From the NCBI GenBank assembly GCA_964390145.1, contig CAYMHB010000002.1, positions 33,714 through 97,713 on the forward strand: 64,000 bases of DNA, read 5' to 3'. The notes beneath the pieces are model-generated. The model had not been told where the DNA came from, made no database searches, and saw only the letters and a program-made list of their open reading frames with translations. This DNA comes from an uncultured Oscillospiraceae bacterium (lineage in GTDB: Bacteria; Bacillota; Clostridia; UMGS1883). Positions 1 to 64,000 of this stretch are shown piece after piece. The position numbers were made by a program, and so were the translations under genes. How positions within the stretch are numbered: the first letter of the stretch is position 1; every line of letters begins with the position of its first letter.

Positions 1-2
1 CC

Positions 3-206
3 TACAACAGTGACAGAAAGAGAATCTATTACAAAGATTCAAAAGGCGAATGGAATGAGACTTCTTATAATTCCTTCGGATTGCAGGAGTTTTATAAGGA
101 TCACACAGGCGCATGGAAAAAATACACCTACGACGAAAACGGAAACCGCACACTTATAGAAAACAGTGACGGTTCATGGGAAAAATATATTACAATCATA
201 AAATAA
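3..206 (+). CDS. 3' end of a CDS entering from upstream; YD/RHS-like repeat C-terminus
   Basis: The frame is open from the window edge to TAA at 204-206. The translation ...YKDSKGEWNETSYNSFG..AWKKYTYDENGNRTLIENSDGSWEKYITIIK contains short YD-repeat-like units. A hairpin terminator follows. Confidence 0.4.
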   Translation, partial: YNSDRKRIYYKDSKGEWNETSYNSFGLQEFYKDHTGAWKKYTYDENGNRTLIENSDGSWEKYITIIK

Positions 207-212
207 TAAAAG

Positions 213-242
213 AGCGCACCCTCTCTCGGGGGTGCGCTTTTA
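213..242 (+). terminator. Rho-independent terminator of the upstream partial CDS
   Basis: AGCGCACCC / GGGTGCGCT stem followed by a T-run. Confidence 0.6.
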
Positions 243-399
243 TTGTTCATTTTGTTTATAATATATATCATATTTTTTCAAATTTTGTCAATTTTCCTCT
301 TTACTATCTACTAATATATATGGTATAATATATTGAATTATGCCGTGCGCTTATTTCTATTATATTTATGCACAAAAAAACGCGCTCAAAATACGGGTT

Positions 400-428
400 T
401 TGAAAATTTTCAGAATTTTTATGCAAAA
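400..428 (+). promoter_or_regulatory. ARG-box-like operator pair (putative ArgR/AhrC site) upstream of argC
   Basis: Palindrome TGAAAATTTTCA (400-411) is followed by TCAGAATTTTTATGCAAAA. This resembles the TNTGAATWWWWATTCANW ARG box. The block recurs nearly identically upstream of argG. Confidence 0.45.
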
Positions 429-431
429 CTA

Positions 432-460
432 TTGCATATTTATACATTTTGAGTTATAAT
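432..460 (+). promoter_or_regulatory. Sigma-A type promoter for the argC operon
   Basis: TTGCAT (432-437), 17-bp spacer, TATAAT (455-460), about 35 nt before argC. Confidence 0.55.
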
Positions 461-495
461 GTTTAAAACCCGAATTTTATTGGAGAGATTAAACT

Positions 496-1428
496 ATGAA
501 AAAAGTATTCATCGACGGCAGCGCCGGAACAACCGGGCTACGCATATTGGAAAGGCTTTCAAAAAGAAGTGATATAGAGCTTATAAGGCTTCCCGAGGAG
601 CTTCGTAAGGATAGCGAGGCAAGAAAGAAGGCTCTTAACGAATGTGATATTGCGTTCCTTTGTCTTCCCGACGCGGCGGCAATAGAAGCAGTTAGTATGA
701 TTGAAAACGAAAATGTAGTTGTTCTTGATACGTCTACTGCGCATAGAACTAATGACGAATGGGCATACGGCTTTCCGGAGCTTTCAGAAGAGCATTTTGA
801 AAAAGTTAAATCAGCAAAGAGAATTGCTGTTCCCGGTTGTCACGCAAGCGGATTTATCGCTCTCATCTATCCTCTTATTGAAAAGGGTATTCTAAGCCGC
901 GATGCACTTCTTACCTGTCACAGTATTACGGGATACAGCGGCGGCGGAAAGAGTATGATTGCACAGTATGAAGATAGCGAGAGAGATACTCTCCTTGATT
1001 CTCCCCGTCAGTATAAGCTTGACCAAAGGCACAAGCATCTCCCTGAAATGCTGAAGGTTACAGGGCTTGAAAACGCTCCCATCTTCTGCCCTATCGTTTC
1101 TGATTTTTACAGCGGTATGGTTGTGACAATCCCCGTATTCAAAAGCCAGCTTAACGACGGGTTCGGCATTGAAGATATAAAAAATGCTTACAAAGAAAAG
1201 TACACAGGAAATATTGTTGCATATCAAGATTCCATCAGAGAAGAAGGTCTTATAAGCGCAAATGCACTTTCCTTCAAGGACTCAATGCAGGTAACAGTTG
1301 AAGGAAATGAGGACAGAATTCTTCTTATCGCAAGATATGACAACCTCGGCAAAGGTGCTTCGGGCGCGGCGCTTGAATGTATGAATATCGTAATGGGCGA
1401 GTCTCCCTCGCAGATGCTTGATATCTAA
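496..1428 (+). CDS. argC: N-acetyl-gamma-glutamyl-phosphate reductase (short form)
   Basis: 310 aa. N-terminal Rossmann GSAGTTG, active-site PGCHASG, and arg operon context. Confidence 0.92.
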   Translation: MKKVFIDGSAGTTGLRILERLSKRSDIELIRLPEELRKDSEARKKALNECDIAFLCLPDAAAIEAVSMIENENVVVLDTSTAHRTNDEWAYGFPELSEEHFEKVKSAKRIAVPGCHASGFIALIYPLIEKGILSRDALLTCHSITGYSGGGKSMIAQYEDSERDTLLDSPRQYKLDQRHKHLPEMLKVTGLENAPIFCPIVSDFYSGMVVTIPVFKSQLNDGFGIEDIKNAYKEKYTGNIVAYQDSIREEGLISANALSFKDSMQVTVEGNEDRILLIARYDNLGKGASGAALECMNIVMGESPSQMLDI

Positions 1429-1443
1429 GAAAGGATGTTTATC

Positions 1444-2667
1444 ATGTTTAATATAATAGAAGGCGGTATATGTGCACCTCAGGGATTTAGTGCAAACGGT
1501 ATTCATTGCGGAATCCGTAAAAATCGTACAAAGCGCGATATTGCTCTTATTGTGAGTGATGTTCCCGCTGCTGCCGCTGCTACATATACAACAAACCTTG
1601 TTAAGGGTGCTCCCCTTACTGTGACAAAGGCAAACATCGCTGACGGTTATGCAAGAGCAGTAATCTGCAACAGCGGTAACGCAAACACATGTAACGCTGA
1701 CGGTATTGAAGTGGCTGAAAAAATGTGCTCACTCGTAGCGGACGAACTCGGTATAGATGCAAAAGATGTTATAGTGGCATCAACGGGCGTTATCGGACAG
1801 AAGCTTGATATTGAGCCAATTAAAGATGGACTTCCCGAGCTTGCAAAAGGTCTTGGAAACAGCGCCGAGCACAGCGATTATGCGTCCGAGGGCATTCTTA
1901 CAACAGATACTGTGAAAAAAGAAATCGCAGTAAGCTTTACAATCGGCGGCAAGGAATGTAAAATCGCAGGTATTGCCAAGGGCAGCGGTATGATTCATCC
2001 GAATATGGCTACAATGCTCGTATTCATTACAACCGATGCGGCTATTTCCCCCCCTATGCTTCAGAAGGCACTTTCAGAGGATATTAAAAAGACATTCAAC
2101 ATGGTTAGTGTTGACGGCGATACATCCACAAACGATATGGTGTCCGTAATGGCTAACGGTCTTGCAGGAAACAAGATGATTGAAACAGATGGTGAAGATT
2201 TTGAAATCTTTGCCAAAGCGCTTAATACAGTTACAGTTTACCTGTGCAAAATGATTGCAGGCGACGGCGAAGGCGCTACAAAGATGCTCGAATGTACAGT
2301 CAACGGTGCAAAGGACGAAAAATGTGCAAAGGCAGTTGCAAAGTCTGTTATCTGTTCATCACTTCTCAAGGCGGCAATGTTTGGTGCCGATGCTAACTGG
2401 GGCAGAGTTCTTTGTGCAATCGGCTACAGCGGTGCGGATGTTGATGTAAACAAAATTGATGTTTCCTTTTCTTCAAAGGAAGGCGAAATTGCAGTTTGCA
2501 AAAACGGTGCAGGAATTGATTTTTCTGAAGAAGTTGCGAAGAAGATACTTCTTGAAAAGGATATAAACATCTTAATTAACCTCAATGACGGAGACGAAAC
2601 TGCTACCGCATGGGGTTGCGACTTGACTTACGACTATGTGAAAATCAATGGAGATTATCGAACTTGA
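1444..2667 (+). CDS. argJ: Bifunctional ornithine acetyltransferase / N-acetylglutamate synthase
   Basis: ArgJ hallmarks are present: KGSGMIHPNMATML autoprocessing site and a C-terminal LTYDYVKINGDYRT. Start chosen at the ATG at 1444, with GAAAGGA upstream. Confidence 0.94.
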   Translation: MFNIIEGGICAPQGFSANGIHCGIRKNRTKRDIALIVSDVPAAAAATYTTNLVKGAPLTVTKANIADGYARAVICNSGNANTCNADGIEVAEKMCSLVADELGIDAKDVIVASTGVIGQKLDIEPIKDGLPELAKGLGNSAEHSDYASEGILTTDTVKKEIAVSFTIGGKECKIAGIAKGSGMIHPNMATMLVFITTDAAISPPMLQKALSEDIKKTFNMVSVDGDTSTNDMVSVMANGLAGNKMIETDGEDFEIFAKALNTVTVYLCKMIAGDGEGATKMLECTVNGAKDEKCAKAVAKSVICSSLLKAAMFGADANWGRVLCAIGYSGADVDVNKIDVSFSSKEGEIAVCKNGAGIDFSEEVAKKILLEKDINILINLNDGDETATAWGCDLTYDYVKINGDYRT

Positions 2668-2934
2668 TAAAAGAGAACAACTCAAATGAGGTTGTAAAAA
2701 AGTAGTGAAGAACGCACAAACTGAACCCGTAGGTGTATACAGATACTCCGCGTGGTGAAGTTTGCGCGTAACAAAACGCATAAAATTGAAATTCGCAACA
2801 GCGAATTTCTACATCAAAAATTCGAAGGCTCTTGTTAAATGTTTTAATAAAAGCACTTTTGATTTCTTGCTTTGCGTTTTGTGGTCGGTGCTGCTTTTTG
2901 ACGGCCTGAATACATTACATTGGAGGAACAAAAC

Positions 2935-3789
2935 ATGACAAACGCACAGAGAGCCGAAGTACTTACCCAGGCACTTCCCTACATTCAAAAATACAATAAT
3001 AAGATAATAGTTGTTAAATATGGCGGAAACGCTATGATTAACGACGAACTTAAAGATGCCGTTATGGGCGATATCGTTCTGATGTCTCTTATCGGTATTA
3101 AAGTTGTGCTTGTGCATGGCGGCGGTCCTGAAATTACACAGATGCTTAATCAGGTTGGCAAGAAGAGTGAGTTTGTCAATGGTCTTCGTGTTACAGATAA
3201 GGAAACTGTTGACATTGTACAGATGGTCCTTGCAGGTAAGGTTAACAAGAACCTTGTAAACCTTCTTCATAACAAGGGCGGAAACGCTATCGGTCTGTGC
3301 GGCATTGACGGACATATGATTGAGGCGGAAGTTCTTAATCCCGAACTTGGCTATGTAGGCGAAATAACAAATGTCAATGTTGCTCCTATTACCGATGTAC
3401 TTGAAAAGGGTTATATTCCCGTTATTTCTACAGTCGGCTGTGACAAGGAAGGTAATGTTTATAACATCAACGCTGATACTGCGGCTGCAAAAATCGCAGG
3501 AATACTCGGCGCTGAAAGTCTTATTTCCATGACAGATATTGAGGGTATTCTTCGTGATAAGGACGACCCCTCTACTCTTATTTCCAAAATCTATACTACT
3601 GAGGCACCTGCTCTTGTTGAGGAGGGTGTTATCTCCGGCGGTATGATTCCCAAGGTTGAGTGTTGTATTGACGCTATCAACAGTGGTGTAAGAAAGGTAT
3701 TTATAATCGACGGCAGAATTCCCCACTCCATACTTATCGAAACTTTGACCAATGAAGGTATCGGTACTATGTTCGTCCGTGGGGAGTAA
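2935..3789 (+). CDS. argB: Acetylglutamate kinase
   Basis: VVKYGGNAM and VLVHGGGPEI motifs. GGAGG RBS before the ATG at 2935. Confidence 0.94.
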   Translation: MTNAQRAEVLTQALPYIQKYNNKIIVVKYGGNAMINDELKDAVMGDIVLMSLIGIKVVLVHGGGPEITQMLNQVGKKSEFVNGLRVTDKETVDIVQMVLAGKVNKNLVNLLHNKGGNAIGLCGIDGHMIEAEVLNPELGYVGEITNVNVAPITDVLEKGYIPVISTVGCDKEGNVYNINADTAAAKIAGILGAESLISMTDIEGILRDKDDPSTLISKIYTTEAPALVEEGVISGGMIPKVECCIDAINSGVRKVFIIDGRIPHSILIETLTNEGIGTMFVRGE

Positions 3790-3862
3790 ATATAGGTATC
3801 ATTTACGGTGCGTAGAAAATATTTAACGCACCGTAATTTGGGATATATAAGGAGTTTTAGAA

Positions 3863-5026
3863 ATGAACACTTTTGAAAAAGACAAACAGTTTGTCGCTCC
3901 TACCTATGCGCGTTTTCCGCTTGAAATCACAGGCGGTAAGGGGGCAATCCTTACAGGTAGCGACGGCAAGGAATATATAGACCTCGGAAGCGGTATTGCG
4001 GTAAATACATTCGGTGCTCGTGACGATGAATGGGTAAATGCGGTAAAGGCACAGCTTGACAAGTTTGCACACACATCAAACCTTTACTACACATCGCCCT
4101 GCGCTGACCTCGCCGAAATGCTGTGTGCCCGTACCGGAATGAAAAATGTTTTCTTCTCCAATTCGGGTGCAGAGGCAAACGAAACCGCAATCAAGGCGGC
4201 AAGAAGATACGGTGCACTTAATAAGGGTACGGATTACTACACAATCATTACTCTTGAAAAGAGTTTCCACGGAAGAACGCATACAACTCTTGCGGCAACG
4301 GGTCAGGAAAATTTCCATAAGGAATTCCTTCCTCTTACGGAGGGCTTTGTTCACACTCCGCCCAATGATATTGAAAAGCTGCGCGAAGCAGTAAAAAACA
4401 ACAAATGCTGCGCGATAATGATTGAACTTGTTCAGGGCGAGGGTGGTGTAAATGCTCTTGAACGCGAATTTGTTGATGAAATTGCAAAGCTTTGCAAGGA
4501 AAACGATTTAATTCTTATCGCTGACGAAGTGCAGACAGGTAATGGCAGAACGGGTAAGCTTTACGCATATATGCACTACGGCATTACACCCGATGTTGTA
4601 TCTACTGCAAAGGGACTTGGCGGAGGTCTTCCACTCGGCGCTACGATGCTTGGCGAAAAAGTGAAAGATATTTTCACTCCCGGACTTAACGGCTCGACAT
4701 TCGGTGCAAACCCTGTTTGTTGCAGCGGTGCGATAAGTATTCTTGAAAGATTGACCGATGATTTCCTTGCCGAGGTTTCGAAAAAGGCACAACTTGTTCG
4801 CGATACCTTGTCGGGTGCGGAAGGAATCGAGGATATTTCGGGACTTGGCCTTATGATAGGCATTAAAACGGTTAAAGAGGCGAAGGAAGTTGTAAACTAC
4901 TGTATGGAGCACGGCGTACTTGTCCTTACAGCAAAAGACAGAGTAAGGCTTCTTCCCCCGCTTAACATAGAAACACAGTTGCTCTCAGAAGCACTTGAAA
5001 TTATTAAGGAGGCATGTAAATTATGA
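3863..5026 (+). CDS. argD: Acetylornithine aminotransferase (class III PLP)
   Basis: SNSGAEANE, DEVQTGNGRTGK and TAKGLGGG (PLP lysine) motifs. Its stop overlaps the argF start (ATGA). Confidence 0.9.
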   Translation: MNTFEKDKQFVAPTYARFPLEITGGKGAILTGSDGKEYIDLGSGIAVNTFGARDDEWVNAVKAQLDKFAHTSNLYYTSPCADLAEMLCARTGMKNVFFSNSGAEANETAIKAARRYGALNKGTDYYTIITLEKSFHGRTHTTLAATGQENFHKEFLPLTEGFVHTPPNDIEKLREAVKNNKCCAIMIELVQGEGGVNALEREFVDEIAKLCKENDLILIADEVQTGNGRTGKLYAYMHYGITPDVVSTAKGLGGGLPLGATMLGEKVKDIFTPGLNGSTFGANPVCCSGAISILERLTDDFLAEVSKKAQLVRDTLSGAEGIEDISGLGLMIGIKTVKEAKEVVNYCMEHGVLVLTAKDRVRLLPPLNIETQLLSEALEIIKEACKL

Positions 5027-5925
5027 AACACTTTCTGAAACTCGGAGATTTGAGCAAGGAAGAAATTGTAGAAATTCTCGACCTTGCGGATAAACTTAAA
5101 TATGAAAAGAGAAACGGTATTGAGCATCATCTTTTAAAGGGTAAGACTCTCGGTATGATTTTCCAGAAGTCTTCCACAAGAACACGTGTATCTTTTGAGG
5201 TTGGCATGTTTGACCTTGGCGGCAGCGCACTTTTCCTCAGTCCCAGAGACTTACAGATAGGTCGCGGTGAGGTTGTTCAGGATACTGCACGCGTGCTTTC
5301 AAGATTCCTTGACGGTATTATGATTCGTACTTTTGAACAGAAAGAGGTTGAGGATTTTGCCTCCTACGGCGATATCCCGATTATTAACGGTCTTACCGAC
5401 TACTGTCATCCCTGTCAGGTGCTTGCAGACCTTATGACAATCCGCGAAAAGAAGGGCAAACTTGAGGGACTTAAAATGTGTTTCGTCGGCGACGGTAACA
5501 ATATGGCAAACTCCCTTATTGTCGGCGGTATCAAGATGGGTATGGAAGTTTCAATCGCTTGTCCTGAGGGTTACGAGCCTGATGCCGAAATTATGAAGTG
5601 GGCAAAGGAAACAGGTAAATTCACCTGCACTCCCGATATATACGAAGCGGCAAAGGGTGCCGATGTTCTTTACACTGATGTATGGGCATCTATGGGTCAG
5701 GAAGAAGAATTTAATGAAAGAGCAATCATCTTTAAAGATTACCAGATAAATTCTGAACTTATGAAAGTTGCAAACGAGGGCGCGATGGTGCTTCACTGTC
5801 TCCCTGCGCACCGCGGAGAAGAAATCACTGCGGAAATTATCGAGCAGCACGCTGACGAAATTTTCGAAGAGGCAGAAAACAGACTTCATGCACAGAAAGC
5901 CGTTATGGTTAAGTTAATGGCATAA
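5023..5925 (+). CDS. argF: Ornithine carbamoyltransferase
   Basis: SSTRTRVSF, HPCQ, DVWASMG and HCLP motifs. Confidence 0.93.
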   Translation: MKHFLKLGDLSKEEIVEILDLADKLKYEKRNGIEHHLLKGKTLGMIFQKSSTRTRVSFEVGMFDLGGSALFLSPRDLQIGRGEVVQDTARVLSRFLDGIMIRTFEQKEVEDFASYGDIPIINGLTDYCHPCQVLADLMTIREKKGKLEGLKMCFVGDGNNMANSLIVGGIKMGMEVSIACPEGYEPDAEIMKWAKETGKFTCTPDIYEAAKGADVLYTDVWASMGQEEEFNERAIIFKDYQINSELMKVANEGAMVLHCLPAHRGEEITAEIIEQHADEIFEEAENRLHAQKAVMVKLMA

Positions 5926-5959
5926 TTTTTCTCTACACTATTTGGAAAGGCATGGTTTT

Positions 5960-7006
5960 ATGAAAGCATATTTGATTCTGGAAAACGGCAGTGTTTTCGA
6001 AGGCACACTAATCGGTGCCGAGAGCGAAACTGTCGGTGAAATAGTTTTCTCAACTACAATGGGAAGTTATATAGAAGCACTGACCGACCCCTCCTATTAC
6101 GGACAGATTCTCGTGCAGACATATCCCCTTATCGGTAACTACGGAATGATTTATTCCGATATGGAAAGCAATAAGATTCACGCGAAAGGTTATGTAGTGC
6201 GCGAGATGTGTGATATCCCTTCAAACTTCCGTTGCGAAGGAACTCTTGACAGTTTCCTTAAGGAGCAGGGTATTGTGGGAATATGCGGTATCGACACACG
6301 TGAAATCACAAAGATTATCCGCGAAGAAGGTACAATGGCAGCGCGCATCACAACAAAGGCTCCTGATGGAGAAAAGATTACACTTCCTGAAATTAAGGAC
6401 GCTGTGGGCGAAGTTTCCACGAAGGAAAAATACACAGTTGGTGAAGGAAATGTTAAAATCGCACTTCTTGACCTTGGTACAAAGAAGAGTGTTGTGAACA
6501 TCCTTTCAGCGCGCGGAGCAAGTGTGGATGTTCTTCCCTTCACTACAAAGGCAGACGAACTTTTAAAATACGATGCGATATATCTTTCAGACGGTCCGGG
6601 AAATCCCGATAACTGCAAAGATATCGCAGAAGAAATCAAAAAGGTATTTGGAAAGAAACCCATTCTTGCAACGGGACTTGGTCACGAGCTTCTCGCGATG
6701 GCAAACGGTGCAAAGTGTGAAAAACTCCACCACGGACACCACGGCGCAAATCAGCCTGTAAAGCAGATTGAAAGCGGACGAGTTTATATAACTGCGCAGA
6801 ATCATAACTACGCAGTTGTGAGCAATACTCTCCCCGACTTTGCAAAGGTTACTTACGAAAACCTTAACGACAAGAGTGTTGAGGGTATCGAATACATTGG
6901 AAAGAACGCCGTTTCCGTTCAGTTTGCTCTTATCGAGGGCGAAGGTCCTAACGAAACAGGTTTTATTTATGACAAATATTTCGAAATGATTGGAGGTAAG
7001 CACTAA
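5960..7006 (+). CDS. carA: Carbamoyl-phosphate synthase small (glutaminase) subunit
   Basis: CarA N-domain plus a class-I amidotransferase domain. Its stop TAA overlaps the carB ATG by 1 nt. Confidence 0.92.
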   Translation: MKAYLILENGSVFEGTLIGAESETVGEIVFSTTMGSYIEALTDPSYYGQILVQTYPLIGNYGMIYSDMESNKIHAKGYVVREMCDIPSNFRCEGTLDSFLKEQGIVGICGIDTREITKIIREEGTMAARITTKAPDGEKITLPEIKDAVGEVSTKEKYTVGEGNVKIALLDLGTKKSVVNILSARGASVDVLPFTTKADELLKYDAIYLSDGPGNPDNCKDIAEEIKKVFGKKPILATGLGHELLAMANGAKCEKLHHGHHGANQPVKQIESGRVYITAQNHNYAVVSNTLPDFAKVTYENLNDKSVEGIEYIGKNAVSVQFALIEGEGPNETGFIYDKYFEMIGGKH

Positions 7007-10000
7007 TGCCTAAGAATAAAGACATCAAAAAGGTTCTCGTTATTGGCTCAGGTCCTATTGTAATCGGACAGGCTGCAGAGTTTGACTACGCAGGCGCGCA
7101 GGCATGCCGAGTGCTTCGTGATGAGGGCGTAAATATTGTCCTTGTTAACTCCAACCCTGCTACAATTATGACAGACAAGGCGCTCGCAGATGAAATTTAT
7201 CTTGAGCCGCTTACAACAGATACAATCAAGAGAATTATTGAAAAGGAACGTCCCGACAGTCTCCTTGCATCACTTGGCGGACAGACAGGTCTTACAATTG
7301 CGATGCAGCTTGATAAGGAAGGCTATCTTGACAAAATGGGCGTAAAGCTCATTGGTACAAACGCCGAAGCGATTGACCGTGCAGAAGACCGTGAGCTTTT
7401 CAAGGAAACAATGCTCAAAATCGGTCAGAGCTGTATTCCGTCCGATATCGCAACAACTGTTGACGATTCTCTTGCAATTGCAGAAAAAATCGGTTACCCC
7501 GTAATCGTACGTCCTGCTTTCACGCTCGGTGGTGCAGGCGGCGGTGTTGCATATGACCGCGACACGCTTGCAAAAATTGCAAATAATGGTCTTACACTTT
7601 CGCCCATTACTCAGGTACTTATTGAAAAGTACATCTACGGATGGAAAGAAGTAGAATTTGAAGTTATGCGCGACCACGCAGGGAACGCAATCACAATCTG
7701 CTCTATGGAAAATGTTGACCCCGTTGGTATTCATACGGGCGACAGTATCGTTGTTGCTCCTGCGGCTACACTTTCTGATAAAGAGTATTCAATGCTCAGA
7801 AAGGCAGCACTTGACATTATTACCGAACTCAAGATTGAAGGTGGATGTAACTGTCAGTTCGCACTTAATCCCGATAGTTTTGAATATGCAGTTATTGAGG
7901 TTAACCCCCGTGTTTCCCGTTCGTCTGCTCTTGCAAGTAAGGCGACAGGTTACCCGATTGCAAAGGTTACTACAAAAATTGCTCTCGGTTATACACTTGA
8001 CGAAATTAAAAACGACGTTACCGGCGTGACTTATGCTTGTTTCGAGCCTGCCGTTGACTATATGGTTGTTAAGTTCCCCAAGTGGCCGTTTGACAAGTTT
8101 GTGTATGCCGACAGAAAACTCGGTACACAGATGAAGGCAACGGGTGAGGTAATGTCTATCGGCAATTCCTTTGAATCTGCTCTTATGAAGGCTATAAGAG
8201 GTGCAGAGCTTAAGACAGAAACTCTTTTCCACAAGGAAGTTCACGCAATAGAAGATATCGAAAAGAAACTTTACGACCTTGACGACCTTCGTATATTTAC
8301 TGTTTATGAAGCGCTTGTAAGAGGAATATCCGTTGACAGAATCAACGAAATTACACGTATTGACAAGTGGTTCCTTTCAAAGATTAAAAATATCGTTGAT
8401 TATGAAAAGAGCATCCTTGGAAATCTTACCGAAGAACTTTATGAAAAGGGTAAAAAGCTTGGCTTTACAGACAAGGCACTTGAGGAAATCAGTGGATGCA
8501 AGGTTCCCACTCACAAAAACTGTGTTTACAAGATGGTTGACACCTGCGGCGGCGAATTTGCCGCAAAGACACCTTACTTCTATTCAACATATGACGAAAA
8601 GTGTGAAGCAAGAGCAGTTTCTACCAATAATAAAAAGGTTATCGTTTTGGGCTCAGGTCCTATCAGAATCGGTCAGGGTATCGAGTTTGACTACTCCTCC
8701 GTTCATTGTGTATGGGCGCTCAAGGATATGGGTTACGAGGTTATTATCATAAATAACAACCCCGAAACTGTTTCAACAGACTTTGACACAGCGGACAGGC
8801 TTTATTTTGAGCCGCTTACTCCCGAAGATGTAATGAACGTTATCGAGGTTGAAAAACCTGAGGGCGTTGTTGTTGCATTCGGCGGACAGACTGCAATCAA
8901 ACTTGTTAAGTTCCTTGACGAAAGCGGTATCAAAATCCTCGGTACATCTGCAAAGAGTATTGATATGGCAGAAGACCGCGAGCAGTTTGACGCGCTCCTT
9001 GAAAAGTTCAACATCAAGAGACCCAGCGGTCTTTCTGTAATGACGAAAGAAGAGGCTCTTTCCGCGGCAGAAACACTTGGTTATCCCGTTCTGCTTCGTC
9101 CTTCATATGTAATCGGCGGTCAGAATATGACAATCGCTTATAAGGAAGAAGATGTTGTGCAGTATATGGACATCATCCTCGCGCAGAAGATTGAAAACCC
9201 CGTACTCGTAGATAAATATATGATGGGCAAGGAACTTGAAGTTGATATCATAAGCGACGGCAAAGATGTTCTTATCCCCGGTATTATGGAACACGTTGAG
9301 CGTGCAGGCGTGCACAGCGGCGACTCCATCGCCGTATATCCCCCGTTCAATGTAACCGACAAAATGCTTGACAAAATTGTTGACTGCTCAACAAAACTTG
9401 CTCTTTCTCTTAAGACGCAGGGACTTATCAACATTCAGTATGTTATATATGATAACGAACTTTACGTTATCGAGGTTAACCCCCGTGCATCAAGAACAGT
9501 TCCCTATATCAGCAAGGTAACGGGTATCCCCATGATTGACCTTGCTACACAGGTTATGCAGGGCGCACCCCTTCTTTCCCTCGGATACGGAAGCGGACTT
9601 TACAAGATGCCTCCCTACTACGCAGTTAAGGTTCCCGTATTCTCGTTTGAAAAACTTTCGGGCATCAACTCAATTCTCGGTCCTGAAATGAAATCTACAG
9701 GCGAGGTACTCGGTATCGGTAAAACTCTTAATGAAGCACTTTACAAGGGACTTATGGCGGCAGGTTTCAACCTTGAAAGCCGCGGCGGAGTATATATCAG
9801 CGTTGATTCGAAGGATAAGTACGACCTTATCGAGCTTGCAAAGAAACTCCACGATGCAGGTCTTGAACTCTATGCCGATGAAATGAATGCGCTCATCATT
9901 GACTCTCTCGGTATCCCCGTTGAAACTGTTGACGGAGAAAAGATTTACTCACTTATCGAAAGTGAAAAGGTTGGTTATATAATCCACACCAATTCAGGTC

Positions 10001-11010
10001 GTCCCAAGGAAATTGAGAAGTTTATCAGACTTCATCGTCGTGCGCTTCAGCTCAGCATTGCGTGTCTTACATCGCTTGATACTGCACACGCACTTGCGGA
10101 CATTCTCCTCAGCCGTTTCAATCAGTACAATACCGAACTTACAGATATAGCGAAACTTCGTACGGAAAAGCTTAACATACCCTTTATCAAAATGCAGGGT
10201 ACGGGCGATGACTATATCTTCATCAACAACTTTGACGGTAAGATTGCATTCCCCGAGGCTCTTGCTATCGTATTCTCCGACCGTCACAGAGGTATCGGTG
10301 CAGACGGACTTGTTCTTATTGAAAAGTCAGAGGTTGCCGATGCGAAGATGCGTATATTCAACACAGACGGCAGCGAAGGTAAAATGGCAGGCAACTCCAT
10401 CCGCTGCGTAGGTAAGTATCTCTATGATAACGGATATACAACTCACCGCCATATCACAATCGAAACTGCAAGCGGTATCAGAAAGCTTACCCTTCATCTG
10501 TTCGACCACAAGGTTACAAGCGTAACTGTTCAGATGGGCGATCCTCAGTTTGATCCGAAAGCTATTCCCGTTGATATGCCCGGTGATAAGGTTATAAACG
10601 AAAAGGTTACCATCGGCGGCAAGGATTACAACATCACTTGTCTTTCTATCGGTAATCCGCACTGCGTAGTTATCTGTGATAATGTTTACAACATTGATGT
10701 TAAAACAATCGGTCCCCGTTTTGAAAACGCATCTGTCTTCCCTGAAAGAATCAATACTGAATTTGTCAAGATTATTGACAAGCGCACAATCAGAATGAGA
10801 GTATGGGAACGCGGTAACGGCGAAACACAGGCTTGCGGTACAGGTGCCGTAGCGGCAGCAATTGCGGCAGTTGAAAACGGATACTGCGAAAAGGATACAG
10901 ATATCAGCGTAAGAGTTGAGGGTGGCGAACTTATCGTCCGCTACACAGACGAAGGCGTATTCCTCACAGGCGATGCTGAAAAGGTATTCGAGGGAATTTA
11001 CGAATACTAA
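7006..11010 (+). CDS. carB: Carbamoyl-phosphate synthase large subunit fused in frame to a DapF-like (diaminopimelate epimerase fold) domain
   Basis: 1334-aa uninterrupted ORF. Residues 1 to ~1056 form a complete CarB: two ATP-grasp repeats and an MGS-like allosteric domain. Residues ~1057-1334 align end to end with DapF. Confidence 0.9.
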   Translation: MPKNKDIKKVLVIGSGPIVIGQAAEFDYAGAQACRVLRDEGVNIVLVNSNPATIMTDKALADEIYLEPLTTDTIKRIIEKERPDSLLASLGGQTGLTIAMQLDKEGYLDKMGVKLIGTNAEAIDRAEDRELFKETMLKIGQSCIPSDIATTVDDSLAIAEKIGYPVIVRPAFTLGGAGGGVAYDRDTLAKIANNGLTLSPITQVLIEKYIYGWKEVEFEVMRDHAGNAITICSMENVDPVGIHTGDSIVVAPAATLSDKEYSMLRKAALDIITELKIEGGCNCQFALNPDSFEYAVIEVNPRVSRSSALASKATGYPIAKVTTKIALGYTLDEIKNDVTGVTYACFEPAVDYMVVKFPKWPFDKFVYADRKLGTQMKATGEVMSIGNSFESALMKAIRGAELKTETLFHKEVHAIEDIEKKLYDLDDLRIFTVYEALVRGISVDRINEITRIDKWFLSKIKNIVDYEKSILGNLTEELYEKGKKLGFTDKALEEISGCKVPTHKNCVYKMVDTCGGEFAAKTPYFYSTYDEKCEARAVSTNNKKVIVLGSGPIRIGQGIEFDYSSVHCVWALKDMGYEVIIINNNPETVSTDFDTADRLYFEPLTPEDVMNVIEVEKPEGVVVAFGGQTAIKLVKFLDESGIKILGTSAKSIDMAEDREQFDALLEKFNIKRPSGLSVMTKEEALSAAETLGYPVLLRPSYVIGGQNMTIAYKEEDVVQYMDIILAQKIENPVLVDKYMMGKELEVDIISDGKDVLIPGIMEHVERAGVHSGDSIAVYPPFNVTDKMLDKIVDCSTKLALSLKTQGLINIQYVIYDNELYVIEVNPRASRTVPYISKVTGIPMIDLATQVMQGAPLLSLGYGSGLYKMPPYYAVKVPVFSFEKLSGINSILGPEMKSTGEVLGIGKTLNEALYKGLMAAGFNLESRGGVYISVDSKDKYDLIELAKKLHDAGLELYADEMNALIIDSLGIPVETVDGEKIYSLIESEKVGYIIHTNSGRPKEIEKFIRLHRRALQLSIACLTSLDTAHALADILLSRFNQYNTELTDIAKLRTEKLNIPFIKMQGTGDDYIFINNFDGKIAFPEALAIVFSDRHRGIGADGLVLIEKSEVADAKMRIFNTDGSEGKMAGNSIRCVGKYLYDNGYTTHRHITIETASGIRKLTLHLFDHKVTSVTVQMGDPQFDPKAIPVDMPGDKVINEKVTIGGKDYNITCLSIGNPHCVVICDNVYNIDVKTIGPRFENASVFPERINTEFVKIIDKRTIRMRVWERGNGETQACGTGAVAAAIAAVENGYCEKDTDISVRVEGGELIVRYTDEGVFLTGDAEKVFEGIYEY
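10174..11010 (+). other. DapF-like C-terminal domain of the carB ORF (first catalytic Cys replaced by Ala)
   Basis: Contains IPFIKMQGTGDDY, FNTDGSEGKMAGNSIRC, GNPHCV, NTEFV and RVWERGNGETQACGTGA. Canonical DapF has (M/N)CGNG(I/L)RC where this domain reads MAGNSIRC. Confidence 0.8.
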
Positions 11011-11095
11011 TTCAAATGAGAAAGTTTTATTTTACAAAAGCATTTATGAATATTGATGTATAAAATCAATAAATTTTCGCATATTTTCAAAATTT

Positions 11096-11114
11096 TATGA
11101 ATTTTTATGCAAAA
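11096..11114 (+). promoter_or_regulatory. ARG-box-like operator upstream of argG
   Basis: TATGAATTTTTATGCAAAA is a near copy of the block at 410-428. An additional box-like TTCAAAATTTTATGAA overlaps it just upstream. Confidence 0.45.
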
Positions 11115-11118
11115 AGGC

Positions 11119-11147
11119 TTGCATAATTATACACTAAGTGTTATACT
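11119..11147 (+). promoter_or_regulatory. Sigma-A type promoter for argG-argH
   Basis: TTGCAT (11119-11124), 17-bp spacer, TATACT (11142-11147). Confidence 0.55.
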
Positions 11148-11189
11148 GTTATCAATTAAGAAGTACACTATATAGAAGGAGTTTTCAAA

Positions 11190-12413
11190 ATGGATAAGAA
11201 AGATATCAAAAAGGTAGTTCTCGCCTACTCAGGCGGTCTCGACACATCAATCATCATTCCGTGGCTTAAGGAAAACTACAACAACTGTGAAGTTGTTGCA
11301 GTTGCAGGTAACGTTGGTCAGAACGACGAGCTTGACGGCCTTGAAGAAAAGGCTATTAAGACAGGTGCATCAAAGCTTTATGTACTTGACCTTACAGATG
11401 ATTATGTAGATAACTACATCATCCCCACTATGAAGGCAGGCGCAATTTACGAGGAATACCTTCTCGGTACAAGCCATGCACGTCCCTGTATTGCAAAGGG
11501 TCTTGTTGACATCGCAATCAAGGAAAACGCAGACGCTATCTGCCATGGCTGTACAGGTAAGGGTAATGATCAGGTTCGTTTCGAGCTTGCTATCAAGCAC
11601 TTTGCTCCCGAGATGCCCATTATCGCTCCCTGGCGTGAATGGGACATCAAGTCTCGTGACGAAGAAATCGATTACGCAGAGGCACACAATGTTCCCCTTA
11701 AGATAAACCGCGAAACAAACTACTCCAAGGATAAGAACCTCTGGCACCTCAGCCATGAAGGTCTTGACCTTGAAGATACAGGTAACGAACCGCAGTACGA
11801 AAAGGAAGGTTTCCTTGAAATGGGCGTATCTCCCGTTACTGCTCCCGATGAACCTACATATATCACAATTGATTTTGAAAAGGGTGTTCCCGTAGCATTC
11901 AACGACAAGAAGATGAGCGCGAAGGATATCATCCTTGCACTTAACGAAGTTGGCGGCAAGAACGGTATCGGTATCCTTGACATCGTTGAAAACCGTCTTG
12001 TTGGTATGAAGTGCCGTGGCGTATATGAAACTCCCGGTGGTGCTATTCTTTACAAGGCACACAGCGTACTTGAATCAATCTGTCTTGACAGAATGACACT
12101 TCATCACAAGCAGCGTCTTGCAATCACATTTGCAGAGCTTGTTTATGACGGTCAGTGGTTCACTCCTCTCCGCGAGGCACTTTCCGCATTTGTTGATAAG
12201 ACACAGGAAAATGTTACAGGTAAGGTAAGACTTAAACTTTACAAGGGTAACATGATTAACGCAGGTGTATGGAGCGATTACAGCCTTTACTCAGAAGAAA
12301 TCGCAACATTCGGCGAAAGCGATTACAACCAGAAGGATTCAGAAGGATTTATCAATCTTTATGGTCTTCCGATTGCAGTACAGGCTATGGTTGACGCTAA
12401 GAATAATAAGTAA
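11190..12413 (+). CDS. argG: Argininosuccinate synthase
   Basis: [12 protein letters not shown]-binding motif; 407 aa typical of ArgG. Confidence 0.95.
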
Positions 12414-12483
12414 GAAACAACAATGTAGGGGTCGATGCCTTCATCCGCCCCTACAATTTTACATTTTACCGGAGGTAAATAAC

Positions 12484-13854
12484 ATGGACAAAATGTGGGC
12501 AGGGCGTTTTTCAAAGGCGCTCGATAAAGAAGCCGACGACTTTAACTCTTCCATACATTTTGACTGCAAGATGTATAGGCAGGATATTAAAGGCTCTGTT
12601 GCACACGCAACAATGCTTGCCGAGTGCAACATTATTTCAAAGAGTGATGCAGACACTATCATAAAAGGTCTTGAGGGCATTTTAGCCGACCTTGAAAGCG
12701 GTGCTCTCGGTTTTGATTTTGATGCGGAAGATATACATATGTTTGTTGAAGCAGAACTTACAAAACGTATCGGCGATATTGGTAAGCGCCTTCATACCGC
12801 AAGAAGCCGTAACGATCAGGTTGCGCTTGATATCCGTCTTTTTATGCGTGATGAGGCAAATGAGATTATCGCTCTTATAAAAAAGCTTCTCTCTGCAATT
12901 CTTGTTCAGGCTGAAGCAAACAAGGAGACAATTCTCCCGGGGTACACTCATCTTCAGCGTGCTCAACCGATTATGTTTGCACATCACTTGTGCGCATATG
13001 CTATGATGTTTATCCGTGATATCGGAAGAATTGAGGACGCGCTTGCGAGAATGAACTTCTCTCCCCTCGGGTCTTGTGCACTTGCAGGAACAACTTATGA
13101 AACAAACCGTGATATGACAGCAGAACTTCTGGGATTTGACGGAATTACACTCAATAGTATTGACGGCGTTTCGGACCGTGATTTCTGCGTTGAGCTGATG
13201 AGCGCGTTTGCGCTTATTATGACACATCTTTCAAGATTTGCCGAGGAAGTAATCCTCTGGTCATCGTGGGAATTCAAGTTTGTTGAGCTTGACGATTCAT
13301 ACACAACCGGCTCATCCATTATGCCGCAGAAGAAAAACCCCGATATGGCAGAGCTTGTCCGCGGTAAGACAGGCAGAGTGTATGGTGACCTTATGGCGAT
13401 GCTTACAATTCTTAAAGGTCTTCCCCTTGCGTACAACAAGGATATGCAGGAGGATAAGGAAGCAATTTTCGACAGCAGCGAGACCGTTAAAAAGTGTCTC
13501 AGCGTATTTGCTCCTATGATTGAAACAATGTCAGTGCGCGCAGACAAGATGTATGCTGCTGCAGGCGAAGGTTTTATCAATGCAACAGACCTTGCAGACT
13601 ACCTTGTTAAAAAGGGTCAGCCCTTCAGAAGCGCATATAAGACAGTTGGCCAGATTGTCGGCAAGTGTGTTGCTGAAAAGAAAACTCTTGAAACGCTGAC
13701 ACTTGCAGAATATAAAGAATTTGATAATCTTTTTGAAGAGGATTTATTCGGTGAAATTGACCTTAAGAACTGCGCTGAAAAGCGTATTTCCGCAGGCGGT
13801 ACATCAGTAGAGTCGATAAATAAACAGATTGAATATATAAAGAAATTTGTATAA
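12484..13854 (+). CDS. argH: Argininosuccinate lyase
   Basis: Starts MDKMWAGRFSK and carries the fumarate-lyase signature GSSIMPQKKNPD. The longer ORF from 12265 overlaps argG and was not used. Confidence 0.95.
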   Translation: MDKMWAGRFSKALDKEADDFNSSIHFDCKMYRQDIKGSVAHATMLAECNIISKSDADTIIKGLEGILADLESGALGFDFDAEDIHMFVEAELTKRIGDIGKRLHTARSRNDQVALDIRLFMRDEANEIIALIKKLLSAILVQAEANKETILPGYTHLQRAQPIMFAHHLCAYAMMFIRDIGRIEDALARMNFSPLGSCALAGTTYETNRDMTAELLGFDGITLNSIDGVSDRDFCVELMSAFALIMTHLSRFAEEVILWSSWEFKFVELDDSYTTGSSIMPQKKNPDMAELVRGKTGRVYGDLMAMLTILKGLPLAYNKDMQEDKEAIFDSSETVKKCLSVFAPMIETMSVRADKMYAAAGEGFINATDLADYLVKKGQPFRSAYKTVGQIVGKCVAEKKTLETLTLAEYKEFDNLFEEDLFGEIDLKNCAEKRISAGGTSVESINKQIEYIKKFV

Positions 13855-13955
13855 GAAGCGTGCCGCTTCACCCATTTCGCGTTCAAACCAAACTTAAAAC
13901 CAACAAATGTTGCTCGCGATAAAAACAAAAAACCACTATCAACCACATAATAAAA

Positions 13956-13987
13956 AGCCCTGAAAATTACAATTTTCAGGGCTTTTG
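13956..13987 (+). terminator. Rho-independent terminator after argH
   Basis: AGCCCTGAAAATT..AATTTTCAGGGCT stem followed by TTTT. Confidence 0.7.
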
Positions 13988-13996
13988 CTTGCTTTC

Positions 13997-14048
13997 GTTC
14001 AACACGCCCTCTACCGTACCCTCGTACGCCGACGAGTTCGTGTTGAAC
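13997..14048. repeat. Intergenic inverted-repeat hairpin element (10-bp arms GTTCAACACG/CGTGTTGAAC)
   Basis: The arms are perfect. The interior carries the core CGTACCCTCGTACGCC (14015-14030), which recurs at 56136-56151. Confidence 0.7.
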
Positions 14049-14131
14049 AAATTTACCTTCCTTTTTCCTCGTCCTTCAGCGTGCCGATAGGTTTATCGAC
14101 ACGCTGAAAGATGCTACGCAAGTAGCATCTT

Positions 14132-14557
14132 TTATTGTTTTAGTTTTAATTTTTGTAAAAGCCTTTTGGAATACCTTTTTATAACACGTTTATAAAGGGT
14201 TTTTTCGGCGAGTTTGGCATATTCCATAAACTCGCTATCTTCCCTGCCGATATATTTATCTCCCTGATAGAATCCCTCAAGTACGCCTACTATATCGCTT
14301 TCCTTTACGGTGGTTTCGAGTACTCCGCGGTTGTCGGCGCAGATGATATAGCCTTTTTTCGTAACCCTCACAATGCGATGCATAGTGTAGTGTCCCTGCT
14401 TTCTGTAAACGGGAATGTCGTGCTTCTTAAGAGGAAATACGGGCGGAACGATTACCACCTTATCGCGTCCCTCGATAAGCATAGGATTCATACTGTCACC
14501 CTTTGTCTGCGTTACGTATATTCCGTTTTGTTTTAAACTTTCCTCAAGACCCAGCAT
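14132..14557 (-). CDS. S24/S26-family peptidase-like protein (Ser/His type, no TM or HTH domain)
   Basis: 141 aa. GDSMNPML nucleophile motif. MHRIVRV occupies the position where LexA and SPase I have the catalytic Lys. Its ATG overlaps the upstream stop (TAATG). Confidence 0.65.
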   Translation of the reverse strand: MLGLEESLKQNGIYVTQTKGDSMNPMLIEGRDKVVIVPPVFPLKKHDIPVYRKQGHYTMHRIVRVTKKGYIICADNRGVLETTVKESDIVGVLEGFYQGDKYIGREDSEFMEYAKLAEKTLYKRVIKRYSKRLLQKLKLKQ

Positions 14558-15339
14558 TATTCCAACCCCAATAAATTTTTTGCATTGGTATAAAATATCT
14601 TTTCTTTTTCTTCTTCGGTAAGTGCAAGTGCCTCTATTTTTTCTGCCTCTTTTTTGAGAGATACTGCAGGGTAATCGCTACCGAAAAGAACTTTATCGGC
14701 GCCGTGCGCGCGAATCATATCAACCATTTTCTGCGGCTCTACTTCACACAGAGTGCTTGATGTATCAAACCACACATTTTTTCCGACAAGGCTTTTAGCC
14801 TCTTTATCCCAGGCGCTGTAGCCGCCCATATGTGCCGCAACAAATTTATGCTCGGGAAATTTTTCAAGAATTCTGGAAAGTCGCTCGGGGTTTGAAAAAT
14901 CAAGCTTCTTATCCCCTACATGAAGAACTATCGGATAATCACTGCCGATTTCTTCATACATAAAGAGCGCTTTGTCATCATCAATATTAAACGCCTGAAA
15001 ATCGGGGTGGAACTTAAACCCTTTCAGTCCGTGGTTTTTTATTCGCTGTATCTCACCCTTGATATCATCAAAATCGGGATGAACAGAGCCGAATACTATA
15101 AATCGCTCATCTCTTAAATTGAACAGGAAATCGTTATTTATAGTTACCTGCGTCGGCTTTGTCGGGGTGGAAAATATGACGGCCTTATAAAAGCCTGACT
15201 TTTCCATCTCGTTTTTCATATCGGTAAATGTACCGAGACATTCCCACGACATACCGTAGTGTTGCTCAAGATTGGCTATCGCAAGATGTGCAATCTTGGG
15301 ATTGAATATGTGTGCGTGAAAATCTATAATTTTTCTCAT
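14557..15339 (-). CDS. Amidohydrolase-2 family metal-dependent hydrolase (TIM barrel)
   Basis: 260 aa. Contains IDFHAHIF, a later HVGD and a C-terminal GSDYP, typical of the PF04909-type fold. Confidence 0.78.
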   Translation of the reverse strand: MRKIIDFHAHIFNPKIAHLAIANLEQHYGMSWECLGTFTDMKNEMEKSGFYKAVIFSTPTKPTQVTINNDFLFNLRDERFIVFGSVHPDFDDIKGEIQRIKNHGLKGFKFHPDFQAFNIDDDKALFMYEEIGSDYPIVLHVGDKKLDFSNPERLSRILEKFPEHKFVAAHMGGYSAWDKEAKSLVGKNVWFDTSSTLCEVEPQKMVDMIRAHGADKVLFGSDYPAVSLKKEAEKIEALALTEEEKEKIFYTNAKNLLGLE

Positions 15340-15359
15340 ATAAAGGACTTCTTTCTTAA

Positions 15360-15397
15360 AAAACTTTGTTGCAGTGAAAACTCACTGCAACAAAGCT
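15360..15397 (-). terminator. Rho-independent terminator after the HIT gene
   Basis: 14-bp perfect stem CTTTGTTGCAGTGA/TCACTGCAACAAAG followed by TTTTTT on the minus strand. Confidence 0.7.
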
Positions 15398-15439
15398 AAA
15401 ACTCATAATTTTGTCGCGAAATGATGACCTTGTCATCCG

Positions 15440-15781
15440 TTAGCCGGGAGGCCATTGGAGACTTCTTCCGCCAAGCATGTGGAAATGAAGATGACCGACT
15501 GTCTGTCCACCATCTTTTCCACAGTTGTTTACAATGCGGTAACCGCCTTCTGCGATGCCTTCTTCTTTTGCAATTTTTACCGCAACTGCGAAGATATGTC
15601 CTACGACTGAAGCGTTTTCTTCAGTAAGTTCATTTGCAGATGCAATATGCTCTTTCGGGATAATGAGAATATGCACAGGTGCCTGAGGCTCAATATCGCG
15701 GAATGCATATACAATCTCATCCTCATACACTTTTGATGAGGGAATTTCGCCTGCTGCTATTTTACAGAATAAACAATTCAT
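15440..15781 (-). CDS. HIT-family (histidine triad) nucleotide hydrolase
   Basis: MNCLFCKIAAGEIP start and the HLHFHMLGG triad. Confidence 0.9.
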   Translation of the reverse strand: MNCLFCKIAAGEIPSSKVYEDEIVYAFRDIEPQAPVHILIIPKEHIASANELTEENASVVGHIFAVAVKIAKEEGIAEGGYRIVNNCGKDGGQTVGHLHFHMLGGRSLQWPPG

Positions 15782-15804
15782 AATTACACCTCTTCTATCG
15801 GGAC

Positions 15805-15904
15805 GGGGACAGGTCAATTTTTGTGCACCTACGGATTACAAAAATGTCCCCATTGTTGGGGACAGGTCAATTTTTGTGCACCTACGGATTACAAAAATGT
15901 CCCC
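15805..15904. repeat. Tandem duplication of a 47-nt palindromic unit (15805-15851 and 15858-15904)
   Basis: Two identical copies of GGGGACAGGTCAATTTTTGTGCACCTACGGATTACAAAAATGTCCCC are separated by ATTGTT. Both are nested inside an outer 12-bp inverted repeat GGGACGGGGACA/TGTCCCCGTCCC. Confidence 0.9.
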
Positions 15905-15918
15905 GTCCCCTATACTTC

Positions 15919-18555
15919 TTATATTTGCGACTGAATGATACTGTCTACAAGAGCGAGTGCGTCGTCAATTTTACTTGCATCCTTGCCGCCGCCCTGTGCA
16001 CTGTCGGGCTTACCGCCACCGCTACCGCCTGCTGCTGCTGTGATTTCCTTGATAATCTTTCCGCAATGAACACCCTTTGCAACTGCATCGGTTCCTGCCA
16101 TTGCGATAAATGAAATCTTGCCGTCAGTATTTGCGGCAAATACGCATACGCACATAGGAGTTTTCTCCTTGATTGCGTCGCCAGTCTTTCTGATATTGTC
16201 AACAGTTGAGCCATCCATCTGTGCAACGATAAGGTTAATATCGCCGATGTGCTTTATGCCAGACATAATATCGTTAGCCTTGGCACTTGCCATTTTTGCT
16301 TCAATCTGTTCAAGTTTCTTCTGCTGCTCACGATTTTCGTTTGCAACGGCTTCTGCACGGTGAACAAGCTCGCCCTCAGTTGTTTTAAGAACCGCTGCTG
16401 CGTTTGTGATTATAGCGTTCTTTTCCTCAATATAGCGAAGAACGCCCTCGCCTGTTACAGCCTCGATACGTCTTACACCTGCTGCTACGCCGCCTTCTGA
16501 AATGATCTTGCAAAGGCCTGCCTCGGCAGTATTCTTAAGATGACATCCGCCGCAAAGTTCGATTGAATATCCGCCCATATTTACAACGCGGACTGTATCG
16601 CCGTACTTTTCGCCGAAGAGTGCCATTGCACCCTGTTCTTTTGCTTCGGCAATAGACATATTCTTGATATCAATAGGGTATGCCGCAAGAATTGCCGCAT
16701 TAACCTTGTTTTCAACTTCCTGAAGCTGTTCTTTGGAAACTGCTTCAAAGTGTGAGAAGTCAAAGCGAAGTCTCGATTCGTCAACATAGCTGCCTGCCTG
16801 CTCAATATGGATGCCCAGAACTTCACGAAGCGCCTTCTGAAGAAGGTGTGTTGTTGAATGGTTTCTTGCAGTTGCCAGTCTCTTCTTCATATCGATTGAA
16901 ACAGTTACCTTGTCGCCCTTTGAAGCAGAACCCTCAACAACTTCAACGTGATGAAGAACCTTTCCGTCGCCAAGCTTCTTGGCATCGTAAACCTTCATCT
17001 TGAAGCCATCGCCGCAGATTTCGCCGTTATCGCCCATCTGACCGCCGCTTTCGCCGTAGACAACTGTTTTATCAAGGATGATAACTGCATTTTCTCCGTC
17101 AGAAACGCTGTCTGCAACTTGTCCGTCTTTAACAATAACTGTGATGTTTGCTTCACATTCATTATTATCATAACCGACAAATTCGGTTGTAATATCTTTT
17201 CCGAGTGTCTGGTAAATATCTTCACTCCAAGCCGCTTCATCGCCGACTTTTCTGCCCTCTCTTGAACGCTTTTTCTGCTCAAGGAGAAGTTCGTTAAATG
17301 CTTCGCGATCAACCAAAAGTCCCTTTTCCTGAAGAATTTCTTCTGTGAGGTCAATCGGGAATCCGTATGTGTCATTAAGAGCGAAAGCATCTTCGCCCGA
17401 AAGTGTCTTTTTACCACTCTTTTCAAGTTCAGCAATCTTTTCTTCAAGAATTGAAAGTCCGCGGTCAATTGTCTGTGCAAAGCTTTCTTCTTCTCTCTTG
17501 ATCACTCTCTTAATAAGCTCCTGCTTTTCTTCAAGCTGAGGATATGCACCCTTGGACTCTCTTACAACGGTATCAACGATATCCGAAAGGAATGTTCCCT
17601 TGATACCGAGAAGCTTACCGTGACGAGCCGCACGACGAAGAAGTCTGCGCAGAACGTATCCACGTCCTTCATTAGAGGGAATTACCCCGTCACAGGTCAT
17701 AAATGTTGTACTTCTGATATGGTCTGTGATAACACGCAGAGAAATGTCTGCCTTTTCATTGTCGCCGTAGTTAACCTTCGCAACCTTGCTGATTTCAAGC
17801 ATAATATTGCGGATGGTGTCAACTTCAAAGAGGTTATTTACATCCTGCATAATAACTGCCATTCTTTCAAGACCCATACCAGTATCGATATTGGGTTTTG
17901 CAAGGCGGTTATAAACGCCGTTTTCATCCTTGTCAAACTGAGTAAATACAAGGTTCCAGAATTCTACAAAACGGTCACATTCACAGCCAACTTTACAGTC
18001 GGGTGAGCCACAACCGTACTTTTCGCCGCGGTCGAAATAAAGTTCACTACAAGGTCCGCAGGGGCCCTGACCGATTTCCCAGAAGTTGTCCTCTTTACCC
18101 ATTCTTGTAATGTGAGAGATGTCTACACCAACTTCTTTTGTCCAGATTTCGATAGCCTCATCGTCATCCTCAAAAACTGTAACATAAACTCTGTCTTCAG
18201 GGAGACCAAGTTCCTTTGTAACAAATTCCCATGCCCACGCGGTTGCCTCGTGCTTGAAGTAATCGCCGAACGAGAAGTTACCAAGCATTTCAAAGAATGT
18301 ACCGTGACGCGCAGTTATACCAACACGTTCAATATCGGGTGTACGGATACACTTCTGGCAGGTGGTTACACGGTTGCGGGGAGGAATCTCCTTGCCTGTA
18401 AAGTAAGGCTTGAGAGGTGCCATGCCTGCATTTATAAGAAGCAGACTGTTGTCATTCTGCGGAACGAGCGGGAATGACGGCAGTCTTAAATGTCCTTTAC
18501 TTTCGAAAAATTTTAAGTATCTTTCGCGTATTTCGTTGAGTCCAAGTTTTTCCAT
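15919..18555 (-). CDS. alaS: Alanine--tRNA ligase
   Basis: 878 aa. Class II AlaRS core, HSTTHLL editing-domain zinc motif and a C-terminal DHHA1-type GGGG(K) motif. AAGGAG lies 8 nt before the ATG at 18555. Confidence 0.97.
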   Translation of the reverse strand: MEKLGLNEIRERYLKFFESKGHLRLPSFPLVPQNDNSLLLINAGMAPLKPYFTGKEIPPRNRVTTCQKCIRTPDIERVGITARHGTFFEMLGNFSFGDYFKHEATAWAWEFVTKELGLPEDRVYVTVFEDDDEAIEIWTKEVGVDISHITRMGKEDNFWEIGQGPCGPCSELYFDRGEKYGCGSPDCKVGCECDRFVEFWNLVFTQFDKDENGVYNRLAKPNIDTGMGLERMAVIMQDVNNLFEVDTIRNIMLEISKVAKVNYGDNEKADISLRVITDHIRSTTFMTCDGVIPSNEGRGYVLRRLLRRAARHGKLLGIKGTFLSDIVDTVVRESKGAYPQLEEKQELIKRVIKREEESFAQTIDRGLSILEEKIAELEKSGKKTLSGEDAFALNDTYGFPIDLTEEILQEKGLLVDREAFNELLLEQKKRSREGRKVGDEAAWSEDIYQTLGKDITTEFVGYDNNECEANITVIVKDGQVADSVSDGENAVIILDKTVVYGESGGQMGDNGEICGDGFKMKVYDAKKLGDGKVLHHVEVVEGSASKGDKVTVSIDMKKRLATARNHSTTHLLQKALREVLGIHIEQAGSYVDESRLRFDFSHFEAVSKEQLQEVENKVNAAILAAYPIDIKNMSIAEAKEQGAMALFGEKYGDTVRVVNMGGYSIELCGGCHLKNTAEAGLCKIISEGGVAAGVRRIEAVTGEGVLRYIEEKNAIITNAAAVLKTTEGELVHRAEAVANENREQQKKLEQIEAKMASAKANDIMSGIKHIGDINLIVAQMDGSTVDNIRKTGDAIKEKTPMCVCVFAANTDGKISFIAMAGTDAVAKGVHCGKIIKEITAAAGGSGGGKPDSAQGGGKDASKIDDALALVDSIIQSQI

Positions 18556-18580
18556 TATGAACACTCCTTTACAAAGTTAT

Positions 18581-18609
18581 ATTATACCTTTTTTAATGGG
18601 TATTGTCAA
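18581..18609 (-). promoter_or_regulatory. Sigma-A promoter for alaS
   Basis: On the minus strand: TTGACA, 17-bp spacer, TATAAT. Confidence 0.55.
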
Positions 18610-18729
18610 CAAATTTAGGTGCGTTTTTCAGGGTCTGCGTCAATTTATGGCAAGAACAAAAAAAGGGGTAGATTTTTCCTACTATATATGGTATAATATA
18701 CGCAGTATTATATAATGGAGGGACTGTGT

Positions 18730-19563
18730 ATGTCAGTTTTTAGGGCATTTATACTTGGTCTTATTCAGGGAATAAGCGAATTTTTACCGATTTCTTCATC
18801 GGGACACCTTTCCATCGCAGGAAAAATTATGGGAATGGACCCCGAGGGAGACAACCTTTTGTCGTTTAATATACTTCTTCATGTAGCAACACTTGTGGCG
18901 GTATTTATCGTTTACAAGAACGATATATGGGAAATGATCAAGGCATTTTTCGCTATGATTGGTGATGTGTGCAAGGGCAAGGGATTACGCCTTCGTGAGT
19001 TTTTATACCGCAGGCTTATCGTAATGCTCGTTGTGGCAACACTTCCTGCCGTTGTTGCGGCACTTTTCCTTGGCGATATCATTGAGAATCCCGCCCTTTG
19101 GCAGATTGGTATTTTCCTTATCATTACTGCAATACTCCTTTTCCTCAGCGAAAAGCTTGCAGGCGGACAAATAAATCTTGAAAATATGTCTGTAAAGCGT
19201 GCCTTTTGCGTTGGATGTTTTCAGGGTCTTGGCACACTTCCCGGTATCAGTCGCAGCGGCAGCACAATCGTAGGCGGACTGTTCTCGGGGCTTGATAAAG
19301 CTACTGCAGTAAGATTTTCGTTCCTTATGTCAATTCCTGCAATATTGGGTGCACTGGTGCTTGATATCAAAGATATGTTCGATGCTACATCGCAGACGCT
19401 TTCCTTTATGCCCGTTGCAGTTGGTATGATTACCGCCGGCGTAAGTGGATACCTTTCAATAAAGTTCCTTCTTAAAATAGTTCAGAAAAGTAAACTAAGC
19501 TATTTTTCAATCTATTGCGTATTAGCAGGTGTTTTTGCAATAATACTTAATTTCACTATCTAA
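18730..19563 (+). CDS. uppP: Undecaprenyl-diphosphate phosphatase (BacA)
   Basis: Contains [17 protein letters not shown] and [10 protein letters not shown] motifs. Polytopic membrane protein. Confidence 0.93.
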
Positions 19564-19567
19564 AAGG

Positions 19568-22048
19568 GTGCAAAAGAAAATGACAAAAACTACAAAAAAG
19601 AAAACTACAAAGTCAAAAAAGAATACCTCCCCTTCCGGAAAGAAATTGACATCCAGAGAGACATTGCCGTCATCTTCACGTTCTACGACAAAGTCTTCTG
19701 CGTCAAAGTATCCTGCAAAGGAACTTCGACTGATTTGCCTTGTTGCATCAGCGATTATTTTAATTCTTTCTTATTATTTCAATGCGTTTGGTTTGATAGG
19801 AAGACTATTAAAAGGCATCGGCAGAACACTTCTTGGAAGTATGTGCTTTGCAATACCAATAATTTTTTCCGCTGCGACGATTCATATTTTCGTCAAGGGG
19901 AAAATTTTCCCGTACAGGTACCGCTATATATTTGCCTGTCTCTCGGTAATGTCCGTTGCGGCACTTCATACACTTTATTTTGCCTCTGCTGCGAAACCGA
20001 CTTTTTTTACAGGCAGTAGTGCCAAAACAATCATTACTATAATTCATGACAGCAACAATTCCTATTCATCCGGCGGTTTTGTCGGTGCGCTTATGGCATT
20101 GCCTTTAAAGGCCCTTGTAGATACTGCAGGCGCATATATAATTTTGTTGACATTGGCGCTTGCTTCGTTTGTAATTGCAACCGGAAAACAGCCGTTTGTA
20201 AAATTGGCCAAACTTGTTTCAACTATGCTCGCTGACCGCTTCAACAAGGAAGATGACGAAGATGAGTCTTCTTCAGAAGAAATTAAAATCAGCGGTGTAG
20301 ATGAGCCCGAAAAGGAAAGAAAGAAGAGAAGCAAAATCGAGAAACTTTCGGAGGCAGACAAAGGAAAGAATAAAAAGAAGAAAAAAGAAGAAGACGAAGA
20401 TGTTTCGGCCACTCCTTCCCCGTCAGAATTCAAGATCAATCTTTACAGCGACAAGAAGGACGATGCCGCCAAAGCAAAAAAAGTTGAAATTCCTGAAGAT
20501 ATAAAGAAAATGGCAATGGAAGAATCGGGCGGTATCGAGGAAGGAAAAGTTGACACAACACCCATTGAAGTTACCGAAGAAGAAATTGAAACCGATTATA
20601 TAGAATACACCTTCCCGCCTATTAACCTTTTGATGAAGGCGAAAGCCCCCTCTGGAGGACAGGACAGACCCGAAGACCTCCGCACACAGGCAAAAAAGCT
20701 TGTTGACACGCTCGCAAGTTTCGGCGTTGAGGCGAAGGTGCTTGAAGTAAGCAAGGGTCCGAGCGTAACAAGATTTGAGCTTCAGCCTTCGGCAGGCGTA
20801 AAGGTAAGTAAAATTGTAAATCTCGCCGATGATATTGCGCTTAACCTTGCGGCGTTTGGCGTACGAATTGAAGCTCCTATTCCCGGGAAAGCGGCAGTCG
20901 GAATTGAAATCCCCAACAAGACTACATCTATGGTGCCTCTGCGTGATGTCATCGACTGTGATGAGTTCAGAAAGTTCGGTTCTAAAACTGCTTTTGCTAT
21001 GGGTAAGGATATTTCAGGACAACCTATTGTAAGCGATATTTCAAAAATGCCTCATATGCTGATTGCCGGTGCTACGGGTAGCGGTAAGAGTGTATGTATA
21101 AACACGCTTATCACAAGTATTCTCTACAAGGCAGACCCCAACGAAGTTAAACTTATATTGATTGACCCCAAGGTTGTTGAGCTTGGCGTGTACAACGGTA
21201 TCCCCCACCTTCTTATCCCCGTCGTGACAGACCCGAGACGCGCCGCAGGAGCGCTTAATTGGGCAGTTCAGGAAATGGTTAAGCGTTACAGTATGTTCGC
21301 AACTGCAAATGTGCGTGATATCAAGGGATACAACGAGTACGCGGCGCTCAGCGGAGACAGACAGCTTGAACAGATTATAATTGTAATTGACGAGCTTGCT
21401 GACCTTATGATGGTTTCTCCGCACGAGGTTGAAGATTCCATCTGCCGTCTTGCACAGATGGCGAGAGCGGCGGGTATGCACCTTGTAATTGCAACACAGC
21501 GCCCGAGCGTTGATGTAATCACAGGTCTTATCAAAGCTAATGTCCCCAGCCGAATCGCATTCAGTGTTTCAAGTCAGATTGACAGCCGTACTATCCTTGA
21601 TATGGGTGGTGCAGAAAAGCTTCTTGGCAAGGGCGACATGCTGTTCCTTCCCATGGGTGCAAGCAAGCCCAAGAGACTTCAGGGTGCGTTTGTGTCGGAT
21701 AAGGAAATTGAAAAAATCGTTGAATTTATCAAGTCGGACTCATCGGCACATTATAACGAAGATATAATTGAGCATATTGAAAACGGCGTGGATGACCATT
21801 CAGGCAATGACGATTCTGAGGCGGACGATCTTCTTCCGCAGGCAATCGGTATCGTGGTTGAGCTTGGTCAGGCGAGTGCTTCTCTTCTTCAGAGAAAGTT
21901 AAAAGTTGGCTACTCCCGTGCAGGCAGACTTATCGACCAACTTGAAGAACGCGGCATCATTGGGCCGCACGAAGGCAGCAAGCCACGTAAGGTTTTAATC
22001 AGCAGAACTGAGTATCAGGAAATGATGCTTAACAATATGGAAGATTAA
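19568..22048 (+). CDS. ftsK: DNA translocase FtsK/SpoIIIE
   Basis: Basic, TM-rich N-terminus, an acidic/lysine linker, Walker A GATGSGKS, and a C-terminal winged-helix gamma domain. The exact start is uncertain (GTG 19568 or ATG 19580). Confidence 0.92.
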
Positions 22049-22133
22049 CAGTAATTTCCTCGTTTTTGGTAAAAATATACAAAAAAAGTGCAGAAAATTG
22101 TCTCCAGTTGTGCAATTTACTGCACTTTTTCCC

Positions 22134-22162
22134 TTGACAACGATATTTTTGAATGTTATAGT
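22134..22162 (+). promoter_or_regulatory. Sigma-A type promoter upstream of sigH
   Basis: TTGACA, 17-bp spacer, TATAGT. Confidence 0.5.
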
Positions 22163-22188
22163 TAATTATATATAGTGGGGTGAGTTAT

Positions 22189-22815
22189 ATGGATAACACA
22201 TCAGAAAAAAGCTTCGCCTCATTTTGCGATGAAGATTTAGTGCTCCTTGCACAGCAGGGTAATGATCGGGCACTTGACCACTTGCTTGGAAAGTATTTTG
22301 TTCATGTGCGTAACAAATCACTTTCGTATTTTATCGCAGGCGCTGATAGAGATGACATAATTCAGGAGGGTATGATTGGTCTGTTCAAGGCGGTCAGAGA
22401 CTTCAGCAGTGAGCGCGGTGTGACTTTCAAAACATTTGCGGATGTTTGTGTTACGAGGCAAATTCTCACGGCTGTAAAAAATGCCAGCAGACAAAAGCAT
22501 GCGCCTCTTAATTTTTACATTTCGCTAAACAAATCCGTTACTGACGGTGACGATGATTCTACATTGGCTGATATATTGGGGCATTCCAAAAGTACAAATC
22601 CTGAAGATATACTGCTTGAAAAAGAAAAAGCAGATACATTGGGAACAGAAATGCACAGACTCCTGTCCGAGTTTGAACTGCGCGTATTGTCCCTTTATTT
22701 ACAGGGTAAAAGTTACGCAGACATCGGATGCGAGATTGGAAAATCGCCCAAGTCAGTCGATAACGCATTGCAACGAATAAAAAAGAAATTTGAGAAGATT
22801 TCTTCTGACAATTAG
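22189..22815 (+). CDS. sigH: Sporulation-initiation sigma factor SigH
   Basis: Close match to B. subtilis SigH blocks: ADRDDIIQEGMIGLFKA, RQKHAPLN and KSVDNALQRIKKK. Confidence 0.88.
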   Translation: MDNTSEKSFASFCDEDLVLLAQQGNDRALDHLLGKYFVHVRNKSLSYFIAGADRDDIIQEGMIGLFKAVRDFSSERGVTFKTFADVCVTRQILTAVKNASRQKHAPLNFYISLNKSVTDGDDDSTLADILGHSKSTNPEDILLEKEKADTLGTEMHRLLSEFELRVLSLYLQGKSYADIGCEIGKSPKSVDNALQRIKKKFEKISSDN

Positions 22816-22904
22816 TTGCATATTAAATTGCTATATGCCTCAAGCGGCGTGGTAACCGCAAAGGGTAAAAAATATTTTTATAGGTAAAGGTAAGGAGATT
22901 AGAA

Positions 22905-23174
22905 ATGTACGAAGACAAGACTTTAGTCTGCAAAGATTGCGGACAGGAATTCGTGTTCACAGCTGGCGAACAGGAATTCTATGCAGAGAAAGGCTTCCAG
23001 AACGAACCCCAGAGATGTAAGGATTGCCGTGCTGCAAAAAAAGCATCACTCAGAGAAAACAGAGAAATGTATACTGCTGTTTGCGCTGAATGTGGTGGCG
23101 AAGCAAAGGTTCCCTTTGTTCCGAAGGATGACAGACCTGTTTACTGCAGCGAGTGCTTTGCAAAGAACAAATAA
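22905..23174 (+). CDS. Small zinc-ribbon protein (four CxxC pairs)
   Basis: 89 aa with CKDCG, CKDCR, CAECG and CSEC, preceded by a strong RBS AAGGAGA. Confidence 0.7.
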   Translation: MYEDKTLVCKDCGQEFVFTAGEQEFYAEKGFQNEPQRCKDCRAAKKASLRENREMYTAVCAECGGEAKVPFVPKDDRPVYCSECFAKNK

Positions 23175-23203
23175 TCTCCTTATTAACCAGAGAAGATTAT
23201 AAC

Positions 23204-23240
23204 AAAAAAAGGTGATAGCTTTAAGCTATCACCTTTTTTG
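23204..23240. terminator. Bidirectional rho-independent terminator
   Basis: An A-run, then the AGGTGATAGCT/AGCTATCACCT stem, then a T-run. It lies between convergent genes. Confidence 0.75.
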
Positions 23241-23261
23241 AGTTTTGTATTCAATGTCTCT

Positions 23262-25097
23262 TTATTTATGATGTAACATTCGCATAGAATTAAGTACGGC
23301 AAGTATCATTACTCCGACATCGGCAAATATAGCCGCGTACATATTGTCAAAGCCTAATGTACTCATTATCATTACACCAAACTTTATCACAAGTGACATT
23401 ACAATATTCTGCCTTACAATTCTCATTGTTTTCTTTGCGATTTTAATGCTCTCCCCTACTGCTGTGAGTGAGTCATTCATAATGACCACATCTGCCGCCT
23501 CAATTGCGGCATCACTGCCGAGAGCACCCATGGCAATACCTACATCAACACTTGAAAGCACGGGGGCATCGTTTATTCCGTCACCCGCAAAGGCAAGTTT
23601 TCCCTCCTCCTTCTCTTTGAGAGAAAGGGCAAGTTCAACTTTGTCTGCCGGAAGAAGAGATGCGTGAATTTCGTCAATTAAAAGCGCCTGACCGATACGC
23701 ACAGCAACAAGAGGATTGTCACCGGTCAGCATTATAGTCTTTTTAATACCGCTTTTCCTAAGTTCTTCAATCGCTTCTTTTGAGTCTTCTTTGACCTCGT
23801 CAGAAAGAACAATTGCGCCCAGATACTTTTTGTCATAGGCAATATGAACAACAGTTCCTTCTTCCTTAATGTCTTTTACATCTATATTATTTTCACGGAG
23901 AAGCTCTATGCTTCCCGCAAGAGTTTCCTTCGAGTCTAAGTTAGCCTTTATACCGCGTCCTGCAACATTTACAAGGTCTGTTACGCGAGCCTTGTCGGTT
24001 TCTTTTCCGTATGCCTTCACTATTGAAAGTGCTATGGGATGAGATGAAAAACTCTCAAGATGTGCGGCAATTTCCATAAGTTCTTCTTCGCTGCAATCCA
24101 CCAAAACAGTCTTTGTCACGAAGAATCCGCCACGGGTAAGTGTACCCGTTTTGTCAAAAGCAATCTGCGTAACCTTAGAAAGCATTTCAAGATGGCTTGA
24201 ACCTTTTATAAGTATGCCCTTCTTCGATGCTGCTCCTATACCGCTGAAGAATGAAAGCGGTACAGATATAACAAGTGCGCAGGGGCACGATACAACAAGA
24301 AATACGAGCGCACGTCTTATCCATACTGAAAGCGGCTCGCCAAATGCAAGCGGCGGCAAAAATGCCGTAATTATTGCCGCAAGCAAAACAAGGGGCGTAT
24401 ATCTGCGCGAAAATCTTGTGATGAATTGTTCCGACTGAGACTTATGTGCGGCAGAATTTTCTACAAGGTGCAAAATTTTTGCGACTGTGCTTTCTGCATA
24501 AACACCGCTGACACGGATTTTTACGGGGCTGTCAAGGTTTATAGTACCACTTGCCACCTTGTCCCCCTCACGAAGAACAATAGGCAAACTCTCACCTGTA
24601 AGCGACGAGGAGTCAAAACTTGAAAATCCTTCTTCTATAACACCGTCAAGCGCAACTTTTTCGCCCGGAAGGACAAGAATAAGTTCGTCCTTCTCCACCA
24701 TTTCGGGAGCAACCTTTATTTCCTGCCCGTCGCGTAAAACCGTGGCAGATTCGGGTTTTATTTTCATAAGCTCCTTTATGGATTTGCGGCTTTTCCCAAC
24801 AGCAATACCCTGAAAAAGTTCTCCCGTCTGGTAGAGAATCATTACCATTGCCGCCTCGGAAAATTCCTGCATTGCGACAGCGCCTGCCGTTGCAAGAGTC
24901 ATCAGAAACTCTTCGTCAAAAAAACTACCGCGAAAAATTTTCCTTACAGCTGACAGTAAAACATCATAGCCAACTATCAGATATGCTAAAAGTTGCAACG
25001 CAATTTTTACAGTTGTATGAGGAATGACTGCACCCGTTACAAACACAACGAATGCAGTTATAATCCTTTTTAGATTTCGTTTCTGGCGTTTAGTCAT
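23262..25097 (-). CDS. Heavy-metal translocating P1B-type ATPase (Cd/Zn/Co type)
   Basis: CPCALVISVP, DKTGTLT and GDGINDAP motifs, with no fused HMA domain. Start taken at the ATG at 25097, with GAGG upstream. Confidence 0.9.
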   Translation of the reverse strand: MTKRQKRNLKRIITAFVVFVTGAVIPHTTVKIALQLLAYLIVGYDVLLSAVRKIFRGSFFDEEFLMTLATAGAVAMQEFSEAAMVMILYQTGELFQGIAVGKSRKSIKELMKIKPESATVLRDGQEIKVAPEMVEKDELILVLPGEKVALDGVIEEGFSSFDSSSLTGESLPIVLREGDKVASGTINLDSPVKIRVSGVYAESTVAKILHLVENSAAHKSQSEQFITRFSRRYTPLVLLAAIITAFLPPLAFGEPLSVWIRRALVFLVVSCPCALVISVPLSFFSGIGAASKKGILIKGSSHLEMLSKVTQIAFDKTGTLTRGGFFVTKTVLVDCSEEELMEIAAHLESFSSHPIALSIVKAYGKETDKARVTDLVNVAGRGIKANLDSKETLAGSIELLRENNIDVKDIKEEGTVVHIAYDKKYLGAIVLSDEVKEDSKEAIEELRKSGIKKTIMLTGDNPLVAVRIGQALLIDEIHASLLPADKVELALSLKEKEEGKLAFAGDGINDAPVLSSVDVGIAMGALGSDAAIEAADVVIMNDSLTAVGESIKIAKKTMRIVRQNIVMSLVIKFGVMIMSTLGFDNMYAAIFADVGVMILAVLNSMRMLHHK

Positions 25098-25098
25098 A

Positions 25099-25320
25099 TT
25101 ATACCTCGCTGATTTCAAAATCTTTTTCTGTTTTTCTTCCTGCTTTTACGATTTCTTTTTCAAGACGGGCGAAATCGCCCTCTTCTGCTTCAACGGTAAG
25201 AGTCTGCATAATAAAATTGAGCTGCGCACTCTTCACACCGTCAATTTTTTTAATTGCATCTTCGATTTTTCCTGCACACACTGCGCAATCAATTTCAGAT
25301 ACTTCATACTTCTTAATCAT
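25099..25320 (-). CDS. Stand-alone heavy-metal-associated (HMA) domain protein
   Basis: 73 aa with DCAVCAGKIE and a ferredoxin-like HMA pattern. Wedged between the regulator and the ATPase. Confidence 0.8.
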   Translation of the reverse strand: MIKKYEVSEIDCAVCAGKIEDAIKKIDGVKSAQLNFIMQTLTVEAEEGDFARLEKEIVKAGRKTEKDFEISEV

Positions 25321-25321
25321 A

Positions 25322-25669
25322 CTAATCAACAATCCTTTCTTCTATGAGATGGTCAAATCCTTGTGCTATAATGCTTCTTACATGGTCGTCGGCGAGGAAA
25401 TAGTAAACCGTCTTCCCTTCTCGGCGGCAATCTACAAGTTTATTTATTTTCAGTACTTTAAGTTGATGAGATATTGCACTCTGTGCCATACCAAGAAGTT
25501 CGGCAATCGCACAGACGCACAGTTCTGATTCAAAAAGCGAGAAAAGTATTTTCATCCTTGTAGTATCACCGAATATTTTAAACAGGTCCGAAAGGTCACA
25601 CAACAATTCATCTGTCGGCATCTCATCACGGACTATTTTCAAAATGTCGTCGTGATTATGCTTGCGCAT
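25322..25669 (-). CDS. ArsR/SmtB-family metalloregulator (CadC-like)
   Basis: ELCVCAIAELLGMAQSAISHQLKVLK helix-turn-helix with a metal-binding CVC. Confidence 0.88.
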   Translation of the reverse strand: MRKHNHDDILKIVRDEMPTDELLCDLSDLFKIFGDTTRMKILFSLFESELCVCAIAELLGMAQSAISHQLKVLKINKLVDCRREGKTVYYFLADDHVRSIIAQGFDHLIEERIVD

Positions 25670-25701
25670 TATATGCACCCCCATTCATATGTATGTGTAT
25701 T

Positions 25702-25717
25702 CATATGTTAACATATG
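25702..25717. promoter_or_regulatory. Candidate ArsR-type operator
   Basis: Perfect 16-bp palindrome CATATGTTAACATATG just upstream of the arsR-like gene. An additional TTCATATG half-site is adjacent. Confidence 0.4.
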
Positions 25718-25765
25718 CTCGCGTTTTTGTCAACAAAAAAAACAGAAGATAACTCAAAAAATTTG

Positions 25766-26569
25766 TTATCTTCTGCCTGAATTAGCATAAATATAAAATA
25801 AACCAAGTCCTGTAACAACTATTCCTATTGCTGCAAACACGATACTTCCGCTTATTGCGAGGTTTCGCAGCATCAAAGCCGAAGTAAAGTTGAAAACTCC
25901 GTGGCAAACTGCCGCGGCAAAAATATTTTTCGTCCTGTGATAAATTATTCCAAGGAATATTCCTATGAAGGCGGTAAAAATGCTCTGGAAAAGAAGCCCA
26001 TGCGATACACCGAATATTATAGCCTGAAGCAAAATCGCTGCCCACGGGCGCATAATTTTTTTAAGTTCACCCATAATGAGACCGCGGAACAAAAATTCTT
26101 CAAATAGCGGCGCTACAATCAAAACACTGAAAAACGCTATGGCAAAGTCCATTCTTGTAGAAAGACGCGGAGCAACCACTGCCGATTCTATTATGGATTT
26201 TTCAAACACTTCCACGTTTTGAATCAAATAGTAGTACACTGCCACGATAAGTCTGGTTCCCAATGCCACAACTGCTGACATTAAAAAAATCATCAGCGGA
26301 ACTTTCCTTGTATGAATGTATTCCGAAATATCTTTTTTTCTGAATTTACATATCAGAAGATATACCCATATGGAAACGAGAGAAATTATAACTGAAAGTG
26401 CAAATGTGTTATCATTTGCACTTTTCTCAATTTCAGTCGCCGAAAGTTTGCCACCCATTTTAAGCCATTGAGTGTATATGAGATAGATGACAAAACCTAC
26501 AATCGGATATAACACAGCATATGTAAGCGCAAAAAATAGACCTTTAATTCTGCTTATTGCCCTTTTCAA
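25766..26569 (-). CDS. CPBP-family intramembrane glutamic endopeptidase (CAAX protease-like)
   Basis: EEFLFRG, FGVSH and HGVFN motifs in a polytopic membrane protein. Confidence 0.85.
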   Translation of the reverse strand: MKRAISRIKGLFFALTYAVLYPIVGFVIYLIYTQWLKMGGKLSATEIEKSANDNTFALSVIISLVSIWVYLLICKFRKKDISEYIHTRKVPLMIFLMSAVVALGTRLIVAVYYYLIQNVEVFEKSIIESAVVAPRLSTRMDFAIAFFSVLIVAPLFEEFLFRGLIMGELKKIMRPWAAILLQAIIFGVSHGLLFQSIFTAFIGIFLGIIYHRTKNIFAAAVCHGVFNFTSALMLRNLAISGSIVFAAIGIVVTGLGLFYIYANSGRR

Positions 26570-27377
26570 CTGAGTTCTCCTCTTTCAAAACCGATATTAT
26601 AATTTTCTTGGGACATTTTTCTGCGCAAATACCGCAAGAAGTACACTTTTCGTAGTCAATCACTGCGTGATTATTTACCACGGTTATTGCACCTGCTTCG
26701 CAGTTCTTTTCGCAAATCTTACAGCCGATACATCCAACGGAGCACTTTTCCTTCATCTGTGCACCCTTGTCGCATGACTGACATTTTACAACATATTTTG
26801 TTTTTCTGGGCACAAGTTCGATAAGCTTTTTAGGACATACTGCTACGCATTCCCCACAGCCGCCACACTTGTCAGTATCAATAACTGCAATACCGTCAAC
26901 GATTGAAATAGCACCGCGTGAGCAAACCGTTATACAGCTGCCAAAGCCAAGGCAACCATAGTCACATGATTTCTGGCCGGCCCCCTGAAGTGTAGCGATT
27001 GCACCGCAATCCTTGATGCCTGTATAATCAAACTTATCTGTTGCAACATCCTTTGTTCCATGGCAACGAACAACGGCGATTTTTTCTTCAACCGCTTCGC
27101 TCTCTACGCCCAAGATTTCAGCGATAGCGTCTGCAACATTCTGTCCGCCGGGGCTGCAAGCATTGATTTTTGCGCCTTCCTTTGAGATTGCGCTGGCATA
27201 TGCGCTACAACCTGCAAAACCGCAGCTACCGCAGTTTGCACCGGGAAGAACCTCTGTAATAGCTTCCGCTGTTTCGTCTTTTTCAACGGCAAATATTTTT
27301 GACGCAATTGCAAGAAGTGCTCCAAGGACAAGTCCTAATGCGCCCATTGAGAGCACAGGATAAATTATATCTTTCAT
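26544..27377 (-). CDS. rnfB: Rnf complex subunit B (polyferredoxin)
   Basis: N-terminal TM helix, a CGSCGFAGC cluster, and several CxxCxxCxxxCP 4Fe-4S motifs. Confidence 0.9.
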   Translation of the reverse strand: MKDIIYPVLSMGALGLVLGALLAIASKIFAVEKDETAEAITEVLPGANCGSCGFAGCSAYASAISKEGAKINACSPGGQNVADAIAEILGVESEAVEEKIAVVRCHGTKDVATDKFDYTGIKDCGAIATLQGAGQKSCDYGCLGFGSCITVCSRGAISIVDGIAVIDTDKCGGCGECVAVCPKKLIELVPRKTKYVVKCQSCDKGAQMKEKCSVGCIGCKICEKNCEAGAITVVNNHAVIDYEKCTSCGICAEKCPKKIIISVLKEENSVEKGNKQN

Positions 27378-27395
27378 AGTTTACTCAATCCTTTC

Positions 27396-27998
27396 TTAAA
27401 AAGACATTCCCTGAAATCCCAAAAATGCCATGGCAAGAAGAGACGCGCTGATAAGTGCGATAGGCATACCTTCTAATGCTTTGGGGATTTTTGAGCTTTC
27501 GAGTCTTTCACGAACACCTGCAAAAAGCACAATTGCAAGCATAAAGCCAACACCTGCAGAAAAGCCGTTTATAATTGTTTCTATAAGCGTATAGCTTGCT
27601 GAAGTTGAGATAACAGATGCAGTTCTTACGTTAAGAAGAGCTACACCCAGTACTGCACAGTTTGTAGTAATAAGAGGAAGATAAATTCCGAGCGCACTGT
27701 ATAGTGAAGGAATAGACTTTTGAAGGAACATTTCAACAAACTGTACAAGTGCCGCAATGATTACGATAAATGCTATTGTCTGCATATATTCGATATTAAG
27801 AGGCATAAGGATATATTTCTGACAAAGCCATGTCATAATGGAGGCAAGTGTCATTACGAATGTAACTGCCATGCCCATACCAAGAGCGGTATCAAGTTTC
27901 TTTGATACACCAAGGAAAGGACATATGCCGTAGAATTTTACAAGTACGAAGTTCTGTACGAAAATTGATGTTAATGCGATTCCTATAAGCGCCGACAT
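27396..27998 (-). CDS. rnfA: Rnf complex subunit A
   Basis: 200-aa polytopic RnfA/NqrE-type sequence in operon position. Confidence 0.92.
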   Translation of the reverse strand: MSALIGIALTSIFVQNFVLVKFYGICPFLGVSKKLDTALGMGMAVTFVMTLASIMTWLCQKYILMPLNIEYMQTIAFIVIIAALVQFVEMFLQKSIPSLYSALGIYLPLITTNCAVLGVALLNVRTASVISTSASYTLIETIINGFSAGVGFMLAIVLFAGVRERLESSKIPKALEGMPIALISASLLAMAFLGFQGMSF

Positions 27999-28586
27999 TT
28001 ATCTCTCCCCTTTCTTATTCCTAATGACATTGATCAATCCGAGAAGTATTCCAAGTGTAAGGAAGCCCCCGGGAGGAAGTAACATAATTGTCGCAGGGGA
28101 TGTGATTCCTACGCTGTAGCCAAGAATTGTACCTGCACCAAGGATTTCTCTGATAGAAGAAATGATTGAAAGTGCAATTGTAAATCCAAGACCCATACCT
28201 ATACCGTCTGCTGCTGATTTTAATATGCCGTTTTTAGAAGCAAATGCTTCTGCACGAGCGAGAATGATACAGTTAACAACGATAAGCGGGATGAAAAGAC
28301 CGAGTGATTTTGAAAGAGCAGGTATATATGCCTTCAAAACGAGGTCAACGATTGTTACGAATGCAGCAATGATTACAACATATGCTGCGATTCTGATTTT
28401 CTGGGGGATGATTTTTCTCAAAAGTGAGATGAGCACATTTGAGAGTGTAAGTACGAAGGTAACTGAAAGTCCCATACCGATACCGTTAGAAAGCGCTGTT
28501 GTAACAGCGAGCGTGGGACACATACCCAAAAGCTGCATAAAGGTAGGATTTTCTGTGATTATACCATTTTTTATTGTCTTAATCAT
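27999..28586 (-). CDS. rnfE: Rnf complex subunit E
   Basis: 195-aa RnfE/NqrD-type sequence (GMCPTLAVT). Confidence 0.92.
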   Translation of the reverse strand: MIKTIKNGIITENPTFMQLLGMCPTLAVTTALSNGIGMGLSVTFVLTLSNVLISLLRKIIPQKIRIAAYVVIIAAFVTIVDLVLKAYIPALSKSLGLFIPLIVVNCIILARAEAFASKNGILKSAADGIGMGLGFTIALSIISSIREILGAGTILGYSVGITSPATIMLLPPGGFLTLGILLGLINVIRNKKGER

Positions 28587-29128
28587 TTAGAATTCGCCTC
28601 CCTTACTGCTTCATCAACAAGAGCAACTGACATTTCTATACCTTTTGCAATAGCGCGGCTGCTTACTGTTGCACCTGTTATTGCTGTGAACTGATTCGGG
28701 CTGTCTGTTGCGCTCTTAACTACTTCGAGCATTGAATTTTTTCCGACAAACTGAGATTTGAAGCTATCCTCAACAATTTTCGCGCCGAGGCCTGCCGTTT
28801 CGCTGTGACTTAAAATTTCAATTCCGTAAACACCTGCTTCTATATCAAGGCCAACCATCATAGCGATATCTCCGCCATAGCCTGTAGTTGTTACCTTTAC
28901 ACAGTAGCCGATTACTTCGTCACCCTTTTTAGCTGCTGATACAGATTCATTCAATTCCTGGAAAGAGTCTGCATCGGGAATGATTTTCTGCATAGCTTCC
29001 TCAGTTGCTTTCTCCTCTGCCTCTGCAATACGAGGAGCAGTGATTTTGTTTACACCTGCAAGAAGAAGTGCCGCCACAAGTGTTATCATACAAAGAATAG
29101 ATGAAAGTTTAATAAATTCTTTTTTCAT
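28583..29128 (-). CDS. rnfG: Rnf complex subunit G (FMN-binding)
   Basis: N-terminal anchor, with SGATVSS/AITGATVSS as the covalent FMN site. Confidence 0.88.
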   Translation of the reverse strand: MKKEFIKLSSILCMITLVAALLLAGVNKITAPRIAEAEEKATEEAMQKIIPDADSFQELNESVSAAKKGDEVIGYCVKVTTTGYGGDIAMMVGLDIEAGVYGIEILSHSETAGLGAKIVEDSFKSQFVGKNSMLEVVKSATDSPNQFTAITGATVSSRAIAKGIEMSVALVDEAVREANSK

Positions 29129-29141
29129 TATCTATACCCCC

Positions 29142-30122
29142 TTATTCCTTCACAAAGCCAAACGCCTTGGGTGTTGTCCACTTTTCTATAAGGGGTGTAA
29201 GGATATTCATAAGAAGTATTGCAAAACTCACACCTTCGGGGTAGCCGCCCCAGAATCTAATGATACAGGTAATAACACCGCAGCCTATACCGAATATTAC
29301 CTGACCCCACGTTGTTGTGGGAGTGGTTACATAGTCGGTAGCCATAAATACTGCACCGAGGAGAACACCGCCCGAAAGAACTGCAGCAAGAGGATTCTGG
29401 ATGCTTGCCACAGCGCTATCTCCACACAGGAGCGTCATTACAAACACACTGCCTATGAACGAAAGCGGGATTCTGATAGAAATCACCTTGCGGATGAGAA
29501 GGTATGCAAGGCCGATAAGAATTGCAAGTGCGCAAGTCTCACCAATACATCCGGGAAGAGGGTTTCCATTTTCAAAAACGCCTAAAAACTGCTCTTTTAT
29601 ACTTGGAGCTGCCCCTGCCCATTCCTTGGAAAGAGGTGTTGCACCTGTAACAATATCTGCTTTTTTCATAAAGAAATGAACACTTTTTGATGGATAAGTT
29701 GTAAGTGCTACAGGGAAGGAGGCAAGTACAAACACGCGACCGATAAGGGCGGGGTTCATAAAGTTTTGTCCAATGCCACCAAAAAATTGTTTTGCAACTA
29801 CAATAGCAATAAATGCACCAATAACAATTATGTAATAAGGAACATTGACAGGCAAACAGAAGGCAAATAAAAGACCCGTTACAACGGCGCTTAAATCGCC
29901 TATTGTGCGCTTCTGGTGAGTCAAAGTTGTATAAAGCCATTCAAAGCCCACACATGAGATAACGCTTACAATCATAACTGCAAGTGCGCGTTGGCCAAAA
30001 AGAAGTACTGAAGCCAATGCTACCGGAAAAAGAGCAAAGATAACATCATACATGATATCCTGAATGCTATTTTTCTCTCTGATATGCGGAGTAGATGAAA
30101 CTGAGAGTTTTAAGTTTTCCAT
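29142..30122 (-). CDS. rnfD: Rnf complex subunit D
   Basis: 326-aa RnfD/NqrB-type membrane protein. Confidence 0.92.
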   Translation of the reverse strand: MENLKLSVSSTPHIREKNSIQDIMYDVIFALFPVALASVLLFGQRALAVMIVSVISCVGFEWLYTTLTHQKRTIGDLSAVVTGLLFAFCLPVNVPYYIIVIGAFIAIVVAKQFFGGIGQNFMNPALIGRVFVLASFPVALTTYPSKSVHFFMKKADIVTGATPLSKEWAGAAPSIKEQFLGVFENGNPLPGCIGETCALAILIGLAYLLIRKVISIRIPLSFIGSVFVMTLLCGDSAVASIQNPLAAVLSGGVLLGAVFMATDYVTTPTTTWGQVIFGIGCGVITCIIRFWGGYPEGVSFAILLMNILTPLIEKWTTPKAFGFVKE

Positions 30123-30125
30123 ATC

Positions 30126-31478
30126 TTATGCCTTCCCTTCCTGTTGTTTTTCTTTTTGTGCACGCTCACGCTGAATGCCCATTACTTTTCTTTTTGCTAT
30201 ACGAATTGACTGTACAAGCTGTCTCTTTGACGGGCATCCGTAACTGCAACATCCACATTCAATACATGATGTAACATTATTTTTTTCACATGCTTCCATA
30301 TTATCCGCTCTTGAATAATGCTGAAGATGAAGAGGCATAAGATTCATAGGACAGTTCTTTACGCACTTTCCGCATCTGATACAGTTTTCTTCTTCAGGAA
30401 TATATGCTTCCTTTGGTGTGAATGCAAGAAGTGCTGATGTGCCCTTGATTACGGGAATATCAAGTCTGAACTGGGCAACACCCATCATAGGTCCGCCGAC
30501 GATAACCTTCCCGGGTTCTTCTCGGAATCCGCCGTTTTTCTCGATTATATAATCGATGCCTGTACCTATACGAACATTGTAGTTGACTTCCTTCTCAAAA
30601 GGAGTACCTACAACTGTCACAATTCTGCGCATAAGAGGTATGCCGTATTTAAACTTTCTTGCAATGGCGGTACACGTGTCAACATTCACAACGATAACGC
30701 CAACATCTGCAGGAAGTTTGCCGCCGCCAACTTTTCTTTTTGTAACGGCGTATATAAGGTGCTTTTCGCTACCCTGAGGATACTTTTTCTTAAGCGTATC
30801 AACCGTGATACCTGTGCCCACACACTTTTCCTTCATAAGTGCTATCGCGTCGGGCTTATTATCCTCAATCGCAATATGTCCGTTTGTGATGCCGAATCTC
30901 TTTAGAATAATCTGAAGTCCCTCGACAACCTCATCGGGGGTTTCAAGCATTACGCGGTGGTCACTTGTTATGTAAGGTTCGCACTCTGCCGCATTTATGA
31001 TAATTGTATCAATCTTGCTCTTATCCGGGGGATTGAGCTTTATATGTGTGGGGAATGTTGCACCACCCATACCTACAACACCTGCATCACGAACGATGCC
31101 GGGGATTTCATCGGGGTCGATTGACATATAGTCAATGGGTTTAATCGACTCGTCAAGTGTGTCGGTAAAATCATTTTCAATAATTATGGATTCAACCATT
31201 GTTCCGTTCCAAACGGGACAAGGTTTGATATCAATGACTGTACCTGAAACAGAAGCGTGAACAGGCGCGCTCACAAAAGCGTCGCTATCTGCTATTTTCT
31301 GTCCCATTTTTACATAATCCCCAACCTGCACACAAGGTGTACAAGGTGCGCCTAAATGCTGCTGAACAGGATATGTAAGAATCTTGGGAACTTCCAGAAT
31401 TTCAATCTTTTTTCCCGAGGTTTGCTTTTTGTTGTCATTCGGGTGAACGCCACCCTTGAATGAAAGATGTTTAAGCAT
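30126..31478 (-). CDS. rnfC: Rnf complex subunit C
   Basis: GMGGATFPTH NADH/FMN site and two C-terminal CxxCxxCxxxCP motifs. Confidence 0.92.
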   Translation of the reverse strand: MLKHLSFKGGVHPNDNKKQTSGKKIEILEVPKILTYPVQQHLGAPCTPCVQVGDYVKMGQKIADSDAFVSAPVHASVSGTVIDIKPCPVWNGTMVESIIIENDFTDTLDESIKPIDYMSIDPDEIPGIVRDAGVVGMGGATFPTHIKLNPPDKSKIDTIIINAAECEPYITSDHRVMLETPDEVVEGLQIILKRFGITNGHIAIEDNKPDAIALMKEKCVGTGITVDTLKKKYPQGSEKHLIYAVTKRKVGGGKLPADVGVIVVNVDTCTAIARKFKYGIPLMRRIVTVVGTPFEKEVNYNVRIGTGIDYIIEKNGGFREEPGKVIVGGPMMGVAQFRLDIPVIKGTSALLAFTPKEAYIPEEENCIRCGKCVKNCPMNLMPLHLQHYSRADNMEACEKNNVTSCIECGCCSYGCPSKRQLVQSIRIAKRKVMGIQRERAQKEKQQEGKA

Positions 31479-31520
31479 TTTCCTTCTCCTTTTCGTTAAA
31501 GTTTCTTATTCAAGAAAATT

Positions 31521-32315
31521 TTATTTCAAATACTTGTTCGTGTAATAAGAAAGTTTAAGCTGTTTTTCATTCGCATAAGTCGTTCTGATAGTTCCGACAA
31601 TCGAAGTGTCTTCACCTATACTTTTCAAATCACTTTCGAGTTTTTGCACAACGGCTTCTACTTTTGTGTCACATTCTATTTCAATAGCTCTTACCGTTGG
31701 TGTAAAATGCGATATTGTCTGGGAGCGGGCATTGGCATCCTGCGGATGTGCCTTTATGCTTTCGTAATAATTTGCTCCGTCTTTTATGGTGGCCTCTGCC
31801 CTTGCATTAAACTCGTTTTGCAGCGCATACAGTTCAACCATAGCTCCACTTATCAGCATATCCTTAGTCGGTTTTGGAGTTTCCGTCTCCGCAGGAGGAT
31901 TTTTGTCGGGTGTTTTATCGTCCTCCTTTACCGGTTCTTTTTTATCAGTTTCGTCATTCTTACCAGGGGCTTTCTCGCCACTGTTTTCAGAAATATTTCC
32001 CTCTTTTTCTTCAGATTCTTTTATCTTTTCTTCGAACATTTTCTGATAAATTTCATTTATCGTAACCTTTCCCGATGCCAGTTGGTCTTTCTCTTCCTTG
32101 GTCATTTCGCGAAGAGGTTTATCCATATATTCATTTACATTGTTGACAAGTTTTGTCTGATTTTCTTCCCGAAGTTGTTGTATTTCTTCGGTATCTACAC
32201 GAAGTCCAAGCAATATGCTTTGGATGTTTTTCCATTGCCAGATTGCAAGAGCACTGATTATAACCGCCAATATTATAAATATTATGAGAAAAATCTTCAG
32301 TACTTTTTTTCGCAT
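31521..32315 (-). CDS. Hypothetical membrane-anchored protein with E/K/P-rich linker
   Basis: 264 aa. One N-terminal TM helix, a low-complexity acidic/lysine/proline linker and a C-terminal helical region. No family recognised. Confidence 0.55.
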   Translation of the reverse strand: MRKKVLKIFLIIFIILAVIISALAIWQWKNIQSILLGLRVDTEEIQQLREENQTKLVNNVNEYMDKPLREMTKEEKDQLASGKVTINEIYQKMFEEKIKESEEKEGNISENSGEKAPGKNDETDKKEPVKEDDKTPDKNPPAETETPKPTKDMLISGAMVELYALQNEFNARAEATIKDGANYYESIKAHPQDANARSQTISHFTPTVRAIEIECDTKVEAVVQKLESDLKSIGEDTSIVGTIRTTYANEKQLKLSYYTNKYLK

Positions 32316-32336
32316 ACTACTTTACCCTTCTTTCAT

Positions 32337-33425
32337 TTATTTTTTGATAAGTTCAAGAGCCAGATACGCATTCTTTTTCGCCTTCTCACGAAGAGGTACG
32401 GAATCTTTTTTAAGTTCCTCTTGAAGCTTGGTTTGATTTTCAAGAACGCTCTCAACAATCTTCGTGAATTCATCACCGTTAAAATCCTCAAGGCGGATAT
32501 AGTTATTCTGATTCATATACTCCATAAATCCCTTTATCTTAGGGTCGTATGCTATTCCCGCCATCGGAACATTCATAACGGATGCGAAAATCAGCATATG
32601 AAGTCTCATTCCGCACGCTATGGAACACCTGCCTACGATTGCGAGCATATCACTTACAGAAAGCTCACAATCAATTATTTTGGATTTTTCCTTCATCTTC
32701 GCTGCAATGCGCAGTGATATGTCAAAATCCATTTTCATCTGCATAGGAATAAATACTGGAAGATATCCCATTTTTGCAACGCTGTCAAGTGCGTATGAAA
32801 GCTGCTTTTCAAAATCTGCGCCCATTAAATTACATTCCCTGACAGACACGGCAACAATTTTCTCATCTTCGCTTATTCCATATTCTTCAAGTATCTGTGC
32901 AGCCCTTTGAGGCGAAGAGGGTTCAAGATTGAATGCCGGATCTGCCGTAACCAAAACCTCGGGCTTTGTTACGGCGCATCTTTTTATTTCTTCAAGTGAT
33001 GTATTTTCACGAAGTGTTATAAGATCTACTTCGTTCAAAACCTTTTGCACTTTTTTGATATTTTTGTCTTTTATGGGACCCATTCCGTTAGCGTAAAGCA
33101 TAACTTTCATACCCATTTTTTTTGCAAGAGATATTATTCCGAGATAATAGATAAGACTTTTTGTGCTTGTGGCATCCTGAATAAGAGTTCCGCCACCACT
33201 CAAAAGAAGTTTCGCCCTGCGGAATTCACGAATTATTGAAAATGGGTTCGTCCTGCTTATTGTCTTTATCCCATAAAGCTTTTCTGTCAATTTAGCATTT
33301 CCCGACAACGCTGTTATTGTAACATCAGGATTTATGCTTTTAATATCTGCCACAATACTTTCAAGCAGAGCTTCATCTCCGCTGTTGCCAAGGCCGTAAT
33401 ATCCTGAAATTATGATGTCTGACAT
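32337..33425 (-). CDS. csaB: Polysaccharide pyruvyl transferase CsaB
   Basis: MSDIIISGYYGLGNSGDEALL N-terminus and a length typical of CsaB. Confidence 0.82.
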   Translation of the reverse strand: MSDIIISGYYGLGNSGDEALLESIVADIKSINPDVTITALSGNAKLTEKLYGIKTISRTNPFSIIREFRRAKLLLSGGGTLIQDATSTKSLIYYLGIISLAKKMGMKVMLYANGMGPIKDKNIKKVQKVLNEVDLITLRENTSLEEIKRCAVTKPEVLVTADPAFNLEPSSPQRAAQILEEYGISEDEKIVAVSVRECNLMGADFEKQLSYALDSVAKMGYLPVFIPMQMKMDFDISLRIAAKMKEKSKIIDCELSVSDMLAIVGRCSIACGMRLHMLIFASVMNVPMAGIAYDPKIKGFMEYMNQNNYIRLEDFNGDEFTKIVESVLENQTKLQEELKKDSVPLREKAKKNAYLALELIKK

Positions 33426-33497
33426 TTGTTTACCTGCCCTTCATAGCAGATTTTTAAGTCAAGGGTCTCTTCTTTCCTTTTCAAATCTTGAGAAGTT

Positions 33498-34724
33498 TTA
33501 CGCAAGCTCGATTTTAAGGAATGCTTTCTTACCCTTTTTGATGATGATTTTTCCTTCTTTAAAACTATCCTTGGTAATTGTAAGGTCGATCTCTGTTACC
33601 TTTTCGCCGTCAACGCTTAATCCACCCTGCTGGATAAGTCTGCGGCCTTCACCCTTTGACGGAATGAAGTTCACACTTGCGAGAAGGTCGAGAATCTTTA
33701 TACCGTCGCCGATTTCAGCCTCGTTCACCTGTGCAGAGGGCATATTTGCACTGTCGCCTGCTCCCGAGAAAATTGCAGTTGCAGTTTCCTGAGCCTTCTT
33801 TGCCTCTTCTTCACCATGAACAAGTTTTGTAACCTCGTATGCAAGAACTTCTTTTACGCGGTTGAGCTGACTGCCTTCAAGCTTTTCATACTCGCGAATT
33901 TCGTCCATAGGAACGAATGTAAGGAGCTTCAGGCACTTGCATACATCGGCATCGTCAACGTTTCTCCAGTACTGATAGAATTCGTAGGGAGTTGTCTTTT
34001 CAGCTGAAAGCCACACTGCACCGCTTGCAGTTTTACCCATTTTCTTACCTTCGCTGTTTGTAAGAAGTGTGAATGTCATACCGTAAACCTGCTTCTGGTC
34101 TTTCTTGCGGCAAAGGTCAAGACCGCCTAAGATGTTACTCCACTGGTCGTCGCCGCCAAGTTCAATTTTACAGTCATACTTTCTGCTGAGCATAAGGAAG
34201 TCATAGCTCTGCATAAGCATATAGTTGAATTCAAGGAATGAAAGCCCCTTTTCAAGACGCTGCTTGAAGCACTCTGCAGAGAGCATCTGGTTAACGGAGA
34301 AATGTGCACCGATATCGCGGATGAATTCCACATAGTTAAGGTCAAGAAGCCAATCGGCGTTATTCACCATAATTGCCTTATCATCAGAAAAGTCAATAAC
34401 GCGTGAAAGCTGCTGCTTGAAACATTCGCAGTTGTGATCGATTGTTTCTTTTGTCATCATCTGACGCATATCAGTTCTTCCTGAAGGGTCTCCGATGTGA
34501 CCTGTACCGCCGCCTACAAGTGCGATGGGACGGTGTCCGTGCATCTGCATATGGCGCATAACAACCATCTGCAGGAAATGACCTACATGGAGGCTGTCTG
34601 CAGTCGGGTCAAAGCCTATATAAAAAGTTACTTTTTCCTTTCCGAGAAGTTCACGGATTTCTTTTTCATGTGTAGTTTGAGCAAGAAGTCCTCTTTCTTT
34701 TAAAACGTCAAATACATTACTCAT
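33498..34724 (-). CDS. tyrS: Tyrosine--tRNA ligase
   Basis: HVGH (HIGH) and KMGKT (KMSKS) motifs with a C-terminal S4 domain. Confidence 0.96.
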
Positions 34725-34858
34725 TATATTATCATTCCTTTCGGTCTTTTACATTAAAACTCATTATATATTATAGCATTTATTTACCTGTATTTGCAAG
34801 TAAAATACGTATTTTTCTCACTAAAAAGCGGCATTTTTTCACAAAAAATGCCGCTTGC

Positions 34859-35749
34859 TTACTGAAAATCAGGAATAAAGCTTTCGGATGCACATTCATC
34901 GTCCTGAATATACGCATCCTCCATACCCATTTCAACACAAAAATTTATTATTTCTTCGTATTCCTTTTCGGTTATTTTTCGATTTAAATTGGGGAACTTT
35001 TCGCTCGTTTTTAAAGGGGTGTACTGTCGCATAATACTGTAAATTATTCTTTCTCCATAGGTCTCAAAAAGATATTTTAAGACAGCTTTTGAATCCTCGG
35101 TATGCGAGGGAAGACACAAGTGTCTTACAACAACACCCCTCTGCAGTATTCCTTCTTCGTCAAAAGCAGGTTCTCCCACTGATTCAACCATTTTTGAAAT
35201 GGCTTTTTTCGCGATTTCCGAATAGTCGGGAGCAGAAGAATATTTTTTCGCCAGTTCACTGTTCATATACTTGAAATCTACAAGATAAATATCAATTACA
35301 TCCTCCAGAATTTCGAGGGTTTTGGGTGAAATATATCCCCCACTGTTCAGTATTACGGGGATAGTGAGACCCATTTTGCGCGCCTTTATCACCGCATCCT
35401 TTATGTGCGGGGCAAAGTGCTCTGCCGTGACAAGATTTATGTTATGAGCACCCTCTCTCTGAAGGTCAATAAAAGTCTCACAAAGCGTTTTTTCGCGGAG
35501 TTCTCTTCCGACATTTCCCCTGCCGAGATTAAAGTTCTGACAGTACACACAACGGAGCGAACAGCCTGAAAAAAACACTGTTCCGGATCCGTTTTCTCCG
35601 GAAATACACGGTTCTTCCCAATGATGAAGTGCGCTTCGGCCTATTTTCACTTGTGCAGTTTGAGTGCACACACCTTTTTCGCCTGCATTTCGGTTAACTT
35701 TGCATTCTCGGGGGCAAAGGGTGCAATTATCGTACTCTTTATATATCAT
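34859..35749 (-). CDS. Radical SAM protein (PflX-like activase family)
   Basis: CSLRCVYCQN radical-SAM cluster plus an N-terminal CPRECKVNR cluster. Confidence 0.85.
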   Translation of the reverse strand: MIYKEYDNCTLCPRECKVNRNAGEKGVCTQTAQVKIGRSALHHWEEPCISGENGSGTVFFSGCSLRCVYCQNFNLGRGNVGRELREKTLCETFIDLQREGAHNINLVTAEHFAPHIKDAVIKARKMGLTIPVILNSGGYISPKTLEILEDVIDIYLVDFKYMNSELAKKYSSAPDYSEIAKKAISKMVESVGEPAFDEEGILQRGVVVRHLCLPSHTEDSKAVLKYLFETYGERIIYSIMRQYTPLKTSEKFPNLNRKITEKEYEEIINFCVEMGMEDAYIQDDECASESFIPDFQ

Positions 35750-35773
35750 AAAATCACCTGTTACAAGTTAACG

Positions 35774-35824
35774 AACAAAGTGACTCCGTCACTGCACCCG
35801 CGGTGCGGAGATAATCACTTTGTT
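35774..35824. repeat. Intergenic inverted-repeat hairpin element (arms AACAAAGTGA/TCACTTTGTT, left arm within ACGAACAAAGT)
   Basis: 10-bp perfect arms enclose a nested CTCCG..CGGAG hairpin. Confidence 0.7.
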
Positions 35825-35918
35825 GTGCCATGTGCGTTTTCCGAGCGTAGCGAGGAAATTCTCGCGCGGCATAAAATCAAAGATTTATTACTGTATAGGA
35901 ACGCAGATTTCTATACAG

Positions 35919-35944
35919 TAATAAAACTCCGCCTGAGCGGAGTT
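35919..35944 (-). terminator. Rho-independent terminator after the CpsB-like phosphatase gene
   Basis: AACTCCGC/GCGGAGTT stem with TTTTATT on the minus strand. Confidence 0.65.
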
Positions 35945-35950
35945 TTACCA

Positions 35951-36670
35951 TCATATTATTGAAACTTTTTCTGCACCATTTAAGATTCTTCTCTGCTTTT
36001 TCTGAAACCATTCATAGCGATGTGAGGAAAGTTTTTTCTTGAGATACGCATCTGCAGTATTATATTTAGGCGCCCTCTCTCCGATATTGTGACAGTCAGT
36101 ACCAATGGCTGAAACATAGCCTTTTTTAATGAATTTAACAGCCTTCCTCCTTGTAGCAAAGCGGTTAAGGAAGCCACAATTCATCTGAAGCAATGCGCCT
36201 ATAGAGAGAAGTTTGTCAATCTTTTTTCTGTTTCCTTTGTAACCAAGGTATCTTTCAAAATGTGCAATAATCGGGATATATCCCTTCGTTACAACTTTTT
36301 CAATATCGTATATTATAGAATCTGTCCATGAGTCAAAGGGCATTTCAACAAGTATATACTTTGTTCCCTCTATACAATACCTCTCAATGTCCTCAAGTCT
36401 CCAAAGTTCCTCGAAATAAAGAACTTCACATCCCAGATAAAGATCCATGTCGATATTCTCATTGCGAAGTTTTTCAACAAGCCTTTTAAGCGACTCCTGA
36501 CGCATCCTCAAAAAAGATTCCGCGGAAGATGAGTACGCGTAGAAATGAGGTGTTAAGACCACTTTTCTGACTCCCTGTTCTTGAAGCATTTCGAGAAGTT
36601 TTACAGATTCTGTTATACCACTGCTCCCGTCATCTATTTCGGGTAATATATGAGTATGAAAATCTATCAT
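35951..36670 (-). CDS. PHP-family protein-tyrosine phosphatase (CpsB/YwqE-like)
   Basis: MIDFHTHILPEIDDGS N-terminus. Confidence 0.88.
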   Translation of the reverse strand: MIDFHTHILPEIDDGSSGITESVKLLEMLQEQGVRKVVLTPHFYAYSSSAESFLRMRQESLKRLVEKLRNENIDMDLYLGCEVLYFEELWRLEDIERYCIEGTKYILVEMPFDSWTDSIIYDIEKVVTKGYIPIIAHFERYLGYKGNRKKIDKLLSIGALLQMNCGFLNRFATRRKAVKFIKKGYVSAIGTDCHNIGERAPKYNTADAYLKKKLSSHRYEWFQKKQRRILNGAEKVSII

Positions 36671-36688
36671 ACAAAAACCTTCTATCTA

Positions 36689-37609
36689 TTACTTCGTATC
36701 TTTTGATGCAGTTTCCTTTGCAGCAGAGGATGCTTTGGTATAACCGTAAGCCTTGCTTCCGTAGCCATATCCTCTACTGTAACCGTAACCATTGCCATAA
36801 CCATAGCCGTATCCGTATCCGTAGTAGCCTCTGCCATAATATCTTCCCTTGCCGCGACGGAAATAGCCCTGTTTACCGTAATGCTGACCCATCTTGATAT
36901 CCGTGAGTCTGCCGTTTAATACAAAGCCAATGATATTTGCATTAACAAACGAAAGTTTCTTGATTGCTTCCGCAACGTTTTCCTTGTCTGTTCTACCCTG
37001 TCTTACAACCAGAACTATACCGTGAGCCATCTTAGAAAGAACTGCTGTGTCAGTTACAAGGTTGATGGGAGATGTATCAAGGAAAATATATTCATAAATC
37101 TCAGAAAGTCTGTCAAGTGTTTCCTGCATTGCACTGCTGCCGAGAAGTTCAGCAGGATTCGGAGGCATATCACCGGAGGGAACAACATCAAGGTTGGGAT
37201 ATTCAGAATGAACTATAACAGAATCTATTGTATTAAGATTTGCCAGAACATTAGAAAGACCCGGAGATGACTGAATATTAAGAAGATTTGCAATATTGGG
37301 TTTTCTAAGGTCACAGTCAACCAAAAGTACTTTTGCACCTGTCTGTGCAAATGAAATTGCAATATTAAGACAGTTTGTACTCTTACCTTCGCCCGCAAGA
37401 GCGCTTGTAACAATTATTCTTTTTGCTCCGTCATGAGGAATAGCAAATACAATATTTGTACGAAGTGCCTTGTAAGCCTCTTTTACATGGAATGAACTTT
37501 TGTCATTAAGAATTCTTGCCCTTTTTACGATGAGGGGCGAGCTTGTTGCTGCACTTTTTTTCACTAACTTTGCGGGGATTTTTCTCATATTTGAAATAAA
37601 ATTAGCCAT
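36689..37609 (-). CDS. BY-kinase catalytic subunit (CpsD/YwqD-like) with extended Gly-Tyr tail
   Basis: Walker A GEGKST, Walker A' VLLVDCDLRKP and a C-terminal Tyr cluster. Confidence 0.9.
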   Translation of the reverse strand: MANFISNMRKIPAKLVKKSAATSSPLIVKRARILNDKSSFHVKEAYKALRTNIVFAIPHDGAKRIIVTSALAGEGKSTNCLNIAISFAQTGAKVLLVDCDLRKPNIANLLNIQSSPGLSNVLANLNTIDSVIVHSEYPNLDVVPSGDMPPNPAELLGSSAMQETLDRLSEIYEYIFLDTSPINLVTDTAVLSKMAHGIVLVVRQGRTDKENVAEAIKKLSFVNANIIGFVLNGRLTDIKMGQHYGKQGYFRRGKGRYYGRGYYGYGYGYGYGNGYGYSRGYGYGSKAYGYTKASSAAKETASKDTK

Positions 37610-37635
37610 TTTTCTTCCTCCTTCCCAATACTGCT

Positions 37636-38391
37636 TTATTGATATACGTTTTCTTCAACCAGAGACTCGTCGTAAGATATGTTGATTTCGGGAATTGCAC
37701 CCAAAACGGGCAACTTGAATCTTGCAACAAGGTCGTCCGCTGATTTTACACGCACATCGAAAAGTTCCTTAAGAAGAATGAATGAAATGCTGAGAATAAG
37801 TCCCAGAAGTGCACCGAGAATTGTGTTGTTACGCACGTTGGGAGATACGGGACTTTGTGAGGTTTCCGCTTCATCAATAATTTTTACATCGCTTCGATCA
37901 ATAAACTTCCGAATTTTTTCGGGTGCAACACCTGCAATTATGTTTGCAATTTCTCTGGACTTCATCCTGTCGGGTGTTCTGACTGACACTCGAATAATTT
38001 CAGTATTTGTCACAGCCTCAACAGTGATCATTTTCTTGAGCTGTCCAACCGTAATCTTTTCGTCGATATGTCTTTCTCTGACAACGGATTTGACTTCACC
38101 CAAAACATTATTACTCTTAATCATTTCAATATATGTAGGAACGAGCTGCTGAGAAGCAACGATATCACTTGAAAGAGTTTTTGTTTCCACAACCTCTTCT
38201 GTGCCGCCTCTCCTGTTGTTAACATACATTGTTATACTTGATTCGTATTTTGGCGTGATGAAGAATCGGCTGAGAGCAAAGGTTATCATACCGAAAACAA
38301 TTGTTATTATAACGATTGACACGATTCTCTCAAGAAGGATTTCCACCATTCGTTTTATATCTACCTGTTCAATATCATTTGAAGTGTTCAT
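37636..38391 (-). CDS. Wzz/CpsC-like chain-length determinant, BY-kinase modulator
   Basis: Two TM helices flank a Wzz-like domain. GGAGGG RBS before the ATG at 38391. Confidence 0.85.
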   Translation of the reverse strand: MNTSNDIEQVDIKRMVEILLERIVSIVIITIVFGMITFALSRFFITPKYESSITMYVNNRRGGTEEVVETKTLSSDIVASQQLVPTYIEMIKSNNVLGEVKSVVRERHIDEKITVGQLKKMITVEAVTNTEIIRVSVRTPDRMKSREIANIIAGVAPEKIRKFIDRSDVKIIDEAETSQSPVSPNVRNNTILGALLGLILSISFILLKELFDVRVKSADDLVARFKLPVLGAIPEINISYDESLVEENVYQ

Positions 38392-38470
38392 TTGATTTCC
38401 CTCCACAAATAAATATGCACTTTATTATAATATGAAACTACTGTTTTTGTCAATAGCAAGGGTGCCTTTT

Positions 38471-38938
38471 TTAAAGTTTTTCGTAATATTCATCTATACC
38501 TTCCGCGTGGTTATTATAAGCATCTACTGCCAATGTATCACAAATCTCGTTATACTTGTTTCCGGCGTGCCCCTTCACCCAGACAAAGTTCACGTTGTGA
38601 GTCTGGGTAAGCCTTACTATTTCAGCCCACAAATCCGTGTTGAGCACGCTTTTTTTATCCGCTTTTTTCCACCCGTTTTTCTGCCACGCATCGAGCCATT
38701 TCTGATTGATTGCATCTGTCAGGTACTTAGAGTCGCTGTAAAGGGTTACATTGCAAGGTTCTTTCAGCAGTCTGAGAGCCTCAATCGCAGCTAAAAGTTC
38801 CATTCGGTTATTTGTTGTTTTTCGGAAGCCGCGGCTTATCTGCTTTTCGTTTCCGTTGTAAATAAGCACTGCTCCGAATCCACCTTTTCCGGGGTTTCCC
38901 GTGCAGGCTCCATCCGTATAAATTTCTACGTTTTTCAC
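38471..38938 (-). CDS. rnhA: Ribonuclease HI
   Basis: Contains YTDGACTGNPGKGGFG and the TNNRMEL motif. Confidence 0.9.
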   Translation of the reverse strand: MKNVEIYTDGACTGNPGKGGFGAVLIYNGNEKQISRGFRKTTNNRMELLAAIEALRLLKEPCNVTLYSDSKYLTDAINQKWLDAWQKNGWKKADKKSVLNTDLWAEIVRLTQTHNVNFVWVKGHAGNKYNEICDTLAVDAYNNHAEGIDEYYEKL

Positions 38939-39038
38939 ATTCGCACTTCCTATGCCTTACATAATTTTGAAGCGTATTTCAGTTCAAAATGAAACCGAAA
39001 GGTTGCTGCATTTTTGCAACAACCTTTCTTTTTGACAA

Positions 39039-39983
39039 TTAGTTTGATACCTGAGTAATTGCAGGAACAAGCACCGCTCTGTCGGGAGTAGCATAAAATG
39101 AGCCCAATGTACCGTCTGCATACATCTTTACAAGTTCAAAGGGATTCTTCCTGATTAAAACACGTGTTCCGAGTCCGATAGCGTAAACTCTGCCATACTG
39201 ACCTGAATTGAATGATGCCTTTTTACCGCGGATTACTATTCTTTCACAGGTGCAGTTATCAAAGTTAACCATTGTTTCAACGCCGTCACCAATGTAGATG
39301 GCGCCGTTATTCACAACACCGTTTAAGTTTACATTGTTTGCTCTGATGAGAACATTGCCTTCGGGAAGAGATGTATAATCGCCTTCCTGATCGATGTATG
39401 TTGTAACGATTTTGTCCATAAGCTGTGCAAATTCAAGACGTGTCATCGGGTCAAGAGGTCTTATGTACTGAACTTCACCAAGGCAGTATGTTGCAAGTGC
39501 ACTTACCTCTTTCTTTGCCCAGTCTGCAACAAGTTCACCGTCTGAATAGGTTTTCAGTACACCTTCACGGGAATCGGGAATATTGAAAATTCTATAAAGA
39601 ACGATAAACGCTTCCTGTCTTGTAATTGAATTGTTAGGATTGAGCTGTGATTTGTCATCACCCTTGAAAGCGCCCATAGAAACCGCCTTCTGCATAGCCT
39701 CATAGTACCAGTCGTCTTCCTGAACATCAACAAAACCTGATATATCTTCCTTGTCCTGAGCATTCATGGCGCGGGCAAAAATTGTTGCCATCTGCGCACG
39801 TGTGATAGGTGTATTGGGCTGTATTGTTCCATCTTCAAATCCCTGAAGAAGTCCATTATCAACTGCCCTTTGCAAAACTTCGCCGTCTGCACCTTCGGGC
39901 ATATCGGAAAATGCTGCAAATACGCCTGTGGAAAGGCTTAACACCATTACGAGAGTCAGCACAATAACTGTTAATTTTTTCAT
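39039..39983 (-). CDS. Secreted SLH-domain protein
   Basis: Signal peptide MKKLTVIVLTLVMVLSLSTGVFA followed by three SLH-like repeats (..ITRAQMATIFARA.., ..ITRQEAFIVLYR.., ..MTRLEFAQLMDK..). Confidence 0.82.
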   Translation of the reverse strand: MKKLTVIVLTLVMVLSLSTGVFAAFSDMPEGADGEVLQRAVDNGLLQGFEDGTIQPNTPITRAQMATIFARAMNAQDKEDISGFVDVQEDDWYYEAMQKAVSMGAFKGDDKSQLNPNNSITRQEAFIVLYRIFNIPDSREGVLKTYSDGELVADWAKKEVSALATYCLGEVQYIRPLDPMTRLEFAQLMDKIVTTYIDQEGDYTSLPEGNVLIRANNVNLNGVVNNGAIYIGDGVETMVNFDNCTCERIVIRGKKASFNSGQYGRVYAIGLGTRVLIRKNPFELVKMYADGTLGSFYATPDRAVLVPAITQVSN

Positions 39984-40025
39984 TTTTATGTACTCCTTGT
40001 ATATAAAATTTAACTTAATATGTAG

Positions 40026-40203
40026 CCCCGCAGTGCCGTTTAACACGGATTATTCTAAACCTGCATGTGCAGGTGGGTGACTTGCTCACCGCTTATGGGT
40101 TTCTCTCTGCAAATGGAGAGCCTACACGCCACGGCAAGACGACTCAGTCTCCCTTAATAGATGTGTTGGTTAAAATAAATCCTTTATTGCGCACACCGCA
40201 GGG
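40026..40203 (-). ncRNA. Structured G+C-rich 5' leader of the SLH gene (candidate cis-regulatory RNA, class unknown)
   Basis: Closing helix CCCUGCGGUG/CACUGCGGGG, a second 12-bp helix and at least three internal hairpins. It lies downstream of a TTGATA-17-TATAAT promoter. Confidence 0.4.
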
Positions 40204-40211
40204 ATGAGTTC

Positions 40212-40240
40212 ATTATAACATGCTTTCGTGTAAATATCAA
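40212..40240 (-). promoter_or_regulatory. Sigma-A type promoter for the SLH-gene leader
   Basis: On the minus strand: TTGATA (40240-40235), 17-bp spacer, TATAAT (40217-40212). Confidence 0.5.
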
Positions 40241-40500
40241 TCTAAAAACTCAAATTCGTCCTTGTTGTTTTCCTTAAAAATATTGTAAACTTTGTCAAAA
40301 AGTGCACCGTCGTCAATACCTTCAAGCATTTCTTCCCCATCAACCTCGACAAGCTTCATAATGAAAACTTCGCCGTCGATTTCTTCGCTGTCTGTTGCAG
40401 GGATAAGCATAAAGTATGTTTCTCCGTCAAGTTCTACCGTGTCTAAAAATTCGTATTCTTCCTCAACAGTTTCAAAAATGTCTTTTGTATTGTCTGCCAT
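40237..40500 (-). CDS. DUF1292 (YrzB-like) acidic protein
   Basis: 87 aa, highly acidic, with the pattern ..DGETYFMLIP.. It sits directly downstream of ruvX, as in other Firmicutes. Confidence 0.82.
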   Translation of the reverse strand: MADNTKDIFETVEEEYEFLDTVELDGETYFMLIPATDSEEIDGEVFIMKLVEVDGEEMLEGIDDGALFDKVYNIFKENNKDEFEFLD

Positions 40501-40523
40501 TTTGATTACTCCTTTTTATTTAA

Positions 40524-40931
40524 TTATATTGAATCAAGATATCCCTGCAGTATGATTACTGCCGCAATCTTGTCAACTTTTGTTTTTCTCTTTTTTCCGC
40601 TGACGCCGCCGCTTTCAAGTATTCTGTGCGCCTCGGTACTTGAAAGACGCTCGTCCCACATAATATACGGGATGCCTGTAAGTTCAGATAAATCACGGGC
40701 AAACTGCTCGGTATATTCTGCGCGGTGACCAAGTGTTCCGTCCATACGTTTAGGATTCCCGACAACTATCTTCTCCACACCATGCAATTTCGCAACGGAA
40801 GCAGTTTTTTCAAGCTGAAGGGTGCGGTCTTTTTCACAAATGGTGTCAAGAGGATTTGCAAGCATTCCGAGAGCGTCACTCACTGCAACGCCAATCCTCG
40901 CCTCGCCATAGTCAATACCCAAAATTTTCAT
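40524..40931 (-). CDS. ruvX: YqgF/RuvX putative pre-16S rRNA nuclease
   Basis: MKILGIDYGEARIGVAVSD N-terminus. Confidence 0.92.
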   Translation of the reverse strand: MKILGIDYGEARIGVAVSDALGMLANPLDTICEKDRTLQLEKTASVAKLHGVEKIVVGNPKRMDGTLGHRAEYTEQFARDLSELTGIPYIMWDERLSSTEAHRILESGGVSGKKRKTKVDKIAAVIILQGYLDSI

Positions 40932-41059
40932 AATTACTCACCATGGTTATTGAAATACTAGTCAAAATTTCTGACTTAAAGCCAAACAGTGTCTAACTAC
41001 TGTATACTTATTGATTATAACATATAAAGTTTCCTTTTGCAAGATATTTATACAACAAG

Positions 41060-41095
41060 AAAAACGGGATTCTTCTTAGAAAGAATCCCGTTTTA
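41060..41095 (-). terminator. Rho-independent terminator after the SSB-like gene
   Basis: AACGGGATTCTT..AAGAATCCCGTT stem flanked by A- and T-runs. Confidence 0.65.
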
Positions 41096-41096
41096 T

Positions 41097-41714
41097 TCAT
41101 GCTAATTTTTCGATTTTGGTAATTGACAGTTCATATGCAGTCCGCTGCTCGGTTTCTTCTTCGGAAATACGCTTATTGTAGTTTCTTGACTGCAGTCTTC
41201 CCCACAGCATAACATTACTGCCGACCTCAAGATTTTCGCTGAAGACAGCGTTTCTTCCCCACGCGATTGCGGGAATGTAATCCGAGCGGTTGAAAGCACG
41301 GTTTACCGCTACAATAAGGTCGGTAATTTCCCTGCCGAACGGAGTTCGTCTGTAAATAGGAGCTTTGCATATAAATCCGTTTATAAAAATCTCGTTGGGA
41401 TTATCCGTATCGTCTTCACAAGCGGGAGCAATCCCTTTTGCAAACACCGTAAGTATAAGGCGGGTTTTAAGGGATGTGTATTTATTATAGCTGCGAAGCT
41501 GCCCCTTGACTTTTATTTTATTGCCTTCCTGAATCAGCATACTGTCAAACTGATGCTCTCCTATCGTAACGGGGAGGATGTCGTCATTTTGGGAAAGGCG
41601 GGGAACCCTGAGCATAAAGGTATAGAATTTTTCGTCAAGGACACTGTGGCTGTAGGTCGCTTCGGTTTCAACGGTTCCGGTTAATGTAATTATATTATTT
41701 TCCAAGTCGTACAA
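41097..41714 (-). CDS. Tandem OB-fold, SSB-like protein without acidic tail
   Basis: Two SSB-like halves: NIITLTGTV...KVKGQLRSYN and NEIFINGFI...AVNR...IAWGRNA...LWGRLQSRNY. Confidence 0.62.
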   Translation of the reverse strand: MYDLENNIITLTGTVETEATYSHSVLDEKFYTFMLRVPRLSQNDDILPVTIGEHQFDSMLIQEGNKIKVKGQLRSYNKYTSLKTRLILTVFAKGIAPACEDDTDNPNEIFINGFICKAPIYRRTPFGREITDLIVAVNRAFNRSDYIPAIAWGRNAVFSENLEVGSNVMLWGRLQSRNYNKRISEEETEQRTAYELSITKIEKLA

Positions 41715-41825
41715 CTCCTTTTATATGTATGTTTTTAATTATATTCAGCATATTGGATATATATACCAAAAATAATATGAATATCTCCAAATTTGATATA
41801 TATACATATAAAAGAGGTGGTTTAT

Positions 41826-42551
41826 ATGATTTTTATTCCTCGCAGAAAAATCGTTGTTTTTGCGGTTTTTATTGTTATGCTGTCGTTTATTACTGCAACC
41901 ATACACTATAAGAGCGCTGATGTTTTTGGAGGTAAAACTACAAAATGTATAGTTCTTGACGCGGGGCACGGGCTTCCTGACGGCGGAGCTATCGGAATGA
42001 TCGGAACAATCGAAAGTGTGGTTAACCTTGAAATAGCGAAAAGAACAAAGGGACTTTTAGAAAAAAAAGGATACAAAGTTATTATGACGCGGAACGATGA
42101 GAATTCAATATATGAAGAAGGAAAAAGCATTTCAGAAAAAAAGAAAAACGATATGAAAAAGAGGCTTGATATAATAAATTCGTCAGATGCAGATATGTTT
42201 GTAAGTATACATATGAATAAGTTCACCTCTCCTGCTTACTGCGGCGCACAGGTGATTTATTCGGGTAATTTTAAAGAGTCGGAAATTCTGGCAAGGCTTA
42301 TTCAGAAAGAGCTTCATAAAGTGCCCGAAAACAAATCAAAGAGAGAGCATCTCAAAGCACCAAGCGGAATTTTTCTGCTGAAAAACGCGACTATTCCCGC
42401 TGTCATTGTCGAGTGTGGATTTCTCTCAAATTTCGACGAAGAGAAGCTGCTGAACACAAAAGAATATCAAAAAAGCCTTGCAAAAGCGATTGTAAAAGGC
42501 ATAGAAAATTATTATGAAAGGGACGTCAAAAATGAAAATATTCGTAACTGA
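41826..42551 (+). CDS. cwlD: N-acetylmuramoyl-L-alanine amidase, CwlD-like (germination-specific)
   Basis: N-terminal TM helix, VLDAGHG, SIHMN and VIVECGFLSN motifs. Confidence 0.82.
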   Translation: MIFIPRRKIVVFAVFIVMLSFITATIHYKSADVFGGKTTKCIVLDAGHGLPDGGAIGMIGTIESVVNLEIAKRTKGLLEKKGYKVIMTRNDENSIYEEGKSISEKKKNDMKKRLDIINSSDADMFVSIHMNKFTSPAYCGAQVIYSGNFKESEILARLIQKELHKVPENKSKREHLKAPSGIFLLKNATIPAVIVECGFLSNFDEEKLLNTKEYQKSLAKAIVKGIENYYERDVKNENIRN

Positions 42552-43287
42552 CAAATACAGGGTGCTGACATTTATGCTTATATGCGCAGTAATAGGAATC
42601 GGTGCAATACTAAGCAGTAGCGGCGATGAGACAGTCTCAACAACTCCAAAAATTACCCCCATTTACGCCGTGGAGCGCAGTGATAATAAAATCGCCATTA
42701 CATTTGATTGTGCGTGGGGCAGCGATGATATTGATTCAATTCTGGAGACGCTTAAAAAGCATAATTGCAAAGCGACATTTTTCGTTCTCGGCACCTGGGC
42801 GGAAAAGAACGCAGATGCCATGAAAAAAATTGTCTCCGGCGGTCACGAAATCGGGAATCACAGCTATAATCACACGCACTACACTACTCTTTCCAAAGAA
42901 AAAATGCTTGAGGATATAAAAAAAGCAAATGATGCAATTAAAAATTCGTGCAACGTCACCCCCGCCCTTTTCCGCGCGCCGTCGGGAGATTATAACAACA
43001 GCGTTATCGAGGTATGCCACGGTGCTCAAATGGAATACATACAGTGGTCGGTTGATTCACTTGACTGGCGAAATCTCAACTGCAATCAGATGCTGGAGCG
43101 AATTATCCCGAAAACAAAAAGCGGAGATATACTGCTGTTCCATAATGGAACTGTCCACACCGCAGAAAGCCTTGACAAAATACTTTCTGCACTTGGCGAA
43201 AAGGGATTTTCTTTTTTGAAGGTGTCAGACCTTATTTATAAAGAGAATTACACAATCGACCACACGGGTAGGCAGATAAAGAACTAA
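42532..43287 (+). CDS. Polysaccharide deacetylase (PdaA/PdaB-like, NodB domain)
   Basis: Contains TFDCAWG, HEIGNHSYNH and a LLFHNG motif. It overlaps the cwlD end by 20 nt. Confidence 0.85.
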   Translation: MKIFVTDKYRVLTFMLICAVIGIGAILSSSGDETVSTTPKITPIYAVERSDNKIAITFDCAWGSDDIDSILETLKKHNCKATFFVLGTWAEKNADAMKKIVSGGHEIGNHSYNHTHYTTLSKEKMLEDIKKANDAIKNSCNVTPALFRAPSGDYNNSVIEVCHGAQMEYIQWSVDSLDWRNLNCNQMLERIIPKTKSGDILLFHNGTVHTAESLDKILSALGEKGFSFLKVSDLIYKENYTIDHTGRQIKN

Positions 43288-43290
43288 CTA

Positions 43291-43329
43291 AAACAGGCAG
43301 GGGTTCAATGAGAACCCCTGCCTGTTTTT
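43291..43329. terminator. Bidirectional rho-independent terminator
   Basis: ACAGGCAGGGGTT..AACCCCTGCCTGT stem with flanking A- and T-runs. Confidence 0.75.
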
Positions 43330-43354
43330 AAGGCGAACAAATAAGTTTTCTAAA

Positions 43355-43558
43355 CTACTCTTCTTTATTTTTTAAATATTCTTCTTCATCTACGACAATT
43401 ATCCCATATCGACCGATATCATCCCAGTATAATTCTGAATAAGGGCTCTCACATATCCATATTTCATCATTATCAGGATGGGGTCTTGATTTGGGTTGAT
43501 AGTAGCATCCGCTTAATAGAATTGCGCATACAATTAGGGCAACTGTACTTTTTCTCAT
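43355..43558 (-). CDS. Small putative lipoprotein
   Basis: 67 aa with lipobox LLSGC after a hydrophobic signal. No family recognised. Confidence 0.55.
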   Translation of the reverse strand: MRKSTVALIVCAILLSGCYYQPKSRPHPDNDEIWICESPYSELYWDDIGRYGIIVVDEEEYLKNKEE

Positions 43559-43715
43559 ATTCTCGCCTCACTCCCAAAGAAACATTTGTTCGCATTTTTT
43601 TGTTTTATCGTAGCATACCCTGTGTCGAAAATCAATACCACTTATCAAAATAGCAGGCTAAAAAAACATTGATTATCATTTGGCTTTTTGGTATAATCAG
43701 TTAAGGTGATAATTG

Positions 43716-44849
43716 ATGAAATTGAAAAAGATAAATTTCTTTTCAGACAAAACAGATATGGTGCTCCTGATAAGCAGTATTCTTGCGGCGCTCATCGGGA
43801 TTTTTGTAATAAACAGTGCGGCATGGACGCTTGACGGACATATAAAGCACGTGCTTGTGCAGAGTTTTGCGCTTATCCTCGGTATAGGCGCAATGAGTGG
43901 CGTAATATTTTTCAGTTACAAGTATTTTGAGAAGTTAAGGTTTCTGATTTTTGCCGTCGGAATCGGACTTTTGATACTTGTTCTTGCAATCGGCAAACTT
44001 TCCAACGGAACGCAGGGCTGGATTGTACTGGGTCCGCTCTCTCTTCAGCCGTCAGAAATAGCAAAAATCTGCTTTATAATCACACTTTCGCTTCATATAT
44101 CTAAAAATTATGAAAGCATCAACAACATAAAAACACTGATAGGGCTTGTGGTTCACCTTGCCTTTTATGTGGTTCCCGTCTTGCTTCAGCCCGACTTTGG
44201 TACTGCGATGGTTTTCGTTGTTATATTCGCGTTTGAACTCTTTTTCGCGGGGATTTACAAAAAATATATTTTATGGGTAGCGGGCGTATGCGCTGTTATC
44301 TCCCCCGTAATATGGTTTCTGCTTGAAGAATATCAGAAAAACAGAATTATATCTCTCTTCTTCCCTGAAAAAGACCCCACGGGAAGCGGTTACCACGTTC
44401 TTCAGTCAAAGCTTGCAATCGGCAGCGGTATGTTCTGGGGACGCGGATACCTTAAGGGGCCGCAGACTCAATACGGATATATTCCCGAAAAACAGACCGA
44501 CTTTGTTTTCTCGGTAATCGGTGAAGAACTTGGTCTTATCGGTGCAATTTTCGTTGCGGTACTTTTATTTTTAATTGTATATCGTTGTTTTGACAATGCA
44601 AAAAGTTGTGCGCACGACCCATTTGGCGAAATGATTTGTATAGGCGTCGGCTCGATGATGTTTTTCCATATTTTTGAAAACATCGGGATGTGCCTTGGAC
44701 TTATGCCGATTACGGGTATTCCGCTGCCGTTTATAAGTTATGGCGGAAGCAACCTTGTAACCTGTTTTATCGCGGTAGGGCTGGTACAGAATGTCCGTAT
44801 GCGGCGAAGAGCAACAAAATTTGATTTTGATGTTGAACCAACTGAATGA
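43716..44849 (+). CDS. SEDS-family peptidoglycan polymerase (FtsW/RodA/SpoVE)
   Basis: Polytopic protein with SEIAK, a GSGYHVLQSKLAIGSG.. loop and GIPLPFISYGGS. Confidence 0.9.
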   Translation: MKLKKINFFSDKTDMVLLISSILAALIGIFVINSAAWTLDGHIKHVLVQSFALILGIGAMSGVIFFSYKYFEKLRFLIFAVGIGLLILVLAIGKLSNGTQGWIVLGPLSLQPSEIAKICFIITLSLHISKNYESINNIKTLIGLVVHLAFYVVPVLLQPDFGTAMVFVVIFAFELFFAGIYKKYILWVAGVCAVISPVIWFLLEEYQKNRIISLFFPEKDPTGSGYHVLQSKLAIGSGMFWGRGYLKGPQTQYGYIPEKQTDFVFSVIGEELGLIGAIFVAVLLFLIVYRCFDNAKSCAHDPFGEMICIGVGSMMFFHIFENIGMCLGLMPITGIPLPFISYGGSNLVTCFIAVGLVQNVRMRRRATKFDFDVEPTE

Positions 44850-44852
44850 AGT

Positions 44853-44888
44853 AAAAAACGCATTTGAGGATTTCTCAAATGCGTTTTT
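44853..44888. terminator. Bidirectional rho-independent terminator
   Basis: AACGCATTTGAG/CTCAAATGCGTT stem with A- and T-runs, between convergent genes. Confidence 0.75.
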
Positions 44889-44890
44889 AT

Positions 44891-45622
44891 TTATATTGTA
44901 GGTTCAAACATCGGCATCATCTGCAGTTTAAACAGATTCATTTTGTGAAGTCGGTCAATCTTTGCCTTGATTTCCAAATCTTCGATTTCGCCTGTGCGGA
45001 TATATTTATCAAGCATTGCGTAGGTAAAGCCGAGGTTTTCCTCGTCAGTCTTTCCACAAAGTCCGTCAATCGGAGTTTTATCAACAAGGTCTGTAGGAAG
45101 CCCCAAAAGTCTGCCGATTTGTTTAAGCTCGGTTACGGTAATCTTCGCAAGAGGCGAAAAGTCGCCTGCCGCATCGCCGTAGCGGGTGGAGTAGCCTACA
45201 TAGTCTTCCGACAGGTTGCAGGTATTTGCAACTCTGCCGTTAAAGCATTGCGATACGGCGTAAAGTGTTGCCATTCTTATTCTTGGGGGAAGGTTTGTGT
45301 TTGCCTGAGGGGTAAGAGTGATTTCCTCGGGAAATGCGCCCTTGAGTCCTTCTATTGCATCCTTTACATTTACTACGAAATGCTTTATTCCAAGATGCTC
45401 AACAAGTTTGTATGAGCAGGATATGTCTGCCTGTTCTCCGCACGGCATAAGGACACCTATCACGCGTTCCTTCCCCAATGCTTCGACGCAAAGCGCCGCA
45501 ACGATAGAGCTGTCTTTTCCGCCTGAAATTCCTACGATGGCGTTACATCCTTTTCCGTTTTCCTCGAAGAAATTTCTTATCCATTCCACACATTCGTTTT
45601 TTACTTTAAGTGCATCAAACAT
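44891..45622 (-). CDS. nadE: NH3-dependent NAD+ synthetase
   Basis: GISGGKDSS PP-loop; 243 aa. Confidence 0.92.
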   Translation of the reverse strand: MFDALKVKNECVEWIRNFFEENGKGCNAIVGISGGKDSSIVAALCVEALGKERVIGVLMPCGEQADISCSYKLVEHLGIKHFVVNVKDAIEGLKGAFPEEITLTPQANTNLPPRIRMATLYAVSQCFNGRVANTCNLSEDYVGYSTRYGDAAGDFSPLAKITVTELKQIGRLLGLPTDLVDKTPIDGLCGKTDEENLGFTYAMLDKYIRTGEIEDLEIKAKIDRLHKMNLFKLQMMPMFEPTI

Positions 45623-45633
45623 AGTTTTTCCTC

Positions 45634-47727
45634 CTAGAAATCGAAAGATACCTTATCTCCCTCAAGCTTCAGAACTGCCGAGAACGGCTTACCTGTCTTT
45701 TTGGAGATAAAGCCCTCTATTTTGCTTGTCTTCCCGTTTTCGAGAAGCATTTTTACATTTGAAACAGAGATAACTCTGCCGAGTATCACATTATTAACGC
45801 TGAATTTACAACCGTCTTTGTAACGGTCACAACCATAGCCGAATTTCGTACGCACAACATTTCCCTGACACAAGGGGCATTTACCGACAATATCGCCGAT
45901 AAAGCCGTCGTCGGTATCGGTTTCAGCAGATTTTTCTTTCCTGTTAAAGACCTTCTCAATTTCCATTTGCGTAAGAAGGATGCTATCCTTGACGGTAATT
46001 TCGCCCTTATATACCTTTTTAAGCGCCTGACCGAGGTAGGAAGTTTTGTATTTATCCATACTTATTCCCATACGGCTAAGCGATTCTATAAGGTTTTCTC
46101 CGTCGGGGAGAATTGTATATACATCCTTTTTGAGAGAGATGTAATTACTCTTTATCGCGTTTTCGATAATGCCTGTTCTGGTCGCCTCGGTGCCGAGCTC
46201 AAGGCCTTCAAAAATTGCGCGGTATTCCTCCTCGTCATCCTCGCCTTTTGCGTTTGCCTTGTCCTCGCGGAAGGGGTTTTTGAGGTAGTTATTAAGGGTT
46301 TCTATTGTATAGTGTTTGGGCGGCGATGTTTCTTTTTCCTTGGGGGCGAAAGCTACATCAATTATATCGCCTTTTTCAAGGTTGGGAAGGATTTTGTCCT
46401 TTTTGTTGTACTCGTCATATTTTGTCCAGCCTTCCTGAAGGATAACAGTTCCCTTGAGAGTAAATTCCTCCATGCCGCCGACATCTATTTTGATTTCGCT
46501 TTTCTGTGCAACACATTCCTCGCTGCAGAAAACTGCGACAAATCGGCGCATTATTGCCCCATAAACCTTTGCCTCTTCCTCGGAAAGAGCGGTTTTCGAG
46601 GGGATTTTATGCGTGGGTGTAAGCGCTGAATGTGACTCGATTTTGCTATCGTCAAAGATGGTTTTTCCGTCCTTGAATTTGACGGGGTATCCGAGTTTTT
46701 CCACTGCAGAGAGGATTTGTTTTACCTTTCCTTTTTCGGCGGTTGCCATATATTCCGAGTTTGTTCGGGGATATGTAACATAGCCTTTTTCGTAGAGCCC
46801 CTGAACTATGCGAAGGCTCTCATCCATAGGCATTTTGTACTTTTTGCCAAGCACGTTCTGTAGTTTTGTAAGGGAGAAAAGTTTACCCGGTGAAAGAGTA
46901 TCTTTTTTAGTTTTTTTATCTGTTACAACGCCCTTGGTTTCGTTATATTTATCGCACAGTTCCTGCGCTTTTAAAATTTCGTCTTTACTGAATTTTTTCT
47001 TACTTACAAGTTCTATTTCTCCGCCATTTTGCTTGGTTATACTTGTGGGTGCGTAGTATGTTTCTGGAACGAAGTTTCTTATCTGCATATCGCGGTCATA
47101 AATAGCCTTGACAATGGGTACAATAACGCGTCCTACACGCATAAGAGTTCCTGTTTTGAGAGTGGCATAGCGCGTCAGATTCACTCCGTAAAGCCAGTCG
47201 ATAAAAGTACGCGCATAGCCCTCCTTCGCGAGGTTGTCGTAATGTGTTTCGTCCTTCATTTCCGAAAGGCCCTGAAGGATAGTTTCGTTTGTCTGGTCGG
47301 GGAGCCACAATCTTTTGAAGGGTTTATCCCCCACTTCGCTTTTCATAACACAGGTTCTGACGATGATTTCACCTTCGCGGTCAGCATCGCCTGCGTTGAT
47401 GATTTCAGTGACATCGGCGCGGTTACACAGGTCCTTTATAGTCTGAAACTGCTCCAAAACACCGCTGTCAACCTTTTTATCAGAATTCTTTTTGAGTTCA
47501 AACTCAAATTTTTCGGGAAAACATGGTAGGTTTTTCATACTCCAGCGGTTTTCTCCGTCGGGAGACGGGCTATAATGTTCGATATCAGCAAGCGAGAAAA
47601 GATGCCCGAAAGCCCATGTCACAATATAACCCTCGCCCTCAAAGTAGCGGGGGGATTTTTTCATATTCCCTATTGCGCCAGCAATATTTCTCGCAAGGCT
47701 GGGTTTTTCGGCAATGACGAGCTTCAT
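45634..47727 (-). CDS. topB: DNA topoisomerase III
   Basis: MKLVIAEKPS Toprim start, active-site YVTYPRT and C-terminal Cys4 zinc ribbons. Confidence 0.92.
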   Translation of the reverse strand: MKLVIAEKPSLARNIAGAIGNMKKSPRYFEGEGYIVTWAFGHLFSLADIEHYSPSPDGENRWSMKNLPCFPEKFEFELKKNSDKKVDSGVLEQFQTIKDLCNRADVTEIINAGDADREGEIIVRTCVMKSEVGDKPFKRLWLPDQTNETILQGLSEMKDETHYDNLAKEGYARTFIDWLYGVNLTRYATLKTGTLMRVGRVIVPIVKAIYDRDMQIRNFVPETYYAPTSITKQNGGEIELVSKKKFSKDEILKAQELCDKYNETKGVVTDKKTKKDTLSPGKLFSLTKLQNVLGKKYKMPMDESLRIVQGLYEKGYVTYPRTNSEYMATAEKGKVKQILSAVEKLGYPVKFKDGKTIFDDSKIESHSALTPTHKIPSKTALSEEEAKVYGAIMRRFVAVFCSEECVAQKSEIKIDVGGMEEFTLKGTVILQEGWTKYDEYNKKDKILPNLEKGDIIDVAFAPKEKETSPPKHYTIETLNNYLKNPFREDKANAKGEDDEEEYRAIFEGLELGTEATRTGIIENAIKSNYISLKKDVYTILPDGENLIESLSRMGISMDKYKTSYLGQALKKVYKGEITVKDSILLTQMEIEKVFNRKEKSAETDTDDGFIGDIVGKCPLCQGNVVRTKFGYGCDRYKDGCKFSVNNVILGRVISVSNVKMLLENGKTSKIEGFISKKTGKPFSAVLKLEGDKVSFDF

Positions 47728-47735
47728 AACATTCC

Positions 47736-48167
47736 TCACATTCTGAATGCATCTTTTATGATTTCCAGATGAGCATTTTTCAACCTGTTTTCCGTTGCAA
47801 CTGCGTTTATCAGTACAACATCAAAACGCATGGGGGTATCGTAAATTTTGTTTTTCACCGCGTATTGCTGTGCTGTTTTTATTATTCTGCGCTGCTTCCC
47901 CTCATTTATACTGTCTGCAGGAGAACCGAAAGAATTGTTTTTTCTGAGACGCACCTCTATAAAGCAGGTGTAGTCACCGTCTTTTGCAATTATATCAATC
48001 TCGCCCATTTTTGAGCGATAGTTTTTTTCAATTATTTTATAGCCGTTTTTTACAAGTGCCAAAGCGGCAGCTTCCTCGCCAAGTGCGCCAATGGAAACTG
48101 CCGTCTTTTCTTTTTTGTTATACGAATTTTTTGATAAAAGTTTTTCTATGAATTTCACACGGACCAA
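47736..48167 (-). CDS. YraN-family (UPF0102) endonuclease-like protein
   Basis: GEEAAALALVKNGYKIIEKNYR..GEIDIIA..FIEV(R)LR pattern. The start is uncertain because the ORF overlaps the rnhB end by 50 nt. Confidence 0.8.
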   Translation of the reverse strand: MVRVKFIEKLLSKNSYNKKEKTAVSIGALGEEAAALALVKNGYKIIEKNYRSKMGEIDIIAKDGDYTCFIEVRLRKNNSFGSPADSINEGKQRRIIKTAQQYAVKNKIYDTPMRFDVVLINAVATENRLKNAHLEIIKDAFRM

Positions 48168-48741
48168 ACTCCTTTAACGCTTCAATATGCGCTTTTGTGC
48201 CGTATCCCTTGTGCTTTTCAAAGCCGTACTGCGGATATTTTTCTGCCATTTCAAGCATATGGCGGTCACGCGAAACCTTGGCAAGAATTGATGCTGCCGC
48301 GATGCTCATACTCTTTGCGTCACCCTTTACCACGCATTCGTGGGGATAATTACATTCCTTGATACAATCGCCGTCAACAATTACATAGTCGGGTTTAACA
48401 CCAAGTGCCTCGATGGCTCTGTTCATTGCAATATAGGTTGCGTTGCGTATATTAAATTCGTCGATTTCCTCAACACTTGCGGTTGCAACTGCATAGGCGA
48501 GCGCAACGCTCTTTATTTCATCAAAAAGTTTTTCGCGCTTTTTTTCGGAAAGTTTTTTCGAGTCGTTAAGCCCTTCGATACAAATACCTTCAGGGAGAAT
48601 TACCGCCGCTGCATACACCTCGTCCGCAAGGGGACCGCGACCTGCCTCGTCAACGCCTGCGATGGATTTATATCCTTTTTCAGAAAGAGATTTTTCAATC
48701 TCCCACATTGCTTGTATTCTTGCGATTTCTGTATCCTTCAT
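48118..48741 (-). CDS. rnhB: Ribonuclease HII
   Basis: Contains GVDEAGRGPLA and the DSKKLS motif. Confidence 0.93.
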   Translation of the reverse strand: MKDTEIARIQAMWEIEKSLSEKGYKSIAGVDEAGRGPLADEVYAAAVILPEGICIEGLNDSKKLSEKKREKLFDEIKSVALAYAVATASVEEIDEFNIRNATYIAMNRAIEALGVKPDYVIVDGDCIKECNYPHECVVKGDAKSMSIAAASILAKVSRDRHMLEMAEKYPQYGFEKHKGYGTKAHIEALKEFGPCEIHRKTFIKKFV

Positions 48742-48749
48742 AATTCCAC

Positions 48750-49589
48750 CTATTCAAGTGTTATTCTGCCGAGTTTTGCGCCGCGGAATTCGTCGAGTAC
48801 AACATTGGCACCGCGAAGGGTGTCAACCTCGTTCCCTTTCAAGATAAATCCGCGTTTTCTTGAAATGAGCGTCAGTATATCGTAGCCTGAAAGCCCTTCT
48901 TCAAGTTCCACTTTATAGCGTTCTTTAAGTCTTTCGGGGTAATTTTCCGCCATATATGAGCAAAGATGCGAACAAAGTTCCTCAACATCAAGCACATCGT
49001 CCTTGATTGCACCTGTAAATGCAAGGCGGAGTGCAACATCCTTGTCCTCAAATTTGGGCCACAAGATACCGGGGGTGTCAAGAAGTTCCATTCCGTTTTT
49101 AAGGGTTATCCACTGCTTACCCCTTGTAACACCGGGTTTGTCGCCTGCTTTTGCCGCAGTTTTTCCGTAAAGCTTATTTATAAACGAGCTTTTGCCGACA
49201 TTGGGTATTCCGCATACCATAACGCGAGCAGGTTTATTGACATAGCCTCGTGCCTTATCACGCTCGGTCTTTTCCTTTAAAAGTTCCTTTACTGCATCAA
49301 AAACCTTACCTATTCCCTTGGCATCGTTTGAGCAGATTGCGATTGCCATAATTCCTTCACTTTTAAAGCGTTCAATCCATTTTTGTGTTTCTACGGGGTC
49401 TGCAATATCGCTCTTATTTATAACTAAAAGAAGTTTTTTGTTTCCTATAAGAGAAGGAAGAAGGGGATTTCGGCTGCTCTGCGGACAACGCGCGTCGCAA
49501 AGCTCGATAACACAGTCGCAAAGGCGTATGTGCTCTGCAATCATACGCTTGGTCTTGGTCATATGCCCCGGAAACCACTGTATATTCAT
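48750..49589 (-). CDS. rbgA: Ribosome biogenesis GTPase A (YlqF)
   Basis: MNIQWFPGHM start and a circularly permuted GTPase (NKSD before GIPNVGKSS). Confidence 0.93.
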   Translation of the reverse strand: MNIQWFPGHMTKTKRMIAEHIRLCDCVIELCDARCPQSSRNPLLPSLIGNKKLLLVINKSDIADPVETQKWIERFKSEGIMAIAICSNDAKGIGKVFDAVKELLKEKTERDKARGYVNKPARVMVCGIPNVGKSSFINKLYGKTAAKAGDKPGVTRGKQWITLKNGMELLDTPGILWPKFEDKDVALRLAFTGAIKDDVLDVEELCSHLCSYMAENYPERLKERYKVELEEGLSGYDILTLISRKRGFILKGNEVDTLRGANVVLDEFRGAKLGRITLE

Positions 49590-49622
49590 ACTGCATCCTC
49601 CTTTTCTTTTCGGTGTAGTTTT

Positions 49623-50222
49623 TTAGTAGGTTTCTATCTTGTTAAAAGGCCAGAAGCGAAGCACTGCCTTTCCTACAATCTGTTTTTCACTGAAATAGCC
49701 TATTGCTCTGCTGTCTTTTGAATTATTTCGGTTGTCACCTAAAACAAACACGCAGTCTTTGGGTACATCAAATTCAGTCGGCATAGGAGTACCATCATCT
49801 CTCAGAAACACCCTCTCAACCATAGGCTCGCCAAGATAAGGCTCGTCAAGTTCTTCCCCGTCAACATAGACAGCGTTTGTATCATAGTCAATTTCTACAT
49901 GCTGACCTTCCGACGCTATAACTCTCTTAATCCAGTAAACATTTTCGTTTTCTCCCGGAGGATTGAATACTACGATATCTCCGTTTTCAGGTTCGTACCC
50001 AAGGCGCCATACAATAAGACGGTCGCCGTGCTGATGTGTAGGCTCCATAGACTGCCCGTCAACACGCACAACAGTAAATACAAAATTACGTATTATAAGA
50101 GCAAGCACAACAGCAATTACGATTGCCTGAACCCACTCCAAAAGCTCTTTCGCTGCGCTTTTTTTAGGGGGCTGTTCTGTTTCAAGCTCTCCCTGATTTA
50201 AGTTTATGTTTTTATCTTCCAT
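49623..50222 (-). CDS. lepB: Signal peptidase I
   Basis: N-terminal TM helix with SMEPT, KRVIA and GDNRNNSKDSR motifs. Confidence 0.92.
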   Translation of the reverse strand: MEDKNINLNQGELETEQPPKKSAAKELLEWVQAIVIAVVLALIIRNFVFTVVRVDGQSMEPTHQHGDRLIVWRLGYEPENGDIVVFNPPGENENVYWIKRVIASEGQHVEIDYDTNAVYVDGEELDEPYLGEPMVERVFLRDDGTPMPTEFDVPKDCVFVLGDNRNNSKDSRAIGYFSEKQIVGKAVLRFWPFNKIETY

Positions 50223-50253
50223 TTTTAAATCCTCCCCTCATTTTAGGAAAATG

Positions 50254-50284
50254 AAAAAGGGAATCTGCCGTGTGACAGACTCCC
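50254..50284 (-). terminator. Rho-independent terminator after rplS
   Basis: GGGAGUCUG/CAGAUUCCC stem (one G-U pair) followed by UUUUU on the minus strand. Confidence 0.6.
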
Positions 50285-50295
50285 TCTCTTGACTA

Positions 50296-50637
50296 TTAAA
50301 GTCTTTCCTTAACTTTAGCTGCCTTACCAACTCTGTCACGCAGATAGTACAGTTTAGCACGCTTAACCTTACCGTGTCTTACAACCTCAATATGATCAAG
50401 GCTGGGTGAATTAACAGGGAATGTTCTTTCAACACCGACACCGTATGAAAGACGTCTTACAGTAAATGTTTCCTGAATGCCGCCATGCTTCTTAGAGATA
50501 ACGGTACCCTCAAACATCTGAAGTCTTTCCTTTGCACCTTCCTTAACCTTTACATACAGCTTTACATAATCACCGATTTCAAGTTTGGGAAGGTCAGTTC
50601 TGATCTGTTCCTGAGTAATCGCCTTTAAAACGTCCAC
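50296..50637 (-). CDS. rplS: 50S ribosomal protein L19
   Basis: 113 aa with a GTG start and the pattern ..[25 protein letters not shown].. Confidence 0.96.
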
Positions 50638-50728
50638 TCAAATCTCTCCTTTCATAACCCACCGTACTGGCGGTAAAAATAAAGCGTTCGTACGAAAGAA
50701 ATGCAGAGGACCGCTTTTTACCCGACTA

Positions 50729-51058
50729 CTATATCACACTCTTTTTGCAAATGCAAGTGTTTTTTTCTATTTTTTCAAAGTTTTTGTCTTCTATAATATC
50801 TGTAAGGGTTGTAGGGGTAACAAGCCCTGTTGCAAGCATATTTATAAAATGTTCTGCCTCGCCTTTTACAGGGAAAATGTTATCTACGATTTTCCTTTCC
50901 TTCACGGTTCTCCTGTGTGCGCTTTGCGTGTACATATCAATTCCCACGCCGTAGTAACCGTCTTCCCCTTTTGTTATGAAATAGCAAAGATAGATTTTGT
51001 CTCCGATTTCGTTTTGTGCTTCCTTTTGCACGATGTATTTTTGTTTCACACCCGTCAC
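50729..51058 (-). CDS. Hypothetical protein
   Basis: 109-aa ORF with coding-like composition. No family recognised. Confidence 0.5.
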   Translation of the reverse strand: MTGVKQKYIVQKEAQNEIGDKIYLCYFITKGEDGYYGVGIDMYTQSAHRRTVKERKIVDNIFPVKGEAEHFINMLATGLVTPTTLTDIIEDKNFEKIEKNTCICKKSVI

Positions 51059-51276
51059 TCCCTCTCTGATTGAATTTTATATCGTCAAAAGCCTGAATTC
51101 AACAGTCGCTTTTTCCCGCCCTTTCGCAGTATAAATTTTACATATTTTTCCAGTTGTTTTCAATAGGTTTCTTTGTCTTTTTTTACATAAGAATTAACTA
51201 TTGTGTAATATTTTGACGCAGTAAAGCCATTTATAAAAATTTTCCGCAATCAATTCCGCATAAACATATTTTTTCC

Positions 51277-51305
51277 TTGAAAAAAAGCCTACATTATATT
51301 ATAAT
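51277..51305 (+). promoter_or_regulatory. Sigma-A type promoter for ygiQ
   Basis: TTGAAA, 17-bp spacer, TATAAT. Confidence 0.5.
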
Positions 51306-51327
51306 GTAATATTGAGGGATTAGAACT

Positions 51328-53220
51328 ATGAATAGTGAATTTTTACCGATTTCAAAAGCAGATATGGATGCTCGGGGTTGGGATTATTACGACTTCCTTT
51401 TTATATCGGGAGACGCGTATGTTGACCACCCGTCGTTCGGCACGAGTCTTCTCGCAAGACTGCTTGAGGCAAATGGTTACAGAGTATGTATATGTCCTCA
51501 ACCCGACAGAAACGACCCCGAGGCAATTTCACGTTTTGGAGCACCGCGTCTTGGCGTTCTTATTTCGGGTGGTGTTATCGATTCGATGGTAAATCACTAC
51601 ACCGCATCGAAGAAAAAGCGCTCGTCCGATGTGTATTCCCCCGGTGGAAAGGCAGGACTGCGCCCCGACAGATGCGTTATCGTATATTCAAATATGGCGC
51701 GTGCGGCGTTTGGCGATATTCCCGTAATTATCGGCGGTACAGAGGCGAGTTTACGCCGTTTTGCTCATTATGACTACTGGCAGGATAAGGTGCGTCACAG
51801 TATTTTAGTTGACAGCGGTGCAGATATGCTTGTATTCGGTATGGGTGAGCGCACACTTTTAGCCCTTGCTGAAAAACTTTCTGATTCTATTCCCATAAAC
51901 CGTATAACGAATCTTCACGGTACTTGCTATATTTCGAACAAGGTGCCGAAAAACTCAGTCACTCTCCCATCGTTTGAAAAGGTGTGCGAGGATAGGGAAA
52001 GTTATGCAAGAGCCGCGGCGATGCAGTATTATGAGCAGGACGCGGTTCGCGGTAAACCCCTTGTGCAGCAACATGGGGACAAGTACCTTGTACAGCTCCC
52101 TCAGGCTATGCCGCTTTCCGAAAAGGAAATGGACAGGGTTTACGCCCTTAATTATATGCGTGCGTGGCATCCCGTCTACGATAAGGACGGCGGTATTCCC
52201 GCTCTTGAAGAAGTTAAATTTTCAATCACATCCTCACGCGGATGTTTCGGCAGTTGCTCGTTTTGCGCGCTGACTTTTCATCAGGGCAGAGTCGTTCAGG
52301 CGAGAAGTCAGGCATCTATTTTAGCTGAGGCACAAAAACTTATATGGGATAAGGATTTCAAGGGTTACATTCACGACGTTGGCGGTCCTACGGCAAATTT
52401 CCGTGCTCCTGCGTGTAAAAAGCAACTCAAAAGCGGTACATGTCGTGACAGGCAGTGTCTTTACCCGTCAGTTTGTCCTAATGCAGAGGTAAGTCATAAG
52501 GATTATCTTGAACTACTGCGAAAACTCCGTGCACTTCCTAAAGTAAAAAAAGTATTCATCCGTAGCGGTATCCGTTACGACTATCTTACAGCAGACAAGG
52601 ATGACAGTTTCTTTTACGAATTGTGCGAGCACCATGTAAGCGGTCAGCTTAAGGTCGCACCCGAGCATATAAGCAGTAATGTTCTGCACTATATGGGAAA
52701 ACCCGGTGTGAAGGTTTACGAAAAATTCTGCCGTAAGTTTTATGACATCAATAAAGAAATCGGCAAGGAACAATATCTTGTTCCCTATCTGATGTCAAGT
52801 CATCCCGGAAGTACGCTTCGCGATGCGATAGAGCTTGCGGTATATCTTAAGAAAAACAATATTCGTCCCGAGCAGGTGCAGGACTTCTACCCTACTCCGG
52901 GGACTCTTTCGACGGCGATGTTCTACACGGGGCTTGACCCGAGAACGATGAAAAAGGTGTATGTGCCGCGTGATGCTCACGAAAAGGCACTTCAAAGGGC
53001 ACTTTTGCAGTCGTCAAAAAAAGAGAATTATAAATTGGTGCAGGAAGCACTTATAAAATCAGGCAGAGCCGACCTTATAGGTTTCGGCCCTGAATGTCTT
53101 ATAAAGCCTGAAAGGAGAAATACAAATGGCAGCACAGATTTTAAACGGAAAGGAACTCTCAATAAAAATCAAAGAGGACCTCAGAAAAAAGACGGAAACA
53201 TTAAAGGCAGAAGGCATTAA
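51328..53220 (+). CDS. ygiQ: YgiQ-family (UPF0313) radical SAM protein
   Basis: 630 aa. N-terminal YgiQ domain ([14 protein letters not shown]), CFGSCSFC cluster and a basic C-terminal tail. Confidence 0.9.
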
Positions 53221-53977
53221 CCCCGGACTTGCAGTAATTATCGTAGGTGACGACCCTGCCAGCCGAGTTTATGTTAATAATAAAAAGAAGGCTTGTGGAG
53301 AATGCGGATTCTATTCCGAGGAATATGCTCTTCCCAAGGAAACTACCGAGGAAGAACTTCTTGCCCTTATTGATACACTCAACAACAAAAAGGAAGTCAA
53401 TGGAATTTTAGTACAACTTCCTCTTCCCAAGGGCATTGATAGTGAGAAGGTTCTTCTTGCAATTCGTCCCGAAAAGGATGTTGACGCATTCCATCCCGTA
53501 AATGTGGGCAAAATCATGATTGGTAATTTCGATTTCCTCCCCTGTACACCTGCAGGTGTTATGGAGCTTATCCGCCTGACAAACATTGATGTATGCGGAA
53601 AAGAGTGTGTCGTTGTAGGCAGAAGTAATATCGTGGGCAAGCCACAGGCGATGCTTCTTCTTCACGAAAACGGTACTGTTACAATTTGTCACAGCCGCAC
53701 GAAGAACCTTAAGGAAGTTTGCAGACGCGCAGACATTCTTGTTGCGGCAGTAGGTAAGGCAAAATTCATTACTGCCGATATGGTCAAGGAAGGTGCCATT
53801 GTAATTGATGTCGGTATGAACCGTGACGAAAATGGAAAGCTTTGCGGTGATGTTGATTACGACAAAGTATGCGAGGTTGCAAGTGCAATTACACCCGTTC
53901 CCGGCGGCGTTGGTCCTATGACAATAGCAATGCTTATGAAGAATACACTCAAGGCTGCCGAAATTCAAAACAAATAA
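53126..53977 (+). CDS. folD: Bifunctional methylene-THF dehydrogenase / methenyl-THF cyclohydrolase
   Basis: Contains [23 protein letters not shown] and [10 protein letters not shown] motifs. AAAGGAGA RBS. Confidence 0.95.
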
Positions 53978-53992
53978 ACGGAGGATATCCAG

Positions 53993-55975
53993 ATGGCGAA
54001 GAAAACCTACGGTAATGAAAGTATTACCGCGCTGAAGGGTGCTGACCGAGTTCGTAAAAGACCAGGTGTTATTTTCGGTTCTGACGGACTTGAAGGTTGT
54101 GAGCACAGCGTATTTGAAATAGTGTCAAACTCCATTGACGAAGCCAAGGAAGGCTACGGCAAGGTTATTGAAGTTACCCGTTTTAACGATATGTCCGTAG
54201 AGATTAAGGACTATGGTCGCGGAATTCCGCTTGACTGGAATCCCAAGGAAGAAAAGTACAACTGGGAGCTTGTTTTCTGCGAACTTTACGCAGGCGGTAA
54301 ATATGACAAGGAAGCGGACGGAAACTACGGCTATGCAATCGGTCTTAACGGACTTGGTCTGTGTGCTACGCAGTACAGTGCCGAGTATATGAATGTTACC
54401 GTTAACCGCGACGGGTATGAACATACGCTCTATTTCGAAAAGGGCGAAAATGTAGGCGGTCTGTTCAAAGAAGAAAAGAAGTACCGTTCAACGGGAACTA
54501 CCATAAAGTGGCGTCCCGACCTTGAAGTATTTACCGACATAAATATCCCGATTGATTTCTTTATCGAGTCACTTAAAAGACAGGCAGTTGTAAATGCAGG
54601 TCTTACATTCAAACTCAACTATCATAACGGAAGTGAAGTTATAAAACACGAATTCCGTTACGACAACGGTATCGTTGACTACATCAATGAGCTTTGCCCC
54701 GAAGATGAAAAGCGTATTTCAAACACCGCATTCTGCGAGGGCGAAAGTACAGGCCGCGACCGTGAGGATATGAAGGATTACAAGGTTAAGATGAGTGCGG
54801 CGTTTGCATTTTCAAACGATGTTCAGCTGATTGAATATTACCATAATTCAAGCTATCTTGAGCATGGCGGAGCGCCCGACAAGGCGGCAAGAAGTGCCCT
54901 TGTAAGCGCTGTTGATTCATATATCAAGCAGAACAACAAATATAACAAGAACGAATCAAAGATTACATTTAACGATATTTCCGACAGTTTAATTCTGGTA
55001 ACTAACTGTTTCTCGACGGTTGTAAGTTATGAAAACCAGACGAAAAAGAGTATTACAAATAAATTCATCCAGGAAGCGATGACAGATTTCCTTCGCAAGA
55101 ATCTTGAAATATTCTTTATCGAAAACCGTCCCGAAGCGGAAAAGATTACAAATCAGGTTCTTCTTAATAAGAGAAGCCGCGAAACTGCTGAAAAGACACG
55201 TGCAAACATCAAGAAGAAGCTGACTGGCACAATGGATGTCACAAACCGTGTACAGAAGTTTGTTGATTGCAGAACAAAGGAAGTATCACGGCGCGAACTT
55301 TATATAGTTGAGGGCGATAGTGCGCTCGGTGCTTGTAAGCTTGGCAGAGATGCAGAGTTTCAGGCAATCATCCCCGTACGAGGTAAAATTCTTAACTGTC
55401 TTAAGGCGGACTTTGAAAAGATTTTCAAAAGCGAAATTATAACTGACCTTCTGAAAGTTCTTGGCTGCGGTGTTGAAATTCATACAAAGCATAATAAGGA
55501 TATGAACGCTTTTGACATCAATAATCTGCGTTGGGATAAAGTTATTATCTGTACCGATGCCGATGTAGACGGTTTCCAGATCCGCACACTTATACTGACA
55601 ATGCTTTACCGCCTTGTTCCCACATTGATTGACGAGGGCAAGGTTTTCATAGCTGAATCTCCACTTTTTGAAATCACATATAAGGATAATTCATATTTTG
55701 CGTACAATGAGCGCGAAAAGGTCGAAATCCTCGCAAATCTTCCCGAAAAAGGTGTAAGTATTCAGCGCAGTAAGGGTCTTGGTGAAAACCAGCCTGATAT
55801 GATGTGGCAGACTACAATGAATCCTGAGACGCGCAGGCTTATAAAGGTTAAAAGCGAGGACCCCGAAAAGATGGCGGCAACATTTGATTTACTCCTTGGC
55901 GATAATCTTCAGGGTAGAAAAGAATTTATTTCCGAGAACGGTAAACTCTATATTGATATGACAGACGTAAGTTAA
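53993..55975 (+). CDS. Type IIA topoisomerase B subunit (ParE/GyrB-like, divergent N-terminus)
   Basis: GHKL motifs (EIVSNSIDE, GLNGLG) and Toprim motifs (VEGDSA, PVRGKILN, CTDADVDG). No A subunit is adjacent. Confidence 0.88.
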   Translation: MAKKTYGNESITALKGADRVRKRPGVIFGSDGLEGCEHSVFEIVSNSIDEAKEGYGKVIEVTRFNDMSVEIKDYGRGIPLDWNPKEEKYNWELVFCELYAGGKYDKEADGNYGYAIGLNGLGLCATQYSAEYMNVTVNRDGYEHTLYFEKGENVGGLFKEEKKYRSTGTTIKWRPDLEVFTDINIPIDFFIESLKRQAVVNAGLTFKLNYHNGSEVIKHEFRYDNGIVDYINELCPEDEKRISNTAFCEGESTGRDREDMKDYKVKMSAAFAFSNDVQLIEYYHNSSYLEHGGAPDKAARSALVSAVDSYIKQNNKYNKNESKITFNDISDSLILVTNCFSTVVSYENQTKKSITNKFIQEAMTDFLRKNLEIFFIENRPEAEKITNQVLLNKRSRETAEKTRANIKKKLTGTMDVTNRVQKFVDCRTKEVSRRELYIVEGDSALGACKLGRDAEFQAIIPVRGKILNCLKADFEKIFKSEIITDLLKVLGCGVEIHTKHNKDMNAFDINNLRWDKVIICTDADVDGFQIRTLILTMLYRLVPTLIDEGKVFIAESPLFEITYKDNSYFAYNEREKVEILANLPEKGVSIQRSKGLGENQPDMMWQTTMNPETRRLIKVKSEDPEKMAATFDLLLGDNLQGRKEFISENGKLYIDMTDVS

Positions 55976-56065
55976 GGTGGATGAAAAATGGCACCGACCG
56001 TTTATCGGCAAAAGTTATTAGAACTAAATTTATCTAAAAGCATAAAGTTATATATTTTAGCAGTT

Positions 56066-56100
56066 GGAATCCGCAAAAAATCGCGGATTCCTTTTGTTTT
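56066..56100 (+). terminator. Rho-independent terminator after the topoisomerase B gene
   Basis: GGAATCCGC/GCGGATTCC stem followed by TTTTGTTTT. Confidence 0.65.
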
Positions 56101-56113
56101 GTGCTGATAAACT

Positions 56114-56184
56114 ACGAACAAACTTCGCCTCTCGACGTACCTTTGTACGCCTTCGGGAAGTCCTGCGGACCGCAGTTTGTCCGT
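56114..56184. repeat. Intergenic inverted-repeat hairpin element (arms ACGAACAAACT/AGTTTGTCCGT)
   Basis: The arms pair at 10 of 11 positions. The interior core CGTACCTTTGTACGCC (56136-56151) matches the core at 14015-14030. Confidence 0.7.
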
Positions 56185-56231
56185 TCTGTACCATTTTTGC
56201 TCCACCTTTATATTGCGGAAAAATCTTAAAA

Positions 56232-56268
56232 AGAAATTCCCAAAACGGGAATTTCTTTTTTTGTTTTT
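56232..56268 (+). terminator. Intrinsic terminator-like hairpin in the leader of the DUF421 operon
   Basis: AGAAATTCCC/GGGAATTTCT stem followed by TTTTTTTGTTTTT, ending 22 nt before the ATG at 56290. Confidence 0.6.
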
Positions 56269-56289
56269 GAGATACTACTCTGTAAAGGA

Positions 56290-56970
56290 GTGTATTTAAT
56301 GGCTCTGTTTTTTCGTACAATAATCCTTTACTTATGTGTTATTACTGCGATGCGAATTATGGGAAAAAGGCAGCTTGGCGAATTACAACCGTCAGAGTTT
56401 GTGGTCGCGCTGATGATTTCAGACCTTGCATCCATTCCGCTCGGAGAAAAAGATGTCGGATTGCTTCGCGGAATTATTCCTATTACAGCATTGGTACTGA
56501 TGGAGCTTGTATTTTCAGTTCTGGTTATAAAAAGCGAGTTTATGCGACGGGTAGTTACAGGTTCGCCCGTGCAGATAATAAAAGACGGCAAAATTTTAAT
56601 GAAAAAGCTTTCGAGAATGCGTATTTGCATAGATGATGTTATGGAGCAATTACGCCTTGCAGGGTACAGTTCAATTTCCCAGATAGACAGTGCAATCATT
56701 GAAACTAACGGGCAACTTTCCATAATTCCGATAGAGAGTGAACGCCCCATCATCTGTAGTGATTTGGGCATTCATCCCGAACAAACTCATGTTCCGCATA
56801 CTATTATTTCGGACGGCGTTCTGCGCGAGAAAAATCTCAGGGGCGCGGGGCTAAGCGAAAAATGGCTTCAGAAGAAGCTTGCTAAATATAATATCAGAGA
56901 CTACAGTCAGGTTGCATTTCTGAGCGTAACCGATGAGAATGAAATCGTTTTGCAAATTTCCGAAAAATAA
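56290..56970 (+). CDS. DUF421 (YetF/YdfS-like) membrane protein
   Basis: AMRIMGKRQLGELQPSEFVVALMISDLAS N-terminal pattern. Confidence 0.85.
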   Translation: MYLMALFFRTIILYLCVITAMRIMGKRQLGELQPSEFVVALMISDLASIPLGEKDVGLLRGIIPITALVLMELVFSVLVIKSEFMRRVVTGSPVQIIKDGKILMKKLSRMRICIDDVMEQLRLAGYSSISQIDSAIIETNGQLSIIPIESERPIICSDLGIHPEQTHVPHTIISDGVLREKNLRGAGLSEKWLQKKLAKYNIRDYSQVAFLSVTDENEIVLQISEK

Positions 56971-56982
56971 GGAGTGTTTATA

Positions 56983-59328
56983 TTGAAAGCCGTAATAGTT
57001 TCATCGGGCGAAGGGACACGTTTGCGCCCGATCACCTGCTCGATTCCCGTTTCGATGATGCCGATTATGGGGCGCCCCATAATAGAGCATACGATAAGAC
57101 TTTTGCATCTTCACAAAATATATGATGTGACAATTTGTGAGGGGTATCTTGCGGAAGAGGTTAAAAAGCATTTTTCATCCGTCAAAATCGCCGATATGAA
57201 GATTTCGTTTGAGCCGAAAAAAAATCTCGACGAATTTTTCAGGGATGACGATGTACTTCTGATAAGCGACTGTGTTTTGACCGATATTGATATAGCGTCG
57301 CTTGTGGATGCTTTTGACCGCGCTCCCCTTGTCGTTACAAAAGCGCTTGAAGGTGTCGGAGAATTCGGGTTCGTTACAACCGACTGTAATTTTGGTGTTA
57401 CAAGCTATAAAAGGTGCATTGATTTTGCACATCCGTCCGGGAGTTCATTCATGGGAATTATGGTTGTTCCGAAAGGAACAACTATGCCCGATTGCAGTGA
57501 TATTTTGTCGCTCGCCGAAAAATTGTGCAAAAGCTCAAATGTGGTTTCCTGCTCTCCCGCTTGCTACATCAAAAGCATATCCGATTTTGAGAGTTATCAT
57601 AAATGTTGCCGCGATTTTATGGATAAGAAGATTACTCTCCCCTTCCCTTGCGATGAGAAAGCGCCGTCGGTATGGATTGAAGAGGGCGCAACCGTAATGC
57701 AAGGCAGCGTGATTGTTCCACCTGTATATATAGGAAAAGATAGTTTTGTATCAAAAGGTGCGAGGATTGAAGCCTATTCTCAGATTGGTCACAGCGTCAG
57801 TGTTGATGCGTTTTCAGGGATAAAGCGAAGTGTTGTTATGGATAACAGCGTGGTCGGTGAAGGGAGTTCATTACGCGGAGCTATTATCGGCAAAAATGTC
57901 GGTATTGGTTTTGAAAGCGCCGCGTATGAAGGGAGTGTCATCGGTTTTGGCACGAAAATCGGCAGGCACAGCACCATCAAGAGTAATGTTCATATATGGC
58001 CTGAAAAGCATATCGAAGATGAGTGCACCATTTTCGAAAATATAATATGGGAAAAAACCTCTGCACACGGAATGTTCGGCGACGGCAGTGCAATCGGAGT
58101 TATTAACCGTGAGATAACTCCTGAATTTGCCGCCACACTCGGAAGAAGTGCCGTAAGGGTGCTTGGCAAAAAGATAGCCGTTTCTGATGGCGGTTTTACG
58201 GGCGGCTCCATGATAAAAAATGCGCTTATTTCCGGCATCCAATCGGGTGGCGGTATTGCGTATGATATGGGCGAACAGCCTCTTCCCATAACGCGAAGTG
58301 CAGTTCGCTTTTACTCGCTTGACGGAGGAATTGCGCTGAGCGGTTATGGAAAAGAAGGAGCTTTTTATATCAGCCTTGATATAATAAACTCTCTTGGTGC
58401 GGACATTGAGAATGATGAACTTGAAAGACTGTGCCGCCTTGTGGAAAGTGGCGAAGCAAAGCGCGAAAACGCGTCGCAAATAAAAGAGACGGAGTATCTT
58501 TTTGAGTATAAGTTATATTACCTTAAAAGCCTTATCAACTCGACCTCAGCTAAGCCGCTGCATGCGAGAATCCTTATTAACTGCCACAGTGTATGGGCGC
58601 AGGAACTTCTGGAAAGTGCGGCAAAGGACCTTCTGTGTGAGTTTGTATTTACGAAAAAATCCCAGGGCGAATTTGTGACAGTACTGCGGTCGGGAAATTA
58701 TGATTTTGGTGCAATATGCGACTATAAATGCGAAAAACTTTCGATTGTGAAAAATTCCGGTGATGTTATATCCGAGTTTGACTATTCTGCACTAATCTCT
58801 CTTATTATTATGAAAAGTTTTCCGAATGCTCATATTTTTGTACCGCAATCTGCGCCACGCAGCATTGAAATTATGGCAGAAAAGTACGGTGCCGATGTGA
58901 CAAGAACAAAAATAAGTCCGCCATATCTTATGAATGAACTTTCAAAAAGCGGCCAAAAGCCGTACTTGTGGCAGTTTATTTATCAGTTTGACGCGGTAGG
59001 GGCAATTATTCTGCTTCTTGATTTTCTGCACGCAAATAACACGACTGTTGAGGCAGTGCAAAACGAGATTCCGAAGACTTTTACCATATCAAGCGAAATT
59101 TGTTGCGCCCGTGACAATCAGGAAAAAGTAATCAGAGCGTTGTGCGAAAAGCACAATGTAGAAAAAGAAGAAACACATGACTCAATCAAAGTCACTTTTG
59201 ATAACGGTTGGGGATTTGTTGTACCGAAAAAATCACAATCTGTTATAAATGTAATCGGGCATTCATTTACAATGGAGACTGCACAGGAAATTGCGGATAT
59301 ATTTACAGACGAAATATCTAAAAGCTAA
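56983..59328 (+). CDS. Large nucleotidyltransferase-fold / left-handed beta-helix / phosphohexomutase-like protein with degenerate catalytic motifs
   Basis: N-terminus (M)KAVIVSSGEGTRLRPIT, a mid-region hexapeptide-repeat segment and a C-terminal PGM/PMM-like region. TTG start at 56983, 9 nt after AAGGAG. Confidence 0.78.
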   Translation: MKAVIVSSGEGTRLRPITCSIPVSMMPIMGRPIIEHTIRLLHLHKIYDVTICEGYLAEEVKKHFSSVKIADMKISFEPKKNLDEFFRDDDVLLISDCVLTDIDIASLVDAFDRAPLVVTKALEGVGEFGFVTTDCNFGVTSYKRCIDFAHPSGSSFMGIMVVPKGTTMPDCSDILSLAEKLCKSSNVVSCSPACYIKSISDFESYHKCCRDFMDKKITLPFPCDEKAPSVWIEEGATVMQGSVIVPPVYIGKDSFVSKGARIEAYSQIGHSVSVDAFSGIKRSVVMDNSVVGEGSSLRGAIIGKNVGIGFESAAYEGSVIGFGTKIGRHSTIKSNVHIWPEKHIEDECTIFENIIWEKTSAHGMFGDGSAIGVINREITPEFAATLGRSAVRVLGKKIAVSDGGFTGGSMIKNALISGIQSGGGIAYDMGEQPLPITRSAVRFYSLDGGIALSGYGKEGAFYISLDIINSLGADIENDELERLCRLVESGEAKRENASQIKETEYLFEYKLYYLKSLINSTSAKPLHARILINCHSVWAQELLESAAKDLLCEFVFTKKSQGEFVTVLRSGNYDFGAICDYKCEKLSIVKNSGDVISEFDYSALISLIIMKSFPNAHIFVPQSAPRSIEIMAEKYGADVTRTKISPPYLMNELSKSGQKPYLWQFIYQFDAVGAIILLLDFLHANNTTVEAVQNEIPKTFTISSEICCARDNQEKVIRALCEKHNVEKEETHDSIKVTFDNGWGFVVPKKSQSVINVIGHSFTMETAQEIADIFTDEISKS

Positions 59329-59330
59329 CA

Positions 59331-59356
59331 AAGGCAAGGGTTAACCCTTGCCTTTT
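59331..59356 (+). terminator. Rho-independent terminator
   Basis: AAGGCAAGGG/CCCTTGCCTT stem followed by TTT. Confidence 0.6.
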
Positions 59357-59400
59357 CCACTTATATATGATACAATAGCCCGTTGTAAAGGAGATATATT

Positions 59401-59599
59401 ATTAACATTCAGCTTTCAGACAGTTTTACATACAAAAAAACTAATCCGCTTTACAATCCCGTCGGTAATAATGCTGATTTTCACATCGATTTACGGCGTA
59501 GTTGACGGAATTTGGTTTGCAGTCATAGCGGCAGAAGGGATGTCACTTTTAGTAGTTTTGACATTCTTAAAAAAGATGAAACCTAAATATAAATATTAA
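59401..59599 (+). pseudogene. Remnant of a MATE-family efflux transporter gene
   Basis: A MATE N-terminus (INIQLSDSFTYKK then LIRFTIPSVIMLIFTSIYGVVDG) is joined directly to a MATE C-terminus (IWFAVIAAEGMSLLVVLTFLKKMK). ATT occupies the start position and there is a frameshift in an A7 run. Confidence 0.55.
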
Positions 59600-59610
59600 G
59601 GAGAATTATT

Positions 59611-60129
59611 ATGGAATATTTTGAGCTTATAAAAAAGCGTTTCTCGGTACGTAGTTTTACAGATGAGCCCGTAAAAAAAGAATCGATAGATAAAATTTTA
59701 GAGGCAGCGCACCTCGCCCCGACGGCATGTAATTTTCAGGCGTACAGAGTTCTTGTTATAAATACGCCCGACGCAATAGAAAAACTGAAAAACTGCACAA
59801 GAGCACACTTTGGCACAAACTGTGCGATGCTTGTATGCTATAACGATGACGAGTGCTGGCAGCGCAAATATGACGGTGAAAAAAGCGGCGTAGTTGATGC
59901 GAGTATCGTTGCTACACACATGATGCTTGCAGCTGAAAATGAAGGCGTCGGAAGCACTTGGGTAATGCATTTTAATCCGACAAAAATCCGTGAAGAATTT
60001 AATCTGCCCGAAAATATCGTGCCTGTTGCACTTCTTGTAATGGGGTATCCTGCCCCCGATGCAAAACCCCACGAGTATCACAGTCAGTTCAGACCGATGG
60101 AAGAAACAGTTTTCTACAATAGTTTTTAA
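59611..60129 (+). CDS. Nitroreductase-family protein
   Basis: RFSVRSFTDEPV start and a length and pattern typical of NfsB-like folds. Confidence 0.88.
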   Translation: MEYFELIKKRFSVRSFTDEPVKKESIDKILEAAHLAPTACNFQAYRVLVINTPDAIEKLKNCTRAHFGTNCAMLVCYNDDECWQRKYDGEKSGVVDASIVATHMMLAAENEGVGSTWVMHFNPTKIREEFNLPENIVPVALLVMGYPAPDAKPHEYHSQFRPMEETVFYNSF

Positions 60130-60290
60130 AATAATTCTCCAAAAAGATACCTTCATCGCCCCTTGAGGAAGAGATTTCCCGAGGGGTTTTTCGAAAAATT
60201 TCTTAATTCATTCACAATGTGTTAATATTATTATGCTATGATACAATTAACAGGAGGAAGACATTCTCGGATAAGGGGTTGAATCCATAT

Positions 60291-62162
60291 ATGTTATTTA
60301 AAAATATGAAACGCAGCATGTCAGTCATTTTATCAGTCAGTATGTTATGCGGCATAACATACTTATTACCGAATATGCAAGAGGTCACTGCATCAGCCTC
60401 TGTTTTGGAGTATGAAAACAACGAGGTTTTTGTAATGTACCAAGACGGCGGTTTTGAGGTCTTGAAATACGAAAACGAAGATGCTCTTGCATCGGGACTT
60501 GAAGAAATCGCAAATGATGAAAATGTTTTGTTATATCAGCCCAATTATTCCTACAGCGCATCTTTCCTTTCTTCAGACGATGAGCTTTTGAAGAAACAGT
60601 GGGCGCTTTATAACGACGGAAGCTTTTATATGGAAGAACAAAAAAACGAATTCCCCGTTTTTGATATGCCTTTCGGCGACGTTAAATTGCCCGGTCAATG
60701 GCAACCGCCGGAAAATTTCGAAAATTGGGAAGATAATTACAGACGGCGCTCTTATACCGGCAGGGCGTCAAATGTTACTGCCACGGAAGGAATTGACATA
60801 AATATTGAAACGGCGTGGGAAACCTACTCCGACAGCGGAAAAGAAGTAATTGTCGCTATCGTTGATACGGGAATAGACTACACTCACGAGGATTTAGCAG
60901 AAAATATCTGGACGAACAGCGAAGAAATTGCAGATAATGGCATTGACGACGATAAAAACGGATACATAGACGATATTTACGGTTGGAACTTCTATAACAA
61001 TTCAAACAATATCTATGTCGGCAGTGAAGACGACCATGGAACACACGGAGCAGGAACAATAATTGCAAGCAGAAACAATTCAAAAGGAATTGTCGGAATT
61101 GTTCAAAGTGATAATGTCAAGGTTATGAGTGTAAAGGCTCTGGGTGGTCGCAGCGGAGCTGGCTCAACCGCCTCGGTTATTCAGGCGATACAGTATGCAG
61201 AGGCAAACGGAGCATCTATCTGTAATCTGAGTCTGGGCACAAGCGAAAATGACCCTGCTCTTTACCAAACAATCGCAAATTCAAATATGCTTTTTGTGAT
61301 TGCCGCAGGAAATGACGGTCAGAATACAGACCGAAAAGCATCTTACCCTGCTTCTTATGATTTGGAAAACCTGATTTCTGTCGGAAACTTAAATTATGAC
61401 GGAACCCTTCATTACAGTTCAAACTACGGAGAAAAAACGGTAGATATCGCCGCTCCCGGTTCCTATATATTAAGCACAACAAGCGAAAACGGATACAGCT
61501 ATATGACGGGAACTTCAATGTCAGCACCTTTTGTTTCGGGCGCGGCGGCTCTTGTGTATTCACATTATGAGGATATCACTCTTGCCGATGTAAAGGAAAT
61601 TTTGCTTTCTTCTGCTGCAAAGCTTGATTCACTTGATACGCTTGTTGCAACAGGCGGTATGCTTGATTTGGGAAGCGCACTGAATTTTGACCTTGACAAA
61701 TTATCGGGCGAAGAATGGGAAGAAAAAGTTCCCTATGCTTACAATGGTAATGCTCCGCAAATTGCAACGCGAATTGCAAATCAGAGGAATAAAAGCTATC
61801 TGGTAGTACAGTTTTATGATGAAGACGGCGATATCGTAACCGCACGGTATGCAGTCGGCGAGCTTTCAGCAAAAGATTTTGACGGCGGCAAAAACGGAAA
61901 TGCAGTCAATCTGAGCAAAGCAGAAACCGTTACTTACGAAGTTACGGCAGGAACATACACATTCTATGCGCTTGACTCAAAAGGGAATGAAACTGTGCAG
62001 GTTGTTAAAATCACAGATGGTCAAAACAGAGAAAATGGTCGGCAATGGCAATTCCCCTCCCGCGTTCCGCAGCAAAGCCGCCCTTTTCAAAATCTTTTGG
62101 ATTTTTTATTAGATTTGTATGATATCCCCAATATGAATTTTGAATGGGGGTTGAATTTTTAA
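60291..62162 (+). CDS. Secreted S8-family (subtilisin-like) serine peptidase
   Basis: Signal peptide and catalytic triad motifs VAIVDTGID, HGTHGAGTI and GTSMSAPFVSG. Confidence 0.9.
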   Translation: MLFKNMKRSMSVILSVSMLCGITYLLPNMQEVTASASVLEYENNEVFVMYQDGGFEVLKYENEDALASGLEEIANDENVLLYQPNYSYSASFLSSDDELLKKQWALYNDGSFYMEEQKNEFPVFDMPFGDVKLPGQWQPPENFENWEDNYRRRSYTGRASNVTATEGIDINIETAWETYSDSGKEVIVAIVDTGIDYTHEDLAENIWTNSEEIADNGIDDDKNGYIDDIYGWNFYNNSNNIYVGSEDDHGTHGAGTIIASRNNSKGIVGIVQSDNVKVMSVKALGGRSGAGSTASVIQAIQYAEANGASICNLSLGTSENDPALYQTIANSNMLFVIAAGNDGQNTDRKASYPASYDLENLISVGNLNYDGTLHYSSNYGEKTVDIAAPGSYILSTTSENGYSYMTGTSMSAPFVSGAAALVYSHYEDITLADVKEILLSSAAKLDSLDTLVATGGMLDLGSALNFDLDKLSGEEWEEKVPYAYNGNAPQIATRIANQRNKSYLVVQFYDEDGDIVTARYAVGELSAKDFDGGKNGNAVNLSKAETVTYEVTAGTYTFYALDSKGNETVQVVKITDGQNRENGRQWQFPSRVPQQSRPFQNLLDFLLDLYDIPNMNFEWGLNF

Positions 62163-62197
62163 AACCACCATTTCACAGTGTGCAGAGGTGAAGGCAA

Positions 62198-62452
62198 GTG
62201 GAATTCAGGCACGAATATAAGCATCAAATCAATCTTTCTGACATTTGCGGACTGCGTGCAAGGCTTTCGGCTGTTGCAAAGCACGACCCACACGCAGACG
62301 GGGACGGCACTTACTTTATCAGGATTTTATATTTTGACAATTATATGGACAAAGCACTCCGTGAAAAAATTGATGGTGTAAACAAGCGTGAAAAAATTCC
62401 GTATCAGATACTACGAGACGGACACATCGTTTATCCGCCTTGAAAAGAAAAG
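62198..62452 (+). pseudogene. Frameshifted and truncated VTC-domain (CYTH-like) gene remnant
   Basis: MEFRHEYKHQI..YFIRILYFD..DGVNKREK continues as FRIRYYETDTSFIRLEKK only after removing one A from the A6 run at 62391-62396. The homology then ends at a terminator. Confidence 0.6.
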
Positions 62453-62453
62453 C

Positions 62454-62488
62454 AAAAAAAATCCCTCGGCATCTGCCGAGGGATTTTT
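62454..62488 (-). terminator. Rho-independent terminator after ylqC (ends the ffh-rpsP-ylqC unit)
   Basis: ATCCCTCGGC/GCCGAGGGAT stem with a long T-run on the minus strand. Confidence 0.75.
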
Positions 62489-62492
62489 AATA

Positions 62493-62726
62493 TCAGTCTT
62501 CTACGATGTCAACGATAACTTTCTTACCATCTTTACCTGATGCGGCACGCATAACAGTTCTGATTGCCTTTGCAATTCTGCCCTGCTTGCCGATTACTTT
62601 ACCCATATCAGAGGGATTAACTCTGAGTTCAAGGAGCTGTGAATCTTCACGGTCGGTAAGTGTTACATTAACTTCATCGGGGAACTGAACAAGGGGTTTT
62701 ACGATTGTTTCAAGAAGTTCCTTCAT
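62493..62726 (-). CDS. ylqC: KH-domain RNA-binding protein (YlqC/UPF0109)
   Basis: 77 aa with GKVIGKQGRIAKAIRTV (GxxG KH motif). Confidence 0.9.
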   Translation of the reverse strand: MKELLETIVKPLVQFPDEVNVTLTDREDSQLLELRVNPSDMGKVIGKQGRIAKAIRTVMRAASGKDGKKVIVDIVED

Positions 62727-62746
62727 TATATCATTGACCCCCCTAA

Positions 62747-62992
62747 TCAGTCAATGATACCGTTCTTCTTGAGAAGGCTCTTAACTGTATCTGTGGGCTG
62801 TGCGCCGTTAGCAATCCACTGCTTAACCTTGTCGCCATCAACTGTGAATACAGAGGGTTCTGTAAGAGGATTGTAAGTACCTACCTCCTCAATGAATCTG
62901 CCGTCACGGGGATAACGAGAGTCTGCAACTACTACACGATAGTAGGGAGCCTTCTTTGCACCCATTCTTCTAAGTCTGATTTTTACTGCCAT
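62747..62992 (-). CDS. rpsP: 30S ribosomal protein S16
   Basis: [26 protein letters not shown] start. GAGGTGA RBS before the ATG at 62992. Confidence 0.96.
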
Positions 62993-63069
62993 TTCTTTCA
63001 CCTCATAAAAAATTTTTATATTTAAATTAAATTAAATTCAATCCAAGGGGAGTAGGATCCCTTAAGGTT

Positions 63070-64000
63070 TTAAAACGGAAATCTCATTCTCTTCATCTTT
63101 TTGGGGTCGGAGAACATTTTCATCATTTTCTGCATTTCCTTGAACTGCTTCAAGAACAGATTTACATCCTGAACACCAAGCCCGCATCCGTCGGCAATTC
63201 TTTTTCTGCGACTGCCGTTTATGATTTCGGGGTTTTCACGTTCTTTTTTGGTCATAGAGCGGATAATTGCTTCCGTGCGGACAAACTGTTTGTCATCAAG
63301 CTTAACGCCGTTTAGTTTGTTTCCGACACCGGGAATCATTTTGAGAATGCTCTCAAGCGAGCCCATATTTTTCATAGACTGCAACTGCTCAAGGTAGTCG
63401 TTAAGGTCAAATTTCTGTTCCTTCAGCTTCTTTTCAAGTTCAAGTGCCTTCTTTTCGTCGAAAGCCTCCTGCGCCTTGTCAATCAGCGAGAGCATATCGC
63501 CCATACCGAGAATTCTTGATGCCATTCTGTCTGGATAGAATGGTTCAAGGTCGGTGAGTTTTTCGCCCATACCAACGAACTTTATGTTTTTACCCGTTGT
63601 TGCGCGCACGCTGAGTGCAGCACCGCCACGGGTATCACCGTCAAGTTTGGTAAGGATGATGCCGTCGATTCCTAGCATTTCGTCAAAGCTTGCCGCAACA
63701 TTTACGGCGTCCTGACCGGTCATGGAGTCGACAACAAGAAGTATTTCGGTCGGGTGAACTTCGCTTTTAATTTCTTTCAGCTCGTTCATCAGCACTTCGT
63801 CAACATGAAGACGACCTGCTGTATCTATGATAACGGTATCAAAACGCGATGTGTCGCAATTTTTCACCGCATCAAGCGCAATTTTAACGGGATTTTTTGT
63901 TTCAAAATCTGCGTAAACTTCAAGTCCCATCTGTTCGCCAACAACCTGAAGCTGTTTTATTGCGGCGGGGCGCTGAACGTCACAACCTGCGAGCATGGGG
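63070..64000 (-). CDS. ffh: Signal recognition particle protein Ffh (C-terminal ~310 codons; N-terminus lies beyond the window)
   Basis: Contains the G-domain motifs DTAGRL and TKLDGD and a Met-rich M domain. The ORF runs off the right edge. Confidence 0.95.

Follow-up and report, generated by a model that had tools for sequence, protein, structure and literature searches.

Diaminopimelate epimerase (DapF) is the textbook two-base, cofactor-free epimerase, with two lobes that close on the substrate, and carbamoyl-phosphate synthetase (CPSase) is a textbook allosteric enzyme. In the large CPSase subunit of E. coli (CarB), T974, T977, K993, N1015 and T1017 are the UMP/IMP-site residues and E783, D791 and T1042 form the ornithine site; Tyr268 of E. 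coli DapF is a dimerisation residue. The two bases of DapF are Cys73 and Cys217, and a C73A/C217A double mutant is inactive (PMC6061791). E. coli DapF also binds and activates the RNA pyrophosphohydrolase RppH (PMC6061791, PMC4227774), and DAP secretion by an E. coli dapF mutant has been used as a complementation assay (bioRxiv 10.1101/2024.10.14.618325). The literature that we searched held nothing relevant, and no characterised example, on a CarB-DapF fusion or a natural DapF lacking Cys73. The first-pass annotation of this DNA had stated that such an architecture was unknown from characterised systems, which holds for that literature, yet the architecture is common in public MAGs, where the fused protein is named just 'carbamoyl-phosphate synthase large subunit'. 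Conversely, automated pipelines call ordinary stand-alone DapF proteins 'carB'.

In the window (the whole stretch of 64,000 nucleotides analysed here, from an uncultured Oscillospiraceae bacterium), carB and a dapF-derived segment, dapF', form a single ORF (7006..11010, + strand, 1334 aa, ATG start) that crosses the junction without a stop codon in the ORF listing (Table 1). Profile searches with CPSase large-chain, MGS-like and DAP_epimerase models bore out the earlier proposal that the carB frame reads into a DapF-like domain, since CarB and DapF equivalog models both match this one frame above their cutoffs. For CarB, NCBIfam NF003671 scored 1456 bits (cutoff 599) and TIGR01369 scored 1428 bits (cutoff 1027), both over residues 1-1034; Pfam recovered CPSase_L_D1 twice, CPSase_L_D2 twice, D3 once and DAP_epimerase, and its MGS match was weak (21.1 bits, cutoff 24.1). 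The C-terminal region of the CarB part aligns with residues 769-1051 of E. coli CarB, retaining E783, D791 and T1042, and the allosteric domain differs from that of E. coli by T974D, T977N, a deleted K993, N1015H and T1017N. The carA gene, matched by NF009475 with 401 bits, adjoins carB. Judged from these matches, the fused protein is the large subunit of an arginine-operon CPSase, with catalysis predicted. At the junction, the last ~20 residues of CarB (FNQYNTELTDIAKLRTEK) pass directly into DapF residue ~2 with no insertion, and inspection of the sequence upstream of the internal Met in 'IKMQG' found no Shine-Dalgarno-like purine run, in agreement with the earlier remark that no RBS is present there. 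The companion remark that there is no linker stands insofar as nothing has been inserted, with the nuance that CarB's own ~20-residue tail, modelled by AlphaFold2 with low confidence (pLDDT <60), may act as a flexible tether.

Table 1 Features of the fused gene and of the surrounding arginine operon, in window coordinates; residue equivalents refer to E. coli DapF, and the codon positions were confirmed by hand against the sequence.
Feature	Position	Strand	Evidence and remarks
Terminator-like hairpin, upstream	210-241		
Promoter-like site	300-329		upstream of argC
argC	496-1428	+	NCBIfam equivalog above cutoff
argJ	1435-2667	+	NCBIfam equivalog above cutoff
argB	2920-3789	+	NCBIfam equivalog above cutoff
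argD	3863-5026	+	NCBIfam equivalog above cutoff
argF	5023-5925	+	NCBIfam equivalog above cutoff
carA	5942-7006	+	NCBIfam equivalog above cutoff
CarB part	7006..10170	+	residues 1-1055; two preATP-grasp/ATP-grasp units, oligomerisation domain, MGS-like domain, native C-terminal tail
MGS-like allosteric domain of CarB part	~9826-10071	+	Pfam; alignment to E. coli CarB
Native CarB C-terminal tail	~10111-10170	+	within CarB part of the fused ORF
DapF-derived domain	10171..11007	+	residues 1056-1334, in frame with CarB; TIGR00652, 2otn match, AlphaFold2/Foldseek
Asp at position of substrate-binding Asn11	10207..10209	+	GAT
Ala replacing first catalytic Cys (Cys73)	10387..10389	+	residue 1128, GCA; PDB-structure alignments
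Ser at position 76	10396..10398	+	residue 1131, TCC; variable small residue, three residues past the lost Cys
Asn at position 211 (ERG-N-GET)	10816..10818	+	AAC; clade-specific, accompanies Cys73 loss
Retained second catalytic Cys (Cys217)	10834..10836	+	residue 1277, TGC; PDB-structure alignments
Stop codon of fused ORF	11008-11010	+	TAA
argG	11190-12413	+	NCBIfam equivalog
argH	end 13854; true start probably near 12490	+	NCBIfam equivalog
Terminator-like hairpin, downstream of argH	13953-13986		terminator scan

Structurally, the C-terminal domain is a full-length DapF fold, as had been proposed: the NCBIfam DapF equivalog TIGR00652 covers residues 1059-1332 with 276 bits (281 bits for the domain alone; cutoff 114.65), the match to B. 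anthracis DapF (2otn) has E = 2.8e-69, and Foldseek comparison of the AlphaFold2 model with DapF structures gives target-normalised TM values of 0.85-0.91. Identity to 2otn is ~50% by eye from the sequence alignment and 41% over the Foldseek structural alignment, and identity to canonical clostridial DapF is 58-63% (alignment A2). The blocks FNTDGSE, GNPHCV, NTEFV and RVWERGNGETQACGTGA, previously read as a conserved substrate pocket, are all found in the domain, and the pocket is invariant in relatives save mainly at position 11; in the window, the substrate-binding set N64, G74-N75, N157, N190, E208-R209 and G218-S/T219 is complete, and N11 is Asp. At the active site, 'GKMAGNSIRCV' of the window aligns with 'GKSCGNGLRCV' of 2otn and with 'MCGNGIRC' of 9mro and 3ejx, which places Ala, and no Cys, at the first catalytic position; this residue-by-residue alignment to solved DapF structures upholds the earlier reading that the first catalytic Cys is replaced and the second kept. 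That the Ala codon is no single base-call error was also correctly argued, GCA being three changes away from TGY and the relatives using four Ala codons (GCA, GCG, GCC and GCT). The nearby Ser that had been flagged with it is not special, since the same position holds S, C or A among relatives 88-98% identical. With one of its two catalytic Cys lost, the domain probably has a new role.

The survey of relatives took in at least 120 protein clusters (90% identity) and 80 MAGs from gut and rumen Clostridia, each representing one species, and residue counts come from one alignment of 221 Ala-clade and 57 canonical sequences in E. coli DapF numbering. The same fusion recurs throughout: the fused proteins of the at least 120 clusters (1334-1347 aa, 69-95% identity) all carry xAGNx and ERGNGET, and all 80 species-representative genomes have the fusion, with Ala or Gly at position 73 in 79 of them. 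Carriers include the MAG of JAFQQD01 (RGIG2049, 98% identical to the window), the 2.04 Mb contig CBFFOQ010008672.1 and 'Firmicutes bacterium CAG:341'. The frame is open across the junction in most of the 80 assemblies, the others showing a contig end or scattered breaks. Position 73 is A in 221/221 Ala-clade sequences and Cys in 57/57 canonical ones, and Cys217 is kept in every clade member, along with N64, G74, N75, H159, N190, E208, R209, G218 and T219 (each 100% conserved) and N157 (220/221). Alongside C73A, the clade shows the specific changes S211N, M260L, C18N and often N11D; position 211 is N in ~99% of the clade and S in 55/57 canonical sequences, and at position 11, 178 of the 221 have D (~80%) and 43 have N, compared with N in all 57 canonical sequences. 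Position 76 is far looser: 119 clade members have S, 86 have C and 14 have A, with V, N or G elsewhere in the clade, and the window's nearest relatives (L006-L009 and L012-L014) have Ala. Two ideas about a substitute base were rejected, namely 'thiol hopping' from position 73 to 76 (AGNC in ~40% of relatives, AGNS here), because position 76 takes any of these six residues and because even genomes 88-98% identical to the window differ there, some having S and others A, and Asp11 as a universal replacement, because ~20% of the clade retains Asn11.

Evolutionarily, of the 104 columns that canonical clostridial DapF conserves, 75 keep the same residue in the clade and most others are only mildly relaxed. 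The clade domains have diverged to ~60% identity to the window's domain, and the position of Tyr268 is kept as Y or F. Median dN/dS over 45 pairs is 0.056 for the DapF-like domain vs 0.037 for CarB. The rest of the pocket and the D-face thiol, Cys217, are thus under strong purifying selection, and C73A is no quirk of the window genome but an old state, fixed and selected in a large clade. An essential catalytic residue has been lost, with C73A fixed, and the remainder of the domain has been held under purifying selection, the pocket being invariant, which is the pattern of a pseudoenzyme or an enzyme-derived allosteric module; judged by sequence conservation, decay accounts for such a fixed and selected state less well than do the two options named in the first-pass annotation, a neo-functionalised enzyme and a pseudoenzyme that binds a ligand.

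When the diagnostic columns were masked, a single clade took in 69 of the 70 Ala-type sequences sampled, in line with one origin. Sister lineages have fusions with an intact Cys73, namely L045 (Peptococcaceae bacterium UBA5757 MAG), P0273 (1349 aa), P0102, P0023 and P0074/L096. They share with the window the architecture and the junction motif 'NTELVDIN.MR..K' followed by DapF residue 1-2, but unlike the window domain they keep MCGN(A/G)IRC, M260, C18 and N11, L045 lacks surrounding arg genes, and they are presumably active epimerases. Because these sister fusions have both Cys, the fusion preceded the loss of Cys73. Their junction keeps DapF's own Met ('...MR.DK-MKLEFTKM...'), which suggests that carB came to read straight into dapF, and N211 is already present in some of them (P0273, P0023). 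We infer an origin by read-through of carB into a dapF gene, after which, in the window's lineage, the L-face thiol Cys73 would have become Ala, with S211N, M260L, C18N and usually N11D; the stepwise series that emerges runs from the fusion through S211N to C73A, the last joined by M260L and C18N, and ends with N11D. Stand-alone Ala-type DapF was considered and rejected, the short Ala matches being truncated gene calls of the fusion; one possible exception, P0084, lies on a 1 kb contig. Split 'MGS+DapF' genes, or recoding in relatives, were rejected too: the many proteins of 350-480 aa that suggest them are fragments or errors, given scattered in-frame stops or an N-gap in conserved CarB (L001, L002, L093, L096) and gene calls at contig edges, which often begin at the conserved Met of 'MKSTGEV'.

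Genomically, the fusion follows argCJBDF-carA, in that order, at most of the 80 related loci. In the window, the terminator scan listed no terminator-like site on the + strand between 11010 and 11190, and scanning with Rfam gave neither a riboswitch nor a T-box in the vicinity of the operon. No dap or lys genes were found in the 64 kb window, and no second dapF there or within 10 kb of the fusion in the 80 loci; the assembly accessions of four canonical dapF matches equal none of those of the fusion carriers. In related Clostridia, the canonical dapF adjoins a gene for a DapL-like aminotransferase.

Several explanations of these observations have to be weighed. That the locus is really two ordinary genes, hidden by a missed stop or frameshift at the junction or by a base-call error at the Cys codon, is effectively refuted, and we give it next to no chance: in-frame stops or N-gaps do occur inside carB of some related MAGs (L001, L002, L093, L096), but they fall at differing places in conserved CarB and not at a gene boundary, more than 120 protein clusters, like the majority of the 80 independent assemblies, show an unbroken frame, and both the three base changes from GCA to TGY and the four Ala codons speak against a sequencing slip. 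The reading that we prefer, though tentatively, is that the DapF-derived domain binds DAP or a close analogue, performs no two-thiol epimerisation and serves as a regulatory or structural module of an arginine-specific CPSase. The domain would have kept its DapF-like fold and its binding of DAP (or a very close analogue), lost canonical two-thiol LL-to-meso epimerisation, and been retained for its service to CPSase. Its likeliest role would be that of a ligand-responsive clamp tethered to the MGS-like allosteric domain, in which the E. coli-type UMP/IMP site appears degenerate, and DapF-type dimerisation may bridge CPSase protomers. Against such a module count the AlphaFold2 model, which gives no confident fixed interface between the allosteric and DapF-like domains (pTM 0.63; junction pLDDT <60), the lack of an obvious physiological reason for DAP to control an arginine-specific CPSase, and the invariance of Cys217, His159 and Glu208, for which a binding-only module has no obvious need and which fits continued catalysis too. 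The module reading also requires that carriers obtain meso-DAP in a different way (through canonical dapF, dapF2 or ddh) if they make lysine or DAP-type peptidoglycan. At the far end from catalysis, the domain could ride along inert or serve only as a structural aid to oligomerisation, binding no ligand and kept since its loss would destabilise CarB. The retained Y or F at the Tyr268 position and the fusion without an inserted linker agree with this, but it leaves unexplained ten invariant buried ligand-contact or catalytic residues (221 sequences, ~60% identity) and a domain dN/dS near that of CarB, and we hold it to be improbable.

Two further readings keep the domain catalytic. In one, rather unlikely in our view, it is a one-thiol enzyme of altered chemistry, in which the Cys217-type thiolate would abstract the alpha-proton from a D-configured centre, the substrate being DAP or a compound like it; since no acid stands opposite, elimination, solvent exchange or one-way conversion could follow, and the metabolite acted on may have a link to the arginine pathway. 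None of the 221 sequences departs from Cys217, His159, Glu208 or the helix N-termini that bind carboxylate (G74-N75, G218-T219), the Cys73 side has been remodelled specifically and fixed (A73, N211, L260) and not randomly degraded, and the domain dN/dS of 0.056 points the same way. The fold hosts one-base or non-thiol chemistry elsewhere, with PhzF and 3-hydroxyproline dehydratases among its Foldseek structural neighbours, and single-Cys DapF mutants reportedly retain HF elimination from 3-fluoro-DAP (work ascribed to Koo, Blanchard and co-workers), which would be in keeping with one-thiol catalysis. The parallel drawn in the first-pass annotation to proline racemases that lost one Cys and became dehydratases is an analogy only: Pfam Pro_racemase (PF05544) matches partially (residues 1103-1211) and below its gathering score (23.5 bits, cutoff 27), and in the structure alignments the window pair is Ala/Cys, the Cys/Thr catalytic pair of dehydratases being absent, so that the replacement is Ala and not Thr. 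Against one-thiol chemistry, the operon contains standard arginine genes only, suggesting no substrate with a beta-leaving group; the replacement is Ala or Gly with no clade-wide new polar catalytic group, Asp11 reaching only ~80%; and the unchanged distal-site residues mean that a new substrate must be almost exactly DAP-like. In the other catalytic reading, the protein is bifunctional and the domain is the cell's working DAP epimerase, the missing proton donor/acceptor being replaced by water, Asp11 or another group. A score far above the DapF equivalog cutoff, substrate contacts all kept among those checked save at position 11, strong purifying selection, the presumably active sister Cys-pair fusions and the absence of a second dapF from the 64 kb window and from 10 kb around the fusion in 80 genomes all favour it, but Cys73 occurs in 57/57 canonical sequences and in every solved DapF aligned, no universal substitute exists (position 76 is S, C or A, Asp11 is missing in ~20%, and some sequences have Gly73), and the gene lies in an arginine operon and not among dap/lys genes, where related canonical dapF stands beside a DapL-like aminotransferase gene; we therefore judge it distinctly unlikely.

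That the domain works as a single-thiol catalyst, or as a covalent or ligand-gated sensor, in physical coupling with CPSase is a view that we regard as doubtful. On that view, a radiation of gut Clostridia would have turned a cofactor-free two-base epimerase into a new activity or allosteric input; arginine synthesis might, for instance, be gated by a sensor of DAP, the precursor of cell wall and lysine. To our knowledge, no such DAP-gating logic has been described for any carbamoyl-phosphate synthetase. In uncultured but abundant Clostridia of gut and rumen, a conserved covalent union of CPSase and DapF would amount to a new mode of regulation or catalysis, with an epimerase disarmed on one face specifically and yet constrained by selection almost as tightly as CarB. 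The stepwise series offers a natural trajectory for studying how an enzyme passes to a pseudoenzyme or to new chemistry. Practically, reconstructions that score the domain as DapF may wrongly predict lysine/DAP prototrophy in carriers.

Compared with canonical DapF (EC 5.1.1.7; TIGR00652, PF01678; B. anthracis 2otn, cyanobacterial 9mro, H. influenzae and E. coli), the window domain has in common the two-lobed fold, the second catalytic Cys and the substrate-contact residues, position 11 excepted, and differs in having Ala for the first Cys together with S211N, M260L, C18N and N11D; it is also covalently joined to CarB in an arginine operon, whereas canonical dapF stands beside dapL or other lys genes. 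Compared with E. coli CarB (PDB 1bxr, 1ce8 and others), the full domain set, the adjoining carA and the ornithine-site residues E783/D791/T1042 are common to both, and the fused protein adds a 279-residue C-terminal domain and does not keep the E. coli UMP/IMP-site residues. The trans-3-hydroxy-L-proline dehydratases (6r76, 4k7g) have a related pseudo-symmetric fold and are Foldseek neighbours, and one-Cys enzymes of the proline-racemase type set a precedent for the redirection of racemase chemistry through loss of one of two opposed Cys. However, identity to the 3-hydroxyproline dehydratases is only 12-15%, with the Pro_racemase HMM below cutoff, and in those enzymes Thr stands in place of the lost Cys and a beta-hydroxyl serves as the substrate's leaving group, whereas in the window Cys became Ala and no such substrate is indicated. 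The E. coli DapF-RppH pair differs from the fusion in being non-covalent, in having a catalytically intact DapF and in having a Nudix hydrolase, not CPSase, as the partner, and it is the precedent for a DapF fold acting as a protein-binding regulator of an unrelated enzyme.

Structurally, carB and the dapF-derived sequence share one open frame (carB::dapF'), the nucleotide sequence having no stop codon across the junction at 10150-10200, and the product matches CarB and then DapF profiles (see table), which bears out the read-through fusion proposed in the first-pass annotation, all of whose coordinates were exact. Pfam domains were consistent with the NCBIfam matches, that to MGS being weak, and the CarB part is an ordinary CarB. 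The last 440 residues were modelled by AlphaFold2 with a mean pLDDT of 85 and matched DapF crystal structures with target-normalised TM scores of 0.85-0.91 (Foldseek). In alignments to solved DapF structures, GKMAGNSIRCV falls on GKSCGNGLRCV or MCGNGIRC, and QACGTGA on an identical QACGTGA, so that the first catalytic Cys (Cys73 of E. coli and H. influenzae) is Ala and Cys217 is kept, as that annotation had read. The C-terminal part agrees with DapF in every testable respect except three, namely the first catalytic Cys, Asn11 (Asp here) and a lysine-pathway context, and because of these it should not be filed as EC 5.1.1.7. Neither a second dapF nor any other dap or lys gene was found in the 64 kb window, and across 80 genomes no second dapF was found closer than 10 kb to the fusion. 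Downstream, the first 76 residues of the longest argH ORF lie outside the ArgH HMM match, which starts at residue 77, so the true start is probably an ATG near 12490.

Features of the window, the fused protein and related loci (L numbers) in other genomes
Feature	Position	Strand	Basis or remark
carB::dapF' ORF	7006-11010	+	1334 codons; ORF listing
CarB equivalog NF003671	residues 1-1034		NCBIfam, 1456 bits
CarB equivalog TIGR01369	residues 1-1034		NCBIfam, 1428 bits
DapF equivalog TIGR00652	residues 1059-1332		NCBIfam, 276 bits whole protein, 281 bits domain alone; cutoff 114.65
CarB allosteric domain	9826-10110		alignment to E. coli CarB
Ala at Cys73 position	10387-10389	+	GCA; structure-based alignment
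Cys217, retained	10834-10836	+	TGC; structure-based alignment
argH, longest ORF	12265-13854	+	GTG start 12265, inside argG
Rnf-type ion-translocating ferredoxin:NAD+ oxidoreductase operon	26544-31478	-	gene content: RnfC-like, RnfD, FMN_bind (RnfG), two Rnf-Nqr membrane subunits, Fe-S RnfB-like protein
6S/SsrS RNA gene	40021-40207	-	full-length Rfam RF00013 match, 102 bits vs gathering score 46
Fusion in L045	6800-10840		both Cys intact
Stop in conserved CarB, L001	7941-7943		in-frame TAG
Stop in conserved CarB, L002	7021-7023		in-frame TAA
Stop in conserved CarB, L093	6401-6403		in-frame TAG
Gap in conserved CarB, L096	1555-1564		10-N scaffold gap

Used whole as the query, the fused protein found relatives of 1334-1347 aa, 69-95% identical to it, in at least 120 clusters (90% identity). 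They derive from MAGs of gut and rumen origin that carry the labels Ruminococcaceae, Oscillospiraceae, Clostridia or 'Eubacterium sp.' and lie on contigs of up to 2 Mb; xAGNx and ERGNGET motifs occur in nearly all clusters where both are readable. Scanning a single genome for each GTDB species gave at least 80 loci, and all 80 listed were fused, with open frames of 1336-1395 codons or contig-end run-offs and a few broken by scattered stops. The survey of relatives that the first-pass annotation had called for thus found both fusion and substitution recurring: 79 of the 80 carry Ala, or Gly in two, at the Cys73 position (Ala codons GCA 38, GCG 26, GCC 10, GCT 7), the nearest being RGIG2049, a goat-colon MAG, at 98%. 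The operon argC-argJ-argB-argD-argF-carA-carB::dapF'(-argG-argH) is conserved across related loci. carB::dapF' is neither an artefact, the chance of which is negligible, nor a one-off; it is widespread, selected and uncharacterised. Databases name these proteins merely 'carbamoyl-phosphate synthase large subunit', and neither a CarB-DapF fusion nor a natural DapF lacking Cys73 turned up in full-text literature searches, in keeping with the earlier remark that the architecture was not familiar from any characterised system.

The CarB breaks in four relatives each fall at a different place, and contig-edge gene calls of fusions begin at the conserved Met of MKSTGEV; these two causes account for the many 350-480 aa 'MGS + DAP_epimerase' database proteins. 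Canonical-Cys DapF of about 280-300 aa also occur (P0065, P0068, P0070, P0073 and P0099; loci L089-L092), and JGI/NCBI list the five proteins as 'carbamoyl-phosphate synthase large subunit' or 'carB'. The only two with context checked, P0070 and P0099, are stand-alone genes, and the label looks like annotation transfer from fusion proteins. Further uncharacterised DapF fusions appeared among 50%-identity representatives: P0370 and P0407 join a ~400-residue N-terminal region, its start resembling the CarB N-terminus, to canonical DapF, and P0311 and P0331 (687 aa) have an unrelated N-terminal region. In P0275 (512 aa), an ornithine carbamoyltransferase-like N-terminus runs directly into the last part of the CarB allosteric domain, followed by a DapF-like domain with Gly73; a chimeric assembly or an extensive deletion spanning argF-carA-carB is the probable cause.

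We aligned ~290 DapF domains, 221 of them Ala-type (Ala at position 73), against a 274-residue E. coli DapF sequence that has the expected residues at 11, 44, 64, 73, 157, 159, 190, 208, 209, 217 and 268. Ala-type sequences are invariant at N64, G74, N75, H159, N190, E208, R209, C217, G218 and T219, and N157 is kept in 220 of 221. Canonical clostridial DapF has 104 conserved columns; the Ala-type sequences conserve the identical residue in 75 of them, and most others are only mildly relaxed. The clade is defined by C73A (100%), S211N (about 99%), M260L (99%), C18N (99%) and N11D (about 80%). Position 76, where the first-pass annotation noted Ser, holds S in 119 sequences, C in 86 and A in 14, and seven of the nearest relatives (L006-L009, L012-L014; domain identity 88-93%) have Ala; this variation makes it a 'small residue' site, and Ser there was rejected as a relocated catalytic group. 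Median dN/dS among ten close genomes was 0.056 for the DapF-like part versus 0.037 for CarB (pairwise Nei-Gojobori), and the domain is under strong purifying selection.

Evolutionarily, 69 of 70 sampled Ala-type sequences form one clade in a neighbour-joining tree with diagnostic columns masked. Sister lineages have fusions in which both Cys are intact, namely L045, P0273 (full length, 1349 aa), P0102, P0023, P0272 and P0074/L096. L045, from the Peptococcaceae bacterium UBA5757 MAG, has carA and no arg genes within 10 kb. Because the junction in P0102 and P0074/L096 retains the DapF start Met ('...INHMRTDK-MKLEFTKMQG...'), these sequences suggest that carB came to read directly into dapF. P0273 and P0023 already have N211, yet retain C73, M260 and C18; the events probably ran from fusion through S211N to C73A, M260L and C18N together, with N11D added last within a subclade. 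In related Clostridia, canonical dapF genes that stand alone have other neighbours: glnA and an ANTAR regulator gene precede P0070 and P0099, and in P0070 and P0089 a DapL-like aminotransferase gene comes next downstream. P0084 (278 aa, 1 kb contig), apparently stand-alone with Ala73, Thr at Asn75 and otherwise canonical-type markers (N11, C18), was placed outside the fused Ala clade and could be an independent loss or poor sequence.

The CarB allosteric domain carries T974D, T977N, a deleted K993, N1015H and T1017N relative to E. coli CarB, so the residues with which the E. coli protein binds UMP/IMP are not conserved. The ornithine-site residues E783, D791 and T1042 are retained; E892 is Val.

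Mechanistically, Cys73 and Cys217 of DapF act as opposed acid and base, and exchanging both for Ala (C73A/C217A) abolishes activity (PMC6061791). Since Ala-type sequences hold no clade-universal residue able to replace Cys73, canonical two-thiol epimerisation is very unlikely. Other possible routes to meso-DAP would be a canonical dapF, a PLP-type dapF2 (PMC9026213) or ddh. With pocket and Cys217 kept, the domain presumably does something requiring a DAP-shaped ligand, and we tentatively prefer a putative ligand-binding module, regulatory or structural, of the arginine-specific CPSase. However, invariant Cys217, His159 and Glu208 fit continued catalysis at least equally. A one-thiol enzyme with new chemistry is a weaker but real contender. 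The suggested parallel of proline racemases turned dehydratases is no more than an analogy: the Pro_racemase HMM scored below cutoff and the residue is Ala, not Thr. That the epimerase still works, with water or Asp11 standing in (the latter present in about four-fifths of the clade), is rather unlikely, and an inert structural passenger, set beside the constraint on the domain, is improbable.

The regulatory or structural module would bind its ligand and act on the CPSase next to an MGS-like domain without the E. coli UMP/IMP contacts and with the ornithine contacts kept, although interdomain packing is not confident (AlphaFold2 pTM 0.63; junction pLDDT <60). Such a role would have a precedent in E. 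coli DapF itself, which regulates another enzyme, RppH, via binding (PMC6061791).
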